A stretch of 64,000 nt of DNA from an uncultured delta proteobacterium (GTDB lineage Bacteria > Desulfobacterota > Binatia > HRBIN30 > BPIQ01). Of the stretch, positions 1-64,000 are shown piece after piece. Location of the stretch: NCBI GenBank assembly GCA_963761335.1, contig CAVXGR010000012.1, positions 576,001 through 640,000 of the forward strand. The letters are read 5' to 3'. The notes under the pieces are model-generated. The model was not told the DNA's origin and made no database searches. It saw nothing but the letters and a program-made list of their open reading frames with translations. Made by a program: the position numbers and the translations under genes. Every line of letters starts with the position of its first letter. Positions within the stretch are counted from its first letter, which is position 1.

Positions 1-249
1 CTGGTGCAGCGGGTGGCCAACATCGCCGGCATTCCCGTAGTCGTCGGCCGCGAGCCGGAGAGCGCCGCTCTCGGGTGCGCCGTGCTGGTGGCGGCGGGCG
101 TGGGGACCTACGAGTCGATCGCCGCCGCGGCGCGCGGCATGGTGGCCGTGAGTGAGGTCCTACCCCACGCCGACGCCCACGACCGCTACGAGCCCCTCTA
201 CGCCAAGTGGCGCGAGCTCTATCAACAGATGGAGCAGCTCTCCCTTTGA
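1..249 (+). CDS. FGGY-family carbohydrate kinase, C-terminal fragment (runs off window start)
   Basis: ESAALGCAVLVAAGVG...Y-x3-Y-x2-W-x3-Y C-terminal pattern of FGGY kinases; TGA at 247-249. Confidence 0.75.
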   Translation: MVQRVANIAGIPVVVGREPESAALGCAVLVAAGVGTYESIAAAARGMVAVSEVLPHADAHDRYEPLYAKWRELYQQMEQLSL

Positions 250-254
250 GGCCT

Positions 255-430
255 GGTGCTGCGGGGGCGCGGTGTTGAGGTGTTGGGGTGTTGGGGTGTT
301 GGGGTGTTGGGTGTTGGTAAGAAGGGGTGAACTGACCTAACAACCTAACAACGTAGCAACCAACAACCCGCCCGCAGCCAACGGGCATCCCGTTGGGCAA
401 AGCCACCCCAACACCCCAACAACTAACACC
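255..430. repeat. Intergenic 8-bp-period element: (GGTGTTGG)n arm, then complementary (CTAACAAC/CCAACACC)n arms
   Basis: Tandem GGTGTTG(G/A) at 271-317; complementary tracts at 335-368 and 406-430; hairpin CCAACGGG-cat-CCCGTTGG at 378-396. Confidence 0.85.
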
Positions 431-450
431 TCGCCCGCCGCCCGCCGCCC

Positions 451-479
451 TCGACGCCTGAAGCGGGCTCCGCTATCAT
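451..479 (+). promoter_or_regulatory. Putative sigma70-type promoter of lgt (TCGACG-N17-TATCAT)
   Basis: 17-nt spacing; -10 ends 9 nt before the ATG; no Shine-Dalgarno. Confidence 0.5.
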
Positions 480-488
480 CCCCGATCG

Positions 489-1307
489 ATGTACCCGATT
501 CTCTTCCATCTGGGGCCACTCACCATCTACAGCTACGGCGCCATGATGGCGCTGGCGTTTCTGAGCGCCGCCTTCCTCACCTCGAAGGAGCTGGAGCGGC
601 ACGGCTATGACGGCGAGCTGGCCTCGTCGCTGGTCGTCTGGGCGGCGGTCGGAGGGCTGGCGGGGGCGCGGCTGTGGGCTGTCCTCGATGATTTCTCCAA
701 CTTCCTGCGCAACCCCCTCCATTTCCTGTTCAGCGGCGCCGGCTTCGTCTTCTACGGCGGCCTGATCGGCGGCTTTCTGGCGGTCAGCTTCGCGATTTAT
801 CGCTACGGTCTCCCCTGGCTCACCACGGTCGACTGCATCGCCCCGGGCCTCGCCCTGGCGCACGCCATCGGCCGCATCGGCTGCGAGCTCGCCGGCGACG
901 GCGACTGGGGTCGCCCCAGCACCCTGCCGTGGGCCCACAGCTATCCGAACGCCATCATCGGCTGGAAGGAGTGGGCCGCATCGTCGGGGTACCCCCCCGA
1001 CATCCGCGTGCACCCGACGCCGATCTACGAGACCATCGCCTACACGGCGATCTTTCTGCTCCTCTGGCGGCTGCGCAAGCGCCCCTGGCCGGCGGGCTCG
1101 CTCTTCTGGCTCTACCTGGTGCTGGCGCCTGCCGCCCGCTTCCTCGTCGAGTTCGTGCGCATCAACCCGCGCGTCCTCCTCGGCCTGACCGAGGCGCAGC
1201 TGACCTCGCTGGCGCTCATGGCCGTGGGCGCGGTGATGTTGCTGATCAGCTTCCGCCGCGCCGAGGTCGAAGAGACGCCGGCGATGCCGCTCCGCGCCGC
1301 CAAGTGA
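489..1307 (+). CDS. lgt: Prolipoprotein diacylglyceryl transferase
   Basis: I-Y-S-YG, GARL, FYGGLIGG, GRIGC, HPTPIYE, RFLVEFVR motifs; multi-TM. Confidence 0.95.
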   Translation: MYPILFHLGPLTIYSYGAMMALAFLSAAFLTSKELERHGYDGELASSLVVWAAVGGLAGARLWAVLDDFSNFLRNPLHFLFSGAGFVFYGGLIGGFLAVSFAIYRYGLPWLTTVDCIAPGLALAHAIGRIGCELAGDGDWGRPSTLPWAHSYPNAIIGWKEWAASSGYPPDIRVHPTPIYETIAYTAIFLLLWRLRKRPWPAGSLFWLYLVLAPAARFLVEFVRINPRVLLGLTEAQLTSLALMAVGAVMLLISFRRAEVEETPAMPLRAAK

Positions 1308-1843
1308 TGCGCCGCTGGGGAATTCCGATCGCGGCCCTGGTGCTGCTCATGGCCGGGGCCTTCTGGTATCAGGAGCGCCTGAGCCGCTCGCGCGCCAGCT
1401 TTCCGGCGCCCGACTTCTCGGTCATCGACCTGCAGGGGAACCACCACCGGCTGAGCGAGTTTCGCGGCAAGGTGGTGCTGCTCAACATCTGGGCCACCTG
1501 GTGCGCTCCCTGCCGCCAGGAGATGCCGTCGATGGAGGTCCTGCAGCGCAAGTTCGAGGGCCGTGACTTCGTCATCCTCGCCGTCAGCCAGGACGAGGAC
1601 GGACGCAGCGCCGTGGAGCCCTTCGTCAAGGAGTTCGGACTGACCTTCCCGGTCATGCTCGATCCCCAGGGCGAGGTGGGACAGAAGTACGGCGTCACCG
1701 GGTACCCGGAGACCTTCCTGATCGACAAGAGCGGCACCGTGCAGCTTCGCCATATCGGCTTCGCGAACTGGGCCGACGAGCGCAATCAGAGCGAGATCCT
1801 GAAGCTCATCGGCGCACCTGCGGGCTCACCCGCGTCGACATGA
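1307..1843 (+). CDS. TlpA/ResA-family thiol-disulfide oxidoreductase
   Basis: N-terminal TM anchor, GKVVLLNIWATWCAPC-x2-EMP, YPETFLID; ATG overlaps lgt TGA. Confidence 0.92.
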   Translation: MRRWGIPIAALVLLMAGAFWYQERLSRSRASFPAPDFSVIDLQGNHHRLSEFRGKVVLLNIWATWCAPCRQEMPSMEVLQRKFEGRDFVILAVSQDEDGRSAVEPFVKEFGLTFPVMLDPQGEVGQKYGVTGYPETFLIDKSGTVQLRHIGFANWADERNQSEILKLIGAPAGSPAST

Positions 1844-3129
1844 CTCCGGCGGTCGCCGGCCGGGTGACGCAGGTCCTGACCTTGTCGTTGCTGCTGGCGG
1901 CAGCGCTGCCGGCGACCGCCGCCGATCGGCGCAGCTATGCCGTCGACTACATCGTCGACGTCCCGGCGAATCACAAGACGCTGCACGTGCGCTGGGAGCT
2001 CGCCGGCGCCGAGGAGATTCGCAGCCTGGTGCTGCACGCGCCGCCCGAGCGCTTCTCCAAGTTTCGCGGCAGCGGCCGCGTCGAGGTCGAGGGCGACCGG
2101 GTGCGCTGGTCCCCGGGCGGCCCCTACGCACACCTCGAGTACGACGTGGGCGTCGACCATGCGCGCGGCAGCAAGGGCCGCTATGACAGCTACGCCGCCG
2201 ACGGCTGGATCCTGGCACGGGCGCGCGATCTCTTTCCGCGCACCGCCGTCGACTGGAGCGAGAGAAACGGCAGCGGCGCACCGCGCTCGCGCGCCCGCCT
2301 GATCTTCCATCTGCCCGCCGGCTGGACGAGCGCCACCGCCAATCCCAGCGCCGGCGAGAACGTCTACTCTATCCGCGACAGCGGCAAGGCCATCGATCGC
2401 GTGCGCGGCTGGATGGCGCTCGGCAAGCTGACGCAGAGCCACCAGGAGATCGACGGCATCATGGTGCGGGTCGCGCAGGCGCCGGGATCGAAGCTCGCCG
2501 CCGAGGATATCTTCGCCTTTCTCGGCGACACGCTGCCGCGGCTGCGACAAATCATCGGCAGGGGCCCGGAGGAGCTTCTCATCGCCACCGCCCCCGATCC
2601 CATGTGGCATGGCGGCCTCAGCGCGCAGAGCTCCCTCTTCCTCCACGGAGACCGGCCACTGCGCACTCCGGACAAGACCTCGCCCATTCTACATGAGCTC
2701 TTTCACGTGCTGCAGCCGTTCAGCGTCGGACAGGACGCCGACTGGATCGCCGAAGGCCTGGCGGAGTTCTACTCTCTCGAGCTGCAGCAGCGCGCCGGTC
2801 TGCTGAATGCCCGCGGCTTCACCCGCGGGCTGCGCGACTTCGCCCGCTTCGGCGCCTGGAACGTCGACCTGCGCAAGCAATCGGACAATGCCGCCACCAA
2901 CAACAGCGCACCGCTGGTGATGTACGCCCTCGATCAGCGCATCCAGCACGCCACCGCCGGCCAGAAGCGTCTCGACGACGTCGTCCACCTGCTCTGCGAG
3001 GAGGGCGGCAGCGTCGACACCGAGCGCTTCCGCCGCGCCGCCGCCAAGGTCGCCGGCAAGTCACTCACCCGCTTCTTCGAACGGCACGTCGCCCGGGGCG
3101 AGATGCCGAAGTGGGAGCGCGGGCACTAG
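1840..3129 (+). CDS. Secreted gluzincin-type zinc metallopeptidase (M1/M61-like catalytic motif)
   Basis: Signal peptide; HELFH then WIAEGLAEFY; ATGA overlap with tlpA. Confidence 0.65.
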   Translation: MTPAVAGRVTQVLTLSLLLAAALPATAADRRSYAVDYIVDVPANHKTLHVRWELAGAEEIRSLVLHAPPERFSKFRGSGRVEVEGDRVRWSPGGPYAHLEYDVGVDHARGSKGRYDSYAADGWILARARDLFPRTAVDWSERNGSGAPRSRARLIFHLPAGWTSATANPSAGENVYSIRDSGKAIDRVRGWMALGKLTQSHQEIDGIMVRVAQAPGSKLAAEDIFAFLGDTLPRLRQIIGRGPEELLIATAPDPMWHGGLSAQSSLFLHGDRPLRTPDKTSPILHELFHVLQPFSVGQDADWIAEGLAEFYSLELQQRAGLLNARGFTRGLRDFARFGAWNVDLRKQSDNAATNNSAPLVMYALDQRIQHATAGQKRLDDVVHLLCEEGGSVDTERFRRAAAKVAGKSLTRFFERHVARGEMPKWERGH

Positions 3130-3156
3130 GAGCTGCGGGAGCGCGGCCCGCCTGGA

Positions 3157-3558
3157 GGCGGCCTCGAAACCCAACTCCGCCGGCCCGCGGGCCGAGGTAG
3201 AAGCGGCGTCTCGCCGCTTCGGCAGCGCCGGGACGGCGCTTCTACTTTATCGAAGGACCCGGAATGTTTCCGACACCCTGAGATAAGGAGGACCCTCATC
3301 GTGGCGAAAAAGAAGATGGCACGCAGTTCAAGGCGGCAGCGCCGCAGTCGCCGACGGCGGCCTCGAAACCCAACTCCGCCGGCCCGCGGGCCGAGGTAGA
3401 AGCGGCGTCTCGCCGCTTCGGCAGCGCCGGGACGGCGCTTCTACCTTGCCGAAGGACCCGGAATGTTTCCGAGACCCTGAGATAAGGAGGACCCTCATCG
3501 TGGCGAAAAAGAAGATGGCACGCAGTTCAAGGCGGCAGCGCCGCAGTCGCCGACGGCG
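3157..3558. repeat. 199-bp tandem duplication containing a REP doublet and the 3' end of the adjacent gene
   Basis: Near-identical copies start at 3157 and 3356 (GGCGGCCTCGAAACCCAACTCC...) with only a few substitutions. Confidence 0.95.
3197..3245. repeat. GTAG-type REP doublet, copy 1 (copy 2 at 3396-3444)
   Basis: GTAGAAGCGGCGTCTCGCCGCTT ... AGCGCCGGGACGGCGCTTCTAC; each half is itself a hairpin. Confidence 0.85.
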
Positions 3559-4366
3559 CGGGGCTCTGCAAGGAGCGCGCTTTTTGCGTGCGCATCGCAT
3601 CTCTCAGCTCTGCGCGGTTGGTCCCCAAGGTTCGCAACGTTGGAAGCACGCCATGTTCGAGAAAATGCCGGGTGCTGATGCCGGCCCCCGAGCTTCGCAG
3701 CCGTTCCTGGTAGTCTGGAATGAGACCGTCTCCAGGCATCTTGAACTGCGAGAGCACAGTGGCGAGATCGGCGATCGTACCGGCCCGATCTTCCGCCAGC
3801 TCGAGCCCGACCATGGTGCGATAGAACCCGGCATGCGCCGCCTCATCCCTGCTCACGTAAGTGAAGATGGCTTCGAGCACCTGGTCACCTTCGCGATGGG
3901 CTTTGTCCTTCTGCTCTTTGTAGGCCAGGTAGGTTGCCGCTTCCTGGAGGGCGCCGTAGCACACCATTTCCCGGCGCGTCGGAAAGGGCAGGCTCCATGC
4001 CTTTGAGAACACCAGGTTTTCGAAGGCCGTAAACTCCGGCTCCGAGCGCAGGCCGGATCGCGTCAGATACTCCCGAAAGGCCAACCCATGCTTGGACTCT
4101 TCGTAGCTCCAGCATGCCTGAAACCATGCGGCGCCGAACACCGAGCGGGTGAGATTGACACCCCCGGCGCTGTAGTCGGGCAGGTACAGCTCCTCGGCAC
4201 AGAAGGTTTCGATGGCCAGCGCTTTCTGGTCGCAATTTTTTGATGGATCGAGCCTCTCCCAGGGGATGTCATTGAAAACGCTCCAGCGCCGCTTGTGCTC
4301 CGCGGTCTCGAAGAACTCGAGATAGGTGCGATACACCTTCTCGCGAAGGGCTGGCGAGGCGCTCAC
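3527..4366 (-). CDS. Acyl-ACP desaturase-like ferritin-fold di-iron protein
   Basis: EELYLPDY, W-x2-EESKHG, LQEAAT, RDEAAH di-iron motifs; probable GTG start at 4366 (ORF track extends to 4420). Confidence 0.8.
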   Translation of the reverse strand: MSASPALREKVYRTYLEFFETAEHKRRWSVFNDIPWERLDPSKNCDQKALAIETFCAEELYLPDYSAGGVNLTRSVFGAAWFQACWSYEESKHGLAFREYLTRSGLRSEPEFTAFENLVFSKAWSLPFPTRREMVCYGALQEAATYLAYKEQKDKAHREGDQVLEAIFTYVSRDEAAHAGFYRTMVGLELAEDRAGTIADLATVLSQFKMPGDGLIPDYQERLRSSGAGISTRHFLEHGVLPTLRTLGTNRAELRDAMRTQKARSLQSPAPSATAALPP

Positions 4367-4639
4367 CGCTGACCTACGTGCGCCGCGGCGGCGGAGCAAC
4401 ACCTTGGGTCGATGCCCCAATTGAGGTGAGAAACACTCCGAGGATGAAGAGGTCTTATAATAGTTCCTTTCTTAGCTCACCCTGGATTCTTACAGAGGCA
4501 GAGCCGCAGCCGAAAGATCGCACTTCTACGCGCGTAGTTCTACCTGCGGCCCTGGATAATTCCTGGGCCACAGCCGTGCCCGCACCAGTGCCCCTGCCCG
4601 TCCTTGGAGCGGGCGAGGAGAACGGGCGAAGCACGGTCA

Positions 4640-7462
4640 CTAGAAGATCGCCCCGATGGTGAAGTGCACGGCGCCGATCGACTCGCCGCTGCGGCGGTCG
4701 AGCTTGAAGCCGTACTCGAGGCTGATCGGACCGACCGGGGTGGCGTAGCGGAGTCCCAGCCCGGCGCTGCGGCGGAAGTCGTGGACGCTGATCGGGCCGT
4801 TCTGCAGGTAGAGGCCGCCGCCGTCGGCGAAGGTGACGCCGCTGAAGCCGAAGACCAACGGGAAGCGCAGCTCCGTGTTGACGTTCAGCGACAGGTCACC
4901 GCCGAGGGGCTCGCGCTCCGCGGGCCTGTTGCCCGGCGGCAGCGCGCCGCCGCCGACCGGGCCGATGCTGTTCTCGCTGAAGCCGCGCACCGTGGTGCGG
5001 CCGCCGAGGAAGAAGCGCTCGCGGATGGGCACCGTCAGCCGGCCGTCGAGCGGCCGTGCCCAGCCGGTGCGCAGCGAGTAGACGAAGGTCAGGTCGTCGA
5101 TCAGCGGAATGAACTGCGCGTGCTGGGTGGTGAGCTTGAGGAAGTCGACACCCGAGATCCCGGGGACCGTGTAGCGAAGCTTCACGGACTCGATGTAGCC
5201 CGTGGTCGGGTTGAACGGATCGTTGCGCCGGTCGAAGGTGAGCAGCGGCCCGAAGGTGATGGTGCGCAGAAAGCCCTGATCAGGGACGCGGCCGAGCACC
5301 AGGCGCGGGTCGGTGGCGACCTCGAGAGGCACGTCGAAGACGGTGCTCTGATCGAGCTGGAGCTCGCCGCCGACGGTGAGCGCCGGCAACAGCTCCCGCT
5401 GCAGCGAGGTGAGCAACGCCTGGCGCTCGATGCTGTAGCGCTGAATCTCGCGGACGCTCCGCTGCAGGATGAAGTTGCTCTGCGACACCCAGTCGCTGCC
5501 GAGCAAGCGCGGCTCGCGGAAGCCGAGGTTCGACAGATACTCGTCCGGGGTGAATCCGGTGGGCGAGAGGTTCATCTCGGCGCGCAGGCTGATCTTGCGC
5601 GCCGTGCCGAAGAGATTGTCGTAGCTCGCCTCGGTGAACAGGCGCAGCCCGAGCTCGGTGTTGTATCCGAACCCGTACTGGATGGATCCCGGCTCGCGCT
5701 CCTCGACGCGCACCGCGATCGGCGCCGGCTTGGCATCGGGAAGGGGCGGACCAACGTCCTCCACCGGTCGCACCGTCACCCGGCGGAACAGGCCGAGCTT
5801 GTAGACGTTCGCCTGCCCCTGCAGCAGACCCTCGGCGTTGTACGGATCGCCTTCCTTGAAGTCGAGCTCGCGCAGGATGATGCGGTCGAGGGTGAGCTGA
5901 TTGTTCTCGACGACCACCGGTCCGAGCTGCTTGTACTCCCCGGGCGCGGCGACGAAGTGCACCTTGGTCTCGACGATGCCCCCGGAGCGGACCTCGTCGA
6001 CGGTGTCATTCACCTCCGCGTCCGGGTAGCCGAGCCGCGCCAGAGCCAGGGTGAGCTGCGACGTGTCGTCCTCGACCGCCTGGGGGCTGTACGGCTCGCC
6101 GACCTGTGTCTTCAGCTTCGGAATCTCGAAACCCTGGGTGAAGTCGTCGAAGGTCAGGTCCTCGACGATGCTGCGCGGCCCCTCCTCGATGACGATGGTC
6201 AGGGTGATGGTGCCGTTCTCCTCGTCGAACTGGGTGCGGCTGTCGACCACCTGGGCCGACTGGAAGCCGAGGCGGCGATAGAGAAACCAGATGTTGCTCA
6301 GGTCCTCCCGCAGCGTGTCGTCGGCCAGTGCGCCGCTGCTGACGAGACCGTGCCAGCTGCGCGGCGCCGTCTGCATCACCTCGCGCAGGCGGCTGTCGGG
6401 AACCACGTCGTTTCCGGAGATGTCGATCTCGTCGATGAAGAACTGCTCTCCTTCGTCGACGTCGAGCTCGACAACCTCGGGGGTCTCGTCGTCGTTGATG
6501 ATGAGCTTGACGTCGGCGCGGTAGTAGCCGCGTTGCTGATAGGCGCGCTTGGCCTTCTGCGCCAGCGTTCGCCAGGTTCCGTCGGTGACGATCGGCCGGT
6601 TCTTCAGGTTGATCAGATCGAGGATGTCGCCCCGAGACATGGCGTGGTTGCCGCGGAAGACGAGCTCGTAGGGCGGCCCGGCGCGCACGTTCAGCACCAG
6701 CGTGCCCGAGCGGCTCCCGGCCGGCAGCTGCCAGTCGCTGTCCACGGCCGCCGTGTAGTAGTCCTTGTCGCGGTACATGGCGATGACGTTCTTGCGCGCC
6801 TGGCGCTCGGTATCGCGCTTGTACGGATCGCCGATGTCGACGCCGGTGGCGTCCCTGACCTCCTCGGCGGAGAAGACCGGCGTACCTTCGATGACGATCG
6901 CGCCGACCACCGTCGGCTCGTTTTCGCGGATGACGTAGGTGACGTTGACCTCGCGCCAGCCCTTGTCCCGGCGCTCGATGCGATAGTCGATCTGGGCGTC
7001 GAGATATCCGTCGCGGTGGTAGAGCTCGCGCAAGCGGTCGGCGGCCGCATGCAGTGTCTCGTCATCCGCCTCGCTTCCCACCGGCAGGCGCAGGCGCTTC
7101 AGCAGATTGGCCTTCCAGAAGTGGTCGTTCCCCTCGACGTCGACCGAGTTCACGAAGATCTTGCGCACCAGGTGGAAGACGACCTCAACGCCGCTCGGGT
7201 TGGGAATCACCTCGGGGTCGACGCTCGACCACAGGCCCTTGAGCTCGAGCAGGCGCACCGACTCCTGCAGATCCTGCGAGGTCAGCGGCTTCCCGACCTG
7301 CAGCGGCAGGAGCTCTCGCCGCAGAGAGCGCGGATCGATCCGCGCCGTGGCGTCGAAGCGGATGGCGGTGACCGGACGCCCCCACTGCTCGGCGGCATCC
7401 TGCGCATGTGCCGCCGCCACCAGGACGACGCACGCCAGGGCGACCGCGGAAGGCCGCCTCAC
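4640..7462 (-). CDS. Omp85-family outer membrane insertase (BamA/TamA-like), about 7 POTRA domains
   Basis: Signal peptide after GTG 7462 (overlaps tamB stop); repeated POTRA units; ERFFLGG-x2-TVRGF; GLGLRYATPVGPI; C-terminal F. Confidence 0.92.
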   Translation of the reverse strand: MRRPSAVALACVVLVAAAHAQDAAEQWGRPVTAIRFDATARIDPRSLRRELLPLQVGKPLTSQDLQESVRLLELKGLWSSVDPEVIPNPSGVEVVFHLVRKIFVNSVDVEGNDHFWKANLLKRLRLPVGSEADDETLHAAADRLRELYHRDGYLDAQIDYRIERRDKGWREVNVTYVIRENEPTVVGAIVIEGTPVFSAEEVRDATGVDIGDPYKRDTERQARKNVIAMYRDKDYYTAAVDSDWQLPAGSRSGTLVLNVRAGPPYELVFRGNHAMSRGDILDLINLKNRPIVTDGTWRTLAQKAKRAYQQRGYYRADVKLIINDDETPEVVELDVDEGEQFFIDEIDISGNDVVPDSRLREVMQTAPRSWHGLVSSGALADDTLREDLSNIWFLYRRLGFQSAQVVDSRTQFDEENGTITLTIVIEEGPRSIVEDLTFDDFTQGFEIPKLKTQVGEPYSPQAVEDDTSQLTLALARLGYPDAEVNDTVDEVRSGGIVETKVHFVAAPGEYKQLGPVVVENNQLTLDRIILRELDFKEGDPYNAEGLLQGQANVYKLGLFRRVTVRPVEDVGPPLPDAKPAPIAVRVEEREPGSIQYGFGYNTELGLRLFTEASYDNLFGTARKISLRAEMNLSPTGFTPDEYLSNLGFREPRLLGSDWVSQSNFILQRSVREIQRYSIERQALLTSLQRELLPALTVGGELQLDQSTVFDVPLEVATDPRLVLGRVPDQGFLRTITFGPLLTFDRRNDPFNPTTGYIESVKLRYTVPGISGVDFLKLTTQHAQFIPLIDDLTFVYSLRTGWARPLDGRLTVPIRERFFLGGRTTVRGFSENSIGPVGGGALPPGNRPAEREPLGGDLSLNVNTELRFPLVFGFSGVTFADGGGLYLQNGPISVHDFRRSAGLGLRYATPVGPISLEYGFKLDRRSGESIGAVHFTIGAIF

Positions 7463-10400
7463 TTCACATCCCCCGGGCAGAGCCCCACCACCGAGAGGCA
7501 GGGAAGATGGCGGAAGCGGTGGCGGAACTTGATGTCGCCGCCGAAGGTGCCCGCCTGCGACTCGGTCTGGCTCTTCCACTGCCCCTGGACGGATATCGAC
7601 GGCGTCAGCTGGTACTCGAGGCCGGCGCTGTTGCGCGTCTCCGCACCGAACGTGCTTCCCACCGTGGCGCTCAGCTGCTCGGTGATGTCCTTGCCGATGG
7701 TCAGACGCGGCTCGAAGGAGCCGGTGGTCGGCGAGAAGGTGGGCTCGATCTGCAGCCGGTCCACCGGCAGCACCTGGGTGATGTCGCGGCTCAGCTGTCG
7801 GCCGTAGAGCGACGGCGCCAGAGAAAGGATGTCGGCGGCAGCGGCGCCGCCACCGGCGCGCTGCAGCTGGGCCGAGGTCTTGCCCAGAGTGAGCAGGGCG
7901 AAGACGTCGGTCTGCGTCAGGTTCGCGTCGTCAGAGCTGAGGACGACGCGAAAGTTCTGCATGGTGCCGACCACCTGCGCGGTGACGTCGTAATCCGTCT
8001 CCGCCGTCTGCACGGTGGCGGTGGCGGTGAAGTGCAGATCCGGGTTGATCTGCGGCTGGTTGTTGAAGTCGATCGTGCCCTCGATGAGCTCGAGCTGCTC
8101 GCGGCCGACGACCACCTGCCCGGAGAGCAGCTCGACGCGCCCGTCGAGCCGCGGCGCCGCGGCGGTGCCGAGAACCCGCAGGTCGACGCGGAACTCGGCG
8201 GTGGCTACCGGGGTGTCGACATAGACGCCATCGGTCGCCACCACGTGCAGGTTGAGACGGACGGTGGTGCCGCCCTTCTGCGTCGGCCGGCCGACCCGCT
8301 GCACCTGGCGGCGCAACGACGGCATCAGGTCCTGCAGGCCGATGTCGCGGCTGTAGACGGCGCTGAGAATGGTGATCTGCCCGTCCACGGTGAGGTTCGA
8401 CCAGCTCCCCGTGACCTTGCCGGTCCCGGAGAGCCGGTCCTCGAGATCTTCGAGAAAGCCGGTGCTGATATCGACGAACTGCCAGCTCAGATCCGGGCCG
8501 GTCGCCATGTCCACCCCGCCCTGCACCGAGAAGTCGCCGCCGCCGAGCTTGCCCTGGATGCCGGTGACCTCGATCTGGTTCTGGTGCAGCTGGAAGCTGC
8601 CGTTGGCGTCGGTCACGCCGAAGGGAAGCCCGAAGTCGATGGCGAGGTTCTGCAGGTTGCCGCCGCCGCTCAGCGACCAGGCGCCGCCGCTGCGGCGGAT
8701 GTTGGCGTCGACGTTGAGATGACCGCGGGCGGAGGTGATCACCTGGCCGGCGAGCTCGAGGATCGCCGCGTCGGTGTCGGCGGTAACGTTCACCTGCATC
8801 GGGCCGCCCAGCTCGACGTAGCCGCTCGCCTGCAGGCGGCCGAGAGCGCCGCCGAGCTGCAGAGAACCGATGTCGAAGCGGCCCTTGTGGCCGGTGATCA
8901 CCACGGGTTGCTGGGCGCTCAGCGCCAGGCCGGAGCGGCTGATCTCGAGCTGCGGCAGGCGCAGCTCCATGTCGAGGGAGGCGGTCGGCTCCGAGAGCCT
9001 GCCCTTGGCGGTGAGCGTTCCGCTGGTGCGGACGGCGAGATCGGCTTCGGGCGACAGGGCCGGACCGAGGTCGACGGTATCGAGGATGACTTCGAAGTCG
9101 TAGGGATAGCCGGCGGCGCTGCGCACCGTGCCGTCGGCGACGAGCTTCTGCGAGGGCGTGCCGATGTGCAGGCTCCAGCCCTGGGGCACCGACTGGGCCT
9201 TTGCGGTGACCTGGCCGATGTCGCGATTCTCGACCTTCACGTCCTGAAGGATTACCTGGGCCTCACCCGCGGGCTGGCGGAGGCTTCCGGTGATATTGGC
9301 CTGGACGACGGCGGTGCCCTCGAGGTTCTGCCCCATCTTCTGGATGAAGCCGAAGCCGTCGAGGGCCCAGGGCATCGACTGCGCCTGCAGCGACACCTGC
9401 TCGGTTCCGGTGCCATGCCCCTCGAGCGTGAGCGTCTCTCCCTCGCGGTGTTGGATCTGCGCGTCGACCTTCCAGCTCTTGCCGGTGACCTCCACGTCGG
9501 CGTGCACCGAGGAAAACCGCTCCGTGGCCAGCGCCAGCGGCTTGCCGTTCAGCTGGCCGCTGAGCTGCAGATTGCTCCATTCTCCCTGGGCGCTCGCCTG
9601 TGCGGTCAGCTCGCCCGACATGTACGGCAGGTCGAGACCCAGTCCGTTGGCCACCGTCCACATGGCCTCGAGGTCGACGTTCTGCACATCCACCTGCCAG
9701 GAGTTCTCCGCGCCGTTCTGCAGGGCGACGCGCCCGTTCACCGCCGCCCGCCCGCCCACGGCACGCACCTCGATCTGCTTGGCGACGAGATCTTTCTCCG
9801 TCGCCTCGAAGCCGCCGCTGACGGCGTCGATGCGCACCCCCTGAACCACCACGCCATTGGCGGCAATGTCGCCGCTGATCGCCGGCGAAGAAGTGGTGCC
9901 GCCGATGGCGGCGGTCAGACGCACGGAGCCACCCTGCAGGGTGGGCTCCAGGGGCCGGAGCACCGCGGTGTTGGGCACGGAGATCTCCACATGGCCGTCC
10001 AGAGACTGGTTCGCCCCGACCTGAACCTTCGCCTGGATCGCCTCCGCGCCGTTCAGCCGAACGCTGGCGTCGGCGCTGCCGCTGCCGCCGGCGAGGCTCG
10101 CCTCGGCGTGCGCCGCGACCTCGAGCCCGCTGCCCGCGTACGAGGCGCGGCGCACTCCCTGCAGAGCGGCATCGAAATTTCCCTGCTCGACGGCGAACGG
10201 CGAAATGGTGCCCGCCGCCGTCAGCTCGGCACTGCCGCTCCCCTCGAGATTGGCGACGCCGAGCCGCGGCCCGAGAGCGGCGAGGTCAATGCCGCTGACC
10301 TGGACCTTGGCGTCGAACGGATAGGCGCCCTCGATCGTCAGCGCCGCGTTCCCGGCGAGCTGCAGGCCCTCGCCGCGGACATCCAGGTCGGAGACCTGCA

Positions 10401-11310
10401 GATGCTTGTCGCCGTAGTCGAGATTGCCGGCGAGGAGGGTGCCGCGATAATCGTCGTAGCGCCAATCCCTGACGGCGACCTTCGCCTGCACCCGGGGCTC
10501 GAGGAGATCGCCGCGGAGCGTCCCGGAGACCGACAGCTGGCCGGCGACCGGGGCCTGCAGGCCGAGCAGATCGGCCACCTTGCCGAGGGCGACGTCGGCG
10601 TCGACGGCGTCCAGGTGCGGCGCCGTGGACTTGGCGTCGATCGAGCCGAGATCGCTGCGCAAGGTCAGCTTGTCGACGACCAGGCCCTTCTGATCGACGC
10701 CGCCCTGGAGGGCGAGCTTCTGGACGCGCACCTGGCGCGGCCCGAGAGAGACGTCGATGGCCTCGCTGTGCAGCTCCACGATGGCGCGCCCGGCCTGCGT
10801 CTGCGCCGTCAGCTCGGCTCCCGGCGCCTCGATGGTCATCGGCTCCTCTCCGGGCAGCACCACCTTCAGGTGGCCGACGTCGAAGGACGACACATCGATC
10901 GAGGGCAGCGGCAGGATCGACTCGATCCCCTCCTCCGGCTTCTCCTCCGGCTTCTGCTCCCCGGCCGGCCAGCGGGTCGCGTCGACGATCAGGTTGCCGA
11001 GGTGTCCGCTCACCACCGGCTGGCGGCGCGTCAGGCTCTCTCCGGCTCGAACCCTCAGATCGACGTCGGAGAGCTGCAGGCTGGGGCTCTCGGGCTTGCC
11101 GATGGTGAGCTGGTCGAGATGCGCCGTCGTCTGCAAGATGTCTAGATGGAGGCCGCGGATGGAGACGTCCTGATCGGTCGCCTGTGCCAGCACGCCCTCC
11201 AGGCGCTGGCGCCCGAGCTCGACCAACCACGGCAGACCCCAGAACCACGCGAGCACCACCAGGGCAGTGATCAGCAGCACCAGGCCGAGCAGAACTCGGC
11301 GCCAGGTCAC
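7459..11310 (-). CDS. tamB: TamB/AsmA-family protein (DUF490-like C-terminus)
   Basis: N-terminal TM anchor, long beta-rich repeats, NPDLHFTA and LTIGKDIT C-terminal pattern; adjacent to Omp85. Confidence 0.85.
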   Translation of the reverse strand: MTWRRVLLGLVLLITALVVLAWFWGLPWLVELGRQRLEGVLAQATDQDVSIRGLHLDILQTTAHLDQLTIGKPESPSLQLSDVDLRVRAGESLTRRQPVVSGHLGNLIVDATRWPAGEQKPEEKPEEGIESILPLPSIDVSSFDVGHLKVVLPGEEPMTIEAPGAELTAQTQAGRAIVELHSEAIDVSLGPRQVRVQKLALQGGVDQKGLVVDKLTLRSDLGSIDAKSTAPHLDAVDADVALGKVADLLGLQAPVAGQLSVSGTLRGDLLEPRVQAKVAVRDWRYDDYRGTLLAGNLDYGDKHLQVSDLDVRGEGLQLAGNAALTIEGAYPFDAKVQVSGIDLAALGPRLGVANLEGSGSAELTAAGTISPFAVEQGNFDAALQGVRRASYAGSGLEVAAHAEASLAGGSGSADASVRLNGAEAIQAKVQVGANQSLDGHVEISVPNTAVLRPLEPTLQGGSVRLTAAIGGTTSSPAISGDIAANGVVVQGVRIDAVSGGFEATEKDLVAKQIEVRAVGGRAAVNGRVALQNGAENSWQVDVQNVDLEAMWTVANGLGLDLPYMSGELTAQASAQGEWSNLQLSGQLNGKPLALATERFSSVHADVEVTGKSWKVDAQIQHREGETLTLEGHGTGTEQVSLQAQSMPWALDGFGFIQKMGQNLEGTAVVQANITGSLRQPAGEAQVILQDVKVENRDIGQVTAKAQSVPQGWSLHIGTPSQKLVADGTVRSAAGYPYDFEVILDTVDLGPALSPEADLAVRTSGTLTAKGRLSEPTASLDMELRLPQLEISRSGLALSAQQPVVITGHKGRFDIGSLQLGGALGRLQASGYVELGGPMQVNVTADTDAAILELAGQVITSARGHLNVDANIRRSGGAWSLSGGGNLQNLAIDFGLPFGVTDANGSFQLHQNQIEVTGIQGKLGGGDFSVQGGVDMATGPDLSWQFVDISTGFLEDLEDRLSGTGKVTGSWSNLTVDGQITILSAVYSRDIGLQDLMPSLRRQVQRVGRPTQKGGTTVRLNLHVVATDGVYVDTPVATAEFRVDLRVLGTAAAPRLDGRVELLSGQVVVGREQLELIEGTIDFNNQPQINPDLHFTATATVQTAETDYDVTAQVVGTMQNFRVVLSSDDANLTQTDVFALLTLGKTSAQLQRAGGGAAAADILSLAPSLYGRQLSRDITQVLPVDRLQIEPTFSPTTGSFEPRLTIGKDITEQLSATVGSTFGAETRNSAGLEYQLTPSISVQGQWKSQTESQAGTFGGDIKFRHRFRHLPCLSVVGLCPGDVK

Positions 11311-11453
11311 CTGGGTTCTCCGACCCGCATGTCAGTTTCCCATGACCGAACGGAAAGGCACCCCCTAGTACTATCCGGCGGCATTGGATGTGTTAAGACG
11401 GCGAGATTGAAGAAAGCAACGGCGATGGCGTCAATGTCTTCGAAGTCCAACCC

Positions 11454-12830
11454 ATGAGACGACCGGCGACTCTCTGCTCACTGCTGGCGGTGGCTTCCGC
11501 CGCACTTCTCTGCGGGCCGCCGCCGGTGCGCGCGGTATCGCCGCCGGAGTCGTTCGCGCCGATCGTGCGCGCCGCCGGCCCGGCGGTGGCCTACATCTTC
11601 ACCACACAGGCACGGCGGATGCGGCGCTTCGGCATGCCCGGGGATCCGTTCGACGATTTCTTCCAGCGATTTTTCGGGGACGAGATGCCGCAGGTGCGCC
11701 CGCAGCAGAGCCTCGGCTCGGGATTCATCATCAGCGCCGACGGCTACATCGTCACCAACGCCCACGTGATCGCCGATGCCGTCAGCATCCGTGTCCGCCT
11801 GCACGACAAGCGGGAGTACGAGGCGGAGCTGGTGGGCAGCGACGCCAAGACCGACGTGGCCTTGATCAAGGTCGACGGCACCCACCTGCCGACGGTGAAG
11901 CTCGGCCACTCCGCCGGCCTCGAGATCGGCGACTGGGTACTCGCCATCGGCAATCCCTTCGGCCTCGAGCAGACGGTGACCGCGGGAATCGTCAGCGCCA
12001 AGGGGCGGGTCATCGGCGCCGGCCCATACGACGACTTCATCCAGACGGACGCGTCGATCAATCCCGGCAACTCGGGTGGACCGCTGCTCGACTCCGACGG
12101 CGAGGTCGTCGGCATCAACAGCGCCATCTTCAGCCGCAGCGGCGGCAACATCGGCATCGGCTTCGCCATCCCCATCGACTTGGCGCAGCACGTGATCGCC
12201 CAGCTCCGCGAGCACGGCCGCGTCATCCGCGGCTGGCTCGGGCTCGAGACGCAGGACATCACTCCCGAGCTGGCGCGCAGCTTCGGGCTGCCGCAGGCCA
12301 GCGGCGCGCTGGTGGTGCAGGTGGCTCCGGGGGGCCCGGCGGGCGAGGCCGGAATGCGGCGCGGCGACGTGGTCATCGCCTACGCCGGAAAGCCGGTCGC
12401 CGACAGCCGCGGGCTCCGCAGCCTGATTGCCGACGCTCCCATCGACGAGCAGGTCACCCTGCGCATCGTGCGCGACGGCCGCCAGTACTCGGTGCGCGCC
12501 AAGGTGTCCGGCATTCCGGGGGAGGCGGCGCGCCAGACGCGCCGCTCCGGTGAAGGCGGATGGGGCTTCGAGGTGTCGGAGCTGACGCCGCTGCTGGCAC
12601 GGCGCGCCGGCATACCGCCCGGTGTGCGCGGAGTCATGGTCACCGGGGTGACCGAGGGCGGCTCGGCGGCGGCGGCCGGCGTCGCCGAAGGCGACGTGAT
12701 CCGCGAGGTGAACCGCCGTGCGGTGACCTCCGTGGCGCAGCTGCAAGCCGCCGTGCGCCACACCGGCGAGCAGCTTCTCCTGCTCATTCAGCGGGGTCGA
12801 GGCGCCGGGTTTCTGCTGCTGCAGAGATAG
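11454..12830 (+). CDS. degP: DegP/DegQ (Do) serine endoprotease with two PDZ domains
   Basis: Signal peptide; GSGFII, TNAHV, TDVAL, QTDASINPGNSGGPL. Confidence 0.95.
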   Translation: MRRPATLCSLLAVASAALLCGPPPVRAVSPPESFAPIVRAAGPAVAYIFTTQARRMRRFGMPGDPFDDFFQRFFGDEMPQVRPQQSLGSGFIISADGYIVTNAHVIADAVSIRVRLHDKREYEAELVGSDAKTDVALIKVDGTHLPTVKLGHSAGLEIGDWVLAIGNPFGLEQTVTAGIVSAKGRVIGAGPYDDFIQTDASINPGNSGGPLLDSDGEVVGINSAIFSRSGGNIGIGFAIPIDLAQHVIAQLREHGRVIRGWLGLETQDITPELARSFGLPQASGALVVQVAPGGPAGEAGMRRGDVVIAYAGKPVADSRGLRSLIADAPIDEQVTLRIVRDGRQYSVRAKVSGIPGEAARQTRRSGEGGWGFEVSELTPLLARRAGIPPGVRGVMVTGVTEGGSAAAAGVAEGDVIREVNRRAVTSVAQLQAAVRHTGEQLLLLIQRGRGAGFLLLQR

Positions 12831-13049
12831 GTGCGGGCCCGCCGACGGGACCGGGACCCTTGACCCTTCGCCGGGGGAATATTAATTCGGCGCGGAGCAC
12901 TTCAGTCGCTGGCGACCTCACCGCCCCGCGTTGAGTGCCGCAGTGGAGGCACCATCGTCCAGGCACATCACATAGGAAGCGGTCAGGGGTCGGAAGAGCA
13001 AGCGGGCGGCAGCGGCGCTCCGCGGCGCCACCGCCGCTGGGTTTCGCTC

Positions 13050-14048
13050 ATGGTCGTCGTCGGCCTGGGCGTGCTGGTGCTGCTCTTCGTGCTCGCCGAC
13101 ACCCGCGCCCTGCTGCGCACCATCGAGCAGATCAATCCGTGGCTGCTGATCCTCCCGGTCCTGGCCACCTTGGGCAGCTATCTGGCGATGTCGAAGTCGT
13201 ACCAGGGAATCGCCCACGCCGCCGACTGCCCGTTTCCCTTCTGGGAGATGCTCAAGATCAGCTTCGTGGCCAACTCGATGAACTACATGGTGGCCACCGG
13301 CGGCCTCAGCGGCTTCGCCGCGCGCCTCTACTTCTTCACCCGCCGCGGCATTTCCGGGAGCACCGCGACCTCGATCTCGCTGGCCCAGGGGTTCATCACC
13401 AACGTCACGCTGCTGCTCTTCATTCTGATCGGCTTCGGCTACCTCATCGCCTCGGCGCGGCTCTCGCCGGCGGCGCTGGTGACCACTTCGATCCTCCTCG
13501 GGCTCTGCGTCGCCGCCACCATCATCTGCATCGTCTTCCTCTTCCGCCGGCGCCTGCGCCGTCGTGTCATCTTCGTCCTCTCGCAGACCGCCGACCGACT
13601 GCTGCACCGCTTCCTGCCGCGTTACAAGCCGGCGCGCACGCGCATCTGGCGCTTCCAGCGCAACTTGAACCTCGGCATCGACTTCCTGCTCGACCGCCGC
13701 ACGCACATGATCGCGCCGACCATCTGGATCCTGATCGACTGGCTACTGACCATGGGCATTCTCGAGTTCGCCTTCTTGTGTGTCGGCTACCCGATCTCCT
13801 TCAGCGTGCTGATCATCGGCTTCGCCCTCGGCCTGACGCTGTCCTTGATATCGATCATCCCCGCCGGCCTCGGTGTCATGGAGGGCTCGATGGCGGCGGT
13901 GTTCACCAGCCTCGACGTCCCCTTCGAGACGGCCGTGGTCGCCGTGCTGATCTTCCGCGTCGCCTTCCACGTCATCCCCCTGGTGACCAGCGTGTTCTTC
14001 TTCCACGGCCTCTTCGTCGAGGGCCGCGCCCACAGCGGCGAGGGCTGA
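13050..14048 (+). CDS. Lysylphosphatidylglycerol synthase TM-domain / flippase-like (UPF0104) membrane protein
   Basis: Multi-TM; IPAGLGVMEG and VLIFR motifs; start uncertain because the frame is open upstream. Confidence 0.8.
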   Translation: MVVVGLGVLVLLFVLADTRALLRTIEQINPWLLILPVLATLGSYLAMSKSYQGIAHAADCPFPFWEMLKISFVANSMNYMVATGGLSGFAARLYFFTRRGISGSTATSISLAQGFITNVTLLLFILIGFGYLIASARLSPAALVTTSILLGLCVAATIICIVFLFRRRLRRRVIFVLSQTADRLLHRFLPRYKPARTRIWRFQRNLNLGIDFLLDRRTHMIAPTIWILIDWLLTMGILEFAFLCVGYPISFSVLIIGFALGLTLSLISIIPAGLGVMEGSMAAVFTSLDVPFETAVVAVLIFRVAFHVIPLVTSVFFFHGLFVEGRAHSGEG

Positions 14049-14063
14049 GGGGGCGAGGGTTTC

Positions 14064-14250
14064 GGGTGTTGAGGGGTGGGTGTTGAGGGGTGGGTGTTGA
14101 GGGGTTGCGGGGTTGGGGGGAATCGTGCTCGTGCTCGTAATCGCGGGATAACCCCCTCCGCCCCGCCGACGCGGCGGGACGCCGCGTCTACGCCGATCTG
14201 CTTCCCCGCTCGCCAACAGCCAACACCTCAATACCCAACACCTATCACCT
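14064..14250. repeat. Composite intergenic repeat: (GGGTGTTGAGGGGT)x3, hexamer tract, single GTAG REP, complementary CCAACAC tract
   Basis: 14064-14106 tandem; TCGTGCTCGTGCTCGTAATCG 14123-14143; CCGACGCGGCGGGACGCCGCGTCTAC 14166-14191; C/A tract 14213-14250. Confidence 0.8.
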
Positions 14251-14314
14251 TGACTTTTCACGAGAATCATTCAGACTGCGGGGCCAGCTGGGGTGGATGA
14301 GGATGAGGATCGGC

Positions 14315-15562
14315 ATGCGCAAGAGACTGGCGAGCTCGGCATTGGTCGTCGCGGTCGCCCTGCTGGTGCCGGCGCTGACCGTTGCGGCGGCGCCGGCGAC
14401 CCTGGGCAGGATCACCGCCAAGGCGGCGATCCTGATGAATCGGCACACCCATGAGGTGATCTGGCAGCGGAACGCCGATCTGCCGTTGCCGCCGGCGAGC
14501 ACCACCAAGGTGCTGACCACGCTCGTGGCCCTGCGCAGTGCCCACCTCGACGACGTTTTCACGGTGAGCGAGGAGGCGGCGCAAGCGCCGCCGTCCAAGG
14601 TGCATCTGCGGCCCGGATGGCGGCTGACGCTCGAGGACCTCGCCTACGCCATCCTGCTCAACTCCGCCAACGACGCCGCCGAGGTGGTGGCCGAGAACGT
14701 CGCCGGATCGATCCCGGCGTTCGCCCGCCGCATGATGCGTCAGGCGCGCCAGGTGGGCGCCGTGAACAGCTTCTTCGTCAACCCACACGGCCTTCCCGCC
14801 GCGGGCCACGTGTCCACCGCCCGCGACCTGGCGTTGATCTTCGACGAGGCGCTCCAGGAGCCCGAGTTTCGCAGGATCGTCTCGACCCAGCGCATGGTCA
14901 TCGAGCCGGAACGCGGATTGCGGCGACCGATCCGCCTGCACAATCACAACCGCCTGCTGGACCGCTACAAGGTGCCGGTGGTGGGCAAGACGGGATGGAC
15001 GATCGCCGCCAAGAAGTGCTTCGTCGGCGCCGCCCTGCCCGACACGGGGCCCGAGATCCTGGTCGCCGTTCTCGGCTCGAAGGATCTGTGGGGCGACGTG
15101 ACCAAGCTGCTGAACTACGGACTTTCCGGCGATCGTTTCCCCGAGCCGCCCGACCTGCAGATGGCGCAAGCAGACGCCGATGCGGTCCCCGAGCCGCCGC
15201 CGGTCGGCGCCGGAGACAGCGAGGAGCTCAGCCCGGCGCCGCCGCGGCGCGCGCACCGACACGCGCATCGGCCGGCGCTGCGGAGCGCTCCTGCGTCGCC
15301 GGCGTCAGAGAACGGCTCGCTGCAGAGCTACGCCGTGCAGCTGGCCACATTCGAGAGCCCCGATCGCGCCCGCGAGCTGGTCTCGGCGGCAGAGCGCAAG
15401 GGCTACAAGGCCCGCATCCGCCGCATCGCCCGCTCCAACCGCACCATGTACCGCGTCACCATGGGCGATTTCGCCAGTCACGGCGCCGCCCGTTCCGCTG
15501 CGGCGCGCATGCGCCACGAGTACGAAGACCTCCGCCCGCTGGTGGTCGCCCCCTCGACGTAA
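14315..15562 (+). CDS. D-alanyl-D-alanine carboxypeptidase (S11) with C-terminal SPOR domain
   Basis: PASTTK (SxxK), SAND (SxN), NPHGL, GKTG; YAVQLATF...YRV SPOR pattern; GAGGA upstream of ATG 14315. Confidence 0.92.
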   Translation: MRKRLASSALVVAVALLVPALTVAAAPATLGRITAKAAILMNRHTHEVIWQRNADLPLPPASTTKVLTTLVALRSAHLDDVFTVSEEAAQAPPSKVHLRPGWRLTLEDLAYAILLNSANDAAEVVAENVAGSIPAFARRMMRQARQVGAVNSFFVNPHGLPAAGHVSTARDLALIFDEALQEPEFRRIVSTQRMVIEPERGLRRPIRLHNHNRLLDRYKVPVVGKTGWTIAAKKCFVGAALPDTGPEILVAVLGSKDLWGDVTKLLNYGLSGDRFPEPPDLQMAQADADAVPEPPPVGAGDSEELSPAPPRRAHRHAHRPALRSAPASPASENGSLQSYAVQLATFESPDRARELVSAAERKGYKARIRRIARSNRTMYRVTMGDFASHGAARSAAARMRHEYEDLRPLVVAPST

Positions 15563-15619
15563 GCGCGGTCGGTGACTCGGTGACCGAGGAACCGAGCCAC
15601 TGAGACACAGTACCGCGCC

Positions 15620-16897
15620 TCACTCCACAGCGGCGCGGATGAGGTGAACGAGCTGGATGTTCTCGCTGTGTCCGGTCAGGCGCGCCGTGATGGCGCCGCG
15701 GATCGGGCGGCCGAGGAGATAGAAGTCGCCCATGATGTCGAGGATCTTGTGGCGCACGAACTCGTCGGGGAAACGCAGGGTGGTGTTCACCACCCGCTCG
15801 TCGTCGACGAGAATGCAGTTGTCGAGGCGGCCGCCGCTGGCGAGGCCGAGAGCGGCCATGGCCTTCATGTCGCGCAGGAAGCCGAAGGTGCGCGCCGGAG
15901 CGATCTGCTCGCGGAAGGACTCCGGTCCGTCGTAGTCGTAGCGCAGGCGCTGCTCGCCCACCGGCGGCGGATAGCGCAGCGTGTAATCGATGCTGAAGCC
16001 ATCGGCCGGATCGATGCGGATCATCTCCCCCGACTCCTCGCCGACGCACAGGGGCTCGCGGATGACGATCTCTTCCAGCGGCGCCACCTGCTCTTCGATG
16101 CCGGCGCTCTCGATCAGCTGGCAGAACTCAATCGCCGAGCCGTCCATGATCGGCACCTCGCCCTGCACCTTCACCAGCAGGTTGGTGATGCGGTAGGCGT
16201 GCAGAGTCGCCAGCAGGTGCTCGACGGTCTTGGCACTGACGCCGTTGCGGTGCAGTCCGGTGGCGTAGCCGGTCGAGTCGACGAAGTCGACGCGGGCGGG
16301 AACGGTGTCGGCGGCCGCCAGGCTGCCGAAGACGATGCCGCTGCCCGCAGGCATCGGCTGCAGGATCAGGCCGGTCTTCACCCCCGAGTGCAGCCCGTGA
16401 CCACTGGCGACGACGCTGCGCCGCAGCGTCTTCTCGCGAAGCGCGGGCAAGGCCACGGTGGAGCCGGGCGCCGCGCCGCCGCCCTCCGGAGCGGCGCAGC
16501 CGTCCTCGGCATCCTCGCCGCGCGTGTGCCGCCGGGCATGGTGCTCGAGGGCGCGGTTGACGATGCGCAGCAGGCCGTCGAGGGGAAACGGCTTCTCGAT
16601 GAAATCGAAGGCGCCGAGCTTGGTGGCGGTCACCGCGGTCTCGATGTTGCCGTGCCCGGAGATCATCACCACTTCCGGGCCGGCGTTCTCGGCCTTCAGC
16701 TCGCGCAGCAGCTGGATGCCGTCGAGCTCCGGCATCCAGATGTCGAGCAGAACCAGCTCGGGGTGCTCGCGGCGCACGATCTCGCGCGCCACCATCCCGT
16801 CCTCCGCCTCGATGACGCGCAGCCCCTCGTCGGCCAGCACACCCCGCAGGGAAGCGCGAATGTCGGCTTCGTCATCCACCACCAGAACCGTCGGCAT
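15620..16897 (-). CDS. lpxC: Response-regulator receiver domain fused to LpxC (UDP-3-O-acyl-GlcNAc deacetylase)
   Basis: aa 1-120 REC (VVDDE, LLD52IWMP, ISGHGNIETAV, EK102PF); aa ~154-425 LpxC (GHGLHSG, TVEHLLA, EVPIMDGSA, IAPARTFGF, HKILDIMGD, TGH); SD GAAGGGAG. Confidence 0.93.
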   Translation of the reverse strand: MPTVLVVDDEADIRASLRGVLADEGLRVIEAEDGMVAREIVRREHPELVLLDIWMPELDGIQLLRELKAENAGPEVVMISGHGNIETAVTATKLGAFDFIEKPFPLDGLLRIVNRALEHHARRHTRGEDAEDGCAAPEGGGAAPGSTVALPALREKTLRRSVVASGHGLHSGVKTGLILQPMPAGSGIVFGSLAAADTVPARVDFVDSTGYATGLHRNGVSAKTVEHLLATLHAYRITNLLVKVQGEVPIMDGSAIEFCQLIESAGIEEQVAPLEEIVIREPLCVGEESGEMIRIDPADGFSIDYTLRYPPPVGEQRLRYDYDGPESFREQIAPARTFGFLRDMKAMAALGLASGGRLDNCILVDDERVVNTTLRFPDEFVRHKILDIMGDFYLLGRPIRGAITARLTGHSENIQLVHLIRAAVE

Positions 16898-16929
16898 TGG
16901 ATCTCCCTTCTGTCGCCGCTACGTCCGCG

Positions 16930-19176
16930 TCACGCGCGAATGGCGTGCAAGGCGTTCTCGCGACGCCGCAGCGGCAGCTCGATGATGAAGCGGCTGCCGC
17001 GCGGGGCGTTGTCGCGCACGCGGAGGTAGGCCTGGTGATCCGCAGCAATTGCGGAGACGATCGCCAGCCCCAGTCCGGTGCCATCCTTCTTCGTCGAAAC
17101 ATACGGCTCGAACAGCCGTCCCCTCACCTCCGGCGGAATGCCACAGCCGTTGTCGGCCACCTCGAGCTGTACCGTGCCGATGCGCTCCCGGTACGAGGTC
17201 GAGATCTCGATGCGCGGCCCGCCGTCCTCCCCGGCACCCTGGCACGCCGCCACGGCATTGTCGAGAAGGTTGATCACCGCCCGCTTGATCGCCTCCCGGT
17301 CGATCTCCACCAGGGGCAGATCCGGCTCCGGAGTGAAGATGAAGCCGATGTCGCGGTGCCCCTCGCGGAAGAGGACCAGCGCCTCGTCGATGACCGCGTT
17401 GAGATCGTGGGGCGCCATGTCCGCGGGCGGCAGCCGGGCGAAGCTGGCGAACTCGTTGACCAGGCGCTTGAGCCCCTCCACCTGGCGGATGATGGTGCGG
17501 GTGCACTCGTCGAGCACCGAGCCGTCGCTGCCGTTGAGGATGCTCGCATAGCGTCTGCGCAGGCGTTGCGCCGACAGCTGAATCGGGGTGAGAGGATTCT
17601 TGATCTCGTGGGCGATCCGCCGCGCCACCTCGCGCCAGGCCTCCATGCGCTCGACGCGCAGCATGTGACTGACGTCGTCGAAGAAGACCATGACACCGAG
17701 GCGTGCCCCGGCCTCGTCGCGCAGCACGGCGACGGTCACCAGAGCCGTGATGATGCGCTGACCGCCGCTGAGCTTCACCTGGCGTTCCACTTCGTCCTGC
17801 TCGCCGCGCGCCACCACGCCGATCATCTCGCCGACATCGCGCAGATCGTTGCGCGCCAAGAGGCTCTTCCAGTCGGCGCCGCGCGCGGCGCTTCCCTCGA
17901 CGCCCAGCATCTTCTCGGCGGCGCGGTTGATGGTGCTGATCTCTCCCCCCTGGCCGATGGAGACGACGCCGGCGGTGACGTTGGCGAGCACCGCCTCGAT
18001 ATAGCGGCGCCCATCCTCGAGCTCGCCGTGAATCTGCTTCAGCTCGGCGGTCATCTGATTGAACGAGATCACCACCGTGGCCAGCTCCTCGTCGGCCCCC
18101 GCCTCGATACGATGGTCCCAGTTGCCCTGGGCGACCTCGCGGGTGCCCTCGGAGAGCCGTTGCAGAGGCACGGTGATGCCCTTGGCGACGCGAAAGCCAA
18201 ACCAGGTGGCGGCAAAGATCACCACCAGGGTGATCAGCGTCAAGGTGAGGATGTAGCTGTTCTTCATCGGCTGCCGCAGCACGCCGAAGTGACGGAACTC
18301 CTGGTACGACTGGGCGATGTCGCGCGCCCGGCTGCTGACGCTCCGGCCGATGACATAGTCGACCAGAACGCTGCCCAGCAGCGCCCCGTCGGCGCCGCGC
18401 ACCGGCACCGCGGCGCGCACGATGTCGCTGCCCCCCGCCGGGTGGGTGACCACCATCTTCTCGCCCCGGTGCAGCTCGGCGAGCTCGTCGGCGGCGGGCG
18501 TGATGCGCAGGGCGCTCGTCTGCGGGTCCTCGGCGACGGCGACGATCTTGCCGTCGGGGGAGACGGCCTCGACGCGCGCCAGGTTGTAGGCGAGACAGGC
18601 GTTCTCGAGGCGGCGCTGCAGGGCCATGTGGTGCGGCTCGTTCCACAGCTGCGGCTCGGCGATGCCGTCGCCGATCTGCTCGCCGAAGTGAAGGGCGCTG
18701 TTGCCCGCCTGCTGATAGATGACCTGGGCGATGTCGAGGGCGCTGTTGAGGGCACTCTCGACGCGCACACTGAACCAGCTGTCGAAGGCGCGCGCCAGGA
18801 ACCCCTGCGAGACCATGAAAAGCAGGGTGGTGGGAATGAGAGTCAGGCCCACGAAGGCCACCACCAGCCGCGTGCGCAGGCGCGAGCCGAGGATTCCCCG
18901 CCGCCGCTCCAGCGCCAACTTGGCGAAGTTGCGGATGACCAGGAAGACGATGAGGACGAGGAGGATGAGATTGAGGTTGATGAGCAGGAAGAAGACGAGA
19001 TTGCCCGGCATCGAGCCGCTGTCGCCGAAACGCGGCATCCACGTCTCGACCACGGCAAAGAAGCCGAAGACGACGGCGGCCAGGAAGATCAGGAAGATCT
19101 CCCAGCGACGGCGGCGGCGCTCATCGGCCGGGATGCCGGGGGCCTCGCCGCTCAAGGTGAGTAGCCACCGCCACAT
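16930..19176 (-). CDS. ntrY: NtrY-like membrane sensor histidine kinase (TMs, periplasmic domain, HAMP, PAS, HisKA, HATPase)
   Basis: GSRLRTRLV, AWREVARRIAHEIKNPLTPIQLSAQRL H-box, NLLDNA, DNGCG, FEPYVSTK, GTGLGLAIV. Confidence 0.9.
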   Translation of the reverse strand: MWRWLLTLSGEAPGIPADERRRRRWEIFLIFLAAVVFGFFAVVETWMPRFGDSGSMPGNLVFFLLINLNLILLVLIVFLVIRNFAKLALERRRGILGSRLRTRLVVAFVGLTLIPTTLLFMVSQGFLARAFDSWFSVRVESALNSALDIAQVIYQQAGNSALHFGEQIGDGIAEPQLWNEPHHMALQRRLENACLAYNLARVEAVSPDGKIVAVAEDPQTSALRITPAADELAELHRGEKMVVTHPAGGSDIVRAAVPVRGADGALLGSVLVDYVIGRSVSSRARDIAQSYQEFRHFGVLRQPMKNSYILTLTLITLVVIFAATWFGFRVAKGITVPLQRLSEGTREVAQGNWDHRIEAGADEELATVVISFNQMTAELKQIHGELEDGRRYIEAVLANVTAGVVSIGQGGEISTINRAAEKMLGVEGSAARGADWKSLLARNDLRDVGEMIGVVARGEQDEVERQVKLSGGQRIITALVTVAVLRDEAGARLGVMVFFDDVSHMLRVERMEAWREVARRIAHEIKNPLTPIQLSAQRLRRRYASILNGSDGSVLDECTRTIIRQVEGLKRLVNEFASFARLPPADMAPHDLNAVIDEALVLFREGHRDIGFIFTPEPDLPLVEIDREAIKRAVINLLDNAVAACQGAGEDGGPRIEISTSYRERIGTVQLEVADNGCGIPPEVRGRLFEPYVSTKKDGTGLGLAIVSAIAADHQAYLRVRDNAPRGSRFIIELPLRRRENALHAIRA

Positions 19177-19185
19177 GAGTGCCCT

Positions 19186-19214
19186 ATTCTACGGAAGCCG
19201 GTGGGGACAGGCAA
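19186..19214 (-). promoter_or_regulatory. Putative promoter of the kinase/REC-LpxC operon (TTGCCT-N17-TAGAAT)
   Basis: -35 at 19214-19209, -10 at 19191-19186, ATG 9 nt downstream. Confidence 0.6.
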
Positions 19215-19275
19215 CTTTTCCCTCTCATGTCGCGTCGCGCCTGCTGACCTCGCGCCGGAAAAGTAGCCTGTCCCC
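19203..19275. repeat. Inverted-repeat element with 19-bp arms (GGGGACAGGCAACTTTTCC ... GGAAAAGTAGCCTGTCCCC)
   Basis: Arms 19203-19221 and 19257-19275, one mismatch. Confidence 0.9.
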
Positions 19276-19283
19276 AGCCGCGG

Positions 19284-20045
19284 TCAGGCCTGCGGGCGGC
19301 TGGGGAAGAGGCGTACCCGGCGCGCCGACGGCGGCGCCCCGCGCTCCATGGCCGCCACCATCTCGCGGGCGGCCTGGGCGGGGTCGCGCGCCTCGAGGAT
19401 GGAACGGCCGACCACCAGGTAATCGGCGCCGGCACGCACCGCCTCCTCGGGGGTCATGACGCGCTTCTGATCGTCGTGCTCCTCGGAGGATGGCCGCACT
19501 CCCGGGGTGACGATGACGAAGGGACGGCCGCACTCGCGGCGGATCTGGCGGACCTCCTTCGGCGAGGCGACGACGCCGTCCATCTCGGCCTCCTTGGCGA
19601 GCCGCGCCAGACGGACCACCTGGCTCTCCACCTTGCCCGATATGCCGACGCGTTTCAGGTCGGCGCGATTGAGGCTGGTCAGCACCGTCACCGCGAGGAT
19701 CTTCGGCCGGCGCAGGCCCTCGTTGCGGCAGACCTTGCGCACCTCGCTGACGGTGCGCTCCATCATCTCGAGGCTGCCGGAGGCGTGCACGTCGAACATG
19801 CGCACCCCGAGGCGGGCCGCCTCGACACCGGCCTTGGCGACGGTGCGCGGGATGTCGTGGAACTTGAGGTCGAGAAACACCTCGCCGCCGCGCTCGCGGA
19901 TGGTGCGCACGATGGCCGGTCCGCTGCGCAGGAAGAGCTGCTTGCCGACCTTGAACATGCCCACCTCGTTCATCAGCCGGGAGACGAAGCTCAGCGCCTC
20001 GCGCGGCGAGTCGACGTCGAGGGCGAAGATCAGGCGTGACCGCAT
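19284..20045 (-). CDS. pyrF: Orotidine-5'-phosphate decarboxylase
   Basis: LIFALD, FLDLKFHDIPRTV, AVTVLTS, VTPGVRP, DDQKR, VVGRSI. Confidence 0.96.
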   Translation of the reverse strand: MRSRLIFALDVDSPREALSFVSRLMNEVGMFKVGKQLFLRSGPAIVRTIRERGGEVFLDLKFHDIPRTVAKAGVEAARLGVRMFDVHASGSLEMMERTVSEVRKVCRNEGLRRPKILAVTVLTSLNRADLKRVGISGKVESQVVRLARLAKEAEMDGVVASPKEVRQIRRECGRPFVIVTPGVRPSSEEHDDQKRVMTPEEAVRAGADYLVVGRSILEARDPAQAAREMVAAMERGAPPSARRVRLFPSRPQA

Positions 20046-20071
20046 GCCGCCGCGCCCGCTGAAAGGCCAGC

Positions 20072-21799
20072 TCAAGGGCGCTCCGTCGCCGCGGCGCGCA
20101 CCAGGGACACCGTCTGCTCGACGGCGTCGGCGAGCGCGATCTCGGTCGCCTTGGCCTGGCGCCGCGGCTTCCACTCGATGTTGCCGCGCTCCAGGGCCTT
20201 GGGCCCGACCGTCAGCCGCAGCGGTAGGCCGAGCAGATCGGCGTCCTTGAACTTGACCCCGGGGCGCTCCTCGCGATCGTCGAGGAGGACCTCGACCCCG
20301 GCGGCCTGGAGGTCCGCATAGAGCTTCTCCGCCACCGTCCGCTGCCGCTCGTCGGTCCAGCTCACCGGCAGCAGGTGCACGTGCGCGGGCGCCAGCGACA
20401 TCGGCCAGATGATGCCGCTGTCGTCGTGGTGCTGCTCGATGGCGGCGGCGGCGGTACGGGTGATGCCGATGCCGTAGCTGCCCATGATCATCGGCCGGGC
20501 CTCTCCGCTGGCGTCGAGGAAGGTGGCTCCCATGGGGACGCTGTACTTGGTGCCGAGATAGAAGATGTTTCCCACCTCGATCCCGCGGTGCTCCTCGAGC
20601 ACGCCGTCCTCGCACCGCGGGCACAGGTCGCCGGCGCGCGCCACGCGAAGATCGGCGAAATGCAGATCGGACAGATCGCGCTCCTGGTCGATGCCCACCA
20701 GATGATGATCCGCCTGGTTGGCGCCGCTGACGCCGCCGCGCAGGCCGCGCAGTCCGGCGTCGGCGAGCACCTGCACGTCGAGGCCGATGGGGCCGGCAAA
20801 GCCGACCGGGGCGCCGCTGGCGCGCTCGATGGCCGCCTCGTCGGCAAGCGCCACCCACTGCACCCCGAGAGCGTTCTTCAGCTTGATCTCGCTGAGCTGG
20901 TGATCGCCGCGCACCAGGGCGGCCACCGTGTCGCCGGCGTCGGTGACGTAGATGAGGGTCTTGATGAAGCGCTCGGGAGGCAGGCCGAGAAAGGACGACA
21001 CCTCCTCGATGGTGCGCTGCCCGGGCGTGTGCACCTTCTCGCGCCCGGCGGCGCTGCCGGGCGGCGCCGGCGCCGGCGCCGTGCGCGCCTCCGCCTTCTC
21101 GACGTTGGCGGCGTAGCTACAGCGGCTGCAGCTGACGATGGCGTCTTCACCGGAGGCCGCCAGCACCTGGAACTCGTGGGCGCGTGTGCCACCGATGGCG
21201 CCGGTGTCCGACTCCACCTGACGCGAGTCGAGGCCGCAGCGGCGGAAGATGCGCGCGTAGGTCTGCGCCATGTTCTGGTACTCGCGCTCGCAGTCCTCGG
21301 CGTCGACGTGGAAGGAGTAGGCGTCCTTCATGATGAACTCGCGACCGCGCATCAGGCCGAAGCGCGGCCGCACCTCGTCGCGGAACTTCACCTGGATCTG
21401 GTAGAGGTTGAGCGGCAGCTCGCGATAGGAGCGGATCTCGCGACGCACGATGTCGGTGACCACCTCCTCGTGCGTCGGCCCGAAGCAGAAGTCGCGATCG
21501 TGGCGGTCGCGGATGCGCAGGAGCTCTTTGCCGTACTTGTCCCAGCGGCCGCTCTCCTGCCAGAGCTCGGCCGGACAGACGGCCGGCATGAGGATCTCCT
21601 GCGAGCCGGCGCGGTCCATCTCCTCGCGGACGATGGACTCCACCTTGCGCACCACGCGCAGGCCCAGCGGCAGAAAATCGTAGATGCCGCGCGCCACTTG
21701 GCGGATCATGCCGGCGCGCAGCATGAGCTTGTGACTGACCACCTCGGCGTCCGAGGGATCCTCCTTCAGCGTCGGGATCAGTGTCTGGCGATAACGCAC
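20072..21799 (-). CDS. proS: Proline--tRNA ligase (bacterial type with editing domain)
   Basis: SHKLMLRAG, GPTHEE, FRDEVRPRFGLMRGREF, GIEVGNIF, MGSYGIG. Confidence 0.97.
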   Translation of the reverse strand: MRYRQTLIPTLKEDPSDAEVVSHKLMLRAGMIRQVARGIYDFLPLGLRVVRKVESIVREEMDRAGSQEILMPAVCPAELWQESGRWDKYGKELLRIRDRHDRDFCFGPTHEEVVTDIVRREIRSYRELPLNLYQIQVKFRDEVRPRFGLMRGREFIMKDAYSFHVDAEDCEREYQNMAQTYARIFRRCGLDSRQVESDTGAIGGTRAHEFQVLAASGEDAIVSCSRCSYAANVEKAEARTAPAPAPPGSAAGREKVHTPGQRTIEEVSSFLGLPPERFIKTLIYVTDAGDTVAALVRGDHQLSEIKLKNALGVQWVALADEAAIERASGAPVGFAGPIGLDVQVLADAGLRGLRGGVSGANQADHHLVGIDQERDLSDLHFADLRVARAGDLCPRCEDGVLEEHRGIEVGNIFYLGTKYSVPMGATFLDASGEARPMIMGSYGIGITRTAAAAIEQHHDDSGIIWPMSLAPAHVHLLPVSWTDERQRTVAEKLYADLQAAGVEVLLDDREERPGVKFKDADLLGLPLRLTVGPKALERGNIEWKPRRQAKATEIALADAVEQTVSLVRAAATERP

Positions 21800-21913
21800 G
21801 GCGGGGGAATCTCAGGGGCGGACCTTAGTGATTCGACTGGCCTGAATCAAGCTGGGACCGCCGCCAAGCTTGCGGCCAGCTTGGTTGCAGCCCTGCGCCG
21901 GCCCGCGGGCAAA

Positions 21914-21963
21914 GTAGAAGCGGCGTCTCGCCGCTTCCGAAAGCGCCGAGACGGCGCTTCTAC
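21914..21963. repeat. GTAG-type REP doublet, copy 3
   Basis: GTAGAAGCGGCGTCTCGCCGCTTccgaAAGCGCCGAGACGGCGCTTCTAC, preceded by the same CCGGCCCGCGGGC as the copies at 3.2-3.4 kb. Confidence 0.85.
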
Positions 21964-22009
21964 GCCGCGCTCCCCCGGCGGAGGAGGCGCCGGCCCGGTG
22001 GCGCTCCCG

Positions 22010-22642
22010 TCAGGCGAGCGTCGCCACGTCGCGACCGGTGTGGCCGCTGTCGACGAAGCGCGGCGGATGGTAGCCGCTGCGGTCGTGCTCGACCACCACG
22101 ATGCCGGCGTTGCCGCTGGCCTGGGCACCGTCCCACGAATCGATGGCGTGGGCCCACAGCGCCAGCATGACGCCGCCGTGGCTGACCACGACGACGTCCC
22201 GCGCCGGGTGCGCCGCGGCGATGCGGCCGATCTCCGGGGCGACGCGATCGCGCACGTCCTCGAGCGACTCACCGCCGCGCGGGCGCCATTCCCAGCGGCG
22301 CGCCGGGTCGAAGCGCGGGTCCTTGCCGACGATCTCGTACGGCTGGCCGGCGAGCTCGCCGAGGTTCTGCTCGTGCAGCGGCTCGGCGATCTCGAGCGGC
22401 AGTGACAGCGCCGCGGCGATGATCTCCGCCGTCTCCCGAGCCCGCGCGTAGGGGCTACTGACGACGCCCACGGCGCGAAACTCGGCGGCGATGACGTGCG
22501 CCGCCCGGCGTGCCTGCTCGCGGCCGCGGGCGGTCAGGGGAACGACCGGGGAGTGGGTGAAGACGCGGTCGCGGTTACCCTCGCTCTCCCCGTGGCGCAC
22601 CAGGATCAAGCGGCCCCGCCGCGCCTCGTCGGTATCGGACAT
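22010..22642 (-). CDS. Histidine phosphatase (phosphoglycerate mutase-like) family protein
   Basis: LVRHGE, SSP-x2-RA-x-ETA, GES, VSHGG. Confidence 0.9.
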   Translation of the reverse strand: MSDTDEARRGRLILVRHGESEGNRDRVFTHSPVVPLTARGREQARRAAHVIAAEFRAVGVVSSPYARARETAEIIAAALSLPLEIAEPLHEQNLGELAGQPYEIVGKDPRFDPARRWEWRPRGGESLEDVRDRVAPEIGRIAAAHPARDVVVVSHGGVMLALWAHAIDSWDGAQASGNAGIVVVEHDRSGYHPPRFVDSGHTGRDVATLA

Positions 22643-22696
22643 CCTGCTTTTAATCGCGTCATTTCCCGCCTCGCGCAAGGGGGAGAACGGTCCTTT

Positions 22697-22796
22697 TCGT
22701 GCTCGTGCTCGCAATCGTGATCGGGCTCGCGGAATCATCCGCCGCGTCGCGGCACGGCCCCCCAGCCTTCCCGACGCGGCGGGACGCCGCATCTAC
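22697..22796. repeat. Hexamer tract plus single GTAG REP (related to 14123-14191)
   Basis: TCGTGCTCGTGCTCGCAATCG 22697-22717; CCGACGCGGCGGGACGCCGCATCTAC 22771-22796. Confidence 0.75.
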
Positions 22797-22905
22797 TCGT
22801 GCTTCGAGCGCGAGCGGGATCCCCACCCCGAGGCCCGCGCTTTTTCTTTGGGCGCGCATTTGGTATAGGAACGGTCCGTGGCTCGCTTCCGGGCCGCGGT
22901 TTTTT

Positions 22906-25303
<2,398 letters not shown>

Positions 25304-25342
25304 CGGCGCCTGCGGCGCCGCAGGCCGGCTCGTCCGTTGGCC

Positions 25343-26176
25343 ATGACCCGCAACACCCGCATCGTCTCCATTGCCGGCGTCGCCGTCGGCGGCGGCAATC
25401 CGCTCGCCTTCATCGGCGGGCCGTGCATCATCGAGAGCCGCGACAGCGCCCTGCGCCACGCCGAGGCCATGCGCCGCATCACCGCCAGCGCCGGCGTGCC
25501 GTTCATCTTCAAGTCGTCCTTCGACAAGGCGAACCGCACCTCGCGCAGCTCGTACCGCGGTCCCGGCATCGACGCCGGGCTGGCGATCCTCGCCGAGGTG
25601 CGCCGCGAGATCGGCGTGCCGGTGCTGACCGACGTCCACGAGGTGGCCCAGGTGGGCCCGGCGGCGGCGGTCGTCGACGTGCTGCAGACGCCCGCCTTCC
25701 TCTGCCGGCAGACGGACCTGCTCGAGGCGTGCGCCGCCAGCGGCAAGCCGGTGAACGTCAAGAAGGGACAGTTCCTGGCGCCCTGGGACATGGGGCCGGT
25801 GGTGGAGAAGATGGCCGCCGGGGGCAATCGCGCCCTGCTGGTGACCGAGCGCGGCGTCTCCTTCGGCTACAACAACCTGGTCACCGATCTGCGCGCCCTG
25901 CCGATTCTCGCCGAGATCGGCTATCCGGTGGTCTACGACGCCGGTCACAGCGTGCAGCTCCCCGGGGGGCAGGGATCGCGCTCCGGGGGACAGCGGCAGT
26001 TCATCCGGCCGCTGGCGCGCGCCGCCGTCGCCACCGGCGTCGACGCCGTTTTCCTCGAGGTGCACGAAGATCCGGACCGCGCTCTCAGCGACGGACCAAA
26101 CTCCTATCCGCTCGGCGAGCTGGCGCCGCTCCTCGGCGAGCTGAAGAGAGTCGATGAGCTCCTCCGCCAGCTCTGA
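25343..26176 (+). CDS. kdsA: KDO 8-phosphate synthase
   Basis: GPCIIE, KSSFDKANRTS, PAFLCRQTD, KKGQF, ERGVSFGY, ALSDG. Confidence 0.97.
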   Translation: MTRNTRIVSIAGVAVGGGNPLAFIGGPCIIESRDSALRHAEAMRRITASAGVPFIFKSSFDKANRTSRSSYRGPGIDAGLAILAEVRREIGVPVLTDVHEVAQVGPAAAVVDVLQTPAFLCRQTDLLEACAASGKPVNVKKGQFLAPWDMGPVVEKMAAGGNRALLVTERGVSFGYNNLVTDLRALPILAEIGYPVVYDAGHSVQLPGGQGSRSGGQRQFIRPLARAAVATGVDAVFLEVHEDPDRALSDGPNSYPLGELAPLLGELKRVDELLRQL

Positions 26177-27218
26177 AGGCCGCCGCCGGCCGCGCCGCGC
26201 CCGGCAGCGGCCCGCCAAGCCGCGGCGGCCGGCGATGGCGCCGCCCGCCGGGAACGTCGAGGGCGATCTGGCGCGTGCCCGCCGCGTCCTGCGCATCGAA
26301 GCGGGCGCCATCCGCGAGCTGGCGCGGCGCCTCGACGACCGCTTCAGCCGCGCGGTCGACCTGCTGGTGCAGTGCCGCGGCAAGGTCGTGGTCACCGGCA
26401 TGGGAAAGTCCGGACAGATCTGCCGCAAGCTGGCCTCGACCTTTGCCAGCACCGGCACACCGGCCTTCTTCCTACACGCCGGCGAGGGCATGCACGGCGA
26501 CGCCGGCATGATCATGAAGGAGGACGTGGTGCTCGCCGTCTCCAACAGCGGCGAGACCGAGGTCGTACAGCTGCTGCCGCTGATCAAGCGCCTCGAGCTG
26601 CAGCTGATCGCGCTCACCGGGGTTCCCGCCTCCACCCTGGGGCGCGCCGCCGACGTCGTGCTCGACACCCGCGTCGCCGAGGAGGCCTGCCCTCTCGGTT
26701 TGGCGCCGACGGCGAGCACCACGGCGACGCTCGCCCTCGGCGACGCCTTGGCCGTGGCCGCCCTGGAGCGCCGCAACTTCAATGCCGACGACTTCGCGGT
26801 CCTGCACCGCGGCGGCAGCCTTGGCCGCCGCCTGCTCAAGGTCGACGAGGTCATCCACACCGGCGCCCAGCTGCCGCTGGTGGCGGCGGAGGCGCCGATC
26901 GAGGCGGTGCTGGCGGAGATGACGGAGAAGCGGCTGGGCATCACCGGGGTCACCGACGGCGACGGCGCTCTGGTGGGCGTGATCACCGACGGCGATCTGC
27001 GCCGCGGCCTGCAGAGCTCCGCGGACCTGCGCGGCCACTCGGCGCGGACGCTGATGACGACGCGCCCGAAGACCATCGAGGCCGGGGCCCTGGCCGAGCG
27101 GGCTCTGGCCACCATGGAGCGCCACAGCATCACCTCGCTCTTCGTCCTCGAGAGCAACGGGCAACGGCCGCTCGGCATCGTCCATCTTCACGACCTGCTG
27201 AAAGCCGGCGTCGTCTAG
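26154..27218 (+). CDS. kdsD: KpsF/GutQ arabinose-5-phosphate isomerase (SIS plus CBS pair)
   Basis: GMGKSG, ASTGTP, HGD, SNSGET, EACPLGLAPTAST, TDGDLRR, HLHDLL; start may be ATG 26235. Confidence 0.95.
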   Translation: MSSSASSEGRRRPRRARQRPAKPRRPAMAPPAGNVEGDLARARRVLRIEAGAIRELARRLDDRFSRAVDLLVQCRGKVVVTGMGKSGQICRKLASTFASTGTPAFFLHAGEGMHGDAGMIMKEDVVLAVSNSGETEVVQLLPLIKRLELQLIALTGVPASTLGRAADVVLDTRVAEEACPLGLAPTASTTATLALGDALAVAALERRNFNADDFAVLHRGGSLGRRLLKVDEVIHTGAQLPLVAAEAPIEAVLAEMTEKRLGITGVTDGDGALVGVITDGDLRRGLQSSADLRGHSARTLMTTRPKTIEAGALAERALATMERHSITSLFVLESNGQRPLGIVHLHDLLKAGVV

Positions 27219-27228
27219 TCGGGGGCCG

Positions 27229-28245
27229 ATGTCGCTTCGCAGCTTCTACAAGAGCTCGCCGCGGCTGCGCCGCCTGTGGCGCTCGAGCAAGAATCAGCTC
27301 ACCTACTGGCCGGCGCGCGGCGCCATGGCGCTGGTCGCGGCGCTGCCTCTGTCCGCGGCGCTGCGCCTCGGCGAGGGCGTCGGGGCACTGATCTACTCGC
27401 TGCTGCCGTCGCTGCGCCGCCTCTCCGACGAGCACCTGCGGCTCGCCTTCGGCGACTCGCTGAGCCCAGCCGAGCGCCGGCGCATCGCCCGCGCCGCGGT
27501 GATGAACGCCGCCCGCTCCTTCTGTGAGATCGCCAAGTTCGATGCCATCGCGCCCCGCATCGACGACTACGTCGAGCTCGACGACCGCGCCGGCATCGAC
27601 GAGGTGCTCGGACGCGGCCAGGGCGGCATCGCGGTCACCGGACACATCGGCAACTGGGAGATCCTGGCCGCCTATTTCGGCATGAAGGGATTCAAGGTGT
27701 GCGCCATCGCCCGCCGCATGTACGAGGAGCGCCTGAACGCGATCCTGGTCGACTTTCGCGCCCGCCACGGCGTCGAGACCGTCCTGCGGGAGGACGCCTC
27801 CTCGCCGCGGCAGATCCTCGCGGCGCTCAAGAACCGCTACCTGCTGGCGATGCTGGTCGACCAGGACACCCACGCGCCGTCGGTGAGCGTCCCCTTCTTC
27901 GGCCGCCCGGCGCGAACGCCGGCGGCGCCGGCGACCCTGGCGCTGCGCCGGGGAACGCCGCTGGCTCCGGTATTCATCGAGCGGCGCGCCGGCGGGGGAT
28001 ACCGCATCACCGTGCACCCGATCCTCGAGATCCCCCGCAGCGGCGACCGCCTCGAGGACGTGCGCCGCCTCGCCACCGCCTACAACCAGGCCATCGAGCA
28101 GCACATTCGGCGCCGTCCCGAGGAGTGGGTCTGGTGGCACGAACGCTGGCGCCGCCCGCCCATTCCGCACCTTGATCTGGATGCCAAACTTCAATATTCA
28201 GCGAGCTTGGAGTCGCGCGAAAACGCCCTTGCCGCAGGGGAGTGA
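27229..28245 (+). CDS. Lipid A late acyltransferase (LpxL/HtrB family), paralogue 1
   Basis: GHIGNWE (HX4E), LVDQD, VPFFG, PEEWVWWHERW. Confidence 0.88.
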   Translation: MSLRSFYKSSPRLRRLWRSSKNQLTYWPARGAMALVAALPLSAALRLGEGVGALIYSLLPSLRRLSDEHLRLAFGDSLSPAERRRIARAAVMNAARSFCEIAKFDAIAPRIDDYVELDDRAGIDEVLGRGQGGIAVTGHIGNWEILAAYFGMKGFKVCAIARRMYEERLNAILVDFRARHGVETVLREDASSPRQILAALKNRYLLAMLVDQDTHAPSVSVPFFGRPARTPAAPATLALRRGTPLAPVFIERRAGGGYRITVHPILEIPRSGDRLEDVRRLATAYNQAIEQHIRRRPEEWVWWHERWRRPPIPHLDLDAKLQYSASLESRENALAAGE

Positions 28246-28302
28246 GAGAGGGAGGCGTTTCCGCGAACACCGGTGCCATCAGGCACCAAGGGAGCAATTG
28301 TC

Positions 28303-28881
28303 ATGGCGGCCGATCCGAGAATGATCCTGCTGATGAGCTATTATCGCGATGCGGAGATCCGCGGCGCCTCGCTCCTGCTGCGCCTGATCTCCCATCTCCC
28401 CGACGGCGAGTCGCAGACCAAGCTCTCGCTCCACCTCGCCGACGAGACCCGGCACGCGTGGCTGTGGACCAAGAGGATCAACGATCTCGGCGCCTCGCCG
28501 CTTCGCGTCGAGGACGGCTATCAGTCGCGCATCGGCCTGAAGACCATCCCGCGCTCCGTGGTCGACATCCTCGCCCTCACCGTGGTCGTCGAGCAGCGCT
28601 CGCTCGATCGCTACATCGAGCACGCCGCCCGGCCGAACATCGACCCCGAGACCCTGGCGGTGCTGCGCGAGGTCTCGCAGGACGAGAAGTGGCACATCGC
28701 CTGGATCAAGAACAAGATGTACGAGATCGCCGCCGCCGAGAGCGGCCCGGAAGCCGGTGCCCAGCGCGCCGACGCCGCCATCGCCAAGTACGCGGAGATC
28801 GATCGCCAGGTGTACGCCTCCCTGCTGGAGAAGGAGCGCCAGACCTTCGGCGGGCATCTGGCTCACGAGACGCCGTCCTGA
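28303..28881 (+). CDS. Ferritin-like di-iron domain protein
   Basis: E...DETRH...VVE...DEKWH pattern; SD AAGGGAG. Confidence 0.8.
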   Translation: MAADPRMILLMSYYRDAEIRGASLLLRLISHLPDGESQTKLSLHLADETRHAWLWTKRINDLGASPLRVEDGYQSRIGLKTIPRSVVDILALTVVVEQRSLDRYIEHAARPNIDPETLAVLREVSQDEKWHIAWIKNKMYEIAAAESGPEAGAQRADAAIAKYAEIDRQVYASLLEKERQTFGGHLAHETPS

Positions 28882-29834
28882 ACTTCGCCGCCCCCGCAGC
28901 GCGCGACGCCGCCGGGCGCGCTGCAAGCCGCCGCGACAAGCTCGAGCTACTCGGATTTCGCCTGGCCCTGGGGGCCTTCCGCAGCCTGCCGCGCCGCACC
29001 GCTCTGCGTCTCGGGGCGCGGCTCGGCGAGATCGCCTGTCGGCTCGACGCCAAGGATCGCCGGGTCGCGCTCCTCAACCTGCGCATCGCCTTTCCAGAGC
29101 GCAGCGAGATCCAGCGCCGCGCCATCCTGAGCGCCAGCCTCCGCAACCTCGGACGCACCGCCGCCGAGATCTGCCACCTCGGCTCGCTCACCGCCGAGAC
29201 CCTGCCGCGCTACATTCGCTTCGCCGACCGCGAGCCCTGGGAACGCCTGCTGCGCGGCGCCGAGAGCACCGGCCTGCTGATCCTCACCGGGCACTTCGGC
29301 AACTGGGAGATGCTCGCCCATGCCCACGGCGTCCTCGGCCACCCGGTGAAACTCATATACCGCCCGATGCGCAACCCGCTGGTGGAAGCGGAGATCAGCC
29401 GCCTGCGCGGCGCCGCCGGAACCCGCGGCATTCCCAAGCGGGCGGCGGCCAAGGAGGCGATCCGCGCCATACGCAACAAGGAGATCGTCGTCATTCCGAT
29501 CGACCAGAACCAGAGCCTCGCCTTCGGCGGCTTCGTCGACTTCTTCGGCAAGCCGGCGTGCACGACCTTCGGTCTGGCCGGGCTGGCGCGCATCACCGGC
29601 GCCCCGGTGGTTCCGGCCTTCCTGGTGCGCGAGGGCGAGAGCGAGCGCCACCGGCTCGAGGTGCTGCCCCCGGTCGAGCTCATCGACAGCGGCGACCGCC
29701 GTGCCGACGCCATGGCCAACACGCAGCGCTACACGCGCATCTTCGAGGACATGGTGCGCCGCTTCCCCGAGCAGTGGATCTGGTTCCACAAGCGCTGGCG
29801 CACCCGCCCCCCCGGCGAGCCGCAGTTCTACTGA
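28878..29834 (+). CDS. Lipid A late acyltransferase (LpxL/HtrB family), paralogue 2; probable CTG start
   Basis: NLRIAFPE, GHFGNWE, IDQN, VDFFG, PEQWIWFHKRW. Confidence 0.85.
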   Translation: MNFAAPAARDAAGRAASRRDKLELLGFRLALGAFRSLPRRTALRLGARLGEIACRLDAKDRRVALLNLRIAFPERSEIQRRAILSASLRNLGRTAAEICHLGSLTAETLPRYIRFADREPWERLLRGAESTGLLILTGHFGNWEMLAHAHGVLGHPVKLIYRPMRNPLVEAEISRLRGAAGTRGIPKRAAAKEAIRAIRNKEIVVIPIDQNQSLAFGGFVDFFGKPACTTFGLAGLARITGAPVVPAFLVREGESERHRLEVLPPVELIDSGDRRADAMANTQRYTRIFEDMVRRFPEQWIWFHKRWRTRPPGEPQFY

Positions 29835-29855
29835 AGCAGAGCGATGAGAATGTAA

Positions 29856-29942
29856 AATGGAGAACCGGTGACCGGTGATGGAGAACTGGCAAACCGAGGT
29901 CTCATTGACCGGTTCTCCATCACCGGTCATCGGTTTTTCATT
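29856..29942 (+). repeat. Long inverted repeat (34-bp arms) built from 7-nt-period units
   Basis: Arms 29856-29889 and 29909-29942; 30/34 Watson-Crick pairs, the other four G-T. Confidence 0.9.
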
Positions 29943-29968
29943 CTCCATTTCTCCTTCATCTTCCCCGG

Positions 29969-29997
29969 TTGCACCTTCGCCACATGTTCGCTATAGG
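29969..29997 (+). promoter_or_regulatory. Putative lexA promoter (TTGCAC-N17-TATAGG) with a candidate operator in the spacer
   Basis: Spacer CTTCGCCACATGTTCGC contains TTCGC repeated with an 11-nt period. Confidence 0.55.
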
Positions 29998-30020
29998 ACT
30001 TGGGTCCCCCGGGAGGCGCC

Positions 30021-30641
30021 ATGTTTCTGACCAAACGCCAGAAGCAGCTCTACGATTACCTGTCCGAGTACATCACCGCCAACGGCTATGCGCCGACCTT
30101 TGAGGAGATCGGCCAGCATTTCGGGCTGTCCTCGCTGGCGACCATCCACAAGCACCTCACCAACCTCGAGCAGAAGGGCCTCATCCGGCGGCAGTGGAAC
30201 TTCAGCCGCGCCATCGAGCTGGTGCCGCAGCCGAAGAGTGCCGGCGCCGTCGAGCTGCCTCTTCTCGGCCAGGTCGCCGCCGGCCAGCCGATCGAGGCGA
30301 TCGAGACCGACGACACCATCGCCGTGCCCGATGACTTTGTGCGCGGCCAGCACACCTTCGTGCTGCGGGTGAAGGGATCCTCGATGATCGACGACGGCAT
30401 CTGGGACGGCGACTATATCATCGTCGAGGAGCGACAGGCGGCGGAGGACGGGGAGACGGCGGTGGTGCTGGTGAACGGCGAAGCGACCGTGAAGCGGCTC
30501 TATCGCGAGAAGGGCGGCCGCCTGCGGCTACAGCCGGCCAACGAGGCGATGGTCCCCATCGTGGTGCCCGCCAGAGACGTGAGCGTGCGCGGCGTGGTGG
30601 TGGCGGTGATGCGCAAGTACCGCGCCGGCCGCCACGCCTGA
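30021..30641 (+). CDS. lexA: SOS repressor LexA
   Basis: LTKRQ, wHTH, GQVAAG cleavage site, GSSM, ATVKR; SD GGAGG. Confidence 0.96.
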   Translation: MFLTKRQKQLYDYLSEYITANGYAPTFEEIGQHFGLSSLATIHKHLTNLEQKGLIRRQWNFSRAIELVPQPKSAGAVELPLLGQVAAGQPIEAIETDDTIAVPDDFVRGQHTFVLRVKGSSMIDDGIWDGDYIIVEERQAAEDGETAVVLVNGEATVKRLYREKGGRLRLQPANEAMVPIVVPARDVSVRGVVVAVMRKYRAGRHA

Positions 30642-31780
30642 TGTTCTCGCTGTACGCCCACATTCCCTACTGCCGCACCATCTGCCCTTACTGCGACTTC
30701 AACGTGCACCCGGCCCGGCGCATGCCGGAGGACGCCTACGTCGAGGCGCTGGTGGGCGAGCTCGAGCACGCGGCGCGCCGGCCGCCGTGGAGCGGTGCGG
30801 CGGTGCAGAGCATTTACCTTGGCGGCGGCACTCCCTCCCTGTTTGCAGCGGCGTCGATCGAGCGCCTGCTCTCCGCCGTGCGCGGCGCCTTTCCGATCGA
30901 GGCGCCGGCGGAGATCACCCTGGAGGCAAACCCGGGGACGGTGGATCGGGAAAAGCTCGAGGCGCTGCGGGCCGCGGGGGTGACCCGCCTCAGCCTCGGG
31001 GCGCAATCGCTCTCCGCCAGGTCCCTCGAGCAGCTCGGACGCGATCACTCTCCCGAGGAGGTGCCCGAGGCGCTGGGGGCGGCGCGTCAGGCCGGATTCG
31101 GCGACGTCAACCTCGATCTGATCTTCGCCGTTCCCGGACAGACACCCGCCGACTGGGAGTGCGACCTCGAGGCGGCCTGCGCCCTTTCTCCGGACCACGT
31201 CTCGGCGTACAACCTGACCTTCGAGGAAGGAACGGCCTTCTACGCGCGGCGCTCGCGCGGCGCCCTGCATGCGGTCGGCGAAGAGGCGGAGGAGGAGATG
31301 TTCCGGCGGGCACAGGCGCGGCTCGCCGCCGCCGGCTACGAGCACTACGAGATCTCCAACTACGCGCGCCCCGGGCACCGCTCGCGGCACAACTCCAACT
31401 ACTGGAGAGGCGGCGAGTACCTGGGGATCGGCGCCGGGGCGCACTCCTTCGCCCGCCGCGGCTGGGGCGAGCGCTGGGCCAACGAACGGGATCCGCGCCG
31501 CTACATGGCGGCCATCGCCGCGGGCGGCGCGGCCACCGCCTTCTCGGAGGTGCTCAGCGAGCGACAGGCGATGGGCGAGCACGCCTTCCTCGGGCTGCGC
31601 CAGCGGGACGGCGTCGACGACGCCGCTTTTGTGGCGCGCTTCGGCGCCGCCTTCGCGGATCGCTTCCCGCAGGTGGCCGGGCTGTGCGAGGCAGGCCTCC
31701 TCGAACGGGCGCCCGGTGGCTGGCGGCTGACGCCGCGCGGCCTGATGCTGGCCGACGGCGTCTTCGCCGAGTTCGTGTGA
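30641..31780 (+). CDS. hemW: Radical SAM heme chaperone HemW
   Basis: HIPYC-x3-CPYCDF, GGGTPS, EANP, YEISNYA, HNSNYW, GIGAGAHS. Confidence 0.92.
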   Translation: MFSLYAHIPYCRTICPYCDFNVHPARRMPEDAYVEALVGELEHAARRPPWSGAAVQSIYLGGGTPSLFAAASIERLLSAVRGAFPIEAPAEITLEANPGTVDREKLEALRAAGVTRLSLGAQSLSARSLEQLGRDHSPEEVPEALGAARQAGFGDVNLDLIFAVPGQTPADWECDLEAACALSPDHVSAYNLTFEEGTAFYARRSRGALHAVGEEAEEEMFRRAQARLAAAGYEHYEISNYARPGHRSRHNSNYWRGGEYLGIGAGAHSFARRGWGERWANERDPRRYMAAIAAGGAATAFSEVLSERQAMGEHAFLGLRQRDGVDDAAFVARFGAAFADRFPQVAGLCEAGLLERAPGGWRLTPRGLMLADGVFAEFV

Positions 31781-31784
31781 GGCA

Positions 31785-31860
31785 GGTTGTTAGGTTGTTG
31801 CGCTGTTCGTTGTTGGTTTCAGACCCTGATCTCACCTAACAACCCAACAACGCAACAACC
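31785..31860. repeat. Intergenic 8-bp-period inverted element between convergent hemW and metK
   Basis: GGTTGTTAGGTTGTTG... facing ...CCTAACAACCCAACAACGCAACAACC. Confidence 0.8.
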
Positions 31861-31912
31861 TTCGGCTCGCGTTCGGCAAGCCCGCTTTCAACCCCCGGTC
31901 CGCCGCGGCGTC

Positions 31913-33130
<1,218 letters not shown>

Positions 33131-33269
33131 GGGATGTCCCCTTTCGTTGAACTCTTCACGCCTGTATCGACAGCAACGCCACGGGCGCACGGCACACAGT
33201 CGTCCCTCATGAATAATACACCAGTCGCATCATGGTCAAGGACGTCGTCTTTGGCGCCGCCGACGGCCG

Positions 33270-33554
33270 TCACTCCCCCTCGTCGAACAGCCGGTCGATG
33301 AGGTCGCCGATGGCGTCGACGGCGGCATGCGCTTGCGGCCCTTCGGCGCACACCTCGATGCGCTCCCCCTTCCCCGCGGCCAGCATCAGGAGGCCGATGA
33401 TGCTCTTGCCATTGACGATCTGTCCGTCCTTGCCGATGGTGATCTCGGCGTCGAAGGTCTTGGCCATGTTGACCAGCTGCGTCGCCGCACGGGCGTGCAT
33501 ACCGCGCTGGTTCTTGATCTCGAAGCAGCGGCGGATCGAGGACGACTCGTCCAT
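33270..33554 (-). CDS. ptsH: HPr-family phosphocarrier protein
   Basis: GMHARAA (His15 site), NGKSIIGLL (Ser46 site). Confidence 0.93.
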   Translation of the reverse strand: MDESSSIRRCFEIKNQRGMHARAATQLVNMAKTFDAEITIGKDGQIVNGKSIIGLLMLAAGKGERIEVCAEGPQAHAAVDAIGDLIDRLFDEGE

Positions 33555-33556
33555 GC

Positions 33557-34423
33557 TCAACGTCCCAGATCCCGGTGGCGCACCTGGGCCTGCACCCCCT
33601 TCTCGCGCAGCTGCTCGGCCAGACGCTCGACCAGCGCCACCGAGCGGTGCCGGCCGCCGGTGCATCCCATGGCGACGGTGAGGTAGGTCTTTCCCTCGCG
33701 CTGATAGAGCGGCAGCGCAAAGTCGAGAAAGCCGCCGACGCGCTCGAGGAACTCGGCGGCCTCGGCGCGGGCGAGGACGAAGTCGGCGACCAGCGGATCG
33801 AGCCCGTTGCGGTCGCGAAGGCCGCTGACGAAGTACGGATTGGTGAGGAAACGGGCGTCGAAGGCCAGGTCGGCGTCGGCGGGAATGCCGTACTTGTATC
33901 CGAACGAGACCAGAAACACGGCCAGGCGCCCCTCGCGCGGGCTGGTGCCGAAGACGCGGATCAGCTCCTGGCGCAGCTCGTGAACGGTGAGGGCGCTGGT
34001 GTCGAGAACGCGGCTGGCGCGCTCGCGCAGGCCCTGGAGCTTGTCGCGCTCGCGGGCGATGCCCTCCTTGGGGCCGCCGTCGCCGGCGAGCGGATGCGGT
34101 CGCCGCGTCTCGCTGAAGCGGCGCACCAGCACCTCGTCGGAGGCGTCGAGGAAGAGCACCTCGAGGCGATGCCCCTGCTCGTGCAAACGGTCGAGAACGC
34201 GCTCGTAGTCGCGCAGGAACTCGCGCTCGCGGAGATCGACGCCGAGGGCCACGCGCCCCATGGTCTCCGTCGACTGCCGGCAGAGCTCGAGGAAGCGCGG
34301 GATGAGCACCACCGGCAGATTGTCGATGCAGTAGAAGCCGAGGTCCTCGAGCACGCGGATCGCCGTGCTCTTCCCGGAGCCGGAGAGGCCGGTGACCACG
34401 ACCACGGCGAGGGAGGGGTTCAC
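33557..34423 (-). CDS. rapZ: RNase adapter RapZ (YhbJ/YvcJ)
   Basis: GLSGSGKS, DNLP, ETRRPHPL, SFGYKYG, GCTGGRHRSV. Confidence 0.95.
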   Translation of the reverse strand: MNPSLAVVVVTGLSGSGKSTAIRVLEDLGFYCIDNLPVVLIPRFLELCRQSTETMGRVALGVDLREREFLRDYERVLDRLHEQGHRLEVLFLDASDEVLVRRFSETRRPHPLAGDGGPKEGIARERDKLQGLRERASRVLDTSALTVHELRQELIRVFGTSPREGRLAVFLVSFGYKYGIPADADLAFDARFLTNPYFVSGLRDRNGLDPLVADFVLARAEAAEFLERVGGFLDFALPLYQREGKTYLTVAMGCTGGRHRSVALVERLAEQLREKGVQAQVRHRDLGR

Positions 34424-35391
34424 GCCACCGTCCCCCCTCGCGCCCGGATGCGGCGGTCGACCTGGGCCGTGAACTCGCGCGCCGCGAAGTGGCCGCGGGA
34501 CTTGAGAACCTGGTTGCGCACCGCCACCTCGATGAGGATTCCGAGGTTGCGCCCCGGGCTCACCGGCAGGCGCACGAACGGCACCGCCACGTGCAGCAGG
34601 TTGTAGCGCTGCTCGTCGACGCCCAGCTGCTCCGGGACCGTGTCCGGCTCGCTGATGATCAGCTCGACGGCCATGTCGATGGTGTGCTCGTCGAGGGTGG
34701 CGAGGGCGCCGAAGAGCTCGCCGACGTTGATGATGCCGAGGCCGCGCACCTCCATGTGGTGCTCGAGCGCGTCGGGGCAGCGGCCGCGCAGCGCCAGGGG
34801 GGACACCTCGGCCACCTCGACCACGTCGTCGGCGATCAGCTGATGGCCGCGGCTGATCAGCTCGAGAGCCGCCTCGCTCTTGCCCACGCCGCTCTTGCCG
34901 ACCAGCAGCACGCCGATACCGAAGACCTGCACCAGAACGCCGTGCACGGTGATGCGGGGCGCCAGCTTCTTCTCCAGCCAGCTGGTGACGGCGCGGATGA
35001 GAACGCCGCTGTTCAGCGCCGTGCGCAGCAGCGGCACGCGGGCGCGGTCGGCGACCTCCTGCAGCGGCGGCGGCACCTCGGCGCCGTTGGTGACGATGAA
35101 GCAGGCGATGTGGGTGCGGCAGATGCGCTCCAGAGAGCGGCGGGCCACCGCCGGCGCCCGCGAGCTCAGATAGGCCAGCTCGGGGTTGCCGATCACCTGG
35201 ATGCGGTCGGGGTGCAGCTGGTGCACGTAGCCGGCCAGCGCCAGGCCCGGCTTCTGCACGCGCGGCACCTTGACGGTGCGGCCGATGCCGGCGCGGCCGC
35301 CGATCAGCTCGAGCCCCCAGGCGGCACCCTGCTCGCGCAGCAGCTCGCGGATAGCCACGCCGGCGGGCTTCTGTGGGTCAGAGCTTCTCAT
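34420..35391 (-). CDS. hprK: HPr kinase/phosphorylase
   Basis: QKPGLALAGY, HGVLV, GKSGVGKSEAALEL, ADDVV, MEVRGLGII, PGRN. Confidence 0.95.
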   Translation of the reverse strand: MRSSDPQKPAGVAIRELLREQGAAWGLELIGGRAGIGRTVKVPRVQKPGLALAGYVHQLHPDRIQVIGNPELAYLSSRAPAVARRSLERICRTHIACFIVTNGAEVPPPLQEVADRARVPLLRTALNSGVLIRAVTSWLEKKLAPRITVHGVLVQVFGIGVLLVGKSGVGKSEAALELISRGHQLIADDVVEVAEVSPLALRGRCPDALEHHMEVRGLGIINVGELFGALATLDEHTIDMAVELIISEPDTVPEQLGVDEQRYNLLHVAVPFVRLPVSPGRNLGILIEVAVRNQVLKSRGHFAAREFTAQVDRRIRARGGTVA

Positions 35392-35839
35392 CTTCCTCGC
35401 GGATCAGCGAGTAGAGCCGGGTGCCGTCGTCGGCCTCCACCAGGCGGCGGCGAAAGTCGGCGTCCTTCAACAGCCGCGAGACCCGGGCCAGCGCCTTCAG
35501 GTGCAGTCCCGCGGAGTCCTCCGGGGCGACCAGCAGGAAGAACAGCTTCGTCGGCGCCCCGTCGAGGGAGTCGAAGTCGATCCCCCGGGGATGGCGGCCG
35601 AAGGCGCCGAGGACGGCGGCGAGGCCGGGCATCTTGCCGTGCGGGATGGCGATGCCGTCGCCGATCGCGGTGCTGCCGAGCTTCTCCCGCTCCCAGAGCA
35701 CCTGCAGCAGGCGGTCGCCGTCGATCTGCGGATGCGCAGTGGAGAGGTGCCCGGCGAGCTCGCGCAGCAGGCCCTCCTTGTCCTCGGCGGTGAGCTCGGG
35801 GATCACCAGCCGCTCGGGAAGAAAATCGGTAATCTTCAC
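35378..35839 (-). CDS. ptsN: PTS IIA (Ntr-type) protein
   Basis: EREKLGSTAIGDGIAIPHGK, FDSLDG, HLKALA. Confidence 0.92.
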   Translation of the reverse strand: MKITDFLPERLVIPELTAEDKEGLLRELAGHLSTAHPQIDGDRLLQVLWEREKLGSTAIGDGIAIPHGKMPGLAAVLGAFGRHPRGIDFDSLDGAPTKLFFLLVAPEDSAGLHLKALARVSRLLKDADFRRRLVEADDGTRLYSLIREEDEKL

Positions 35840-35841
35840 GG

Positions 35842-36366
35842 CTACGACACCTCGGGTTCGATGAGGCCGAACTGCCCGTCCTTGCGGCGGTAGACGACGC
35901 TGAGCATCTCGTTGGCGGCATTCTGGAAGAGCAGAAACTCGTTCTTCAGCAGCTTCATCTGCATGACCGCCTCGTCGATCGACATCGGCTTGATGGCCAC
36001 GCGCTCGGTCCACACCACGTCGCCGCTCGGCGTATCGACGCGGATCTCCTCGCCGGTCTCGCCGGCGCGACCCTGATGCTTGCGGCTGTTGCGCTTGGTG
36101 ACCAGCTTGCGCGCCTGGCGCTCGATCTTGTCCATCGCCAGATCGATGGCCGAGTAGAGGTCGCCCGTCTCCTCGGTCGCCGTCAGCGTCGAGCGCGGCG
36201 CCTGCAGGGTCACCTCGGCGATGTGCCGGCGCTTGACGACCGACAGCACCACGTGCGCGTCGCTCGGCCGCTTGAGAAACTTCTGCACCCGCCGCACCTT
36301 CTGTTCTGCATACTCCCGCAGCGCATTGGTCGGCTCGACGTGCCGGAAGGTCACTAGAACCTGCAT
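35842..36366 (-). CDS. hpf: Ribosome hibernation promoting factor (long HPF)
   Basis: DLYSAID, KIERQ, KPMSIDEAVMQM, VVYRRKDG. Confidence 0.93.
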   Translation of the reverse strand: MQVLVTFRHVEPTNALREYAEQKVRRVQKFLKRPSDAHVVLSVVKRRHIAEVTLQAPRSTLTATEETGDLYSAIDLAMDKIERQARKLVTKRNSRKHQGRAGETGEEIRVDTPSGDVVWTERVAIKPMSIDEAVMQMKLLKNEFLLFQNAANEMLSVVYRRKDGQFGLIEPEVS

Positions 36367-36404
36367 AGTCGCCCCCTGGTTCGGTAAGTTGATCGGTGGC
36401 CCGC

Positions 36405-37886
36405 TCAGAACGCCTGGCGCCGCTTCGACGACGGCAGAATGCCCATCATCTCGCGGTACTTCGCCACCGTGCGGCGCGCGATGTCGACGTTCTCCTTGGC
36501 CAGCATCTCGGCGATCTGCTGATCGCTCAGCGGCCGCTTGTGGTCCTCGGCGCCGATGATCTCGCGGATCCTCTCCTTCACGCTCTCCGCCGACACGTCG
36601 TCGGTGCCGTCGCCGGCGCGCAGGCTCGAGGTGAAGAAGTACTTCAGCTCGAAGATCCCCTGGGGCGTGTGCACGTACTTGTTGGCGGTGGCGCGGCTGA
36701 CGGTGGACTCGTGCATGCCGATGTCCATGGCGACGTCCTTGAGCACCATCGGCTTCAGGGCCGAGACGCCGTGATCGAGAAAATCCCGCTGGAACTTCAC
36801 GATGCTGGCGGTGACCAGGTAGAGGGTGCGCTGCCGTTGCTGAATGCTCTTGATCAGCCAGGCGGCGGCGCGCATCTTCTCCTGGATGTAGCGCTTGGCC
36901 TCGCTCGTCCCCTCGCTGCCGAGCACCTGCCGGTAGAAGTGGCTCACCCGCAGCCGCGGCAGCCCTTCCTCGTTGAGGACGATGACGTACTCATCGCCGA
37001 TCTTGTGCACCTGCACGTCCGGGGTGATGTAGCGAACGTCCCCCTCGCCGAAGTTGCGCCCCGGCTTGGGCTCCAGGGCGGCGATCTCGTTGGCGGCGTT
37101 GACCACCTCCTCGAGGGTGACGCCGAGATCGCGGGAGAGCTTGTCGTAGCGCTTGCCCTCCAGGAGATCGAGATGGTCGGCGACGATGCGCGCCGGCAGG
37201 GCATCGCCGAGGCTCTCGGCGCGCAGCTGCAGGAGCAGGCACTCGCGCAGGTCGCGGGCGCCGACGCCCGGCGGATCGAGGCTCTGGATGCGCTTCAGCG
37301 CCGACTCCACCACCTCGATGTCCTGGCCGCTCTCGAAGGCGATGTCCTCGATCGCCAGCTGCAGATAGCCGTTCTTGTCCATGTTGCCGATGATGATTGC
37401 CGCCACCGATTCCTCGAGCGGGTCGAGATCGGCCATGCGCAGCTGCCAGATGAGGTGCTCGGTCAGCGACTGGCTGCGCACCAGCGAGTTCTCCATCGCC
37501 GAGTGCTTCTCTTCGTCGTAATCCGATTGCGTGCCGCTGGCCGAGTGCCAGTCGTTGCTGTAGTTCTCCAGGTACTCCTTCCAGTCGATCTCGCGCAGGC
37601 CGTTGTCGGGGGTGAGCTCGCTGGTGGTCTCCGAGACCTCGGGCGCGGCCAGGTCATCCCCGGACTTGGTTTCGGTGGTGTACTGCTCGTCGGTGCGGCT
37701 CTTCTCTTCCTCGACCTCCGGCTCGGAGACGATCTCCTCGAGGACCGGGTTCTCGGTCATCTCCTGATCGATGAGCTGCTCGAGCTCAGCGCGCGACACC
37801 TGCAGGATCTTGATCGCCTGCCGCAGCTGCGGCGTCATCACCAGCTGCTGGCTCAGTTTCTGATAGAGTTTGGTTTCCAGTGCCAT
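36405..37886 (-). CDS. rpoN: RNA polymerase sigma-54 factor
   Basis: MTPQLRQAIKILQ, HESTVSR, ARRTVAKYRE RpoN box. Confidence 0.98.
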   Translation of the reverse strand: MALETKLYQKLSQQLVMTPQLRQAIKILQVSRAELEQLIDQEMTENPVLEEIVSEPEVEEEKSRTDEQYTTETKSGDDLAAPEVSETTSELTPDNGLREIDWKEYLENYSNDWHSASGTQSDYDEEKHSAMENSLVRSQSLTEHLIWQLRMADLDPLEESVAAIIIGNMDKNGYLQLAIEDIAFESGQDIEVVESALKRIQSLDPPGVGARDLRECLLLQLRAESLGDALPARIVADHLDLLEGKRYDKLSRDLGVTLEEVVNAANEIAALEPKPGRNFGEGDVRYITPDVQVHKIGDEYVIVLNEEGLPRLRVSHFYRQVLGSEGTSEAKRYIQEKMRAAAWLIKSIQQRQRTLYLVTASIVKFQRDFLDHGVSALKPMVLKDVAMDIGMHESTVSRATANKYVHTPQGIFELKYFFTSSLRAGDGTDDVSAESVKERIREIIGAEDHKRPLSDQQIAEMLAKENVDIARRTVAKYREMMGILPSSKRRQAF

Positions 37887-37892
37887 ATCGAC

Positions 37893-38621
37893 TCAGAGGC
37901 TGAAGCGCTCCCCCAGATAGAGCTCGCGCGCCTGACGGCTCGCGGCGATCTTCGCCGGGTCCCCTTCCTCGAGGATGACCCCGGCGTTCAGAATATAGGC
38001 TCGGTCGCAAATGCCAAGGGTTTCGCGCACGTTGTGGTCGGTGATCAGCACGCCGATACCGCGGTCGCGCAGCTGCGCCACGATGTTCTGGATGTCGAGC
38101 ACGGCAATGGGATCGATACCTGCGAACGGCTCGTCGAGCAACATGAACTGCGGCGCGGTCACCAGGGCGCGGGTGATCTCGACGCGCCGCCGCTCGCCGC
38201 CGGAGAGGGAATAGGCCTTGGTCTTGGCGAGATGCGCGATGCCGAGATCCTCGAGCAGGCCGGCCAGCCGCTCGCTGCGCTCCTCGGTGGCCAGCGGCAG
38301 CGTCTCCAGTATCGCCAGGACGTTCTCCTCGACGCTCAGCTTGCGGAACACCGAGGGCTCCTGCGGCAGGTAGCTGATGCCCTTGCGGGCGCGCAGGTAC
38401 ATGGGGTCGCCGGTGACCTCGGCGCCGTTCAGCAGAACCCGGCCCTCGTCCGGGCGGATCAGGCCGACGATGGAGTAGAACGTCGTGGTCTTGCCGGCGC
38501 CGTTGGGCCCGAGCAATCCGACCACCTCGCCGGAGCGCACCTCGATGCTGACCTCGCGGAGGATCTCGCGGCCGCCGAGCCGTTTGCAGATGCGATCGGC
38601 ACGCAGCAGGCTCTTACTCAC
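37893..38621 (-). CDS. lptB: LPS export ABC transporter ATPase
   Basis: GPNGAGKTTTF, YLPQEPSVFRKL, LSGGERRRVEI, DEPFAGIDP, ITDHNVRETL. Confidence 0.96.
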   Translation of the reverse strand: MSKSLLRADRICKRLGGREILREVSIEVRSGEVVGLLGPNGAGKTTTFYSIVGLIRPDEGRVLLNGAEVTGDPMYLRARKGISYLPQEPSVFRKLSVEENVLAILETLPLATEERSERLAGLLEDLGIAHLAKTKAYSLSGGERRRVEITRALVTAPQFMLLDEPFAGIDPIAVLDIQNIVAQLRDRGIGVLITDHNVRETLGICDRAYILNAGVILEEGDPAKIAASRQARELYLGERFSL

Positions 38622-39201
38622 CGGGCGCTCCCTGCCCCTTGCCGCGGAGCTCGTCGCTGTTGGGATAGAGCACCGCCTCGACCGGATGGTCGCCGCCTTC
38701 GATGACGCTGCGCTCCTCGTCGAGATAGACGACCACCTTCTCGCCGGAGATGCGGTTGGGACCGTCGATGAGGACGGCGTTGTCGGTGAGCTGCACGGTG
38801 CGATCGCGCTCGTCGAAGACGGCTTTGCCGCCGCTCGCCGAACGCGTGCCCTTGGTGATGGTGACGTCGCCCTCGGCGCGAATCTGCTGCAGCTTGCTGG
38901 CATTGGCATCCGCCAGGGTGACCACCAGCTTGTCGCTCTTCAAGGTCAGATCGCCCTGCGTCACCACCACGCCCCCGGTGTAGGTGAGCACGCCGTCGCG
39001 ATAGCTGAACTCGACCGTCTTGGCGCGAATCGAGATCGGGTCGTGGCGGTTGCCGAGCGAGAAGTTGCCGAGCAGCGGCTCGGTGGCCTTCTTGCCGTCG
39101 ACGGCGGCACGCGCCTGCTGGGCCGGGAGGGCCGGCGGCAGCGACAGCACCCCGGCCAGCAAGAGGACGGCGCGCAGGCCTTCACGAGCTCTGACCCGCA
39201 C
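38614..39201 (-). CDS. lptA: LPS transport periplasmic protein LptA
   Basis: Signal peptide, OstA-like beta-jellyroll (G-x-V-x3-QG), position between lptC and lptB. Confidence 0.85.
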   Translation of the reverse strand: MRVRAREGLRAVLLLAGVLSLPPALPAQQARAAVDGKKATEPLLGNFSLGNRHDPISIRAKTVEFSYRDGVLTYTGGVVVTQGDLTLKSDKLVVTLADANASKLQQIRAEGDVTITKGTRSASGGKAVFDERDRTVQLTDNAVLIDGPNRISGEKVVVYLDEERSVIEGGDHPVEAVLYPNSDELRGKGQGAPGE

Positions 39202-39778
39202 CCTCTGCCTCTTGGGGTCGGAAGTCCATCTGCACGTTCTTCAGCAAGCGCAGCGTCTGCTCGGCGACGTCCACCTCCATCGAGCCGCCCACGGCGTCGA
39301 TGCTCTTGCCGGTGATCTGCACCTGGCCGGGCGCCTCGATGCGATCGCTGCGGCGGTCGTAGCGGGCGTAATCGGTGCGCACCGTGTAGTCGGCCAGGGT
39401 CACCTCGATCGAGCCGGACAGCTCCACCGAGTCCAGATCCTTGCCGTCGAGGGACACGGTGCCCTCGTCCCCTTTCAGACCGACGCTGCGGCCGTCGTCG
39501 AGATAGAGCCGCACCATCGGCTGACGCACCACCACGCGCCGCTCCGCCTCGAAGTAGCGCGCCTCCGCCGCGGCGATCTCCCATACCTTATGGCCGTCTC
39601 GCACCTCGACCCGGTGAAAGTCCTCGATGCGCTGGGCCACGCCCGGAAGGAGATCCAGTGCCTGCCGCGCCAGCGTCGCCTTCCCCTGCTGCCACATCAC
39701 TCGTCCAACCATTATACCCATCCCCAACAGCAGGCCCACCACAGCGAGCATGACCGCAATACGCAACCGTGACTTCAT
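39182..39778 (-). CDS. lptC: LPS export protein LptC
   Basis: Single N-terminal TM, W-x3-A-x2-A-x-Y pattern, synteny. Confidence 0.82.
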   Translation of the reverse strand: MKSRLRIAVMLAVVGLLLGMGIMVGRVMWQQGKATLARQALDLLPGVAQRIEDFHRVEVRDGHKVWEIAAAEARYFEAERRVVVRQPMVRLYLDDGRSVGLKGDEGTVSLDGKDLDSVELSGSIEVTLADYTVRTDYARYDRRSDRIEAPGQVQITGKSIDAVGGSMEVDVAEQTLRLLKNVQMDFRPQEAEGAGQSS

Positions 39779-39885
39779 TGGCGGAATTCATCTGCGGGCA
39801 GGCGCCCCGAGAGCAAGAACAATACCACCGCCCACGAACGGAGTAAAGATAACGTGCCGCGTCAATTCGCGAACCTGTTTTTTAG

Positions 39886-39915
39886 TTGCCCCCGGGTTGA
39901 AACGCATGGTATAGC
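39886..39915 (+). promoter_or_regulatory. Putative csp promoter (TTGCCC-N18-TATAGC, extended TGn -10) implying a ~130-nt leader
   Basis: Motif spacing; long leaders are typical of csp genes. Confidence 0.45.
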
Positions 39916-40054
39916 CGGCGCGGTTCAGAGGTGAAGTGTTAGACGGAAACGCAATGGTTTCGGCATGCATCCGAACTACATGCGGGTTCACAGCAACCTT
40001 CGTCGTCGACTTTCCCTCAACCAGACGTGGATTCCGTAAGGAGGGAGAGCAGCA

Positions 40055-40255
40055 ATGGCTCAAGGGACGGTAAAGTGGTTCAACGGCCAGAAGGGTTACG
40101 GCTTCATCACCAAGGATGACGGCCAGGATGTCTTCGTGCACTATACGGCGATCGTCGGCCAGGGCTTCCGCTCGCTGGAGGAGGGCCAGCGCGTGGAGTT
40201 CGAGATCACCGAGGGGCCGAAGGGCCTACAGGCAGCGAACGTCACCAAGATCTGA
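40055..40255 (+). CDS. Cold-shock protein (CspA family)
   Basis: GTVKWFN, KGYGFI, DVFVHY, GPKGLQA; strong SD. Confidence 0.97.
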
Positions 40256-40463
40256 TCGCGTGCCGATCGCTGCCCAGGCTCAAGCGGCAAGGCGGGTCGC
40301 CTCCGCGGCGGTCCGCTGAGATGCGTTCGAGCTTTCCGGGCAGACACTTTCCGATCTTGGGCGGCACGCCGTTGGCCGCCGCAGCACCGGCATTCTTGGG
40401 GGGAGTGCGCGGTCCGGGGGCAGTGCGCCCTCGGTGCCGCCGCGCCCCGCCGCTCCCGTGTCG

Positions 40464-41168
40464 ATGACCGTTCCTCCCCGTCTCGCCGCCTGGAGCGTCC
40501 ACCTCTACACCGCGCTCGGAGCGCCGCTCGCCATGCTGGCGATCGAGGCCATCTCGCGCGACCGCTATGCCACCGCCTTCTGGTGGATGGTGCTCGCCAC
40601 CTTCATCGACAGCACCGACGGCACCCTCGCCCGCCGCTTTCGCGTCAAGCAGGTGCTGCCCCACTTCGACGGGGCGCGCCTCGACGACATCGTCGACTAT
40701 CTCAACTACGTCGTCGTACCCCTCATTCTCGCCTACCACGTGGCACTGCTGCCGCGCAGCCCCTGGGGCCTCGCCATCGCCGCGGCGCCGCTGCTCGCCA
40801 GCGCCTACGGCTTCTGTCAGCTCGCCGCCAAGACCAGCGACCACTTCTTCACCGGCTTCCCCTCCTACTGGAACATCGTCGTCCTCTACCTCTACGTGTT
40901 CCGCTGGCCGCAGGCCGTCAACGTGGCCCTGCTCCTGGGCTTGTCGCTCTTCGTCTTCGTGCCCATCCGCTACCTCTACCCCAGCCGCAACCCGGTGGCC
41001 CGCAAGACCACCTATGTTCTCGGCGTCATCTGGGCGCTGATGGTCGTCGCCCTGGTGGCGCAGATCCCCCAGCCGTCGGTGCGCCTGGCGTCGCTGTCGC
41101 TGTTCTTCCCCGCCTACTACATCGGCGTGTCCCTCTGGCTGCACGCCGGCACGCCGCAGCAAGCGTAG
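40464..41168 (+). CDS. pcs: Phosphatidylcholine synthase-like CDP-alcohol phosphatidyltransferase
   Basis: VHLYTALG, D-x2-DGTLARRFRVK...FDGARLDDIVDY, KT-x-DHFFTGFPSYWN. Confidence 0.8.
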   Translation: MTVPPRLAAWSVHLYTALGAPLAMLAIEAISRDRYATAFWWMVLATFIDSTDGTLARRFRVKQVLPHFDGARLDDIVDYLNYVVVPLILAYHVALLPRSPWGLAIAAAPLLASAYGFCQLAAKTSDHFFTGFPSYWNIVVLYLYVFRWPQAVNVALLLGLSLFVFVPIRYLYPSRNPVARKTTYVLGVIWALMVVALVAQIPQPSVRLASLSLFFPAYYIGVSLWLHAGTPQQA

Positions 41169-41189
41169 CCCCGGGGCACCGCGGCTCCC

Positions 41190-42005
41190 TCAGTGAATCG
41201 GCGGCAGGTGACGGTTGGGGGTGGCCTTCGAGGGCTGGTAGTAGCGCTGCGCCTCCGGCAGCCAGGCGCGGATCTGCTCGCGGCGCGTGCCGTAGCTGGG
41301 ATGGGTGGAGAGAAACTCCGCCGGCTGCTGGCCCTTGCTCGCCGCCTCCATGCGGTCCCAGAGGCCGAGGGCCGCCTGCGGATCGTAGCCCGCCTTGGCC
41401 ATGAGGATCAGGCCGATGTGATCGGCCTCGGACTCCTGCTGGCGGTCGAAGGGGAGAATCACCCCGACCTGCGCCCCGAGCCCGAGCGCCTGCATGATGG
41501 CGTTGCGCGCCGTCGGGTTGTTGCCGCCGAGCGCCGCACCGAGGCCGGCGGCGCCGAGCTGCAGCAACACACCCTGGCTCATGCGCTCGGCGGCGTGGCG
41601 GGCCACGGCGTGGGCGATCTCGTGCCCGAGCACCGTCGCCATCCCCGCATCGGTCTCGGCGATCGGAAAGAGCCCGGTGTAGACCGCCGTCTTGCCCCCC
41701 GGCAGGGCGAAGGCGTTGACGGTGTCGTCGGCGCGCAGAACGGTGAACTCCCATTTGAAGTCCGGCTGCTCGGCCACCGCGGCGATGCGCTGGCCGATGC
41801 TGCGCACGGCACTGTTGAGTGCCGGGTCGCCGGCGACCTTTCCCTCCTTCAGAACCTGCTGATAGGCCTGCGCCCCGAGCTGCAGCATCTCGGGCTGGGA
41901 GATCAGCATCAGCTGACTGCGCTTGGTGAACGGCACGATGGCACATGCGCCGGCCAGCAAGAGGAAGGCGGCCAGGGCGAGAAGGTGACGGCTCGGCATC
42001 GGCAT
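41190..42005 (-). CDS. M48-family metallopeptidase, probable lipoprotein
   Basis: Lipobox-like AGAC, NAFALPGG, GHEIAH, ESEAD, LSTHP. Confidence 0.93.
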   Translation of the reverse strand: MPMPSRHLLALAAFLLLAGACAIVPFTKRSQLMLISQPEMLQLGAQAYQQVLKEGKVAGDPALNSAVRSIGQRIAAVAEQPDFKWEFTVLRADDTVNAFALPGGKTAVYTGLFPIAETDAGMATVLGHEIAHAVARHAAERMSQGVLLQLGAAGLGAALGGNNPTARNAIMQALGLGAQVGVILPFDRQQESEADHIGLILMAKAGYDPQAALGLWDRMEAASKGQQPAEFLSTHPSYGTRREQIRAWLPEAQRYYQPSKATPNRHLPPIH

Positions 42006-42106
42006 GGGATCGATTGTACTCGACGGCGGGGCCGGCGTGAAGTTGCGGCGTTGCGCCCCGCACCCCTGTTGAGCTTCTGGCCGCCGCCCCTTATACGGTA
42101 GCAAAG

Positions 42107-43060
42107 ATGATCCTCGCCGAGCACCTCACCAAACGCTTCGGCCCCTTCACCGCAATCGACGACGTCTCCTTCAGTGTGAAGCGCGGCGAGGTGATGGGGT
42201 TTCTCGGCCCCAACGGCGCCGGCAAGAGCACCACGATGCGCATCCTCGCGGGCGTCTTCCCGCCGACCAGCGGCAGGGCGGTGGTCGCCGGCTACGACCT
42301 GAAGACGGACTCGCTGCGCGCCCGGCGCGTCGTCGGCTACTTCCCGGAGCGCGTCTCCCTCTATCTGGACCTCACGGTGCGCGAGTATCTGCGCTACGTC
42401 TGTCGCCTCAAGGAGGTGCCCGCCGCCGAGCGCCGGCGATCGATCGAGGCAGCGATGGCGTCCTGCGGCGTCGACAAGGTGGCCGGCCGGCTGGTCGGCA
42501 CGCTCTCCAAAGGCTACCGCCAGCGCGTCGGCATCGCCCAGGCAATCGTCGGCGATCCGCGCGTGCTCATCCTCGACGAGCCCACCTCCGGCCTCGACCC
42601 CGAGCAGGTGGCCGAGATCCGCACCCTCATCCGCCGCCTGCGCGGCGATCGCACGGTCATTCTCTCGACCCACATCCTCTCCGAGGTGGAAGCCACCTGC
42701 GACCGCGTCATCATCATCAACCAGGGACGGATTCTGGCGGTGGACACTCCGGAGAACCTCAACCAGCGCCTGCGGCACGCCTCGGAGGTCTACCTCGAGA
42801 TCGCCGGGCCGGAGCGGGAGGTCACGGCGCTGCTCACCGCCATGCCCGGCGTCGTCGACGTGCAGCGCGACGGCTCCGGCGACGGCGCCGTGCGCCTCAC
42901 CGTGTCGACCGCCCGAGGCATCGACCTGCGCGCCGAGATCGCCGCGGCGGTGACCGGCGCCGGCTGGGGGCTGCGCGAGCTGCGGCCGGTGACCCTCTCG
43001 CTCGAAACCATCTTCCTGACCCTCGTCTCTCGCGGCGACGACGCCGAGCGGAGCGCATGA
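42107..43060 (+). CDS. ABC transporter ATP-binding protein (GldA-like)
   Basis: GPNGAGKST, LSKGYRQRVG, LDEPTSGLDP, STHILSEV. Confidence 0.92.
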   Translation: MILAEHLTKRFGPFTAIDDVSFSVKRGEVMGFLGPNGAGKSTTMRILAGVFPPTSGRAVVAGYDLKTDSLRARRVVGYFPERVSLYLDLTVREYLRYVCRLKEVPAAERRRSIEAAMASCGVDKVAGRLVGTLSKGYRQRVGIAQAIVGDPRVLILDEPTSGLDPEQVAEIRTLIRRLRGDRTVILSTHILSEVEATCDRVIIINQGRILAVDTPENLNQRLRHASEVYLEIAGPEREVTALLTAMPGVVDVQRDGSGDGAVRLTVSTARGIDLRAEIAAAVTGAGWGLRELRPVTLSLETIFLTLVSRGDDAERSA

Positions 43061-43797
43061 AGGCGCTGGTCATCTGCGGGCGGGAGCTGCGCTTCTACTT
43101 CAGCTCCTTCGTCGCCTTCGCCCTGCTGGCGGTGTTCCTGGTTCTCACCGGCTACTTCTTCTACACCGACCTGATCTTCTTCATCCTCTTCGGCGGCTAC
43201 GTCCTGCCCACCGGGCTCTGGCAGTACGTCTTCCTCGACCTCCGGCTGGTCACCCTGCTCGTCCTGCCGCTGGTCACCATGCGGCTGTTCGCCGAGGAGA
43301 AGAAGCTCGGCACCATCGAGCTGCTGTGGACCTATCCAGTGCGCGACTGGGAGATCGTCGCCGGCAAGTTCCTCGCCTCGCTGCTCTTCTTCGCGGTGAT
43401 GGTCATCCCCACAGTGGTGAGCCCCGCGGCCCTCTACGCCTTCTACAAGTTCGACCCGGGCCCCCTGCTGGTCGCCTATCTCGGCATCTTTCTGCTCGGC
43501 ACCTCCTTCATCGCCTGCGGCATGTTCGTCTCCTCGCTGACCGAGAACCAGGTGGTCAGCGCCATGGTGACCTACGGCATCCTGGTGTTCTTCTGGTTCA
43601 TGACCTGGAACGAGAACGCCGCCGGCGAGCGGCTGGTCGACTTCCTCCTGCGCCTCTCGCTGTTCGACCGCTTCTACAACTTCGCCCGCGGCGTCATCGA
43701 CACCAAGGACGTCGTCTACTTCGTCGTCTTCATCAGCTTCTTCCTCGGCCTGACGCTGCTCTCGCTGGGGACGAGGAAATGGCGGGGAATCCGCTGA
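43057..43797 (+). CDS. ABC-2 permease (GldF-like)
   Basis: TMRLFAEEKKLGTIELL, GKF, SSLTENQVV. Confidence 0.88.
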   Translation: MKALVICGRELRFYFSSFVAFALLAVFLVLTGYFFYTDLIFFILFGGYVLPTGLWQYVFLDLRLVTLLVLPLVTMRLFAEEKKLGTIELLWTYPVRDWEIVAGKFLASLLFFAVMVIPTVVSPAALYAFYKFDPGPLLVAYLGIFLLGTSFIACGMFVSSLTENQVVSAMVTYGILVFFWFMTWNENAAGERLVDFLLRLSLFDRFYNFARGVIDTKDVVYFVVFISFFLGLTLLSLGTRKWRGIR

Positions 43798-45191
43798 TGC
43801 TCGGGCAGAGTGTCCGCCAAGCTCTCCTCCTGGCGCTGCAGATCGTCCTGATGATGCTGCTGAGCGGCTTCGTCCTGCTGCTCGCCGATCGCCACAACCG
43901 CCGCTTCGACTTCAGCCCGCTGAAGCAGTACGTGATCTCGAAGCAGTCGAAGAAGATCGTCGCCGGGCTCTCGGAGCCCACCCGCATCCTCTACTTCTAC
44001 GACAGTCGCGAGAGCGGGCGGCGGCGGCAGGTCGCCGACCTGTTCGATCAGTTCACCGCCGTCAGTCCGCTGCTCTCCTATCGCCTCTACGATCTCGACC
44101 GCACCCCGGGCCTGGCGAAGAAGTACGACATCTCCAGCTACAACACCGGCGCGGTCGAGAGCCGCGGCCGGGTCGAGCCGCTGTCCACCGCCGACGAGGT
44201 GGCGATCAGCAGCGCCCTCCTCAGGCTCTCCACCGAGCACACCCGACAGCTGTGCTTCATGGTCGGGCACGGCGAGCACGATCCCCGCTCGGCCACCGAG
44301 CGCACCGGCTACAGCGACGTGGCCAAGAACCTCGAGATGGAGAACTTCGCCATCCGCACCTATGACGTGCTGCCGTCTCCCGCCGATCTGAAGAGCTGCA
44401 CGCTGGTGATCATGGCCGGGCCGCGGGGGCCGTTCTTCGGCGACGAGGAAGCCCGCCTGTCCGCCTTCCTCGAGGGAGGCGGCCGGCTGCTGATACTCAT
44501 CGACCCGGAGACGCCGGCGTCGATCACCGACTTCCTCGAACGCTTCGGCATCGAGGCGCCGAAGGCGATCATCGCCGACCAGAGGAACCGCCTGTACGGC
44601 GCCGACGCCTTCATGCCGCGGGTACCGATCTTCGACCGCGAGACCTTCCACAAGAACCTCGACACCGCCGCCATCTTCCCCCTGGCCCGGCCGGTGGTGC
44701 CGATGAAGGACGCGCCGCCGCGCGTAGAGGTCACCCTCGTCGCCCTCAGCAGCCCGGAGAGCTGGGCGCGGGTGGGCGACAGCGAGCCGACCGAGACCAC
44801 GCCGGAGTTCCGCCGCGAGGTCGACGAGCCCGGGCCCGTGCCGGTGGCGGTGATGGCGACCGTGCACCGCGACAAGGAGGCCGGCTCCGCCGACGGCACG
44901 GCGCTGCCCGGCAAGATGGTCGTCTTCGGGGACTCCGATTTCCCGAGTAACTTCTACCTCAACCTGATCGGCAACAAGGATCTCTTCATGAGCACCGTCG
45001 GCGTGCTGGCCGAGGACAGCCGGCTGGTGGCGGTGCGCCAGAAGGACCTGCCCAAGGGCACGCTCTCTCCCATCTATCTCACGGCGCGGCAGGGCCAGCT
45101 CATCTTCTGGCTGGCGGTCGTGGTGATTCCGGGCGTGGCGCTGGCGATCGGCGGCCTGGTCGCCTGGCGCCGCCGACTCCAGGGGAGCTGA
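43797..45191 (+). CDS. GldG-like ABC auxiliary component
   Basis: N- and C-terminal TMs, GHGE, GDSDF-x-SN, GN-x-DLF. Confidence 0.85.
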   Translation: MLGQSVRQALLLALQIVLMMLLSGFVLLLADRHNRRFDFSPLKQYVISKQSKKIVAGLSEPTRILYFYDSRESGRRRQVADLFDQFTAVSPLLSYRLYDLDRTPGLAKKYDISSYNTGAVESRGRVEPLSTADEVAISSALLRLSTEHTRQLCFMVGHGEHDPRSATERTGYSDVAKNLEMENFAIRTYDVLPSPADLKSCTLVIMAGPRGPFFGDEEARLSAFLEGGGRLLILIDPETPASITDFLERFGIEAPKAIIADQRNRLYGADAFMPRVPIFDRETFHKNLDTAAIFPLARPVVPMKDAPPRVEVTLVALSSPESWARVGDSEPTETTPEFRREVDEPGPVPVAVMATVHRDKEAGSADGTALPGKMVVFGDSDFPSNFYLNLIGNKDLFMSTVGVLAEDSRLVAVRQKDLPKGTLSPIYLTARQGQLIFWLAVVVIPGVALAIGGLVAWRRRLQGS

Positions 45192-45192
45192 G

Positions 45193-45744
45193 GTGGGTTG
45201 GCGCGGCACCCTCGGGCTGGCGGTGCTGACGGCGCTGGCGGCGGCGCTCTACCTGGCGAGTGGGCCGGAGCCGCTCCACCTTCCCAAGACGACCCTTATG
45301 GGTGAGCCGCGCTACATCGACCCGAACAAACCGGTGACCCATCTCCTCGACTTCGATGCCGGGAGCGTCGCGAAGATCGTCTTCGGGCGCGGCGACGAGG
45401 AGGTCACGGTGACCCGCGACGCGGGAAGGTGGCGTGGCGCCGCCAATCCCAAGCCGCTCGACGACTTCCTCTCGACGCTCGCCGACCTGCAGAAGCTCAC
45501 CACCATCGACGCCAACGCCAGTGACCTCGCCGACTACGGCCTGACCATCCCCTCGCGCCGCCTGGGTCTGGAGACCAGCGACGGCCGGCGTCTCTCGCTC
45601 GCCATCGGCGATCGCAACCCGCCGGGGACGGCGGTCTACGTGCAGATCGGCGAGGGCGGCCCGGTGGCGCTGGCCGGCGCCCTGGTCATCTGGGAGTTCG
45701 ACAAGGCCTTCGCCGCCGTCACCGGCCGCCCCAACCCGCTCTGA
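45193..45744 (+). CDS. DUF4340-like membrane-anchored protein
   Basis: N-terminal TM, LADYGL, IGD-x-NP; usual fourth gene of Gld-like ABC operons. Confidence 0.7.
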   Translation: MGWRGTLGLAVLTALAAALYLASGPEPLHLPKTTLMGEPRYIDPNKPVTHLLDFDAGSVAKIVFGRGDEEVTVTRDAGRWRGAANPKPLDDFLSTLADLQKLTTIDANASDLADYGLTIPSRRLGLETSDGRRLSLAIGDRNPPGTAVYVQIGEGGPVALAGALVIWEFDKAFAAVTGRPNPL

Positions 45745-45816
45745 CCCCTGGAAGCGCCGCCGTCCCGGCCGCCCCCTGCTCCCCGCCATTTGCGGCCAAG
45801 ATGGCCGCGCTTCCGG

Positions 45817-46986
45817 TCAGCGCACCGCGTCCTCGCCGGTGATGTCACGGCCGACGATGAGGGTGTGCATGTCGTGCGTCCCTTCGTAGGTGTTGACGGT
45901 CTCCAGGTTCATCATGTGGCGGATGACCGGGTACTCGTTGACGATGCCGTTGGCGCCGAGAATGTCGCGCGCCAGCCGGGCGATCTCCAGGGCGTTGGCC
46001 ACGTTGTTGCGCTTTGCCAGCGAGATCTGCTGCGGGCGAACCGCGCCCGCGTCCTTGAGCTGCGCCAGCCGATAGGCGAGCAGTTGCCCCTTGGTGATCT
46101 CCGACACCATGTGCACGAGCTTCTGTTGCACCAGCTGGAAGGAGGCGATCGGCCGGCCGAACTGGCGCCGCTCGCGCGCGTAGGAGAGGGCCGTCTGGTA
46201 GCAGGCCATGGCCGCTCCGAGCGCGCCCCAGACGATGCCGAAGCGGGCCTGACTGAGGCAGGAGAAGGGACCGCGCAGGCCGCTGACCTCCGGGAGCAGG
46301 TTCTCCCGCGGCACCCGCACCTCCTCGAGCACCAGCTCCGAGGTGATCGACGCCCGCAGCGAGAACTTGCCCTTGATGTCGATGGTGGAGTACCCGGGCA
46401 TGCCCTTCTCCACGAGGAAGCCGCGGATGACCCCGTCGTCGGTCTTGGCCCAGACGACGGCGACGTCGGCGATGCTGCCGTTGGTGATCCAGCGCTTCAC
46501 CCCGGAGATCACGTAGTGCGCCCCGTCGGCCCGGGCGCGCGTCTCCATACCTCCCGGGTCGGAGCCGTGATCCGGCTCCGTCAGCCCGAAGCAGCCAATG
46601 GCCGCACCGCGCGCCATCCCCGGCAGCCAGCGCTCCTTCTGGGCCGCCGAGCCGAAGGCGTAAATCGCGTACATGGCCAGCGACCCCTGCACCGAGCCCA
46701 TGGAGCGCAGGCCGCTGTCGCAGCGCTCCAGCTCCTGCATGATCAATCCGTAGGAGACGTTGTTGAGGCCGGCACAGCCGTACCCCTTGAGGTTCGCCCC
46801 GAACACGCCGATCTCCGCCAGCCGCGGGATCAGCTGGCGGGGAAACTCCTCGCGCGTGTGACAGCCCTCGATGATGGGCATGGCCTCGCGCTCGACGAAG
46901 TCGCGCACCGTCTTGCGAATGAGCTTCTCCTCGTCGCTGAGAAGCCCGTCCAGATCGTAGTAGTCGACACCTTCAAACGGCGGCAT
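45817..46986 (-). CDS. gcdH: Acyl-CoA dehydrogenase, glutaryl-CoA dehydrogenase-like
   Basis: ELERCDSGLRS, FGLTEPDHGSDP, WITNGS, SLRASITSEL, TYEGT. Confidence 0.88.
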   Translation of the reverse strand: MPPFEGVDYYDLDGLLSDEEKLIRKTVRDFVEREAMPIIEGCHTREEFPRQLIPRLAEIGVFGANLKGYGCAGLNNVSYGLIMQELERCDSGLRSMGSVQGSLAMYAIYAFGSAAQKERWLPGMARGAAIGCFGLTEPDHGSDPGGMETRARADGAHYVISGVKRWITNGSIADVAVVWAKTDDGVIRGFLVEKGMPGYSTIDIKGKFSLRASITSELVLEEVRVPRENLLPEVSGLRGPFSCLSQARFGIVWGALGAAMACYQTALSYARERRQFGRPIASFQLVQQKLVHMVSEITKGQLLAYRLAQLKDAGAVRPQQISLAKRNNVANALEIARLARDILGANGIVNEYPVIRHMMNLETVNTYEGTHDMHTLIVGRDITGEDAVR

Positions 46987-47053
46987 GAGTCACCTCTCGT
47001 GGGCGGATGTTACTCAGCGGCGCCCGCCGGCACAACGCCGTCCCGAGGCACCC

Positions 47054-47082
47054 TTGACCTCGGAAGGCCTTCTCCCTACCTT
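47054..47082 (+). promoter_or_regulatory. Putative leaderless promoter of the LysR gene (TTGACC-N17-TACCTT)
   Basis: GTG start 6 nt after the -10; no SD. Confidence 0.6.
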
Positions 47083-47088
47083 GGGCGG

Positions 47089-47985
47089 GTGCACATAGAA
47101 ACGCTGAAGGTCTTCTGCGACGTGGTCGAGACGGGGAGCTTCTCGGTCGCGGCGTCACAGAACTTCATCACGCAATCCGCGGTCAGCCAGCAGCTCCGCG
47201 CCCTCGAAGCCAAGTACCGGTGCCGGCTCCTCGAGCGCGGCCGGGGCGGTGCCAAGCCCACCAGCGCCGGCGAGATTCTCTACCAGGGGAGCCGCGCCAT
47301 CCTCGAGGCATACCGCGCCGTCGACACGCAGCTCCAGGAGCTCGGCAAGGTGGTCAGCGGCGCACTGCGGGTGAGCATCGTCTACAGCGTCGGCCTGCAC
47401 GAGCTGCCGCCCTATCTGAAGGACTACCTGCGCGCCTATCCGCAGGTAAACGTTCACGTCGAGTACAGTCGCGCCAATAAGATCTACGAGAGCGTCATCA
47501 ACGGCATGACGGATCTGGGCATCGTCGCCTATCCGTCGCGCCACCCGCAGATCACCGTCCTGCCCTTTCGCGACGACCGCTTGGTGCTGGTCTGCCCCCC
47601 GGACCATGCCTTCGCCGGGCTGCGCAAGGTGGCGCTCTCCAAGCTGCACCGGCAACCGTTCATCTCCTACGAGCGCGACATCCCGACGCGCCGCGCCATC
47701 GACCACCTGTTCAAGACCCACGGCGTCACGCCGGATCACGCTCCGGAGTACGACAACATCGAAACCATCAAGCGCGCCGTCGAGATCGGCCAGGGGCTCG
47801 CCATCGTGCCGTTGCCGGCGGTGCAGCGCGAGATCGAGCTGGGCACCCTGCGCGTCGTCCCGCTGGTCGACCTGACGCTGATGCGGCCGCTGGGCATCAT
47901 CCACAAGCGCGGCCGGCACCTGTCGCCGGCGGCGCGCAAGTTCATCGATCTGCTGCGCCAGGAGCGCACCGACGCCGCCGCCTGA
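47089..47985 (+). CDS. LysR-family transcriptional regulator, divergent from gcdH
   Basis: GSFS-x-AA...TQSAVSQQLRALE HTH; ETIKRAVEIG. Confidence 0.95.
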   Translation: MHIETLKVFCDVVETGSFSVAASQNFITQSAVSQQLRALEAKYRCRLLERGRGGAKPTSAGEILYQGSRAILEAYRAVDTQLQELGKVVSGALRVSIVYSVGLHELPPYLKDYLRAYPQVNVHVEYSRANKIYESVINGMTDLGIVAYPSRHPQITVLPFRDDRLVLVCPPDHAFAGLRKVALSKLHRQPFISYERDIPTRRAIDHLFKTHGVTPDHAPEYDNIETIKRAVEIGQGLAIVPLPAVQREIELGTLRVVPLVDLTLMRPLGIIHKRGRHLSPAARKFIDLLRQERTDAAA

Positions 47986-47997
47986 GGCCGCGGCGCT

Positions 47998-48525
47998 TCA
48001 GTCCCGGCGGGCGGCCACCTCGTTCAGGCGCTCCAGGTACAGGCGCAGTGCTTCGAGGGTATCGGGGCACACCGGCCGCGCCTGCGCCATCTCGAACACC
48101 TGGTCCAGATCCATCCACTCCCCGGCGACGATCTCGCTCTCCTGCAGGCGCACCGGGCCGTCGTGCGTGCAGCTGTAGAGCATGCCGTTCACGGTGGTTC
48201 CGGCGGGGTCCGCGAAGCGGAAGGGGAAGAGGCGCCGCAGATCCTGCGGCCGGATACCGAGCTCCTCTTCGAGCTCGCGGCGGGCGCCGTCGTCGTAGCT
48301 CTCCCCGGCGGCGACCACGCCACCGGCCGCCAGGTCGTAGTACGAGGGGTAGATGTCCTTGCCGGCTGCCCGCTTGTGGACGAAGAGCTGCCCCACCGGG
48401 TTGAACACGAAGATGTAGGTGGCGCGGTGGCGCAGGTTCTGCGCCCGCATCTGGGCGCGCGTCGCCTGCCCGGTCACCCGGTCGTCCTCGTCGACGACGT
48501 CGAGCAGCTCCTCTGCGGCGCTCAT
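47998..48525 (-). CDS. Nudix hydrolase (YfcD/IDI-like)
   Basis: DVVDEDD, HRA, GGVVAAGESYDDGARRELEEELGI Nudix box. Confidence 0.9.
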   Translation of the reverse strand: MSAAEELLDVVDEDDRVTGQATRAQMRAQNLRHRATYIFVFNPVGQLFVHKRAAGKDIYPSYYDLAAGGVVAAGESYDDGARRELEEELGIRPQDLRRLFPFRFADPAGTTVNGMLYSCTHDGPVRLQESEIVAGEWMDLDQVFEMAQARPVCPDTLEALRLYLERLNEVAARRD

Positions 48526-49127
48526 CGGTCGCGCTGGATTTCCTGAGCGAGCTCCAGCATCCATCCGTTGAGCGCCTCGAGAAAGCGCTTGCGCAGGGCG
48601 CGCTGGCGCGGCGACAGCGTCGCCAGCATCTCCTCCTTGGCGCGCCCCGGCTCGCCGTCGACCACGGCGTGCTCCTCGGCGACCACGCTGAGCACCATCG
48701 AGCTGCGCCCGTCCCACTCGTCGACCACCGGAAAGCCGAACTCGCGCAGCCCCTTCTCCCAGGTCGCGTCGATGTCGGCCCAGACGCCGTCCACCTCGAT
48801 CTGCAGATAGTCGTGGACGTCGACGATCTCGTCCTTGCGCAGCATCTCCTGCATCTCTTCGGGGAAAGGCAGCGGCGACTCGTTGAAGCGGTGCGTGCAG
48901 ATCATATGGCGCACCCGCAGACCGAGCCGGCGGTAGAGCTCACCGAGCAGGTAGTGCTTGCCGGAGCATGATCCCCTGCCCTGCCGCAGAACCTCATCGG
49001 GCTCGCGGCTGGCCGGATAGCAGTAGGGGATGTCGCGCACGCGCTCGAAGAGCGCCACGCGGGCGCGCCGGGGGTCGAGACCCTGCGTCCATTCGGTGAA
49101 ACTGCGATCGATGTCGGAAGAACCCAT
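48522..49127 (-). CDS. Transglutaminase-like Cys-His-Asp protein
   Basis: VRDIPY, GSCSGKH, HDYL, DIDATW. Confidence 0.7.
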   Translation of the reverse strand: MGSSDIDRSFTEWTQGLDPRRARVALFERVRDIPYCYPASREPDEVLRQGRGSCSGKHYLLGELYRRLGLRVRHMICTHRFNESPLPFPEEMQEMLRKDEIVDVHDYLQIEVDGVWADIDATWEKGLREFGFPVVDEWDGRSSMVLSVVAEEHAVVDGEPGRAKEEMLATLSPRQRALRKRFLEALNGWMLELAQEIQRDR

Positions 49128-49226
49128 CTCAGCTCGGAAAAATCGGCCGGCCGGCGCCCGTCGGCCGCCGCCCGCGGCGGTGATCACGGCCGCGGCGGCA
49201 CGGTCGGCCTCCTGTCAGAACTCCAT

Positions 49227-49841
49227 TCACGGGTTGATGTCGAAGCGCGCCGCTTCCTCCGGAGTGTTGACGTTGCGAAACGACTCCTCGGCCCCGGGAA
49301 CGGCGCGCAACTCCACCTCGGACACGTACTCGACGCGCACCTCGGGGAGAAAGCCGCGGATGGCGCGAACGCCGCGGCGCAACGCCTGCTCGATGCGGGG
49401 CCGCAGCGCCGTCGAATAGAGGGCGTGCAGCGGCTCGATATCACCGTCCCAGACGGGGACGATCGCCTCCTGTGTGGTCAGGCGCTGCACCAGATAGGCG
49501 ATCGGCTCGATGCGCAGGTAGGGCATGTCACAGGCGGCCACGAAGGCGTACCGGCACCCCACCCGCCCGAGGCCGGCGTGAATGCCGCTCAGCGGCCCGG
49601 CTCCCTGGATCTCGTCGCTGACCACCTCGACGGCGTAGCTCCTGTACTTCAGCGGCGAGTTGCTGACCACGACCACCTGCGCGAAGGACTCCTGGAAGAG
49701 CGCCAGCGTGCGCTCGAAGATGGTTTCGGCGCCGACCCGCAGGAACGCCTTGTCGTGCCCGCCCATGCGGCTGTTCTTGCCGCCAGCGAGGACGATGCCG
49801 GCTACCTGGTCGCTGAGCTGGGGGGCTTCACTCGATTGCAT
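49227..49841 (-). CDS. mobA: Molybdenum cofactor guanylyltransferase
   Basis: LAGG-x2-SRMG...DKA, GPLSGI, ACDMP, EPLHALY, NVNTPEE. Confidence 0.93.
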   Translation of the reverse strand: MQSSEAPQLSDQVAGIVLAGGKNSRMGGHDKAFLRVGAETIFERTLALFQESFAQVVVVSNSPLKYRSYAVEVVSDEIQGAGPLSGIHAGLGRVGCRYAFVAACDMPYLRIEPIAYLVQRLTTQEAIVPVWDGDIEPLHALYSTALRPRIEQALRRGVRAIRGFLPEVRVEYVSEVELRAVPGAEESFRNVNTPEEAARFDINP

Positions 49842-49937
49842 GCGAATGGCTAAATCGAGGAGTCTCTGGTGGAAAAACCCGGTACCCGAGGTACGACTGA
49901 ATCAAAGCCGACGACACCACGAACCGCAACCAAGGCG

Positions 49938-49966
49938 AGCATAGAAGCAGGTCCTCGAGCTGTCAA
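49938..49966 (-). promoter_or_regulatory. Near-consensus sigma70 promoter upstream of mobA (TTGACA-N17-TATGCT)
   Basis: -35 at 49966-49961, -10 at 49943-49938. Confidence 0.7.
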
Positions 49967-50022
49967 GGCGCGCCCGCGGAGGTGCGTCCGGGGAGGCCGC
50001 GCGGGGACGGCCGGGCGCCGAG

Positions 50023-50313
50023 CTACATGCTCAGCTGCTCGAGGGCTTCGGCGTCGGCAGGCGAGTCGGCCAGCATGGCGCGCAGCTGCCCGCGAATCGA
50101 GTCGACGGACCAGCCGAAGTGCTGGCACACGGACACGAAGCTGAACGCGTGGCGGTTCTCGTCGGAGAGGAAATAGGTGCGCGCATGGCGCCGGTCGAGC
50201 GCCTGGCGACTCTTGAGGTCCCAGTACGCCGCCTCGAAAACCGCCAACAGCAACCTTTCCTCCGGACGCAGTAGCCGTCGCTGCTCTGCCAGCGCGGTGT
50301 CATTGATCAACAT
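50023..50313 (-). CDS. Small helical hypothetical protein
   Basis: 96 aa, SD GAGGGG, natural composition; PEERLLLAV...FSFVSVC pattern. Confidence 0.75.
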   Translation of the reverse strand: MLINDTALAEQRRLLRPEERLLLAVFEAAYWDLKSRQALDRRHARTYFLSDENRHAFSFVSVCQHFGWSVDSIRGQLRAMLADSPADAEALEQLSM

Positions 50314-50665
50314 AACGGCCCCCTCAGCGATTTCCTCGATGACGTTCTATGTCGCCACCTCTTCCGTAGACCAGAGCCTGATTCTCTCGACCTATCAACT
50401 GGTTTTCACACTCCGACCGTCCGTGTCCGGGCGTGCCGAAACGGCCCCGGAAGCTCGGCGCCGCGTCATCGGGCGTTCTACCACAAGATTGCCGGCCTCA
50501 CAGCAATTTTTTTGGCCGCGATCGCAATCGACGTCGAGGGGAAAGTGGCCGCGCCGGGAGTGCGAGCAGTGCGATCATCTTGGCCGCCCCCCTCTCTGAC
50601 AGCCACCCGCGGCCGGGACGGCCGCGCTACCAGGCAGCGCTCCCGGATGCACGGCTCGCTGTGGG

Positions 50666-51187
50666 CTAGCTGGACGACCGCTGATATTTGCCGGTCAGCT
50701 CGGCCTGGCCGAGGACGTGTCCGCGCATCGCCTTGCGGAGCTTGTGGCTGTCGATTCCGGCGTCGAGCTTCATTGGGGCGTCGAGCGCGTAGAGCGTGAA
50801 CACGTAACGATGCGTTTTTCCGGGCGGTGGACAAGGTCCGCCGTAGCCGACCCTCTGGAAGTCGTTTATCCCCTGCCGGGCACCGTCGATCTCCCCCTCC
50901 CGCGCCCGATCCTCCTGCAGCACCGTCGTCGACGACGGCAAGCCGTAGAGGAGCCAGTGCACGAAGTGCCCGCTCGGCGCATCGGGGTCCTCGACGATGA
51001 GCACATAGGTCCGCGTACCCTCGGGGACGCCGCTCCACGACAGCGGCGGCGAGACGTTCCCGGCGTCACAGGTGTAACGCGCCGGAATGGAGCCCGCGGC
51101 CGAGAAAGCCGCACTTTTCAGCTCCAGCGCCGAAGCCGCAGTCGCCGAACAAGCGGCGAGCCCCATGAAAGCAATCGCGCAGCGCAT
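50666..51187 (-). CDS. YbhB/YbcL (PEBP) family protein
   Basis: Signal peptide, YTCD, SPPLSW, DPDAP, HW, YGGPCPP, HRYVF-x-LYALD. Confidence 0.93.
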   Translation of the reverse strand: MRCAIAFMGLAACSATAASALELKSAAFSAAGSIPARYTCDAGNVSPPLSWSGVPEGTRTYVLIVEDPDAPSGHFVHWLLYGLPSSTTVLQEDRAREGEIDGARQGINDFQRVGYGGPCPPPGKTHRYVFTLYALDAPMKLDAGIDSHKLRKAMRGHVLGQAELTGKYQRSSS

Positions 51188-51384
51188 GGTTTCGATCCCC
51201 CGGATGCCGGCCATCCTACCACGCACCGGCGGCAAAATAGAGGACGCGCGGGCCGTGCCCGTGAGCCGCTCATAGCTGCCCCGGTCCGCATTAGCCGGGC
51301 TTTCTCAAACGAGCTGCGCCCACCGACGCAAGTATCTGTAAACAGGTGACTTTTTGCAAATCCGAGGCTGAAAAAATCGCTGGT

Positions 51385-51413
51385 TTGACATTGCGTTCAG
51401 CCCCCTTTAATGT
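51385..51413 (+). promoter_or_regulatory. Putative sigma70 promoter (TTGACA-N17-TAATGT)
   Basis: Consensus -35, 17-nt spacer, A/T-rich upstream; SD GAGGAG follows. Confidence 0.7.
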
Positions 51414-51446
51414 TGCCGCCGCAGGGCTTTGAGGAGCGGTGCAGAG

Positions 51447-51899
51447 ATGAAGATGATACTCCCCTCGGTGAAAGATCGGCGCCTGATCAAGACCTACCTC
51501 TCGCAGTTCTTTCACACCCATCACTGCGCCGATTTCAACCGCGCCATCTCGGCCATCTGCCGCTTCTACAACCTGCCGCGGCCGCGCGTGGAGTGGTACG
51601 AATACCTCGACTGGGGCCGCACCGCGGGCAAGACCTACGAGGACGGCATGGTCCACCTCGTCCATCCGGAGAACTGGAAGAAGGGTCGCAAGTACAACTC
51701 CGAGCGCCAGTGGATCAACACCGTCTACCACGAGATGGGGCACTTCGTCTTCTGGGCGGACGCCGAGCGCAAGGCCGACACCTTCGCCTTCCGCATGGTG
51801 CGCGGCATCAACGGCCAGCGTCACGGCGCCCAGCGCTCGGCGCCGCGACTCACCAAGATCAAGCAGAGGCGCGCCGCGGCGCGGCGCCGCGCCGCCTGA
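51447..51899 (+). CDS. Small cytoplasmic zincin-like metalloprotein
   Basis: HEMGH followed by AERKAD; no signal peptide; Arg-rich tail. Confidence 0.7.
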   Translation: MKMILPSVKDRRLIKTYLSQFFHTHHCADFNRAISAICRFYNLPRPRVEWYEYLDWGRTAGKTYEDGMVHLVHPENWKKGRKYNSERQWINTVYHEMGHFVFWADAERKADTFAFRMVRGINGQRHGAQRSAPRLTKIKQRRAAARRRAA

Positions 51900-51907
51900 G
51901 CGCGCCG

Positions 51908-52462
51908 ATGGCAGAGGAGAACAAGGACGCCAAGCCGACGGTGGAGAACCGCTGGTGGGCGGAGCTGGGAAACCCCAAGGAAAGGCCGGTCGCCAAGCGC
52001 GACGAGGCCTTTGCCGGCGATCGCTTCTTCAAGATCGCCGAGGGCTACGATCAGGATCGGGCGCGCGACAGCCTGACCGATCAGAACCACCGCCTGCTGG
52101 TTCTCGCCGATCCGCCGGAAGGCAGCTGGGCCTACATGCCGCTGCTCGCCGAGCGCTTTCCGGAGCGCGAGCTCGAGCGCATCAAGCAGAAGCTGGATCT
52201 GCCCGCGTACGCGCGCGGCGTGGTCGTCGACTGCGGGCGCACCATTCGCCTGCTGGTCACCGGCACGCCGATCAACGAGAGAGTCCTGGAGCTGGCGCTG
52301 GTCGAGCCGCCCTCTTTCGACTGCTGGGTGAAGGGTGAGTGGGTGCGCGAGGAGCTCTACGACAACGCCGGCCGCGCCCTGTCGCAGTTCCGCCAGCACA
52401 TCCGCGATTACCTCGCCCCCGAGGCGATCGCGGTCGCCGAGTCGATCCGCGCCCAGGCGTAG
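51908..52462 (+). CDS. Hypothetical protein (184 aa)
   Basis: Natural composition and GC3 bias from ATG 51908; 8 nt after previous stop. Confidence 0.75.
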   Translation: MAEENKDAKPTVENRWWAELGNPKERPVAKRDEAFAGDRFFKIAEGYDQDRARDSLTDQNHRLLVLADPPEGSWAYMPLLAERFPERELERIKQKLDLPAYARGVVVDCGRTIRLLVTGTPINERVLELALVEPPSFDCWVKGEWVREELYDNAGRALSQFRQHIRDYLAPEAIAVAESIRAQA

Positions 52463-52470
52463 ATTGGTTT

Positions 52471-52550
52471 GCGGGTTCTCGGGTTGGCGAGTTGACGGGT
52501 TGAGGGGTCGGCATGACCCGAAAACTCGAAAACCCGCAAGCTCGGCAACT
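52471..52550. repeat. Intergenic 8-bp-period inverted element between convergent genes
   Basis: (CGGGTTNN)-like units facing ACCCGAAA/ACTCGAAA/ACCCGCAA units. Confidence 0.7.
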
Positions 52551-52560
52551 TTCCTCCCCC

Positions 52561-52839
52561 TCACCGCGACTGGAGCCGGCGCGGACCACGGCGGCGGCCG
52601 CCGGCTTCGGCGTCGTACTGCCAGAAGCGGCGTATGCCGAAGTAGTAGCAGCACATGTCGTTGTCCATGTCGTTGTTGAAGGTGCGCTGCTGGCCGTCGC
52701 CGAACATGATGCGCACCAGGCAGGTCCCGCCGGGCACCGAGGAGGTCATCTCTTCGACGACCATGCCGTGACCCCACTCCTCGTAGTTCCGGTGCAGCAC
52801 CTTGTCGCCAAGGCGAAGATATAGGCGCTTGTCCTGCAT
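52561..52839 (-). CDS. Small SH3/Tudor-like protein (DUF3553-like)
   Basis: GDKVLH-x4-WGHG-x-V...VRIMF-x-DG pattern. Confidence 0.65.
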   Translation of the reverse strand: MQDKRLYLRLGDKVLHRNYEEWGHGMVVEEMTSSVPGGTCLVRIMFGDGQQRTFNNDMDNDMCCYYFGIRRFWQYDAEAGGRRRGPRRLQSR

Positions 52840-53002
52840 GCAAAAGCTCGTGGGAGGCCTTTTTTTAGCACCATCGAAATTCGGGTTAAAGCCCTCGCTG
52901 CGGGCCGAGCCGCATGTCTCACAATCTTCTTCGCCCTCATTTCTTCCTTGACAGCAAAGTTCTGCGGAGCGACCCTAGCGAAAGTCCGTAGTTACCCTAG
53001 CC

Positions 53003-53755
53003 ATGGTTCGAGCCCTCTACCTCCTCTACGTCTACGCCGCGATCGGTTTCTGGACCGTCATGCTGGCGCCGTCGGCGCTGATCGTGCTCTTGGTCAGCGG
53101 CTCGCACCGCGCCTGTCACTGGCTGCACGCGCGCCTCTGGGGAAAGCTGATTCTCTCGTCCTGCGGGGTGCGCCTGCGCGTCCATGGCCTCGATCGCCTG
53201 GATCCCGGGGGATCCTACGTCTTCATGGTCAACCACGGCTCCCATTTCAGTGGCTGCGCCGTGGCCGCGGCCCTCCCGTTTCAGTGGCGGGCGGAGCTGG
53301 CGCGGCAGCTGCGCGCCCTTCCGATCCTCTCCCGCATCGTCCGCCTCGCCGGGCACCTCTTCGTGGAGAGTGAAGCCGAGCCGGGGCGAGCGGCAGACGC
53401 CGGCGCCGACGGCCATCTGGCCAGCGGCATCTCCGTGCTGGTGTTCCCGGAGGGCGCACCCTACGACGACCTCGGCCCCCTGCCCTTCCGCCGCGGCGGC
53501 TTCGAGCTTGCGATTCGCGCCGGCGCCCACATCGTGCCGCTGACCGTGGTCGAGAGCCGGCGACCGACGGCCCCCGGGCGCCTCATCGACCTCTTCGTCG
53601 ATCATCCGCTGCCCGCCGCCGAGCACGGCGCCGCGGAGATCTCGCGCCTCATGCGTTCGGTGAGCAGCTCGATGCAGCGGCACCTGCAGCCCGGCCGCCG
53701 GCAGACCGAATCCTCCGATTGGCCGGCGATCGCCCCGACACAGACCGCTCACTGA
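53003..53755 (+). CDS. PlsC-like lysophospholipid acyltransferase with degenerate catalytic motif
   Basis: V-x-G-x-DRL, VNHGS, VFPEG, PF-x2-GGF, IVP; HX4D reads HGSHFS. Confidence 0.75.
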   Translation: MVRALYLLYVYAAIGFWTVMLAPSALIVLLVSGSHRACHWLHARLWGKLILSSCGVRLRVHGLDRLDPGGSYVFMVNHGSHFSGCAVAAALPFQWRAELARQLRALPILSRIVRLAGHLFVESEAEPGRAADAGADGHLASGISVLVFPEGAPYDDLGPLPFRRGGFELAIRAGAHIVPLTVVESRRPTAPGRLIDLFVDHPLPAAEHGAAEISRLMRSVSSSMQRHLQPGRRQTESSDWPAIAPTQTAH

Positions 53756-53791
53756 TAGCACCGCGCCAAGGGCGCCCGGCCTCGCCGGCGC

Positions 53792-55579
53792 TCAGCTCGC
53801 CGCCTCACAGCGGCCGTCGTGACAGGTCCCGGGGCTGGCGCCGAGCTTGCAGGTGATGCCGTCGGGGGCAGGCTGGCTCTCGCAGCCGCTGTCCCCGTGG
53901 AAATCGTAGGTGCACGCATCGCCGTCGTCGCACGTCTCCGCAGGACAGTCCGCAGCCTCCGGCAGGCAGAAGGCGTGGATGGCGCTCGGCATCAGCGACG
54001 TCTGGAAGGCGGCCTCCGCCGGCGAGCCGCCGCGGGCTCCGGTGCCGGCGCCGACGAAGATCTCACCTTCGTCGACCGCGACCCCCGAGGAGACCGGGCC
54101 ACCGAGGTTGAAGCGCTTCAGCAGGGCGCCGCTGCTGGCGTCGAAGGCGTCCACGAACCCGGCGATGCTGCCGCTGAAGACCACTCCGGGGATCGCCGTG
54201 GTCGGCGAGAAGCTCGGCAGGACGTCGGCGTTCGACCAGAGGATCACACCATCGGCAGCGCCGAGCGCCCAGGCCGACGGCGACTGCAGCGCCTCGATCG
54301 ACACGCCGATGGCAGTTCCGAAGTAGACCCGGCCTTCGCCGGCGGCGGCGCTGGCGATGACACCGCCGATCGCCCCTCCGGGGACCACCTTGGTCGACCA
54401 GTAGGGCTCGACCCGTCCGCTCATCTCGTTCACCCCGTCGCGGTCGAGCAGATAATAGGTGCCGTCCTTGTTGCCGACCCCGACCACCTCGCGCGCGGCG
54501 CCGCCGATCTCGGCGGTGAACAGATTGGGCACGCCGCCGAAGGCCAGATCGTGGTTGTCGACCTGGCGCGGGCGCCACACCCAGGCCGGATCCCCGTCGA
54601 AGGTCAGGGCGAAGATCGCCTCGTCGTAGGGAGGCATCGGCGGCGGCGGCAGCAGGGTGTTCGGATCGCTGTCGGTGTCGCAGTTGCTGGAAGCCGTGTA
54701 CAGCAGCCGCCGCCCCGGATCGACGGCGAACGAGGACCAAACGTTGCCGCACCCCGTACCGCTGCGGTCGAAGTCGCATCCGGGGCGGCTGGCGAAGAAA
54801 TCCGCCGGCAGGCCGAGGGCGGCCGCGGAGTGGTAGCCGTCGAAGCGGTGCACCTGGTCGGCGGCATACGGCCGGCACGTCGCACCGCTCTCCAAATCGA
54901 AGAACCACACCAGGTGACCGTCCAGCGCATCGACGGCGTAGGCGCCGCCCTTGCCGCCGGCGTCGTCATTGACATCCATGCCGAAGTAGACGAGACCGCC
55001 GACCACCGTCGGCGAAGAGAGGACCTCATTGCGCTCCGTCTTGTCGTCGCAGGTGGTGCAGCCGGTGCCGGCGTCGAACTGCCACAGGAGCGCCCCGCTC
55101 GCCGCCTCCAGGCAGTACACGGTCATGCCGCCGGCCACGTAGACCCGCTGCCCGCCGTCGATGCGCGTGACCTCGGCCGACGAGGCCTGCGGAAAAGAGG
55201 CCCCGGGGTGCGGCTTCATGGCGAACCGCCAGACCGGCGTGCCGTTGGAGGCCCGCAGCGCGTAGACATAGCCGTCCCACGAGGCGGCGATGACCGTCCT
55301 GACCTCCCCCTCGTCCGGCAGCTCCAGCCGCGCCACCGTCGGCGATGCCGTGATCACGGCACCGGTCAGGTAGCGCCACTTCAGACGCATCGAGGCGACG
55401 TTGCCGGCGGCGATACGCGTCTCGTTGCCGTTGAAGAAGGTGCGCTGCTGGCTGTAGCCGTAGGTCGCCTCGACGGTGCTCGGCACCGCTTCGACGCGGT
55501 TGCCGGACTCGCCGCAGGCGCTGAGCAGCGCCATTGCCAGAACCGCGGCCGCCCAGCTGTCGAAGCGCACCCCCTGCAT
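53792..55579 (-). CDS. PQQ-binding-like beta-propeller lipoprotein with Cys-rich C-terminus
   Basis: Lipobox LSAC; repeated A-x-D/E-x3-G-x3-W blades; VWSS-x-AVD; CDDGDACT tail. Confidence 0.75.
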   Translation of the reverse strand: MQGVRFDSWAAAVLAMALLSACGESGNRVEAVPSTVEATYGYSQQRTFFNGNETRIAAGNVASMRLKWRYLTGAVITASPTVARLELPDEGEVRTVIAASWDGYVYALRASNGTPVWRFAMKPHPGASFPQASSAEVTRIDGGQRVYVAGGMTVYCLEAASGALLWQFDAGTGCTTCDDKTERNEVLSSPTVVGGLVYFGMDVNDDAGGKGGAYAVDALDGHLVWFFDLESGATCRPYAADQVHRFDGYHSAAALGLPADFFASRPGCDFDRSGTGCGNVWSSFAVDPGRRLLYTASSNCDTDSDPNTLLPPPPMPPYDEAIFALTFDGDPAWVWRPRQVDNHDLAFGGVPNLFTAEIGGAAREVVGVGNKDGTYYLLDRDGVNEMSGRVEPYWSTKVVPGGAIGGVIASAAAGEGRVYFGTAIGVSIEALQSPSAWALGAADGVILWSNADVLPSFSPTTAIPGVVFSGSIAGFVDAFDASSGALLKRFNLGGPVSSGVAVDEGEIFVGAGTGARGGSPAEAAFQTSLMPSAIHAFCLPEAADCPAETCDDGDACTYDFHGDSGCESQPAPDGITCKLGASPGTCHDGRCEAAS

Positions 55580-55635
55580 GCCCGCCTGGGCCGTAGCCCA
55601 GGCGCCGAGACGCTGTCAAGCGAAACGGTTGCCCG

Positions 55636-56065
55636 GTAGTGGAGGATTTTGAAATGAAACGCGGTCAACTTCGATCAACCACAACCCCCGCTTCGTTGAG
55701 TTGAACCCGACTTCCCCAGGTTGCATCTGTAGCCTTGAGCTCGGAGATCATTCGCCCCGGAGGGGCGCAGGCGTGTAGCCCCGGGTCGGAGACCCGGGGA
55801 TCCCGAAGTCAGACGTCCGTTGGCGCCCCGCCAGGGGCGCAGGCGCGGTTTTGACACAGGTCTCTGCACCCGGGCTTGCACGCCTGCGCCCCTGGCGGGG
55901 CGCACCGGGGAAGGCGGACCCGGGATCCCCGGGTCTCCGACCCGGGGCTACATGCCTGCGCCGCTTCGCGGCGCGATCCCCCAGCCCAAGGTAGGTCGTG
56001 GGGGATTTTGATTGGTAAGGAGATCATTGAAACGAAACGCGGTTGATCTCAAGATCCACCACTAC
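55636..56065. mobile_element. Non-coding MITE/REPIN-like element, copy 1 (430 bp)
   Basis: Ends GTAGTGGAGGAT.../...ATCCACCACTAC with imperfect terminal inverted repeats; nested internal palindromes; close match to copy 2. Confidence 0.8.
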
Positions 56066-56108
56066 TGGTTGCCGGGAGTGCGGCAGCCAGGCTGCCGCGC
56101 CTCCGCAT

Positions 56109-57329
56109 CTACGAGGGCTGGTTGACCACCTCTTCGATCGCCGCCTCCCCGGCGTCGCCGGCGATCAGCTCCATCTCGCCGGTGCGCAGCACGCGAAAGC
56201 GGCGGCCGCTCCACCACACGGTGTTGCCGGCGAAGGCGGTGAAGAACACCGCCGACATGAACAGGTCCTTGACCGGCACCAGGGCGATCTGCGGCAGCCG
56301 CAGATCGCTGCGCAGAAACCGCCAGGAGATCAGGCCGACGCTGGCCATCCGCCAGGCGACCAGCGCCATCGAGGCGCAGATTGCCGCGGCGCTGAAACCG
56401 CCGACCACGAGGTTGAGCAGCGCAAACAAGGTGCCGTGGGTGACCACGGTGGCGAAGTAGCTCAGCGGACGGACGCTGCGAAAGGTGCGCGCCCAGCGCA
56501 GCTGGTGCTGGAAGAGCCGCTTGAGCGAGCCGAGACTGAGGACCGTCTCGACGACGCAGTCGCTGAGCCACAGCTTCAGCCCGCGACTCGCCACCCGGTG
56601 ACCGAGGAAGTAGTCGTCGGCGAGCAGGTCGGCAACGGCGCGGAAGCCGCCGATCTGCTCCAGCGTCGAACGGCGGATGGCCATGCTGGCGCCGAAGGCA
56701 TAGGTCGGCTGCTCGACGACGCGGGCGACCAGAACCTGATGGCAGAAGTCGGTGTTGATGAAGAGAGCGTCGAGCTCGGTGGCCAGGCCGTCGGCCGCCA
56801 CGGCGCGGTAGAGACAGCTGACCAGCCCGATGCTCTCGTCGCGCAGCGGCGCCACCACACGCGCCAGGTAGTCCGGCGGAACGCGAATGTCGCTGTCGGA
56901 GAGGACGATGACCTCGTGCTTCGCCTCGGCCATCATATTGATCAGGTTCGAGACCTTGTAGTTGGTCCCGTGGATGCGGCCGTCGATCACCAGGGCGATG
57001 TCGAGATCCCGAAACTCGCGCTGCAGGCGGCGCACCACGGCGGCCGCCGGGTCGCTCGCCGAAGCGACGCCGCAGACGATCTGGAAGCGCGGATAGGCCT
57101 GGCGACAGAAGGTGCGCAGGTTCTCGTAGAGGTCGCGGTCGAGCCCCTTGAGCGGCTTGAGAATCGTCACTCCCGGGGACCAGCCGTCGCTGGGGCAGTC
57201 CTCGGGGCGCCGCTGCCGGAAGAATGACCAGGCGCCGTATGCGGCCATTCCGTAGAACCACGCCGCCACAGCCATCCCGATCCACACCACCAGCTGTATC
57301 ACCGATAGATCCGCCACGATCTTGGTCAT
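56109..57329 (-). CDS. hpnI: Hopanoid biosynthesis-associated glycosyltransferase HpnI (ceramide glucosyltransferase-like)
   Basis: ILKPLKG, NL-x-TFC-x-Q-x-YP, NYKVSNL, DSD, LADDY, QLRWART. Confidence 0.85.
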   Translation of the reverse strand: MTKIVADLSVIQLVVWIGMAVAAWFYGMAAYGAWSFFRQRRPEDCPSDGWSPGVTILKPLKGLDRDLYENLRTFCRQAYPRFQIVCGVASASDPAAAVVRRLQREFRDLDIALVIDGRIHGTNYKVSNLINMMAEAKHEVIVLSDSDIRVPPDYLARVVAPLRDESIGLVSCLYRAVAADGLATELDALFINTDFCHQVLVARVVEQPTYAFGASMAIRRSTLEQIGGFRAVADLLADDYFLGHRVASRGLKLWLSDCVVETVLSLGSLKRLFQHQLRWARTFRSVRPLSYFATVVTHGTLFALLNLVVGGFSAAAICASMALVAWRMASVGLISWRFLRSDLRLPQIALVPVKDLFMSAVFFTAFAGNTVWWSGRRFRVLRTGEMELIAGDAGEAAIEEVVNQPS

Positions 57330-57364
57330 CCGCCTCCGCTTAACCCACCGGTCAGGCGCGTCTC

Positions 57365-57395
57365 AAAAAAAAGCCCGCGCAACGCCGGTGCGGGT
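57365..57395 (-). terminator. Possible intrinsic terminator/attenuator upstream of hpnI
   Basis: Minus strand CCCGC...GCGGG stem followed by T8; stem is short. Confidence 0.35.
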
Positions 57396-57452
57396 GATCT
57401 GGCGTCTGCTCTATCTCCCCGCCCGACCGGAGTCAATTGCCCCCCGGGGACG

Positions 57453-57916
57453 GTAGTGGGGGATTTCGAAATGAAACGCGGTCAACTTCGCTCCACCACA
57501 ACCCCGCTTCGTCGAGTTGAACCCGACTTCCCCAGGTTGCATCTGTGGCCGGGAGCGAGGAGGTCATTCGCCCCGGAGGGGCGCAGGCGTGTAGCCCCGG
57601 GTTGGAGACCCGGGGAGCCCGAAGTCAACGTCTGTTGGCGCCCCGCCAGGGGCGCGGGCGCGGTTTTGACACAGGCCTCTGCCCCCCGGGCTTGCACGCC
57701 TGCGCCCCTGGCGGGGCGCATCGGGGAAGGCGGACCCTCGATCCCCGGGTCTCCGACCCGGGGCTACATGCCTGCGCCGCTTCGCGGCGCGATCCCCCAG
57801 CCCATGCCTGCGCCGCTCGCGGCGCGATCCCCCAGCCCAAGTTGGGTCGTGGGGGATTTTGACCGATAAGGATGATTTCGAAATGAAACGCGGTTGATCT
57901 CAAGATCCACCACTAC
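57453..57916. mobile_element. Non-coding MITE/REPIN-like element, copy 2 (464 bp; internal ~35-bp duplication)
   Basis: Same ends and orientation as copy 1; CATGCCTGCGCCGCT...CCCCCAGCC occurs twice in tandem. Confidence 0.8.
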
Positions 57917-57950
57917 TCCGGGGACCGCGGCCGTTTCTGCCGCAAGCGGC

Positions 57951-59681
57951 TCACGCCGCCATGCGACCTGCCATGCGCAGCGCCAAGGCGATGATGGTCA
58001 GGGTCGGGTTGTAGCCGGAGCTGCTGGCAAAGACGCCGCCGTCGGCGCAGTAGAGATTGTCGAGGTCGTGGAACTTGCCGAAGGCGTCGCACACCGACGA
58101 CTGCGGATCGTTTCCCATGCGCAGAGTGCCCATGACGTGCCGCGACTGCGAGGGGTTGTCGGGTGGCGCGATGAAGCCGAACTGCGCCCCGGCGCGGCCG
58201 AGCACCTCGACCATCTTCGGCTTGTAGTAGTCGGCGGCGTCGAGCTCGTAGCGGTGGCTGCTGTAGGTCACCCGCGGCACCGGCAGGCCGTAGACGTCGC
58301 GCACCTCGGGATCGAGGTCGACGCGGTTGGACAGCTGCGGGGCGTCCTCCGCCTGCATCTCCATCACGGCGATGTGATCGCGGAAGGGGCTCTCGAGCAT
58401 CAGCCGCTTCAGCGTCACCCCGGGCGCGATCTGGCGCGCAATGGCCACCACGTCGACGTTGCTCTTGGCCTCGACGATCACCTCCGAGTTGGTGCCGAAC
58501 TCGATGATGCCGCCGAGCGGCCGGCCCTCCTCGGCCAGCGCCGTTCCTCCCGGAGCCACGCCGCGGAAGTCGCTCATGCCGTTGGTGACCGACTGGCCGC
58601 GCTCGCCGTGCAGCCGCTGCCGAAAGATGCCGACCGCGATCGTCTGGCGGTGGAACATCAGATTGCGCCCCACCATGCCGCTGCTGTTCCCCAAGCCGTC
58701 GCCACCCGGATCGGACAGCAAGCAGAGGCGCGCACTCTCGATCGGGCTGGCGGCGAGCACGAAGCGGTCGGCGGACACCGTCTGCGGCGCGCCGCTGTCG
58801 TCGATGTACTCGACCCCGGTGACCTGGCGGCCGCTGAAGATCAGCCGCGTCGCGAAGCAGTTGTAGCGCACCTGGCAGCGCCCGCTCAGCAGGGCCTTGC
58901 GCAGAGTGGTGACCGCCCCCGATCCCTTCGAGTTGTTGGGGCAACCGTAGCCGCTGCACAGGCCGCAGCTCACGCAGGCCGGACGACCGTCGTAGGGGCG
59001 AGTGTTGATCGCCGCCGGGTAGTTGAACGGCGTGTACCCCGCCAGTCGGGCACCCTCGGAGAGCACCAGGGCGACGTACATGGGCGCGTTCGCCGGCATC
59101 GGAAACCCGGCGCTGCGCCGCGAGGCAAAGGGATCGTCGCCCGTCTCGCCGCCGCCGCCGGAGACTCCGGAGAGGCGCTCCGCCTCGACGTAGAACTCCT
59201 CGAGCTCGTCGTAGGACAGCGGCCAGTCCGCGAAGTTGGCGCCGTCGTATACTCGGCCGGCGTCGCGCAGCGCCGATGCCAGGCGGAAGTCGATCTCGTT
59301 GAGGCGCGGCGTCTTCATGTCGGCGTGCACCCAGGCGCCGCCGACCGTCCGACCGAGGGTGTTCACGTCGGGGTGCGGCTGCGCCGCGGCGCTCTCGCTC
59401 TGCCGATAGGTGCGCGGCTCCAGGATCGGATCCTGCGTGCCGAAATAGCGGTAGGTCATCTTCAGCTCGTCGCTGCCGAAGAGCGGCACCGGCATCCCCG
59501 CTCGCGGGTCGTCGAGTCCGGGGAAGTAGTTGTTCCCCGCCTCCAGCACCAGCACGTTGAGCCCGGCGGCGGTGAGCACGTGCGCCGTCGCCGAGCCGCC
59601 CGGCCCGCTGCCGACGATCACCGCGTCGAAGCGGCTGAGCGCGGTGTTGCCGAGAACCCCGTCGACTGCCGAGCCGCTCAC
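57951..59681 (-). CDS. GMC-family FAD oxidoreductase (gluconate 2-dehydrogenase alpha-like)
   Basis: VGSGPGG, CVSCGLCSGYGCP, GRNLMFH, HVMGTLRMG, NPTLTI; GTG overlaps upstream stop. Confidence 0.9.
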   Translation of the reverse strand: MSGSAVDGVLGNTALSRFDAVIVGSGPGGSATAHVLTAAGLNVLVLEAGNNYFPGLDDPRAGMPVPLFGSDELKMTYRYFGTQDPILEPRTYRQSESAAAQPHPDVNTLGRTVGGAWVHADMKTPRLNEIDFRLASALRDAGRVYDGANFADWPLSYDELEEFYVEAERLSGVSGGGGETGDDPFASRRSAGFPMPANAPMYVALVLSEGARLAGYTPFNYPAAINTRPYDGRPACVSCGLCSGYGCPNNSKGSGAVTTLRKALLSGRCQVRYNCFATRLIFSGRQVTGVEYIDDSGAPQTVSADRFVLAASPIESARLCLLSDPGGDGLGNSSGMVGRNLMFHRQTIAVGIFRQRLHGERGQSVTNGMSDFRGVAPGGTALAEEGRPLGGIIEFGTNSEVIVEAKSNVDVVAIARQIAPGVTLKRLMLESPFRDHIAVMEMQAEDAPQLSNRVDLDPEVRDVYGLPVPRVTYSSHRYELDAADYYKPKMVEVLGRAGAQFGFIAPPDNPSQSRHVMGTLRMGNDPQSSVCDAFGKFHDLDNLYCADGGVFASSSGYNPTLTIIALALRMAGRMAA

Positions 59682-60607
59682 GCCGCCACTCCGATGCACT
59701 GCGGCTCGGTGAACTCGCGGAAATGATCCTGGCCTCCGAGAAGCGCGCGCAGCACCGACTCGACGTCGGCGCTCAAGCCGGCGCAGGTCTCGCCGGGGTT
59801 GGGAGACGAGTCGGGCATGTCGGCGCGGTCCACGTAGGTGCCGGTGGCCTCGTCGAAGCCGAAGATGTAGCCGAGCGGCTGGCTGTCGCCGCCGTAGCCG
59901 CTCAGCTGCCAGCCGGCGAGCTCGCGATTGCCGCCGTACTCCGGCGCCGCGAACATTCCCTCGAGGGTGTGCTGCAGGAGAACGTCGGCAAAGGAGCTGG
60001 CGCCGCTGCTCTGCAGCACCTGATCCTGGTCGTCCGGAGCGAGCTCGACGAAGGGCGCCGAGAACTGCTCCATGGCGATCGCGTCGAGCGCCTGCACGCC
60101 GCTGCGATAGGTGTCCTGCAGGCCGACGAGGACATCCGGCGTTCCCATCGCCAGCGGGTTGCCGGCGAGCTCGTCGATGTCGGCGGCGCCGTGCAGGCGC
60201 GCCGTCCAGGCGAGGCGCTGCACCCGGGTGAGGGGAACGAAGTCGCGGAAGGAGTCCGGCGGATACTGGGCCGAGGGCGCCATCGCCTGCACGTCCAGAT
60301 AGGGGTTGCGCCCGCTGAACGGCCCGCCGGCAAACACCATTGGCGCGGGGCCTTCGGGCTCGAGGCTGAGGAGCCCCTGGATGTAGTCGACCACTCCGGC
60401 GTCTCGGGCTCCCGGACCGCTGGCGTCGCCGGGGAAGAGGCGCTCGCTGGCGGCATCGACGACGGCCAGCTCCTCGTCGGTGAGGAACGGCGTAGCCGAT
60501 GGCGCCGTCGCCGCTCCCGAGGGCACGCGGCCGCCACAGCCCGGCAGCAGCAGCCCGGCGGCTCCTGCCGCCGTCAGCTGCAACATCTGTCTTCGGGTGA
60601 GATCCAC
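59678..60607 (-). CDS. Gluconate 2-dehydrogenase subunit 3-like Tat lipoprotein
   Basis: LTRRQML Tat motif, LPGC lipobox, PGA-x2-AGV-x2-YI, EGMFAAPEYGGN...GW. Confidence 0.88.
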   Translation of the reverse strand: MDLTRRQMLQLTAAGAAGLLLPGCGGRVPSGAATAPSATPFLTDEELAVVDAASERLFPGDASGPGARDAGVVDYIQGLLSLEPEGPAPMVFAGGPFSGRNPYLDVQAMAPSAQYPPDSFRDFVPLTRVQRLAWTARLHGAADIDELAGNPLAMGTPDVLVGLQDTYRSGVQALDAIAMEQFSAPFVELAPDDQDQVLQSSGASSFADVLLQHTLEGMFAAPEYGGNRELAGWQLSGYGGDSQPLGYIFGFDEATGTYVDRADMPDSSPNPGETCAGLSADVESVLRALLGGQDHFREFTEPQCIGVAA

Positions 60608-60628
60608 GCGCCCCCCTTGCCTGCCAGC

Positions 60629-60658
60629 CTTCTAGAAACGAAACCCCCGCCTTGTCAA
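60629..60658 (-). promoter_or_regulatory. Putative promoter of the GMC operon (TTGACA-N18-TAGAAG)
   Basis: Consensus -35; weaker -10. Confidence 0.45.
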
Positions 60659-60715
60659 CGCGAGCCCGGGCGACGGTGGTGTCCCAAAATTGCCGATCCG
60701 ACCTTCCTGTTGTGC

Positions 60716-60898
60716 TTCCCCGGCTCGGGGAAAGGTCTCCTCTCCCCGCATTCTTTTCCGCGGGGAGAGGATCAAGGTGTCTATGATTTCTGCGACGTTC
60801 AAAGAGATCGGCGCCAGAAATCGCGGCAATGGACTCACGCGACGGCGCCACGGAGCAACGCCAAGGACAAAGCGTGGCGGCGTAGCGCCGTTGCGTGA
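60716..60898. repeat. Cluster of unrelated intergenic hairpins
   Basis: CCTCTCCCCGC/GCGGGGAGAGG (60739-60770); GATTTCTG/CAGAAATC (60785-60822); 18-bp arms at 60835-60852 and 60881-60898. Confidence 0.7.
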
Positions 60899-60950
60899 AC
60901 CATTCCCTTTCTCTGCGCCCTCTCTTTCCCCTCGGCGTCCTCGGCGGCCG

Positions 60951-61520
60951 TCACTTGGCCCGCGAGATGAAGCGTCCCTCGCGGGTGTCGACCTCCACCG
61001 CCTCGCCCGACTCGAGGTAGCTGGGGACCTGGATGACCAGCCCGGTCTCCAGAGTCGCCGGCTTGGTCTGCGCCTGGGCCGTGGCGCCTTTGAGCGCCGG
61101 GTCGGTCTCGCGGATGCGCAGCACCACCGTCAGCGGCAGCTCGATACTCATCACCTGGCCGTTGAAGACGATGGAGCGGATTCCCTCCAGCCCCTCGATC
61201 AGATAGCCGGCGTCGTCGCCGAGATCCTCGGCGCTGAGCGAGAACTGCTCGTAGGAGCCGCCGTCCATGAAGTGATAGCCGTCGGTGTCGGCGTACAGGT
61301 ACTGCACCGGGCGCAGCTCGAGCTGCGCCTCGGCCACCTTGTCGCTGGCCTTGAAGCTGCGATCGAAGACCCGGCCGGTGCGCAGGTTGCGCACCTTGGC
61401 CTTCACCAGGGTCGAGGCACCGCGCGCCGACGGCGACTGAAAACGCACGTCGAGAATGACGTACGGATCGCCCTCGAGCTCGATCCGCCCGTGTCGCTTG
61501 AACTCACTCGCATTGAGCAT
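60951..61520 (-). CDS. efpL: Elongation factor P family protein with EfpL/YeiP-type PSARG loop
   Basis: QSPSARGASTLVK, QYLY-x-D, FMD-x2-SYEQ, KPATLETG, VDTR. Confidence 0.8.
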   Translation of the reverse strand: MLNASEFKRHGRIELEGDPYVILDVRFQSPSARGASTLVKAKVRNLRTGRVFDRSFKASDKVAEAQLELRPVQYLYADTDGYHFMDGGSYEQFSLSAEDLGDDAGYLIEGLEGIRSIVFNGQVMSIELPLTVVLRIRETDPALKGATAQAQTKPATLETGLVIQVPSYLESGEAVEVDTREGRFISRAK

Positions 61521-61557
61521 CCCGTCTGTGTAGCGCGACTCTCCGAAAAAATCACGC

Positions 61558-61597
61558 ACAACCTAACAACCTAACAACCTAACAACCTAACAACCTA
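61558..61597. repeat. Perfect tandem (ACAACCTA)x5
   Basis: Directly visible between divergent genes. Confidence 0.95.
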
Positions 61598-61649
61598 CAA
61601 CCCCCGCTTCCCTTGCGCCGCCGACTCACTTCGGTATGTTCCAGCGCCA

Positions 61650-62684
61650 ATGGCTGCATCGCGGCGCCGGGAGCAGCCCGAATGGGCCCGCTGGCCGGAC
61701 GAGAAATTGCTCGATCTGCGCATCTGCGACCTCGGTCTGCGGATCGAGGGGACGCCGCTCGAGCTGCGCATCGAGCAGCTCCACCGCGAGCTCGAGGCGC
61801 GCGACATCCGCTTCCGCCCGCATTTCTGGCTGTCGAACGACTGGTTCACCCCCGACGGCGTCGCCGGCATCGCCATTCCCTTCTACATGGCCCACCCGCG
61901 CCTGATGCGCCTCGAGCTCACCCAGATGCTCGAGGTCGAGGGCGGCACGCCGGAGTGGTGCATGCGCATCCTGCGGCACGAGACCGGACACGCCCTCGAC
62001 AACGCCTACGGCCTGCGGCGGCGCCGGCGGCGGCAGGAGCTCTTCGGAAAGTCGTCGCTGCCCTACCCGGAGTACTACACGCCGCGGCCGTACAGTAAGA
62101 GCTTCGTGCTGCACCTGGAGCCGTGGTACGCGCAGAGCCATCCGGACGAGGACTTCGCCGAGACCTTCGCCGTGTGGCTGACGCCGCGCTCGGGGTGGCG
62201 GCGCCGCTACGCCGGCTGGCCGGCGCGCAAGAAGCTCGAGTACGTCGACACGCTGCTGCACGAGATCGCGACCGAGAAGCCGCGGCTCAACGGCCGCCAG
62301 CAGGTCGATCCGGTCAAGCGCTTGCGCAAGACCCTGCGGCGCCACTACCGCGAGAAGCGCAAGCGCTACGGCCTCGACTATCCGAACGTCTACGACCGCG
62401 ACCTGCGCCGGCTCTTCTCCGATGCTCCCGAGTATCGCCACAACATGACCGCGGCGCGCTTCGTGGCGCGCCTGCGCCCGCAGGTGCGCCGCACCGTGGC
62501 GCGCTGGACGGGCGAGTACCAGTACACCATCGATCAGGTCCTCGACGACATCATCAGCCGTTGCCGAGAGCTCCGCCTGCGCCTGGTGGCCAGCGAGGAG
62601 GAGACGCGCATCCACTTCAACATTCTCCTCACCGTGCAGACGATGAACTACATGCACGCCGGCCGTCATCGGGTATGGCTATGA
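61650..62684 (+). CDS. Putative zinc-binding metallopeptidase (Peptidase_Mx-like)
   Basis: LRHETGH, YAQSHPDEDFAETFAVWL. Confidence 0.8.
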   Translation: MAASRRREQPEWARWPDEKLLDLRICDLGLRIEGTPLELRIEQLHRELEARDIRFRPHFWLSNDWFTPDGVAGIAIPFYMAHPRLMRLELTQMLEVEGGTPEWCMRILRHETGHALDNAYGLRRRRRRQELFGKSSLPYPEYYTPRPYSKSFVLHLEPWYAQSHPDEDFAETFAVWLTPRSGWRRRYAGWPARKKLEYVDTLLHEIATEKPRLNGRQQVDPVKRLRKTLRRHYREKRKRYGLDYPNVYDRDLRRLFSDAPEYRHNMTAARFVARLRPQVRRTVARWTGEYQYTIDQVLDDIISRCRELRLRLVASEEETRIHFNILLTVQTMNYMHAGRHRVWL

Positions 62685-63697
62685 GAAAGCTCCGCATCCT
62701 GGCGCTCATTCACAAGGAGCTGGTACCGCCGGAAGACATCACCGGCTACGACGTCGCCGAGGTCGACTGGAAGATGGAGTTCGACGTGCTCACCACCCTG
62801 CGGGAGATGGGCCACGAGGTCTTCCCGCTGGGAGTGGCCGACGACATGGGCGTGGTGCGCAAGGCGGTGGACGAATGGAAGCCGCACATCGCCTTCAACC
62901 TGCTCGAGGACGTGCACGACGTTCCCGTCTTCGACCAGAACGTGGTCGCCTATCTGGAGCTGCTGCGCATTCCCTACACCGGCTGCAACCCGCGCGGCCT
63001 CTTGCTGGCCCGCGACAAGGCGCTCTCCAAGCAGATCCTCGGCTACCACCGCATACCGGTGCCGGAGTTCGGCGTCTTCCCCATCGGCCGCAAGGTGCGC
63101 CGCCCCAAGCGCCTCCAGTTCCCGCTGATCGTCAAGTCGCTGACCAAGGAGGCCTCGGCGGGCATCTCCCAGGCCTCGGTGGTCGACACCGACGAGAAGC
63201 TCGAGGAGCGCGTGCACTTCATCCACAACACCATCGGCACGGCCGCCATCGTGGAGCGCTACGTCGACGGCCGCGAGCTCTACGTCGGCATTGCCGGCAA
63301 CCAGCGCACCGTGGTCTTCCCGGTCTGGGAGATGCTGTTCACCAAGATGCCCGAGGAGTCGTGGCACATTGCCACCGACCGGGTGAAGTGGAGCCGCGTC
63401 TATCAGAAGAAGCGCGGTATCAAGACCGACGAGGCCAAGAACCTCCCCGAAGGCGCCGCCGACGCCATCCAGAGACTGTGCAAGCGCGTCTTCCGCGCCC
63501 TCAGCCTGAGCGGCTACGCGCGCATCGACCTGCGCCTGGAGGAGAGCGGCCGGGTGTACGTGCTCGAGGCCAATCCCAACCCGCAGCTCGCCTACGGCGA
63601 GGACTTCGCCGAGTCCGCCGAGCGCGCCGGCATCTCCTACGAGGATCTCCTGCAGCGCATCATCAACTTCGGGCTGCGCTGGCGGCCGGAGCGCTAG
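62681..63697 (+). CDS. D-Ala-D-Ala ligase-like ATP-grasp enzyme
   Basis: LELL-x-IPYTG, DKALSK, FPLIVK, ASAGI, ERYVDGREL, YARIDLRL, LEANPNP; ATGA overlap. Confidence 0.88.
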   Translation: MRKLRILALIHKELVPPEDITGYDVAEVDWKMEFDVLTTLREMGHEVFPLGVADDMGVVRKAVDEWKPHIAFNLLEDVHDVPVFDQNVVAYLELLRIPYTGCNPRGLLLARDKALSKQILGYHRIPVPEFGVFPIGRKVRRPKRLQFPLIVKSLTKEASAGISQASVVDTDEKLEERVHFIHNTIGTAAIVERYVDGRELYVGIAGNQRTVVFPVWEMLFTKMPEESWHIATDRVKWSRVYQKKRGIKTDEAKNLPEGAADAIQRLCKRVFRALSLSGYARIDLRLEESGRVYVLEANPNPQLAYGEDFAESAERAGISYEDLLQRIINFGLRWRPER

Positions 63698-63712
63698 GCG
63701 CTGCGGCGGTCG

Positions 63713-64000
63713 ATGGGCAGCGTGGTCGAGGAAGAGGTCGCCGGGCCGCCGTCGAAGGCGGCGCGCAGCGCCAGCATCGCCCTCGCCCTGCTGCTGGCAG
63801 CGCTGGCGTACACCTTCCCGGTTCCGGGAAGCCCCGAGACGGCGCGGCGCCTGGGCGCCGTCCTGGCCGTGGTCGGCACGCTGTGGATCACCGAGACCAT
63901 ACCGCTGGCGGTCACCGCCCTGATCGGGCCGGCACTGGCGGTGGTGGCCGGCATCGCCACGGTGCGCCAGGCCTTCGCCGCCTTCGGCAACCCGATCCTC
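63713..64000 (+). CDS. DASS/SLC13 anion symporter, N-terminal fragment (runs off window end)
   Basis: Own translation: ...LWITETIPLAVTALIGP...AFAAFGNPIL. Confidence 0.8.
   Translation, partial: MGSVVEEEVAGPPSKAARSASIALALLLAALAYTFPVPGSPETARRLGAVLAVVGTLWITETIPLAVTALIGPALAVVAGIATVRQAFAAFGNPIL

Follow-up and report, generated by a model that had tools for sequence, protein, structure and literature searches.

The whole stretch of DNA analysed here, 64,000 nucleotides long, is called the window below. On its minus strand we found an uninterrupted open reading frame with an ATG start that joins a response-regulator receiver (REC), through a linker, to a complete LpxC, and directly upstream of it a gene for a sensor histidine kinase. 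The features of the locus are:

15620..16897, minus strand: REC-LpxC fusion gene, 425 aa (open reading frame; Pfam and NCBIfam domains; sole PF03331 match in the genome)
16559..16888, minus strand: receiver, residues 4-113, NtrX-type, with the D52 codon at 16742-16744 (Pfam, NCBIfam, structure matches, alignment)
16433..16558, minus strand: continuation of the final helix of the receiver up to residue 129, and variable, disordered Gly/Ala/Pro/acidic linker (~129-149) (AlphaFold, alignment)
15638..16432, minus strand: LpxC deacetylase domain, residues 156-420, with E226/H227, T337, H383/K384/D387, D391 and H410 (Pfam, TIGR00325, structures)
16898..16929, minus strand: 32-nt spacer from the kinase stop codon TGA (16930-16932) to the ATG of the fusion (sequence)
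16930..19176, minus strand: NtrY-type sensor histidine kinase, 748 aa, the likely phosphodonor (Pfam: NtrY_N membrane region, HAMP, PAS, HisKA, HATPase_c)
19186..19214, minus strand: sigma-70-like promoter match (TTGCCT-17-TAGAAT, 9 of 12) shortly before the start of the kinase gene (consensus match only)

Both halves of the fusion were recognised by profile searches. Pfam placed Response_reg (PF00072) at residues 4-113 (104.3 bits, cut-off 30.2; 5.3e-30) and LpxC (PF03331) at residues 156-420 (280.6 bits, cut-off 27; 1.7e-83), and the NCBIfam lpxC equivalog TIGR00325 scored 253.8 bits (cut-off 187.25), so that the second half belongs to the LpxC family by either profile. A search of solved structures matched it to LpxC at 2.4e-53. 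In the AlphaFold model (pLDDT 88.1) the LpxC domain superposed on the P. aeruginosa, A. aeolicus and E. coli LpxC structures with an rmsd of 1.6-2.2 Å and a target TM of 0.83-0.94; as modelled, the two-domain LpxC fold is present. Residues 106-129 of the model form a long helix that prolongs the last helix of the receiver, and disorder is confined to residues 129-149 (pLDDT <50). When 64 short-form relatives, the most distant at 39% identity, were aligned, the linker stretch showed no consensus residue and varied in length. Such a linker would fit a loose tether as well as a regulatory connector. When the receiver (1-128) and the LpxC domain (150-425) were submitted as separate chains with the alignment of the 64 relatives, the predicted complex scored 0.01 (mark 0.32), a value that speaks neither for nor against docking. 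The monomer model has a pTM of 0.82, a hint of a preferred mutual orientation of the two domains that we do not count as evidence.

The same alignment was used to follow the functional residues. In the receiver, the phospho-acceptor D52, S80 and K102 never vary, and at least 90% of the sequences keep D8/D9; by profile score, acidic pocket, Asp, Ser/Thr and Lys, this is a response-regulator receiver. The TVEH, HKxxD and GH motifs carry the Zn ligands and catalytic residues of LpxC, the general-base Glu among them, which we take to be E78/H79, H238/K239/D242 and H265 in E. coli numbering. Here the corresponding E226-H227 (TVEH), H383-K384-D387 (HKxxD) and H410 (GH), together with D391, are invariant across the 64 relatives and at least 95% common to 21 stand-alone LpxCs, and the stretches TVEHLL, HKILD and GH are matched residue by residue in the solved LpxC chains of P. 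aeruginosa. The first-pass annotation, made from the DNA letters, had described a single uninterrupted 425-aa frame holding a complete receiver (D8/D9, D52, S80, K102) and a full LpxC with all three motifs retained, and these points were borne out by the frame list, the alignment and the solved structures. Its linker of ~30 aa was right in composition (Gly/Ala/Pro/acidic) and too short: ~42 aa (114-155) separate the Pfam borders, and the helix of residues 106-129 reaches into them. Residues S161, G176, H233, K243, C259, Y309, G314, L363, T372 and Y393 of the LpxC domain are specific to the fused clade.

A natural fusion of LpxC to a second domain is likewise found in bifunctional LpxC-FabZ, which we take to be a Bacteroidetes protein. 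There the partner is a C-terminal fatty-acid dehydratase, whereas in REC-LpxC it is an N-terminal signalling domain. REC-LpxC scored 192.6 bits against the LpxC-FabZ model (NF009667; cut-off 465), matching the LpxC part of the profile alone, and is not a member of that family.

The fusion gives the single PF03331 match in the 99%-complete genome of its host, a soil bacterium, which settles whether it is the only lpxC there, a point raised when the gene was first noted. The window also carries kdsB, kdsA, kdsD, an lpxL-like gene, lptB, lptC, Omp85 and TamB, and genes for LpxA and LpxB lie elsewhere in the same genome. The host is predicted to make LPS and the fusion to be an active deacetylase. 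In 10/10 other fused genomes tested the fused gene was again the only LpxC. One genome (G034) has a stand-alone LpxC besides its fusion, and the fused form therefore need not be the housekeeping enzyme in every host.

Nor is the architecture confined to this assembly, as might have been feared at first: it was found in 120/120 best database matches, from independent assemblies, and in at least 40 of the 201 sampled genomes of the phylum. Fused genes lie on complete contigs of many genomes and lack internal stops. The public contigs of four soil/marsh metagenome runs were short and of low depth on this stretch, with none over 16439-16572, and say nothing on the fusion or its expression.

The receiver is of NtrX type. 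Its best NCBIfam receiver match was NtrX (4.5e-38, residues 3-124) and its best solved-structure matches were 4d6x and 5m7n. It is 44-61% identical to NtrX-like receivers encoded beside NtrY and 36-46% identical to other sigma-54 activators (four from its own genome, two from another genome of the phylum), and it clusters with the NtrX-like receivers at SH-aLRT 91 in a tree built, as was the LpxC tree below, by a 'quick' search. The full NtrX model (NF051870) covered residues 3-124 only, at 131.3 bits against a cut-off of 600, and Pfam found neither an AAA+ nor an HTH domain. Judged by these comparisons, REC-LpxC is derived from the NtrX type and is not an NtrX member. The NtrY/NtrX pairs of Alphaproteobacteria (R. 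sphaeroides, C. crescentus, Brucella) share the kinase architecture found here, and NtrX supplies the best family and structure matches of the receiver; however, NtrX is a REC-AAA+-HTH protein that binds DNA and regulates dozens of genes, whereas REC-LpxC has neither AAA+ nor HTH. According to the portions consulted of the published work, the lpxC transcript rises 8.8-fold in R. sphaeroides lacking ntrYX (PMC7240162), and NtrYX lowers lpxC transcription and LPS in this species (PMC7240162; reviewed in PMC12444477). That effect of NtrX on lpxC is indirect.

The upstream kinase contains NtrY_N, HAMP, PAS, HisKA and HATPase_c in this order, all five above their Pfam cut-offs, which makes it NtrY-type, and it is the only NtrY_N match of the genome. 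A GGGAG ribosome-binding site (16903-16907) lies within the spacer, and no terminator-like sites were found in 15300-19700. The two genes are probably in the same operon. The sigma-70-like match at 19186..19214, the only one in the region (shuffled sequences average 0.2), is a possible operon promoter; no sigma-54-type motif was found upstream of the kinase or of the fusion in this genome. Kinase homologues stand directly upstream of the fusion in all 15 close relatives with upstream DNA and in 6/11 phylum relatives. Among 30 checkable short-form loci the kinase was not adjacent in nine (5/11 in the phylum set, 4/19 in the close-relative set), and all five genomes examined with such an orphan fusion still hold one full-length NtrY-like kinase elsewhere. 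No NtrX in the present genome reaches the family cut-off (best match 400 bits, cut-off 600), and by this measure there is no other NtrX-type partner for the kinase.

Longer relatives combine REC, a sigma-54 AAA+ domain, a lid and LpxC (9/9 fetched sequences, 119/120 database matches). Of their AAA+ domains (n = 137), 135 keep Walker A, four keep the DE of Walker B and one has a GAFTGA-like motif; by GAFTGA loop and Walker B Asp-Glu, the long forms do not qualify as sigma-54 enhancer-binding proteins. Among NtrX-like neighbours of NtrY, the GAFTGA-like motif was seen in 10/13 and DE in 11/13. The LpxC-domain tree placed all 49 fused forms on one side and 21 stand-alone LpxCs of the phylum on the other (SH-aLRT 99). 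Loss of AAA+ took 4-5 changes on the best tree, of which well-supported branches force only one. The fusion family descends from a REC-AAA+-LpxC form.

The unfused relatives, for their part, appear to control lpxC via sigma-54 and an adjacent NtrY/NtrX pair, as read from their loci. In 7/21 of these, lpxC is followed by ntrY (and by ntrX where the locus extends far enough), and in 17/21 a sigma-54-type -24/-12 motif lies at most 175 nt upstream of the stand-alone lpxC, against a background of 0.049 per 420 nt. Upstream of fused genes the motif was found in 2/49, in a scan by consensus and in GC-rich lineages that would give fewer chance matches. A Desulfovibrionales-labelled genome (L073) has lpxC and ntrYX on different contigs and gives no information on their synteny.

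A comparable system has been described in the related Desulfovibrio lineage (DVU2931/DVU2934; Dde_3000/Dde_3003), which we liken to the present one by published description, not by sequence. As far as the consulted parts of these papers go, lpxC is the single target of the D. vulgaris sigma-54 regulator DVU2934 (kinase DVU2931), whose binding is confined to the region upstream of lpxC (PMC3333781) and which has the GAFTGA motif (PMC4641369, Table 1); in D. alaskensis, lpxC has a sigma-54 site and was the only strongly raised gene in a mutant of the kinase Dde_3000 (PMC4045070). In S. fumaroxidans lpxC lies directly upstream of the orthologous two-component operon (PMC4045070, in the part consulted), an order that matches the lpxC-ntrY-ntrX order of the 7/21 unfused loci. 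The single known output is LpxC, as here. In Desulfovibrio, however, control is transcriptional, through a DNA-binding sigma-54 activator, whereas here the AAA+ and DNA-binding parts are gone and the receiver sits covalently on the enzyme. We give an even chance to the following history. An ancestral NtrY/NtrX-like sigma-54 system dedicated to lpxC, which once switched its transcription as the Desulfovibrio system still does and as the sigma-54 motifs of unfused relatives suggest, would have captured the target gene by fusion. The regulator would have lost its DNA-binding domain and, as its AAA+ module decayed, GAFTGA and the ATPase Glu; in the Binatia lineage the whole module would then have gone, and the kinase would now switch the enzyme directly by Asp phosphorylation.

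For the present function of REC-LpxC we favour, with a probability of about 0.6, an active LpxC with a working receiver that is phosphorylated or dephosphorylated at Asp52 by the neighbouring NtrY-type kinase, thereby setting LpxC activity. A candidate phosphorylation-controlled LpxC was also the interpretation of the first-pass annotation, and as a whole it is supported by the intact residues, the sole lpxC, the upstream kinase and the wide distribution; of the computational checks it had proposed, all spoke for it except read coverage, which was uninformative. What we infer is phosphotransfer from this kinase and any change, up or down, that phosphorylation brings to the enzyme. The membrane kinase encoded 32 nt upstream would change the phosphorylation state of Asp52, and this state would alter the amount of LpxC activity in the cell. 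The long helix running from the receiver into the linker would most likely transmit the change, either as receiver-driven dimerisation or as relief of autoinhibition. In this way an envelope-related signal would set lipid A flux at the protein level.

Known response regulators whose output is an enzyme include CheB (receiver-methylesterase), PleD and WspR (receiver-GGDEF) and RpfG (receiver-HD-GYP). They share with REC-LpxC the N-terminal receiver, flexible linker and C-terminal catalytic domain, and phosphorylation is expected to act as the switch of the enzyme. Their outputs act on signalling molecules or chemoreceptors, whereas REC-LpxC has as its output an essential enzyme of biosynthesis that catalyses a committed step. 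In enterobacteria LpxC is under FtsH/LapB/YejM proteolysis. The control point in E. coli is the same, in that lipid A flux follows from how much active LpxC there is (PMC12444477, in the part consulted); there, however, degradation proceeds via a C-terminal degron and the LapB adaptor, and REC-LpxC is without that tail.

Phosphorylation might instead set abundance, with the receiver as a phospho-dependent degron or adaptor handle through which the kinase sets LpxC turnover, a functional analogue of FtsH/LapB. We consider this unlikely, as receiver-fused enzymes usually work by allostery or dimerisation and the sequence gives no pointer to a protease or adaptor partner. It would agree with the TIGR00325 match, which stops at profile position 274/297, so that the tail bearing the E. 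coli degron is absent, and with the lack of a convincing LapB in this genome (best NF008755 match 32 bits; the only Zn_ribbon_LapB match is the N-terminal zinc ribbon of RadA), although this is a weak test for LapB, since in the control even E. coli fell below the NF008755 cut-off. Regulated proteolysis is, moreover, the known control of LpxC in E. coli (PMC12444477, same part).

Quite unlikely, in our view, is a receiver without effect, joined to a constitutive LpxC and serving only to draw off phosphate or surviving as a remnant of the ancestral regulator. The long, disordered and unconserved linker would suit it, and the AAA+ domains of the long relatives, which are visibly decaying, indicate that parts of the ancestral regulator can become relics. 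However, a relic receiver would drift as the AAA+ motifs did, and D52, S80 and K102 are held without exception, and D8/D9 nearly so, across the 64 sequences. In all cases examined the kinase, for its part, is still present, either next to the fusion or at another place in the genome, and here it has no other NtrX-type partner. A role of the receiver in localisation, in which it would dock on the membrane kinase and so draw LpxC to the inner membrane for a time set by phosphorylation, is improbable, since receiver-kinase contacts are normally transient. In favour of this idea count the kinase itself, an integral membrane protein with an NtrY_N region, and the LapB homologue of N. meningitidis, for which the consulted part of a review mentions a proposed action through the placement of LpxC at the inner membrane (PMC12444477). 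That the fusion arose in assembly or gene calling, or that the LpxC half is a non-catalytic sensor domain, is scarcely credible: the four soil runs left the linker uncovered, but the 120/120 best matches come from independent assemblies, many genomes show the gene without internal stops, and all catalytic residues are invariant in the sole LpxC of an LPS-making genome.

Lipid A synthesis is committed at the LpxC step, which is under tight control and has long been a target for antibiotics. Two ways of controlling LpxC are known, by regulated proteolysis in enterobacteria and at the level of transcription in a few lineages. No description of a REC-LpxC fusion was found in the literature searched, in line with the earlier statement that no characterised example was known, and the consulted part of a 2025 LpxC review lists no protein-level signalling input (PMC12444477). 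With a receiver on LpxC and a membrane kinase beside it, a signal could act on the enzyme itself. If its phospho-control is real, REC-LpxC would be the first response regulator with an essential envelope-biosynthesis enzyme as output, and LpxC would have a third kind of control in addition to proteolysis and transcription. As the kinase belongs to the NtrY type, the locus may also hint at what NtrY-family kinases sense in the envelope. Stand-alone lpxC genes with sigma-54 motifs and ntrY-ntrX, long fusions with a decayed AAA+ and short fusions look like stages in the merging of a transcription factor with its target gene, an uncommon path of evolution.

A 1065-aa open frame around lpxC in another genome (L133) was considered as a further fusion and rejected. 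Pfam sees LpxC alone in it, at 763-1032, and a sigma-54-like site lies within it; the lpxC is in our reading an ordinary one that happens to be enclosed by a long open frame.

The REC-LpxC fusion was found to be encoded by a single uninterrupted frame with an ATG start, preceded by a kinase gene. The features are as follows:

15620..16897, minus strand: REC-LpxC fusion, 425 aa
Fusion residues 4-113: Response_reg (Pfam, 104.3 bits; cut-off 30.2)
Fusion residues 156-420: LpxC (Pfam, 280.6 bits; cut-off 27)
16930..19176, minus strand: NtrY-type kinase, 748 aa, directly upstream of the fusion on the same strand (Pfam NtrY_N, HAMP, PAS, HisKA, HATPase_c)

The C-terminal part scored 253.8 against the lpxC equivalog TIGR00325 (NCBIfam, cut-off 187.25), whereas the bifunctional LpxC/FabZ model was matched over its LpxC part only (192.6 against 465), so the fusion is not a member of that family. 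The best NCBIfam match of the receiver was NtrX (4.5e-38, residues 3-124), with a whole-protein score of 131, below the NtrX cut-off of 600. In an alignment of 64 short-form (REC-LpxC) relatives, down to 39% identity, the receiver residues D52 (the phospho-acceptor), S80 and K102 were invariant and D8 and D9 were conserved at 90% or more; in the LpxC part, E226, H227, H383, K384, D387, D391 and H410 were invariant and T337 reached at least 90%. The same LpxC positions were common to 21 stand-alone LpxCs of the phylum at 95% or more, and the TVEHLL, HKILD and GH stretches aligned with solved P. aeruginosa LpxC chains (E = 2.4e-53). The AlphaFold model of the fusion (pLDDT 88.1, pTM 0.82) matched the P. 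aeruginosa, A. aeolicus and E. coli LpxC structures with rmsd of 1.6-2.2 Å and target TM of 0.83-0.94. The closest solved receivers were 4d6x and 5m7n, which we take to be Brucella NtrX. Judged by sequence, both halves look functional. The agreement of the ORF listing, Pfam and NCBIfam bears out the first-pass annotation, which had described an intact receiver and a full-length LpxC in one 425-aa frame, and the receiver residues and catalytic motifs it had named are kept across the alignment. Its linker of ~30 aa had to be adjusted: disorder is confined to residues 129-149, preceded by a long helix (106-129 in the AlphaFold model) that extends the last helix of the receiver.

The fusion is not confined to this assembly. 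All of the best 120 database matches carried both Pfam domains (64-78% identity over 98-100% of the query; 424-444 aa, self excluded), many of them from independent assemblies labelled Candidatus Binatia. Among 201 sampled genomes of the phylum, 28, the source included, had one contiguous stop-free match across both domains; a further 14 had the LpxC part (54-61% identity) within frames of ~690-840 aa, and six more within frames of 450-497 aa. Pfam searches on nine of the 14 returned REC, Sigma54_activat, AAA_lid_14 and LpxC in every case (685-795 aa), and those on three of the six gave REC-LpxC with longer linkers each time. Counting the 28 contiguous and the nine and three Pfam-checked genomes, the fused form is therefore present in at least 40 of 201, and probably in 48. 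When a long form (REC-AAA+-LpxC) was used as query, the architecture was complete in 119 of the 120 best matches, the exception lying on a contig of 1,996 bp. Twenty additional short-form loci came from a scan of species-representative genomes, as did long forms in seven records whose titles name Nitrospinota or Nitrospinaceae, so that by record title the fused family extends to a second phylum. The long forms of these seven loci (L062, L063, L067, L068, L070-L072) are 664-733 aa; an NtrY-like kinase is upstream in two, and their LpxC domains make up one well-supported group within the fused clade.

The source assembly (G000; 6.26 Mb, 29 contigs, 99% complete), in which the window is C12:576001-640000, has a single PF03331 match genome-wide, this fusion, and the fused gene was likewise the sole LpxC in ten of ten further fused genomes (six short, four long). 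Response regulators with enzymatic outputs are already known; LpxC as the output is new. The earlier remark that no REC-LpxC has been characterised held up, as neither a receiver-LpxC nor an NtrX-LpxC protein was described anywhere in a full-text literature search, its reach stopping short of older response-regulator censuses. In a 2025 review of lipid A regulation, the terms 'fusion', 'fused' and 'response regulator' do not occur (PMC12444477).

The TGA of the kinase gene is 32 nt from the ATG of the fusion, with GGGAG inside the spacer. No terminator-like site was found in 15300-19700, and one sigma-70-like match lies immediately before the kinase start. This kinase alone carries NtrY_N in the genome, and none of the genome's proteins reached the NtrX cut-off (best of 103 matches, 400 bits against 600). 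The receivers of its four best-scoring sigma-54 activators, 36-46% identical to that of the fusion, fall outside the NtrX-like group. Together these observations point to the fusion as the natural partner of the kinase. An NtrY-like kinase was directly upstream in 15/15 close short-form relatives with upstream DNA; four more distant short forms had none within 4 kb, and one further locus has no upstream DNA. Among relatives in the phylum the kinase was upstream in 6/11 short forms and 5/9 long forms, the upstream DNA of one of the nine being too short to judge. In five of five genomes whose fusion locus lacks a neighbouring kinase, a single full-length NtrY-like kinase is encoded elsewhere, with 42-45% identity along almost its entire length. 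Near all five of these orphan kinases (L135, L136, L137, L138, L139) lies an RNase H-like (RVT_3) gene, and a Zn_ribbon_9 gene is also present in three of the flanks.

In a quick IQ-TREE search, fused LpxC domains (n=49: 32 short, 17 long) were split from stand-alone ones of the same phylum (n=21) by a branch of SH-aLRT 99, which fits a single origin of the fusion. Short and long forms are mixed in this tree; the best tree has 4-5 changes, of which well-supported branches force only one. In a receiver tree from only 120 columns, poorly resolved within, the fused-form receivers clustered with those of NtrX-like, NtrY-adjoining regulators (53 rows), apart from six other sigma-54 activators (SH-aLRT 91). 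The fusion descends from an NtrX-type regulator. Walker A (GxxGxGK) was retained in 135 of 137 long forms; four kept the Asp-Glu of Walker B, 89 had its Asp alone, and one had a GAFTGA-like motif at any position. As a set, the 137 sequences are without the GAFTGA loop and Walker B Asp-Glu needed in a working sigma-54 enhancer-binding protein, and their AAA+ module is a relic. NtrX-like, NtrY-adjoining regulators of related lineages had a GAFTGA-like loop in 10/13 and Asp-Glu in 11/13; the loop was missing from two Rhizobium-type records and from one gammaproteobacterial record. A protein that has ceased to activate transcription would be expected to lose its sigma-54 contact loop and catalytic glutamate. 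Because both have been lost and the REC-AAA+-lid part has full-length homology to NtrX-type regulators, the short forms likely derive from long forms.

We have, then, an intact receiver covalently linked to an intact LpxC, the only one of its genome, with a conserved NtrY-type kinase. The kinase would control whether D52 is phosphorylated, which in turn would alter LpxC output. As the route we favour dimerisation driven by the receiver, or release from autoinhibition, since NtrC-family receivers act by way of their final helices and the helix after them, and the helix after the receiver is retained in the modelled fusion. Phospho-dependent turnover of LpxC, or its recruitment to the membrane kinase, would be alternative routes. 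A receiver without effect on the enzyme is difficult to reconcile with the invariance of the phospho-chemistry across 64 sequences, set against the decay of the AAA+ motifs beside it.

Unfused lpxC was examined at 21 loci (20 retrieved, plus L027). An NtrY-like kinase lay 3' of lpxC on the same strand in seven, followed in five by an NtrX-like REC-AAA+ gene. We scanned for the sigma-54-type -24/-12 consensus TGGCAC-N5-TTGCW, holding GG and GC fixed and requiring a match at nine or more of the 11 positions. The motif was found 39-173 nt upstream of lpxC in 17/21 stand-alone loci, against a background of 0.049 per 420 nt on both strands of these loci. The identical scan found it upstream of 2/49 fused genes (one inside the upstream kinase gene), a comparison in which GC-rich lineages yield fewer chance matches; it was upstream of 2/20 kinases of fused operons and, in the window, upstream of neither the fusion nor the kinase. 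Only G034 was seen to hold free and fused LpxC together: its stand-alone lpxC, NtrY-like kinase and lpxK lie in a row (L027, G034:C33, 500-4984) with no adjoining response regulator, and a divergent REC-LpxC paralogue (39% identity) is on a separate contig (L026, G034:C11, 3965-5281). A DUF4390 gene separates lpxC from the kinase in three of the seven unfused lpxC-kinase loci, and one also precedes an orphan NtrY-like kinase (L123 2844-3413, L127 4521-5096, L128 2586-3161, L139 884-1507); it may have an accessory role in these NtrY systems. The window's kinase has pyrF upstream in its place, and DUF4390 is absent there.

Published systems also connect two-component regulators with lpxC. In D. 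vulgaris, lpxC (DVU2917) is the sole target of the regulator DVU2934, itself encoded in one operon with the kinase DVU2931, and the orthologous operon of S. fumaroxidans has lpxC directly upstream (PMC3333781). Table 1 of PMC4641369 places DVU2934 among two-component enhancer-binding proteins, records its GAFTGA and gives its function as 'Lipid A biosynthesis'. In D. alaskensis, lpxC has a sigma-54 site upstream and was the only strongly raised gene in a mutant of the kinase Dde_3000 (PMC4045070). These Desulfovibrio proteins may be of the NtrY/NtrX type. In R. sphaeroides without ntrYX, lpxC transcript rose 8.8-fold and LPS increased, an indirect effect (PMC7240162).

The organism clearly makes LPS, as judged from the LPS genes in the window and elsewhere. 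Within the window are genes for Omp85/POTRA, TamB and DegP, the kdsB-pyrG-kdsA-kdsD cluster accompanied by an lpxL-like acyltransferase, and lptC and lptB adjoining rpoN; outside it are LpxB and LpxA, the latter with two matches that exceed the equivalog cut-off, one adjoining lpxB and the second on a different contig (G000:C16:215223-218804, G000:C17:343991-344743). Envelope genes are dense at 489-11310, 11454-15562, 22699-28245 and 34420-39778, and include lgt, the Omp85/POTRA protein (979 aa), TamB (1283 aa), DegP/HtrA, an LPG_synthase_TM protein and an S11 DD-carboxypeptidase with a SPOR domain; the kds cluster and lptC, lptB, rpoN, hpf and hprK lie farther along. Four ORFs had no Pfam match at the thresholds applied (1369-1785, minus; 1840-3129, plus; 28273-28881, plus; 29210-29722, minus). 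Their third-position GC of 0.89-0.92 is coding-like, and one, of 429 aa, sits between lgt and the Omp85/TamB genes.

Follow-up and report, generated by a model that had tools for sequence, protein, structure and literature searches.

The locus analysed here raises the question of why an enzyme of lipid A synthesis should carry the receiver domain of a response regulator, directly behind the gene of a sensor kinase. LpxC commits the cell to outer-membrane lipid A, and LPS synthesis is controlled chiefly at this step. In the window (the whole 64,000-nucleotide stretch of DNA under study), a gene for a receiver-LpxC fusion lies next to ntrY, and a sequence-only reading had proposed that the transcription-factor output of ntrX was replaced here by lpxC, giving a sensor-to-enzyme pathway.

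The fusion gene and its kinase neighbour

Both ORFs lie on the minus strand, with a gap of 32 bp (16898-16929) between the end of ntrY and the start of the fusion gene, in agreement with the sequence-only reading (Table 1). Using Pfam, we found Response_reg at residues 4-113 (104 bits) and LpxC at residues 156-420 (280.6 bits) of the 425-aa fusion protein, and no match to an AAA+ or HTH family, as that reading had claimed; the receiver signatures it had pointed out, LDIWMP (with Asp52) and ISGHGNIETAV, were both present. The fusion is neither an artefact nor a product of chance, since all of the 120 best homologues listed (the query and 119 others, with 65-78% identity) carry both families. 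The recurrence of both families and of the adjacency in relatives also rules out a chimeric assembly. We found no intrinsic terminator in 15300-20400 and no sigma54 site with up to one mismatch 5' of ntrY in the window, where one match with two mismatches is at chance level.

Table 1. Positions in the window of the fusion gene, ntrY and their parts.
Feature	Position	Strand	Remarks
Fusion gene, NtrX-type receiver + linker + LpxC, 425 aa	15620..16897	-	only lpxC of the genome
Receiver domain, residues 1-120	16538..16897	-	D8, D9, D52, S80, F99 and K102 intact
Asp52 codon, predicted phosphorylation site	16742..16744	-	invariant in 61/61 fused receivers
Variable linker, residues 121-152	16442..16537	-	position of AAA+/HTH in the long forms
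LpxC domain, residues 153-425	15620..16441	-	E226, H227, T337, F338, H383, K384, D387, D391, H410; without the long C-terminal tail
Shine-Dalgarno-like AAGGGAG	16903..16909	-	inside the 32-bp gap, read from the sequence
ntrY, 748-aa sensor histidine kinase	16930..19176	-	NtrY_N (membrane/periplasmic), HAMP, PAS, HisKA, HATPase_c; only NtrY_N match of the genome
His523 codon, predicted NtrY phospho-acceptor (AHEIKNP, with E-x-x-N motif)	17608..17610	-	role inferred from the family
Sigma70-like site TTGCCT-17-TAGAAT just 5' of ntrY	19186..19214	-	consensus match only; 1 found vs 0.2 expected

Regarding the enzyme, its domain clears the thresholds of both LpxC families (PF03331, cut-off 27 bits; TIGR00325, 253.8 bits against a cut-off of 187.25). 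By alignment with solved LpxC, the residues that we take to be the Zn ligands and the catalytic residues all match (E-H, TFGF, H-K-x-x-D-x-x-x-D and the catalytic His). The catalytic residues are kept in 42/42 REC-LpxC proteins, with F338 in 38/42, and the model aligns with solved LpxC at an rmsd of 1.6-2.1 and a target TM of 0.84-0.95. Judging from this alignment and model, the domain is a predicted deacetylase with intact catalytic residues and the LpxC fold, and the chain as a whole, with an intact phospho-pocket and enzyme, would count as a response regulator with an enzymatic output. Beyond the aligned part the fusion has only 3 residues, where E. coli-type LpxC has 28, and therefore the usual C-terminal degron is missing. 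The genome (99% complete) has a single lpxC, a single NtrY_N match and a single receiver with NtrX signatures, and lpxA-type, lpxB and lpxK genes were found as well. Neither a second lpxC nor a separate ntrX, for which the sequence-only reading had suggested a search, turned up in it.

The kinase has the complete NtrY_N-HAMP-PAS-HisKA-HATPase architecture with intact motifs, and by its sequence it belongs to the NtrY family. Its H-box carries AWREVARRIAHEIKNPLTPIQLS (His523), exactly as had been read from the DNA, and the W-x-x-VARRIAHEIKNPLTPIQLS motif is present. The DHp consensus is identical between lineages with fused and unfused genes. Alphaproteobacterial NtrY is a haem-PAS redox sensor.

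Among the homologues labelled Ca. Binatia (hereafter the class), ntrY stands directly upstream of the fusion in 110 of the 117 genomes having both genes, with an adjacency at 1,668-1,904 nt (1,755 in the window); the synteny proposed as a check is thus conserved. In all 21 fetched genomes in which the fusion has moved away from ntrY, the kinase gene is kept and no receiver gene lies behind it. Frames of 1,007-1,423 aa at lpxC in three genomes (G076, G110 and G143) looked like kinase-REC-LpxC triple fusions and were rejected as read-through of GC-rich sequence upstream, NtrY being encoded in a different frame.

From separate genes to REC-LpxC

In a quick tree built on 116 columns, the receiver fell within an NtrX clade of 89 rows (SH-aLRT 97) and was separated from NtrC and further receivers, which is the outcome that the proposed comparison with NtrX receivers called for. 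Its top PDB and NCBIfam matches are also NtrX (we take PDB 4d6x and 5m7n to be Brucella NtrX), and the fused receiver ranked first among NtrX-type receivers in 40/40 fused genomes that we searched. The AAA+ and/or HTH output of NtrX is missing, and the protein reached 131 bits on NF051870 against a cut-off of 600. As judged from these matches, the fusion protein is a descendant of NtrX, yet it is no transcription-factor NtrX.

Relatives carry three forms: separate lpxC, ntrY and ntrX genes (in the order lpxC-ntrY-ntrX in 17 of 19 fetched loci), a full-length NtrX joined to LpxC, its AAA+ domain decayed and its HTH a remnant (the long forms, with ~270-350 residues between REC and LpxC) and REC-LpxC. 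None of the 19 long forms kept the GAFTGA, Walker B or arginine-finger motifs, whereas the NtrX controls (n = 15) had them in 11, 14 and 14 cases, respectively. All fused proteins form one clade (100/100). Because relatives carry whole NtrX-LpxC proteins with a decayed AAA+, we conclude that fusion was probably followed by loss of the middle part. Hence, the proposed replacement of the ntrX output by lpxC stands in that the output is gone and REC-LpxC remains, but probably not as a direct swap. In an LpxC-only quick tree (midpoint root) the long forms are nested within the short ones. In the rooted REC+LpxC tree a history with two or more AAA+ losses is preferred, yet a single loss was not rejected (AU p = 0.13), and we therefore claim no number of losses.

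The promoters changed as well. A sigma54 site was detected 5' of 22 of the 47 unfused lpxC genes (the other 25/47 have no strict site) and at 0/58 fused loci (0/33 orphan fusions and 0/25 ntrY-fusion operons); counted by family, the values are 14/31 for unfused and 0/17 for fused genes. From the sequences compared, a regulator likely joined its own target and then shed its transcription parts. Taken as a whole, the sequence-only reading is supported, as receiver phylogeny, adjacency and the search for a separate ntrX all failed to refute it.

How phosphorylation could reach LpxC

Comparison among relatives gives the starting point, an NtrX that is an intact sigma54 activator in unfused lineages, where lpxC often has a sigma54 promoter. 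A whole NtrX would then have joined LpxC once, its AAA+ and HTH decaying until they were deleted, and the sigma54 site would have been lost. In the present-day system NtrY would sense an envelope cue and, as a kinase/phosphatase in the membrane, phosphorylate and dephosphorylate Asp52 of the fusion, and the receiver would pack onto its own LpxC domain, so that its phospho-state gates the deacetylase and lipid A flux is set without new transcription. To this reading, in which NtrY sets Asp52 phosphorylation and thereby gates LpxC activity within the chain, we assign a probability of roughly 0.55. It suggests that a pathway turning the lpxC gene on in relatives was rewired to act on the LpxC enzyme itself. 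Regarding the sign, we lean slightly towards phosphorylation turning LpxC on, with NtrY being on balance a phosphatase while there is enough LPS; this would be the sign seen in Desulfovibrio, retained. For the class as a whole and several neighbouring lineages, the odds are about even that NtrY is the sensor of the envelope and sets lipid A synthesis by phosphorylating LpxC directly, from His to Asp. This arrangement would have a single origin, in a sigma54 activator that became joined to the protein encoded by its one target gene and then lost the parts needed for transcription. The switch from transcription to allostery could then still be followed through intermediate forms in living lineages.

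The main rival to allosteric gating, which we regard as rather unlikely, is control of LpxC stability or location: NtrY would phosphorylate Asp52 and thereby affect how much LpxC there is or where it sits. The receiver would then be a degradation tag that can be switched, a module for dimerisation, or a tether that brings LpxC to NtrY in the inner membrane. Proteolysis of E. coli LpxC, and possibly its membrane localisation in Neisseria (PMC12444477), give it precedent, and the absence of the usual degron is in its favour. A tether would suit the variable linker (25-64 in length, conservation 0.24, pLDDT < 50 at 129-149) and the tolerated decayed AAA+ spacer; with such a linker and the long-form spacer, a single docking geometry need not fit the whole family. 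The receiver surface is also hardly changed from NtrX, R115 being the one fusion-specific position in the alignment, a weak sign of a new interface. The 22 LpxC positions conserved in fused but not unfused enzymes (among the fusion-specific residues are S161, V163, G176, H233, Y235, K243 and C259) speak for gating, but may be mere clade history. Against this rival, AlphaFold2 gave a pTM of 0.83 for the window protein and 0.90 for a 47%-identical homologue, both above the ~0.65 that we estimate for independent domains, which, read as a model's confidence, would point to a fixed domain arrangement. Besides, no adaptor or protease gene is linked at the window locus. Predicted as separate chains, receiver (1-128) and LpxC (150-425) gave a complex score of 0.00 with controls that were not folded, a result that we count neither for nor against docking.

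Improbable, in our view, is a passive fusion, with the receiver as a relic or folding aid, LpxC constitutive and NtrY retained for another partner. In its favour, the AAA+ and HTH that came from this ancestor had already decayed when they were part of the chain, but during that decay the phospho-pocket stayed invariant (D8, D9, D52 and K102 in 61/61 fused receivers) and REC is conserved like the enzyme (0.76 vs 0.77); ntrY is kept in 119/121 class genomes, where it has no other NtrX-type partner. Least probable of all, the LpxC level or ligand state would tune NtrY or drain its phosphate, the output being another regulator through cross-talk; 92 receiver-bearing ORFs in the genome (15 with AAA+) and 9/40 fused genomes in which the receiver profile has another, weaker match leave room for this, but none of the genome's other receivers has NtrX signatures or falls inside the NtrX clade, and the published target of the unfused Desulfovibrio pathway is lpxC alone.

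Comparison with known systems

Desulfovibrio DVU2934 (named ntrX in Table S1) has lpxC as its single target, lpxC alone was raised in a D. alaskensis mutant of the corresponding kinase, and the order lpxC-ntrY-ntrX has been noted in Syntrophobacter (PMC3333781, PMC4045070). Like DVU2931/DVU2934 and Dde_3000/Dde_3003, the window would pair a kinase with an NtrX-type receiver dedicated to LpxC, DVU2934 being likened to the fusion receiver by published name and gene order. Unlike in Desulfovibrio, with its intact REC-AAA+-HTH and sigma54 transcription, here the receiver belongs to the enzyme chain, and AAA+, HTH and sigma54 site have been lost. In Rhodobacter, loss of NtrYX increased lpxC mRNA 8.8-fold and LPS ~2-fold, an indirect effect of NtrX for which no binding site was found (PMC7240162). 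The window shares with alphaproteobacterial NtrY/NtrX the kinase architecture, the H-box and a receiver whose best matches are NtrX, but there NtrX binds DNA and regulates many genes, and LpxC is a protein of its own.

Response regulators with enzymatic outputs include CheB, PleD/WspR, REC-HD-GYP and REC-PP2C. As in these, receiver and enzyme share one chain, so that phosphorylation can take effect with no transcription involved. In those cases the enzyme serves signalling, whereas here the output is an enzyme that commits the cell to an essential biosynthesis and that derives from the regulator's own target gene. The locus offers a clear example of fusion between a regulator and its target, for which intermediate forms exist and which is matched by the loss of sigma54 promoters. 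If the class-wide reading is true, LpxC control would be marked as the ancestral job of NtrYX, and the search for the NtrY signal would have a one-step readout; both that signal and the allosteric gating become questions addressable with purified proteins. A link between Aquifex NtrC4 and an lpxC promoter was not found by our literature search, which returned no paper describing a REC-LpxC fusion among titles and abstracts (subscription literature, including censuses of response-regulator architectures, was mostly outside its scope).

Known routes of LpxC control are proteolysis, partner proteins and transcription, to which phospho-control by a built-in receiver would add a new one. According to a 2025 review, very little is known of LpxC control outside Proteobacteria (PMC12444477, Outlook), and its main text has 0 matches to 'fused', 'fusion', 'receiver', 'response regulator' or 'Desulfovibrio'. 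The post-translational control of LpxC in E. coli (FtsH/LapB/YejM) and in other Proteobacteria (PMC12444477) would share its control point, the LpxC protein, with the window fusion, but relies on proteases and adaptors that are distinct proteins and on a C-terminal degron that is missing here. Finally, in LpxC-FabZ (NCBIfam NF009667) LpxC is likewise fused to a second domain, there a C-terminal fatty-acid enzyme, and the window protein scores 192.6 on that model against a cut-off of 465.

Anatomy and surroundings of the fusion

The kinase and the 425-aa ORF follow pyrF on the minus strand, separated from each other by a 32-bp gap, and the 3' end of the fusion is convergent with a D,D-carboxypeptidase-SPOR gene. 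Using Pfam, we found NtrY_N, HAMP, PAS, HisKA and HATPase_c in the kinase, and Response_reg (4-113) and LpxC (156-420), with no further family, in the fusion. The sequence-only reading, which had seen neither AAA+ nor HTH in REC-LpxC, was thus right, and the motifs that it cited are present in the ORFs. The LpxC part scores 253.8 against a TIGR00325 cut-off of 187.25, its predicted fold resembles solved LpxC, and, in an alignment to solved LpxC, it matches every position that we take to be metal-binding or catalytic. The closest solved structures to the receiver are 4d6x and 5m7n, which we take to be NtrX, and its top NCBIfam match is NtrX as well. The fusion is of NtrX descent but, lacking AAA+ and HTH, is not classed as a transcription-factor NtrX; it would work like a response regulator with an enzymatic output.

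Features of the window and of other records (positions are in the window unless a genome, G, or fetched locus, L, is named; C, contig)
Feature	Position	Strand	Basis
sigma70-like site, one found, upstream of the kinase gene	19214-19186	minus	consensus match
Kinase ORF, 748 aa	19176-16930	minus	sequence and Pfam
REC-LpxC ORF, 425 aa	16897-15620	minus	sequence and Pfam
Envelope genes downstream of the fusion: tamB-like (minus), degP-like, lysylphosphatidylglycerol-synthase membrane protein, D,D-carboxypeptidase with SPOR	7459-15562		
kdsB-pyrG-kdsA-kdsD-type genes and two lipid A acyltransferases	22870-29834		
Second lipid A acyltransferase ORF, 530 aa	28242-29834	plus	Pfam match at 244-521 only
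lptC-lptA-lptB-rpoN-hprK-rapZ	33557-39778		
LpxA C-terminal domain (PF13720) matches, own genome	G000 C16:215739-215984; C17:343991-344230		
Fusion genes with LpxC part broken across two frames	L040:804-2092; G222:C1:757996-758728		
Convergent, not tandem, ntrX and ntrY (acidobacterial)	L057:6001-9636		

Since kds, acyltransferase and lpt genes are nearby, the fusion is located in an LPS-rich region. The D,D-carboxypeptidase-SPOR gene ends 57 bp from the fusion stop, and no terminator was found between the two. The first 240 residues of the second acyltransferase ORF have no family, reflecting either a wrong start or an additional domain.

Conservation, descent and decay

In the own genome (G000, 99.07% complete), tblastn gave a single match each for LpxC and for the NtrY N-terminal region. 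Its receiver-bearing ORFs number 92, and 15 of these also have AAA+; LDIW or SGHG-x-IETAV occurs in none but the fusion, and the separate ntrX sought there was not found. Hence, the fusion is the cell's sole LpxC and sole NtrX-type receiver. The genome also holds lpxB, lpxK, two lpxA-type genes and rpoN, so sigma54 itself is retained.

Among 121 Binatia genomes, each at least 90% complete, lpxC and ntrY were each present in 119. Synteny bore out the pairing: ntrY is directly upstream of lpxC on the same strand in 110 of the 117 with both genes, and the two are on separate contigs in the remaining seven. The spacing between the two matches (1,668-1,904 nt in the 110; 1,755 in the window) would fit the kinase core plus a receiver and is too short to hold AAA+ as well; the fused receiver was checked directly in 10 of these genomes and deduced from spacing elsewhere. 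All 120 best homologues listed have both Pfam families, the named ones being mostly labelled Ca. Binatia. The fusion family is real, conserved and testable.

Our phylum sample comprised 151 genomes, 145 with lpxC, from which we fetched 35 loci with open frames of at least 417 aa and five short ones. Fusions were found in 34 of the 35: four REC-LpxC and five REC-AAA+-LpxC behind ntrY, and 19 and six, respectively, away from it (orphans). Further fusions occur in named records from Nitrospinota (long form, with AAA+) and in ones labelled Bdellovibrionales and Deltaproteobacteria (short form), labels that can be wrong. Unfused lpxC was located at most 4 kb upstream of ntrY in 31 of 100 genomes with both. 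We fetched 19 of these loci; NtrX came next in 17, and 16 of those NtrX have GAFTGA or GSFTGA. Genomes with orphan fusions retain ntrY with no receiver gene behind it (21/21 fetched loci, two of which stop 0.3 and 1.3 kb past the gene; the ntrY loci of 3 of 25 orphan genomes were outside the fetched set), as does genome G034. A receiver profile, built partly from sequences it was run on, ranked the fused receiver first in 40/40 fused genomes of the 50 searched, with weaker second matches in 9/40 fused and 4/10 unfused ones. From the NtrX distribution, the orphan ntrY loci and this ranking, the fusion and a free NtrX seem to exclude each other across the genomes searched.

The suspected kinship with NtrX receivers was recovered by a quick-method tree (131 rows, 116 columns), in which 63/63 fused receivers and 20 ntrY-linked NtrX share an 89-row clade (SH-aLRT 97) with six further NtrX-like rows, while the 33 further receivers sampled from G000 and five NtrC from Alphaproteobacteria all fall outside. 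LpxC likewise splits into 62 fused and 36 unfused sequences (support 99), and REC+LpxC, in 62 rows after omission of 20 near-duplicate, truncated or long-branch loci, into 43 fused and 19 separate (100/100). Short forms were monophyletic in 0/200 REC+LpxC bootstrap trees, and a single short-form clade was not rejected by the AU test (p = 0.13). The simplest reading of these trees is that a complete NtrX became fused once and that AAA+ was lost afterwards, on one or more occasions.

The 19 long forms have 272-348 aa between receiver and LpxC, aligning with NtrX AAA+ and often HTH too. GAFTGA, Walker B DE and the arginine finger are each absent from all 19, and are present in 11/15, 14/15 and 14/15 NtrX controls, respectively; a Walker A-like GxxGxGK is visible by eye in 18/19. 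In Nitrospinota long forms (L058, L059, L063, L064, L066-L068), the HTH region is lost by degrees, being present in L066/L067 and absent from L063/L064/L068.

Genome G034 holds both an unfused lpxC upstream of ntrY without ntrX and a divergent orphan REC-LpxC (L144 and L189), a possible transfer or transitional state. The two split fusions could be assembly errors. Fusions in records labelled archaeon, Clostridia and Margulisiibacteriota (L041, L050, L035) are likely mis-binned or mislabelled, since they nest among other fusions.

Predicted signalling and published systems

What the comparisons show is the anatomy, exclusivity and conservation of the fusion, the decay series and the promoter change; the signalling is deduced. 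NtrY very probably transfers phosphate to Asp52 of the fusion, the state of which would then alter LpxC output. The phospho-pocket has not decayed (D8, D9, D52, K102 and S/T80 in 61/61 fused receivers), and the kinase DHp consensus is identical whichever partner follows. We favour gating of LpxC activity by the receiver within the chain, with a probability of about 0.55. AlphaFold2 gave pTM values of 0.83 for the fusion and 0.90 for a 47% identical homologue, with the linker disordered in both; as independent domains should cap pTM close to the part of the chain taken up by LpxC, about 0.65, these models would favour an in-chain effect. Twenty-two LpxC positions are conserved among fused enzymes and seldom shared by unfused ones, with many of them towards the start of the domain, in its first half (S161, V163, T175, G176, H233, Y235, K243 and C259); the receiver has one such position, R115. 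These residues may mark a docking face or shared descent only. Against an in-chain effect count the variable linker and the long spacers, and the receiver might instead control LpxC stability, oligomer or location, which we consider possible but distinctly less probable. Mean column conservation is 0.76 in REC, 0.24 in the linker and 0.77 in LpxC; a passive fusion is improbable, and a phosphate sink or cross-talk slightly more so.

In the literature, lpxC is the single target of Desulfovibrio DVU2934, a REC-AAA-DBD regulator named ntrX with partner kinase DVU2931 (PMC3333781) and with GAFTGA (PMC4641369), whereas our fusion joins REC to LpxC without AAA+/HTH. In S. fumaroxidans, lpxC is directly upstream of the orthologous operon (PMC3333781). 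In D. alaskensis, lpxC has a sigma54 site and alone goes up in the kinase mutant, and the kinase reduces regulator activity in the medium used (PMC4045070). By analogy with Desulfovibrio, phosphorylation would activate, a sign that we prefer by a modest margin. Rhodobacter without NtrYX shows an indirect 8.8-fold lpxC increase (PMC7240162). The main text of the review PMC12444477 treats NtrYX as transcriptional control only and leaves the fusion unmentioned, and a passage of bioRxiv 2021.11.05.467447 concerns the Desulfovibrio operon only. Our searches of titles and abstracts found no paper on a receiver-LpxC fusion; such a paper could exist in closed journals or in the supplements of preprints. 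Both enzyme-output receivers and control of lpxC by NtrYX are already known separately, and the literature searched does not describe the two combined in one protein.

Promoters of fused and unfused lpxC

We scanned 350 nt upstream for what we take to be the sigma54 consensus, allowing at most one mismatch. Sites were found at 22 of 48 unfused lpxC rows (shuffle mean 0.2), or 22/47 without L040, a piece of a split fusion that has no site; the reverse strand of these regions gave none. The same scan gave 0/33 for orphan fusions and 0/25 for ntrY-fusion operons and, counted by family, 14/31 unfused versus 0/17 fused. This unfused set consists of top Pfam scorers and ntrY neighbours and is not random, and kin are not independent. 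Sigma70-like sites are enriched at orphan fusions (17/33; shuffle mean 6.7, maximum 13), marginally so at ntrY-fusion operons (8/25; mean 3.2, maximum 7), and not at unfused lpxC (17/47; mean 12.5, maximum 21). Two unfused lpxC genes directly abutting ntrY-ntrX (L149 and L150) have no sigma54 site upstream, and the unfused lpxC of G034 is preceded by a perfect one.
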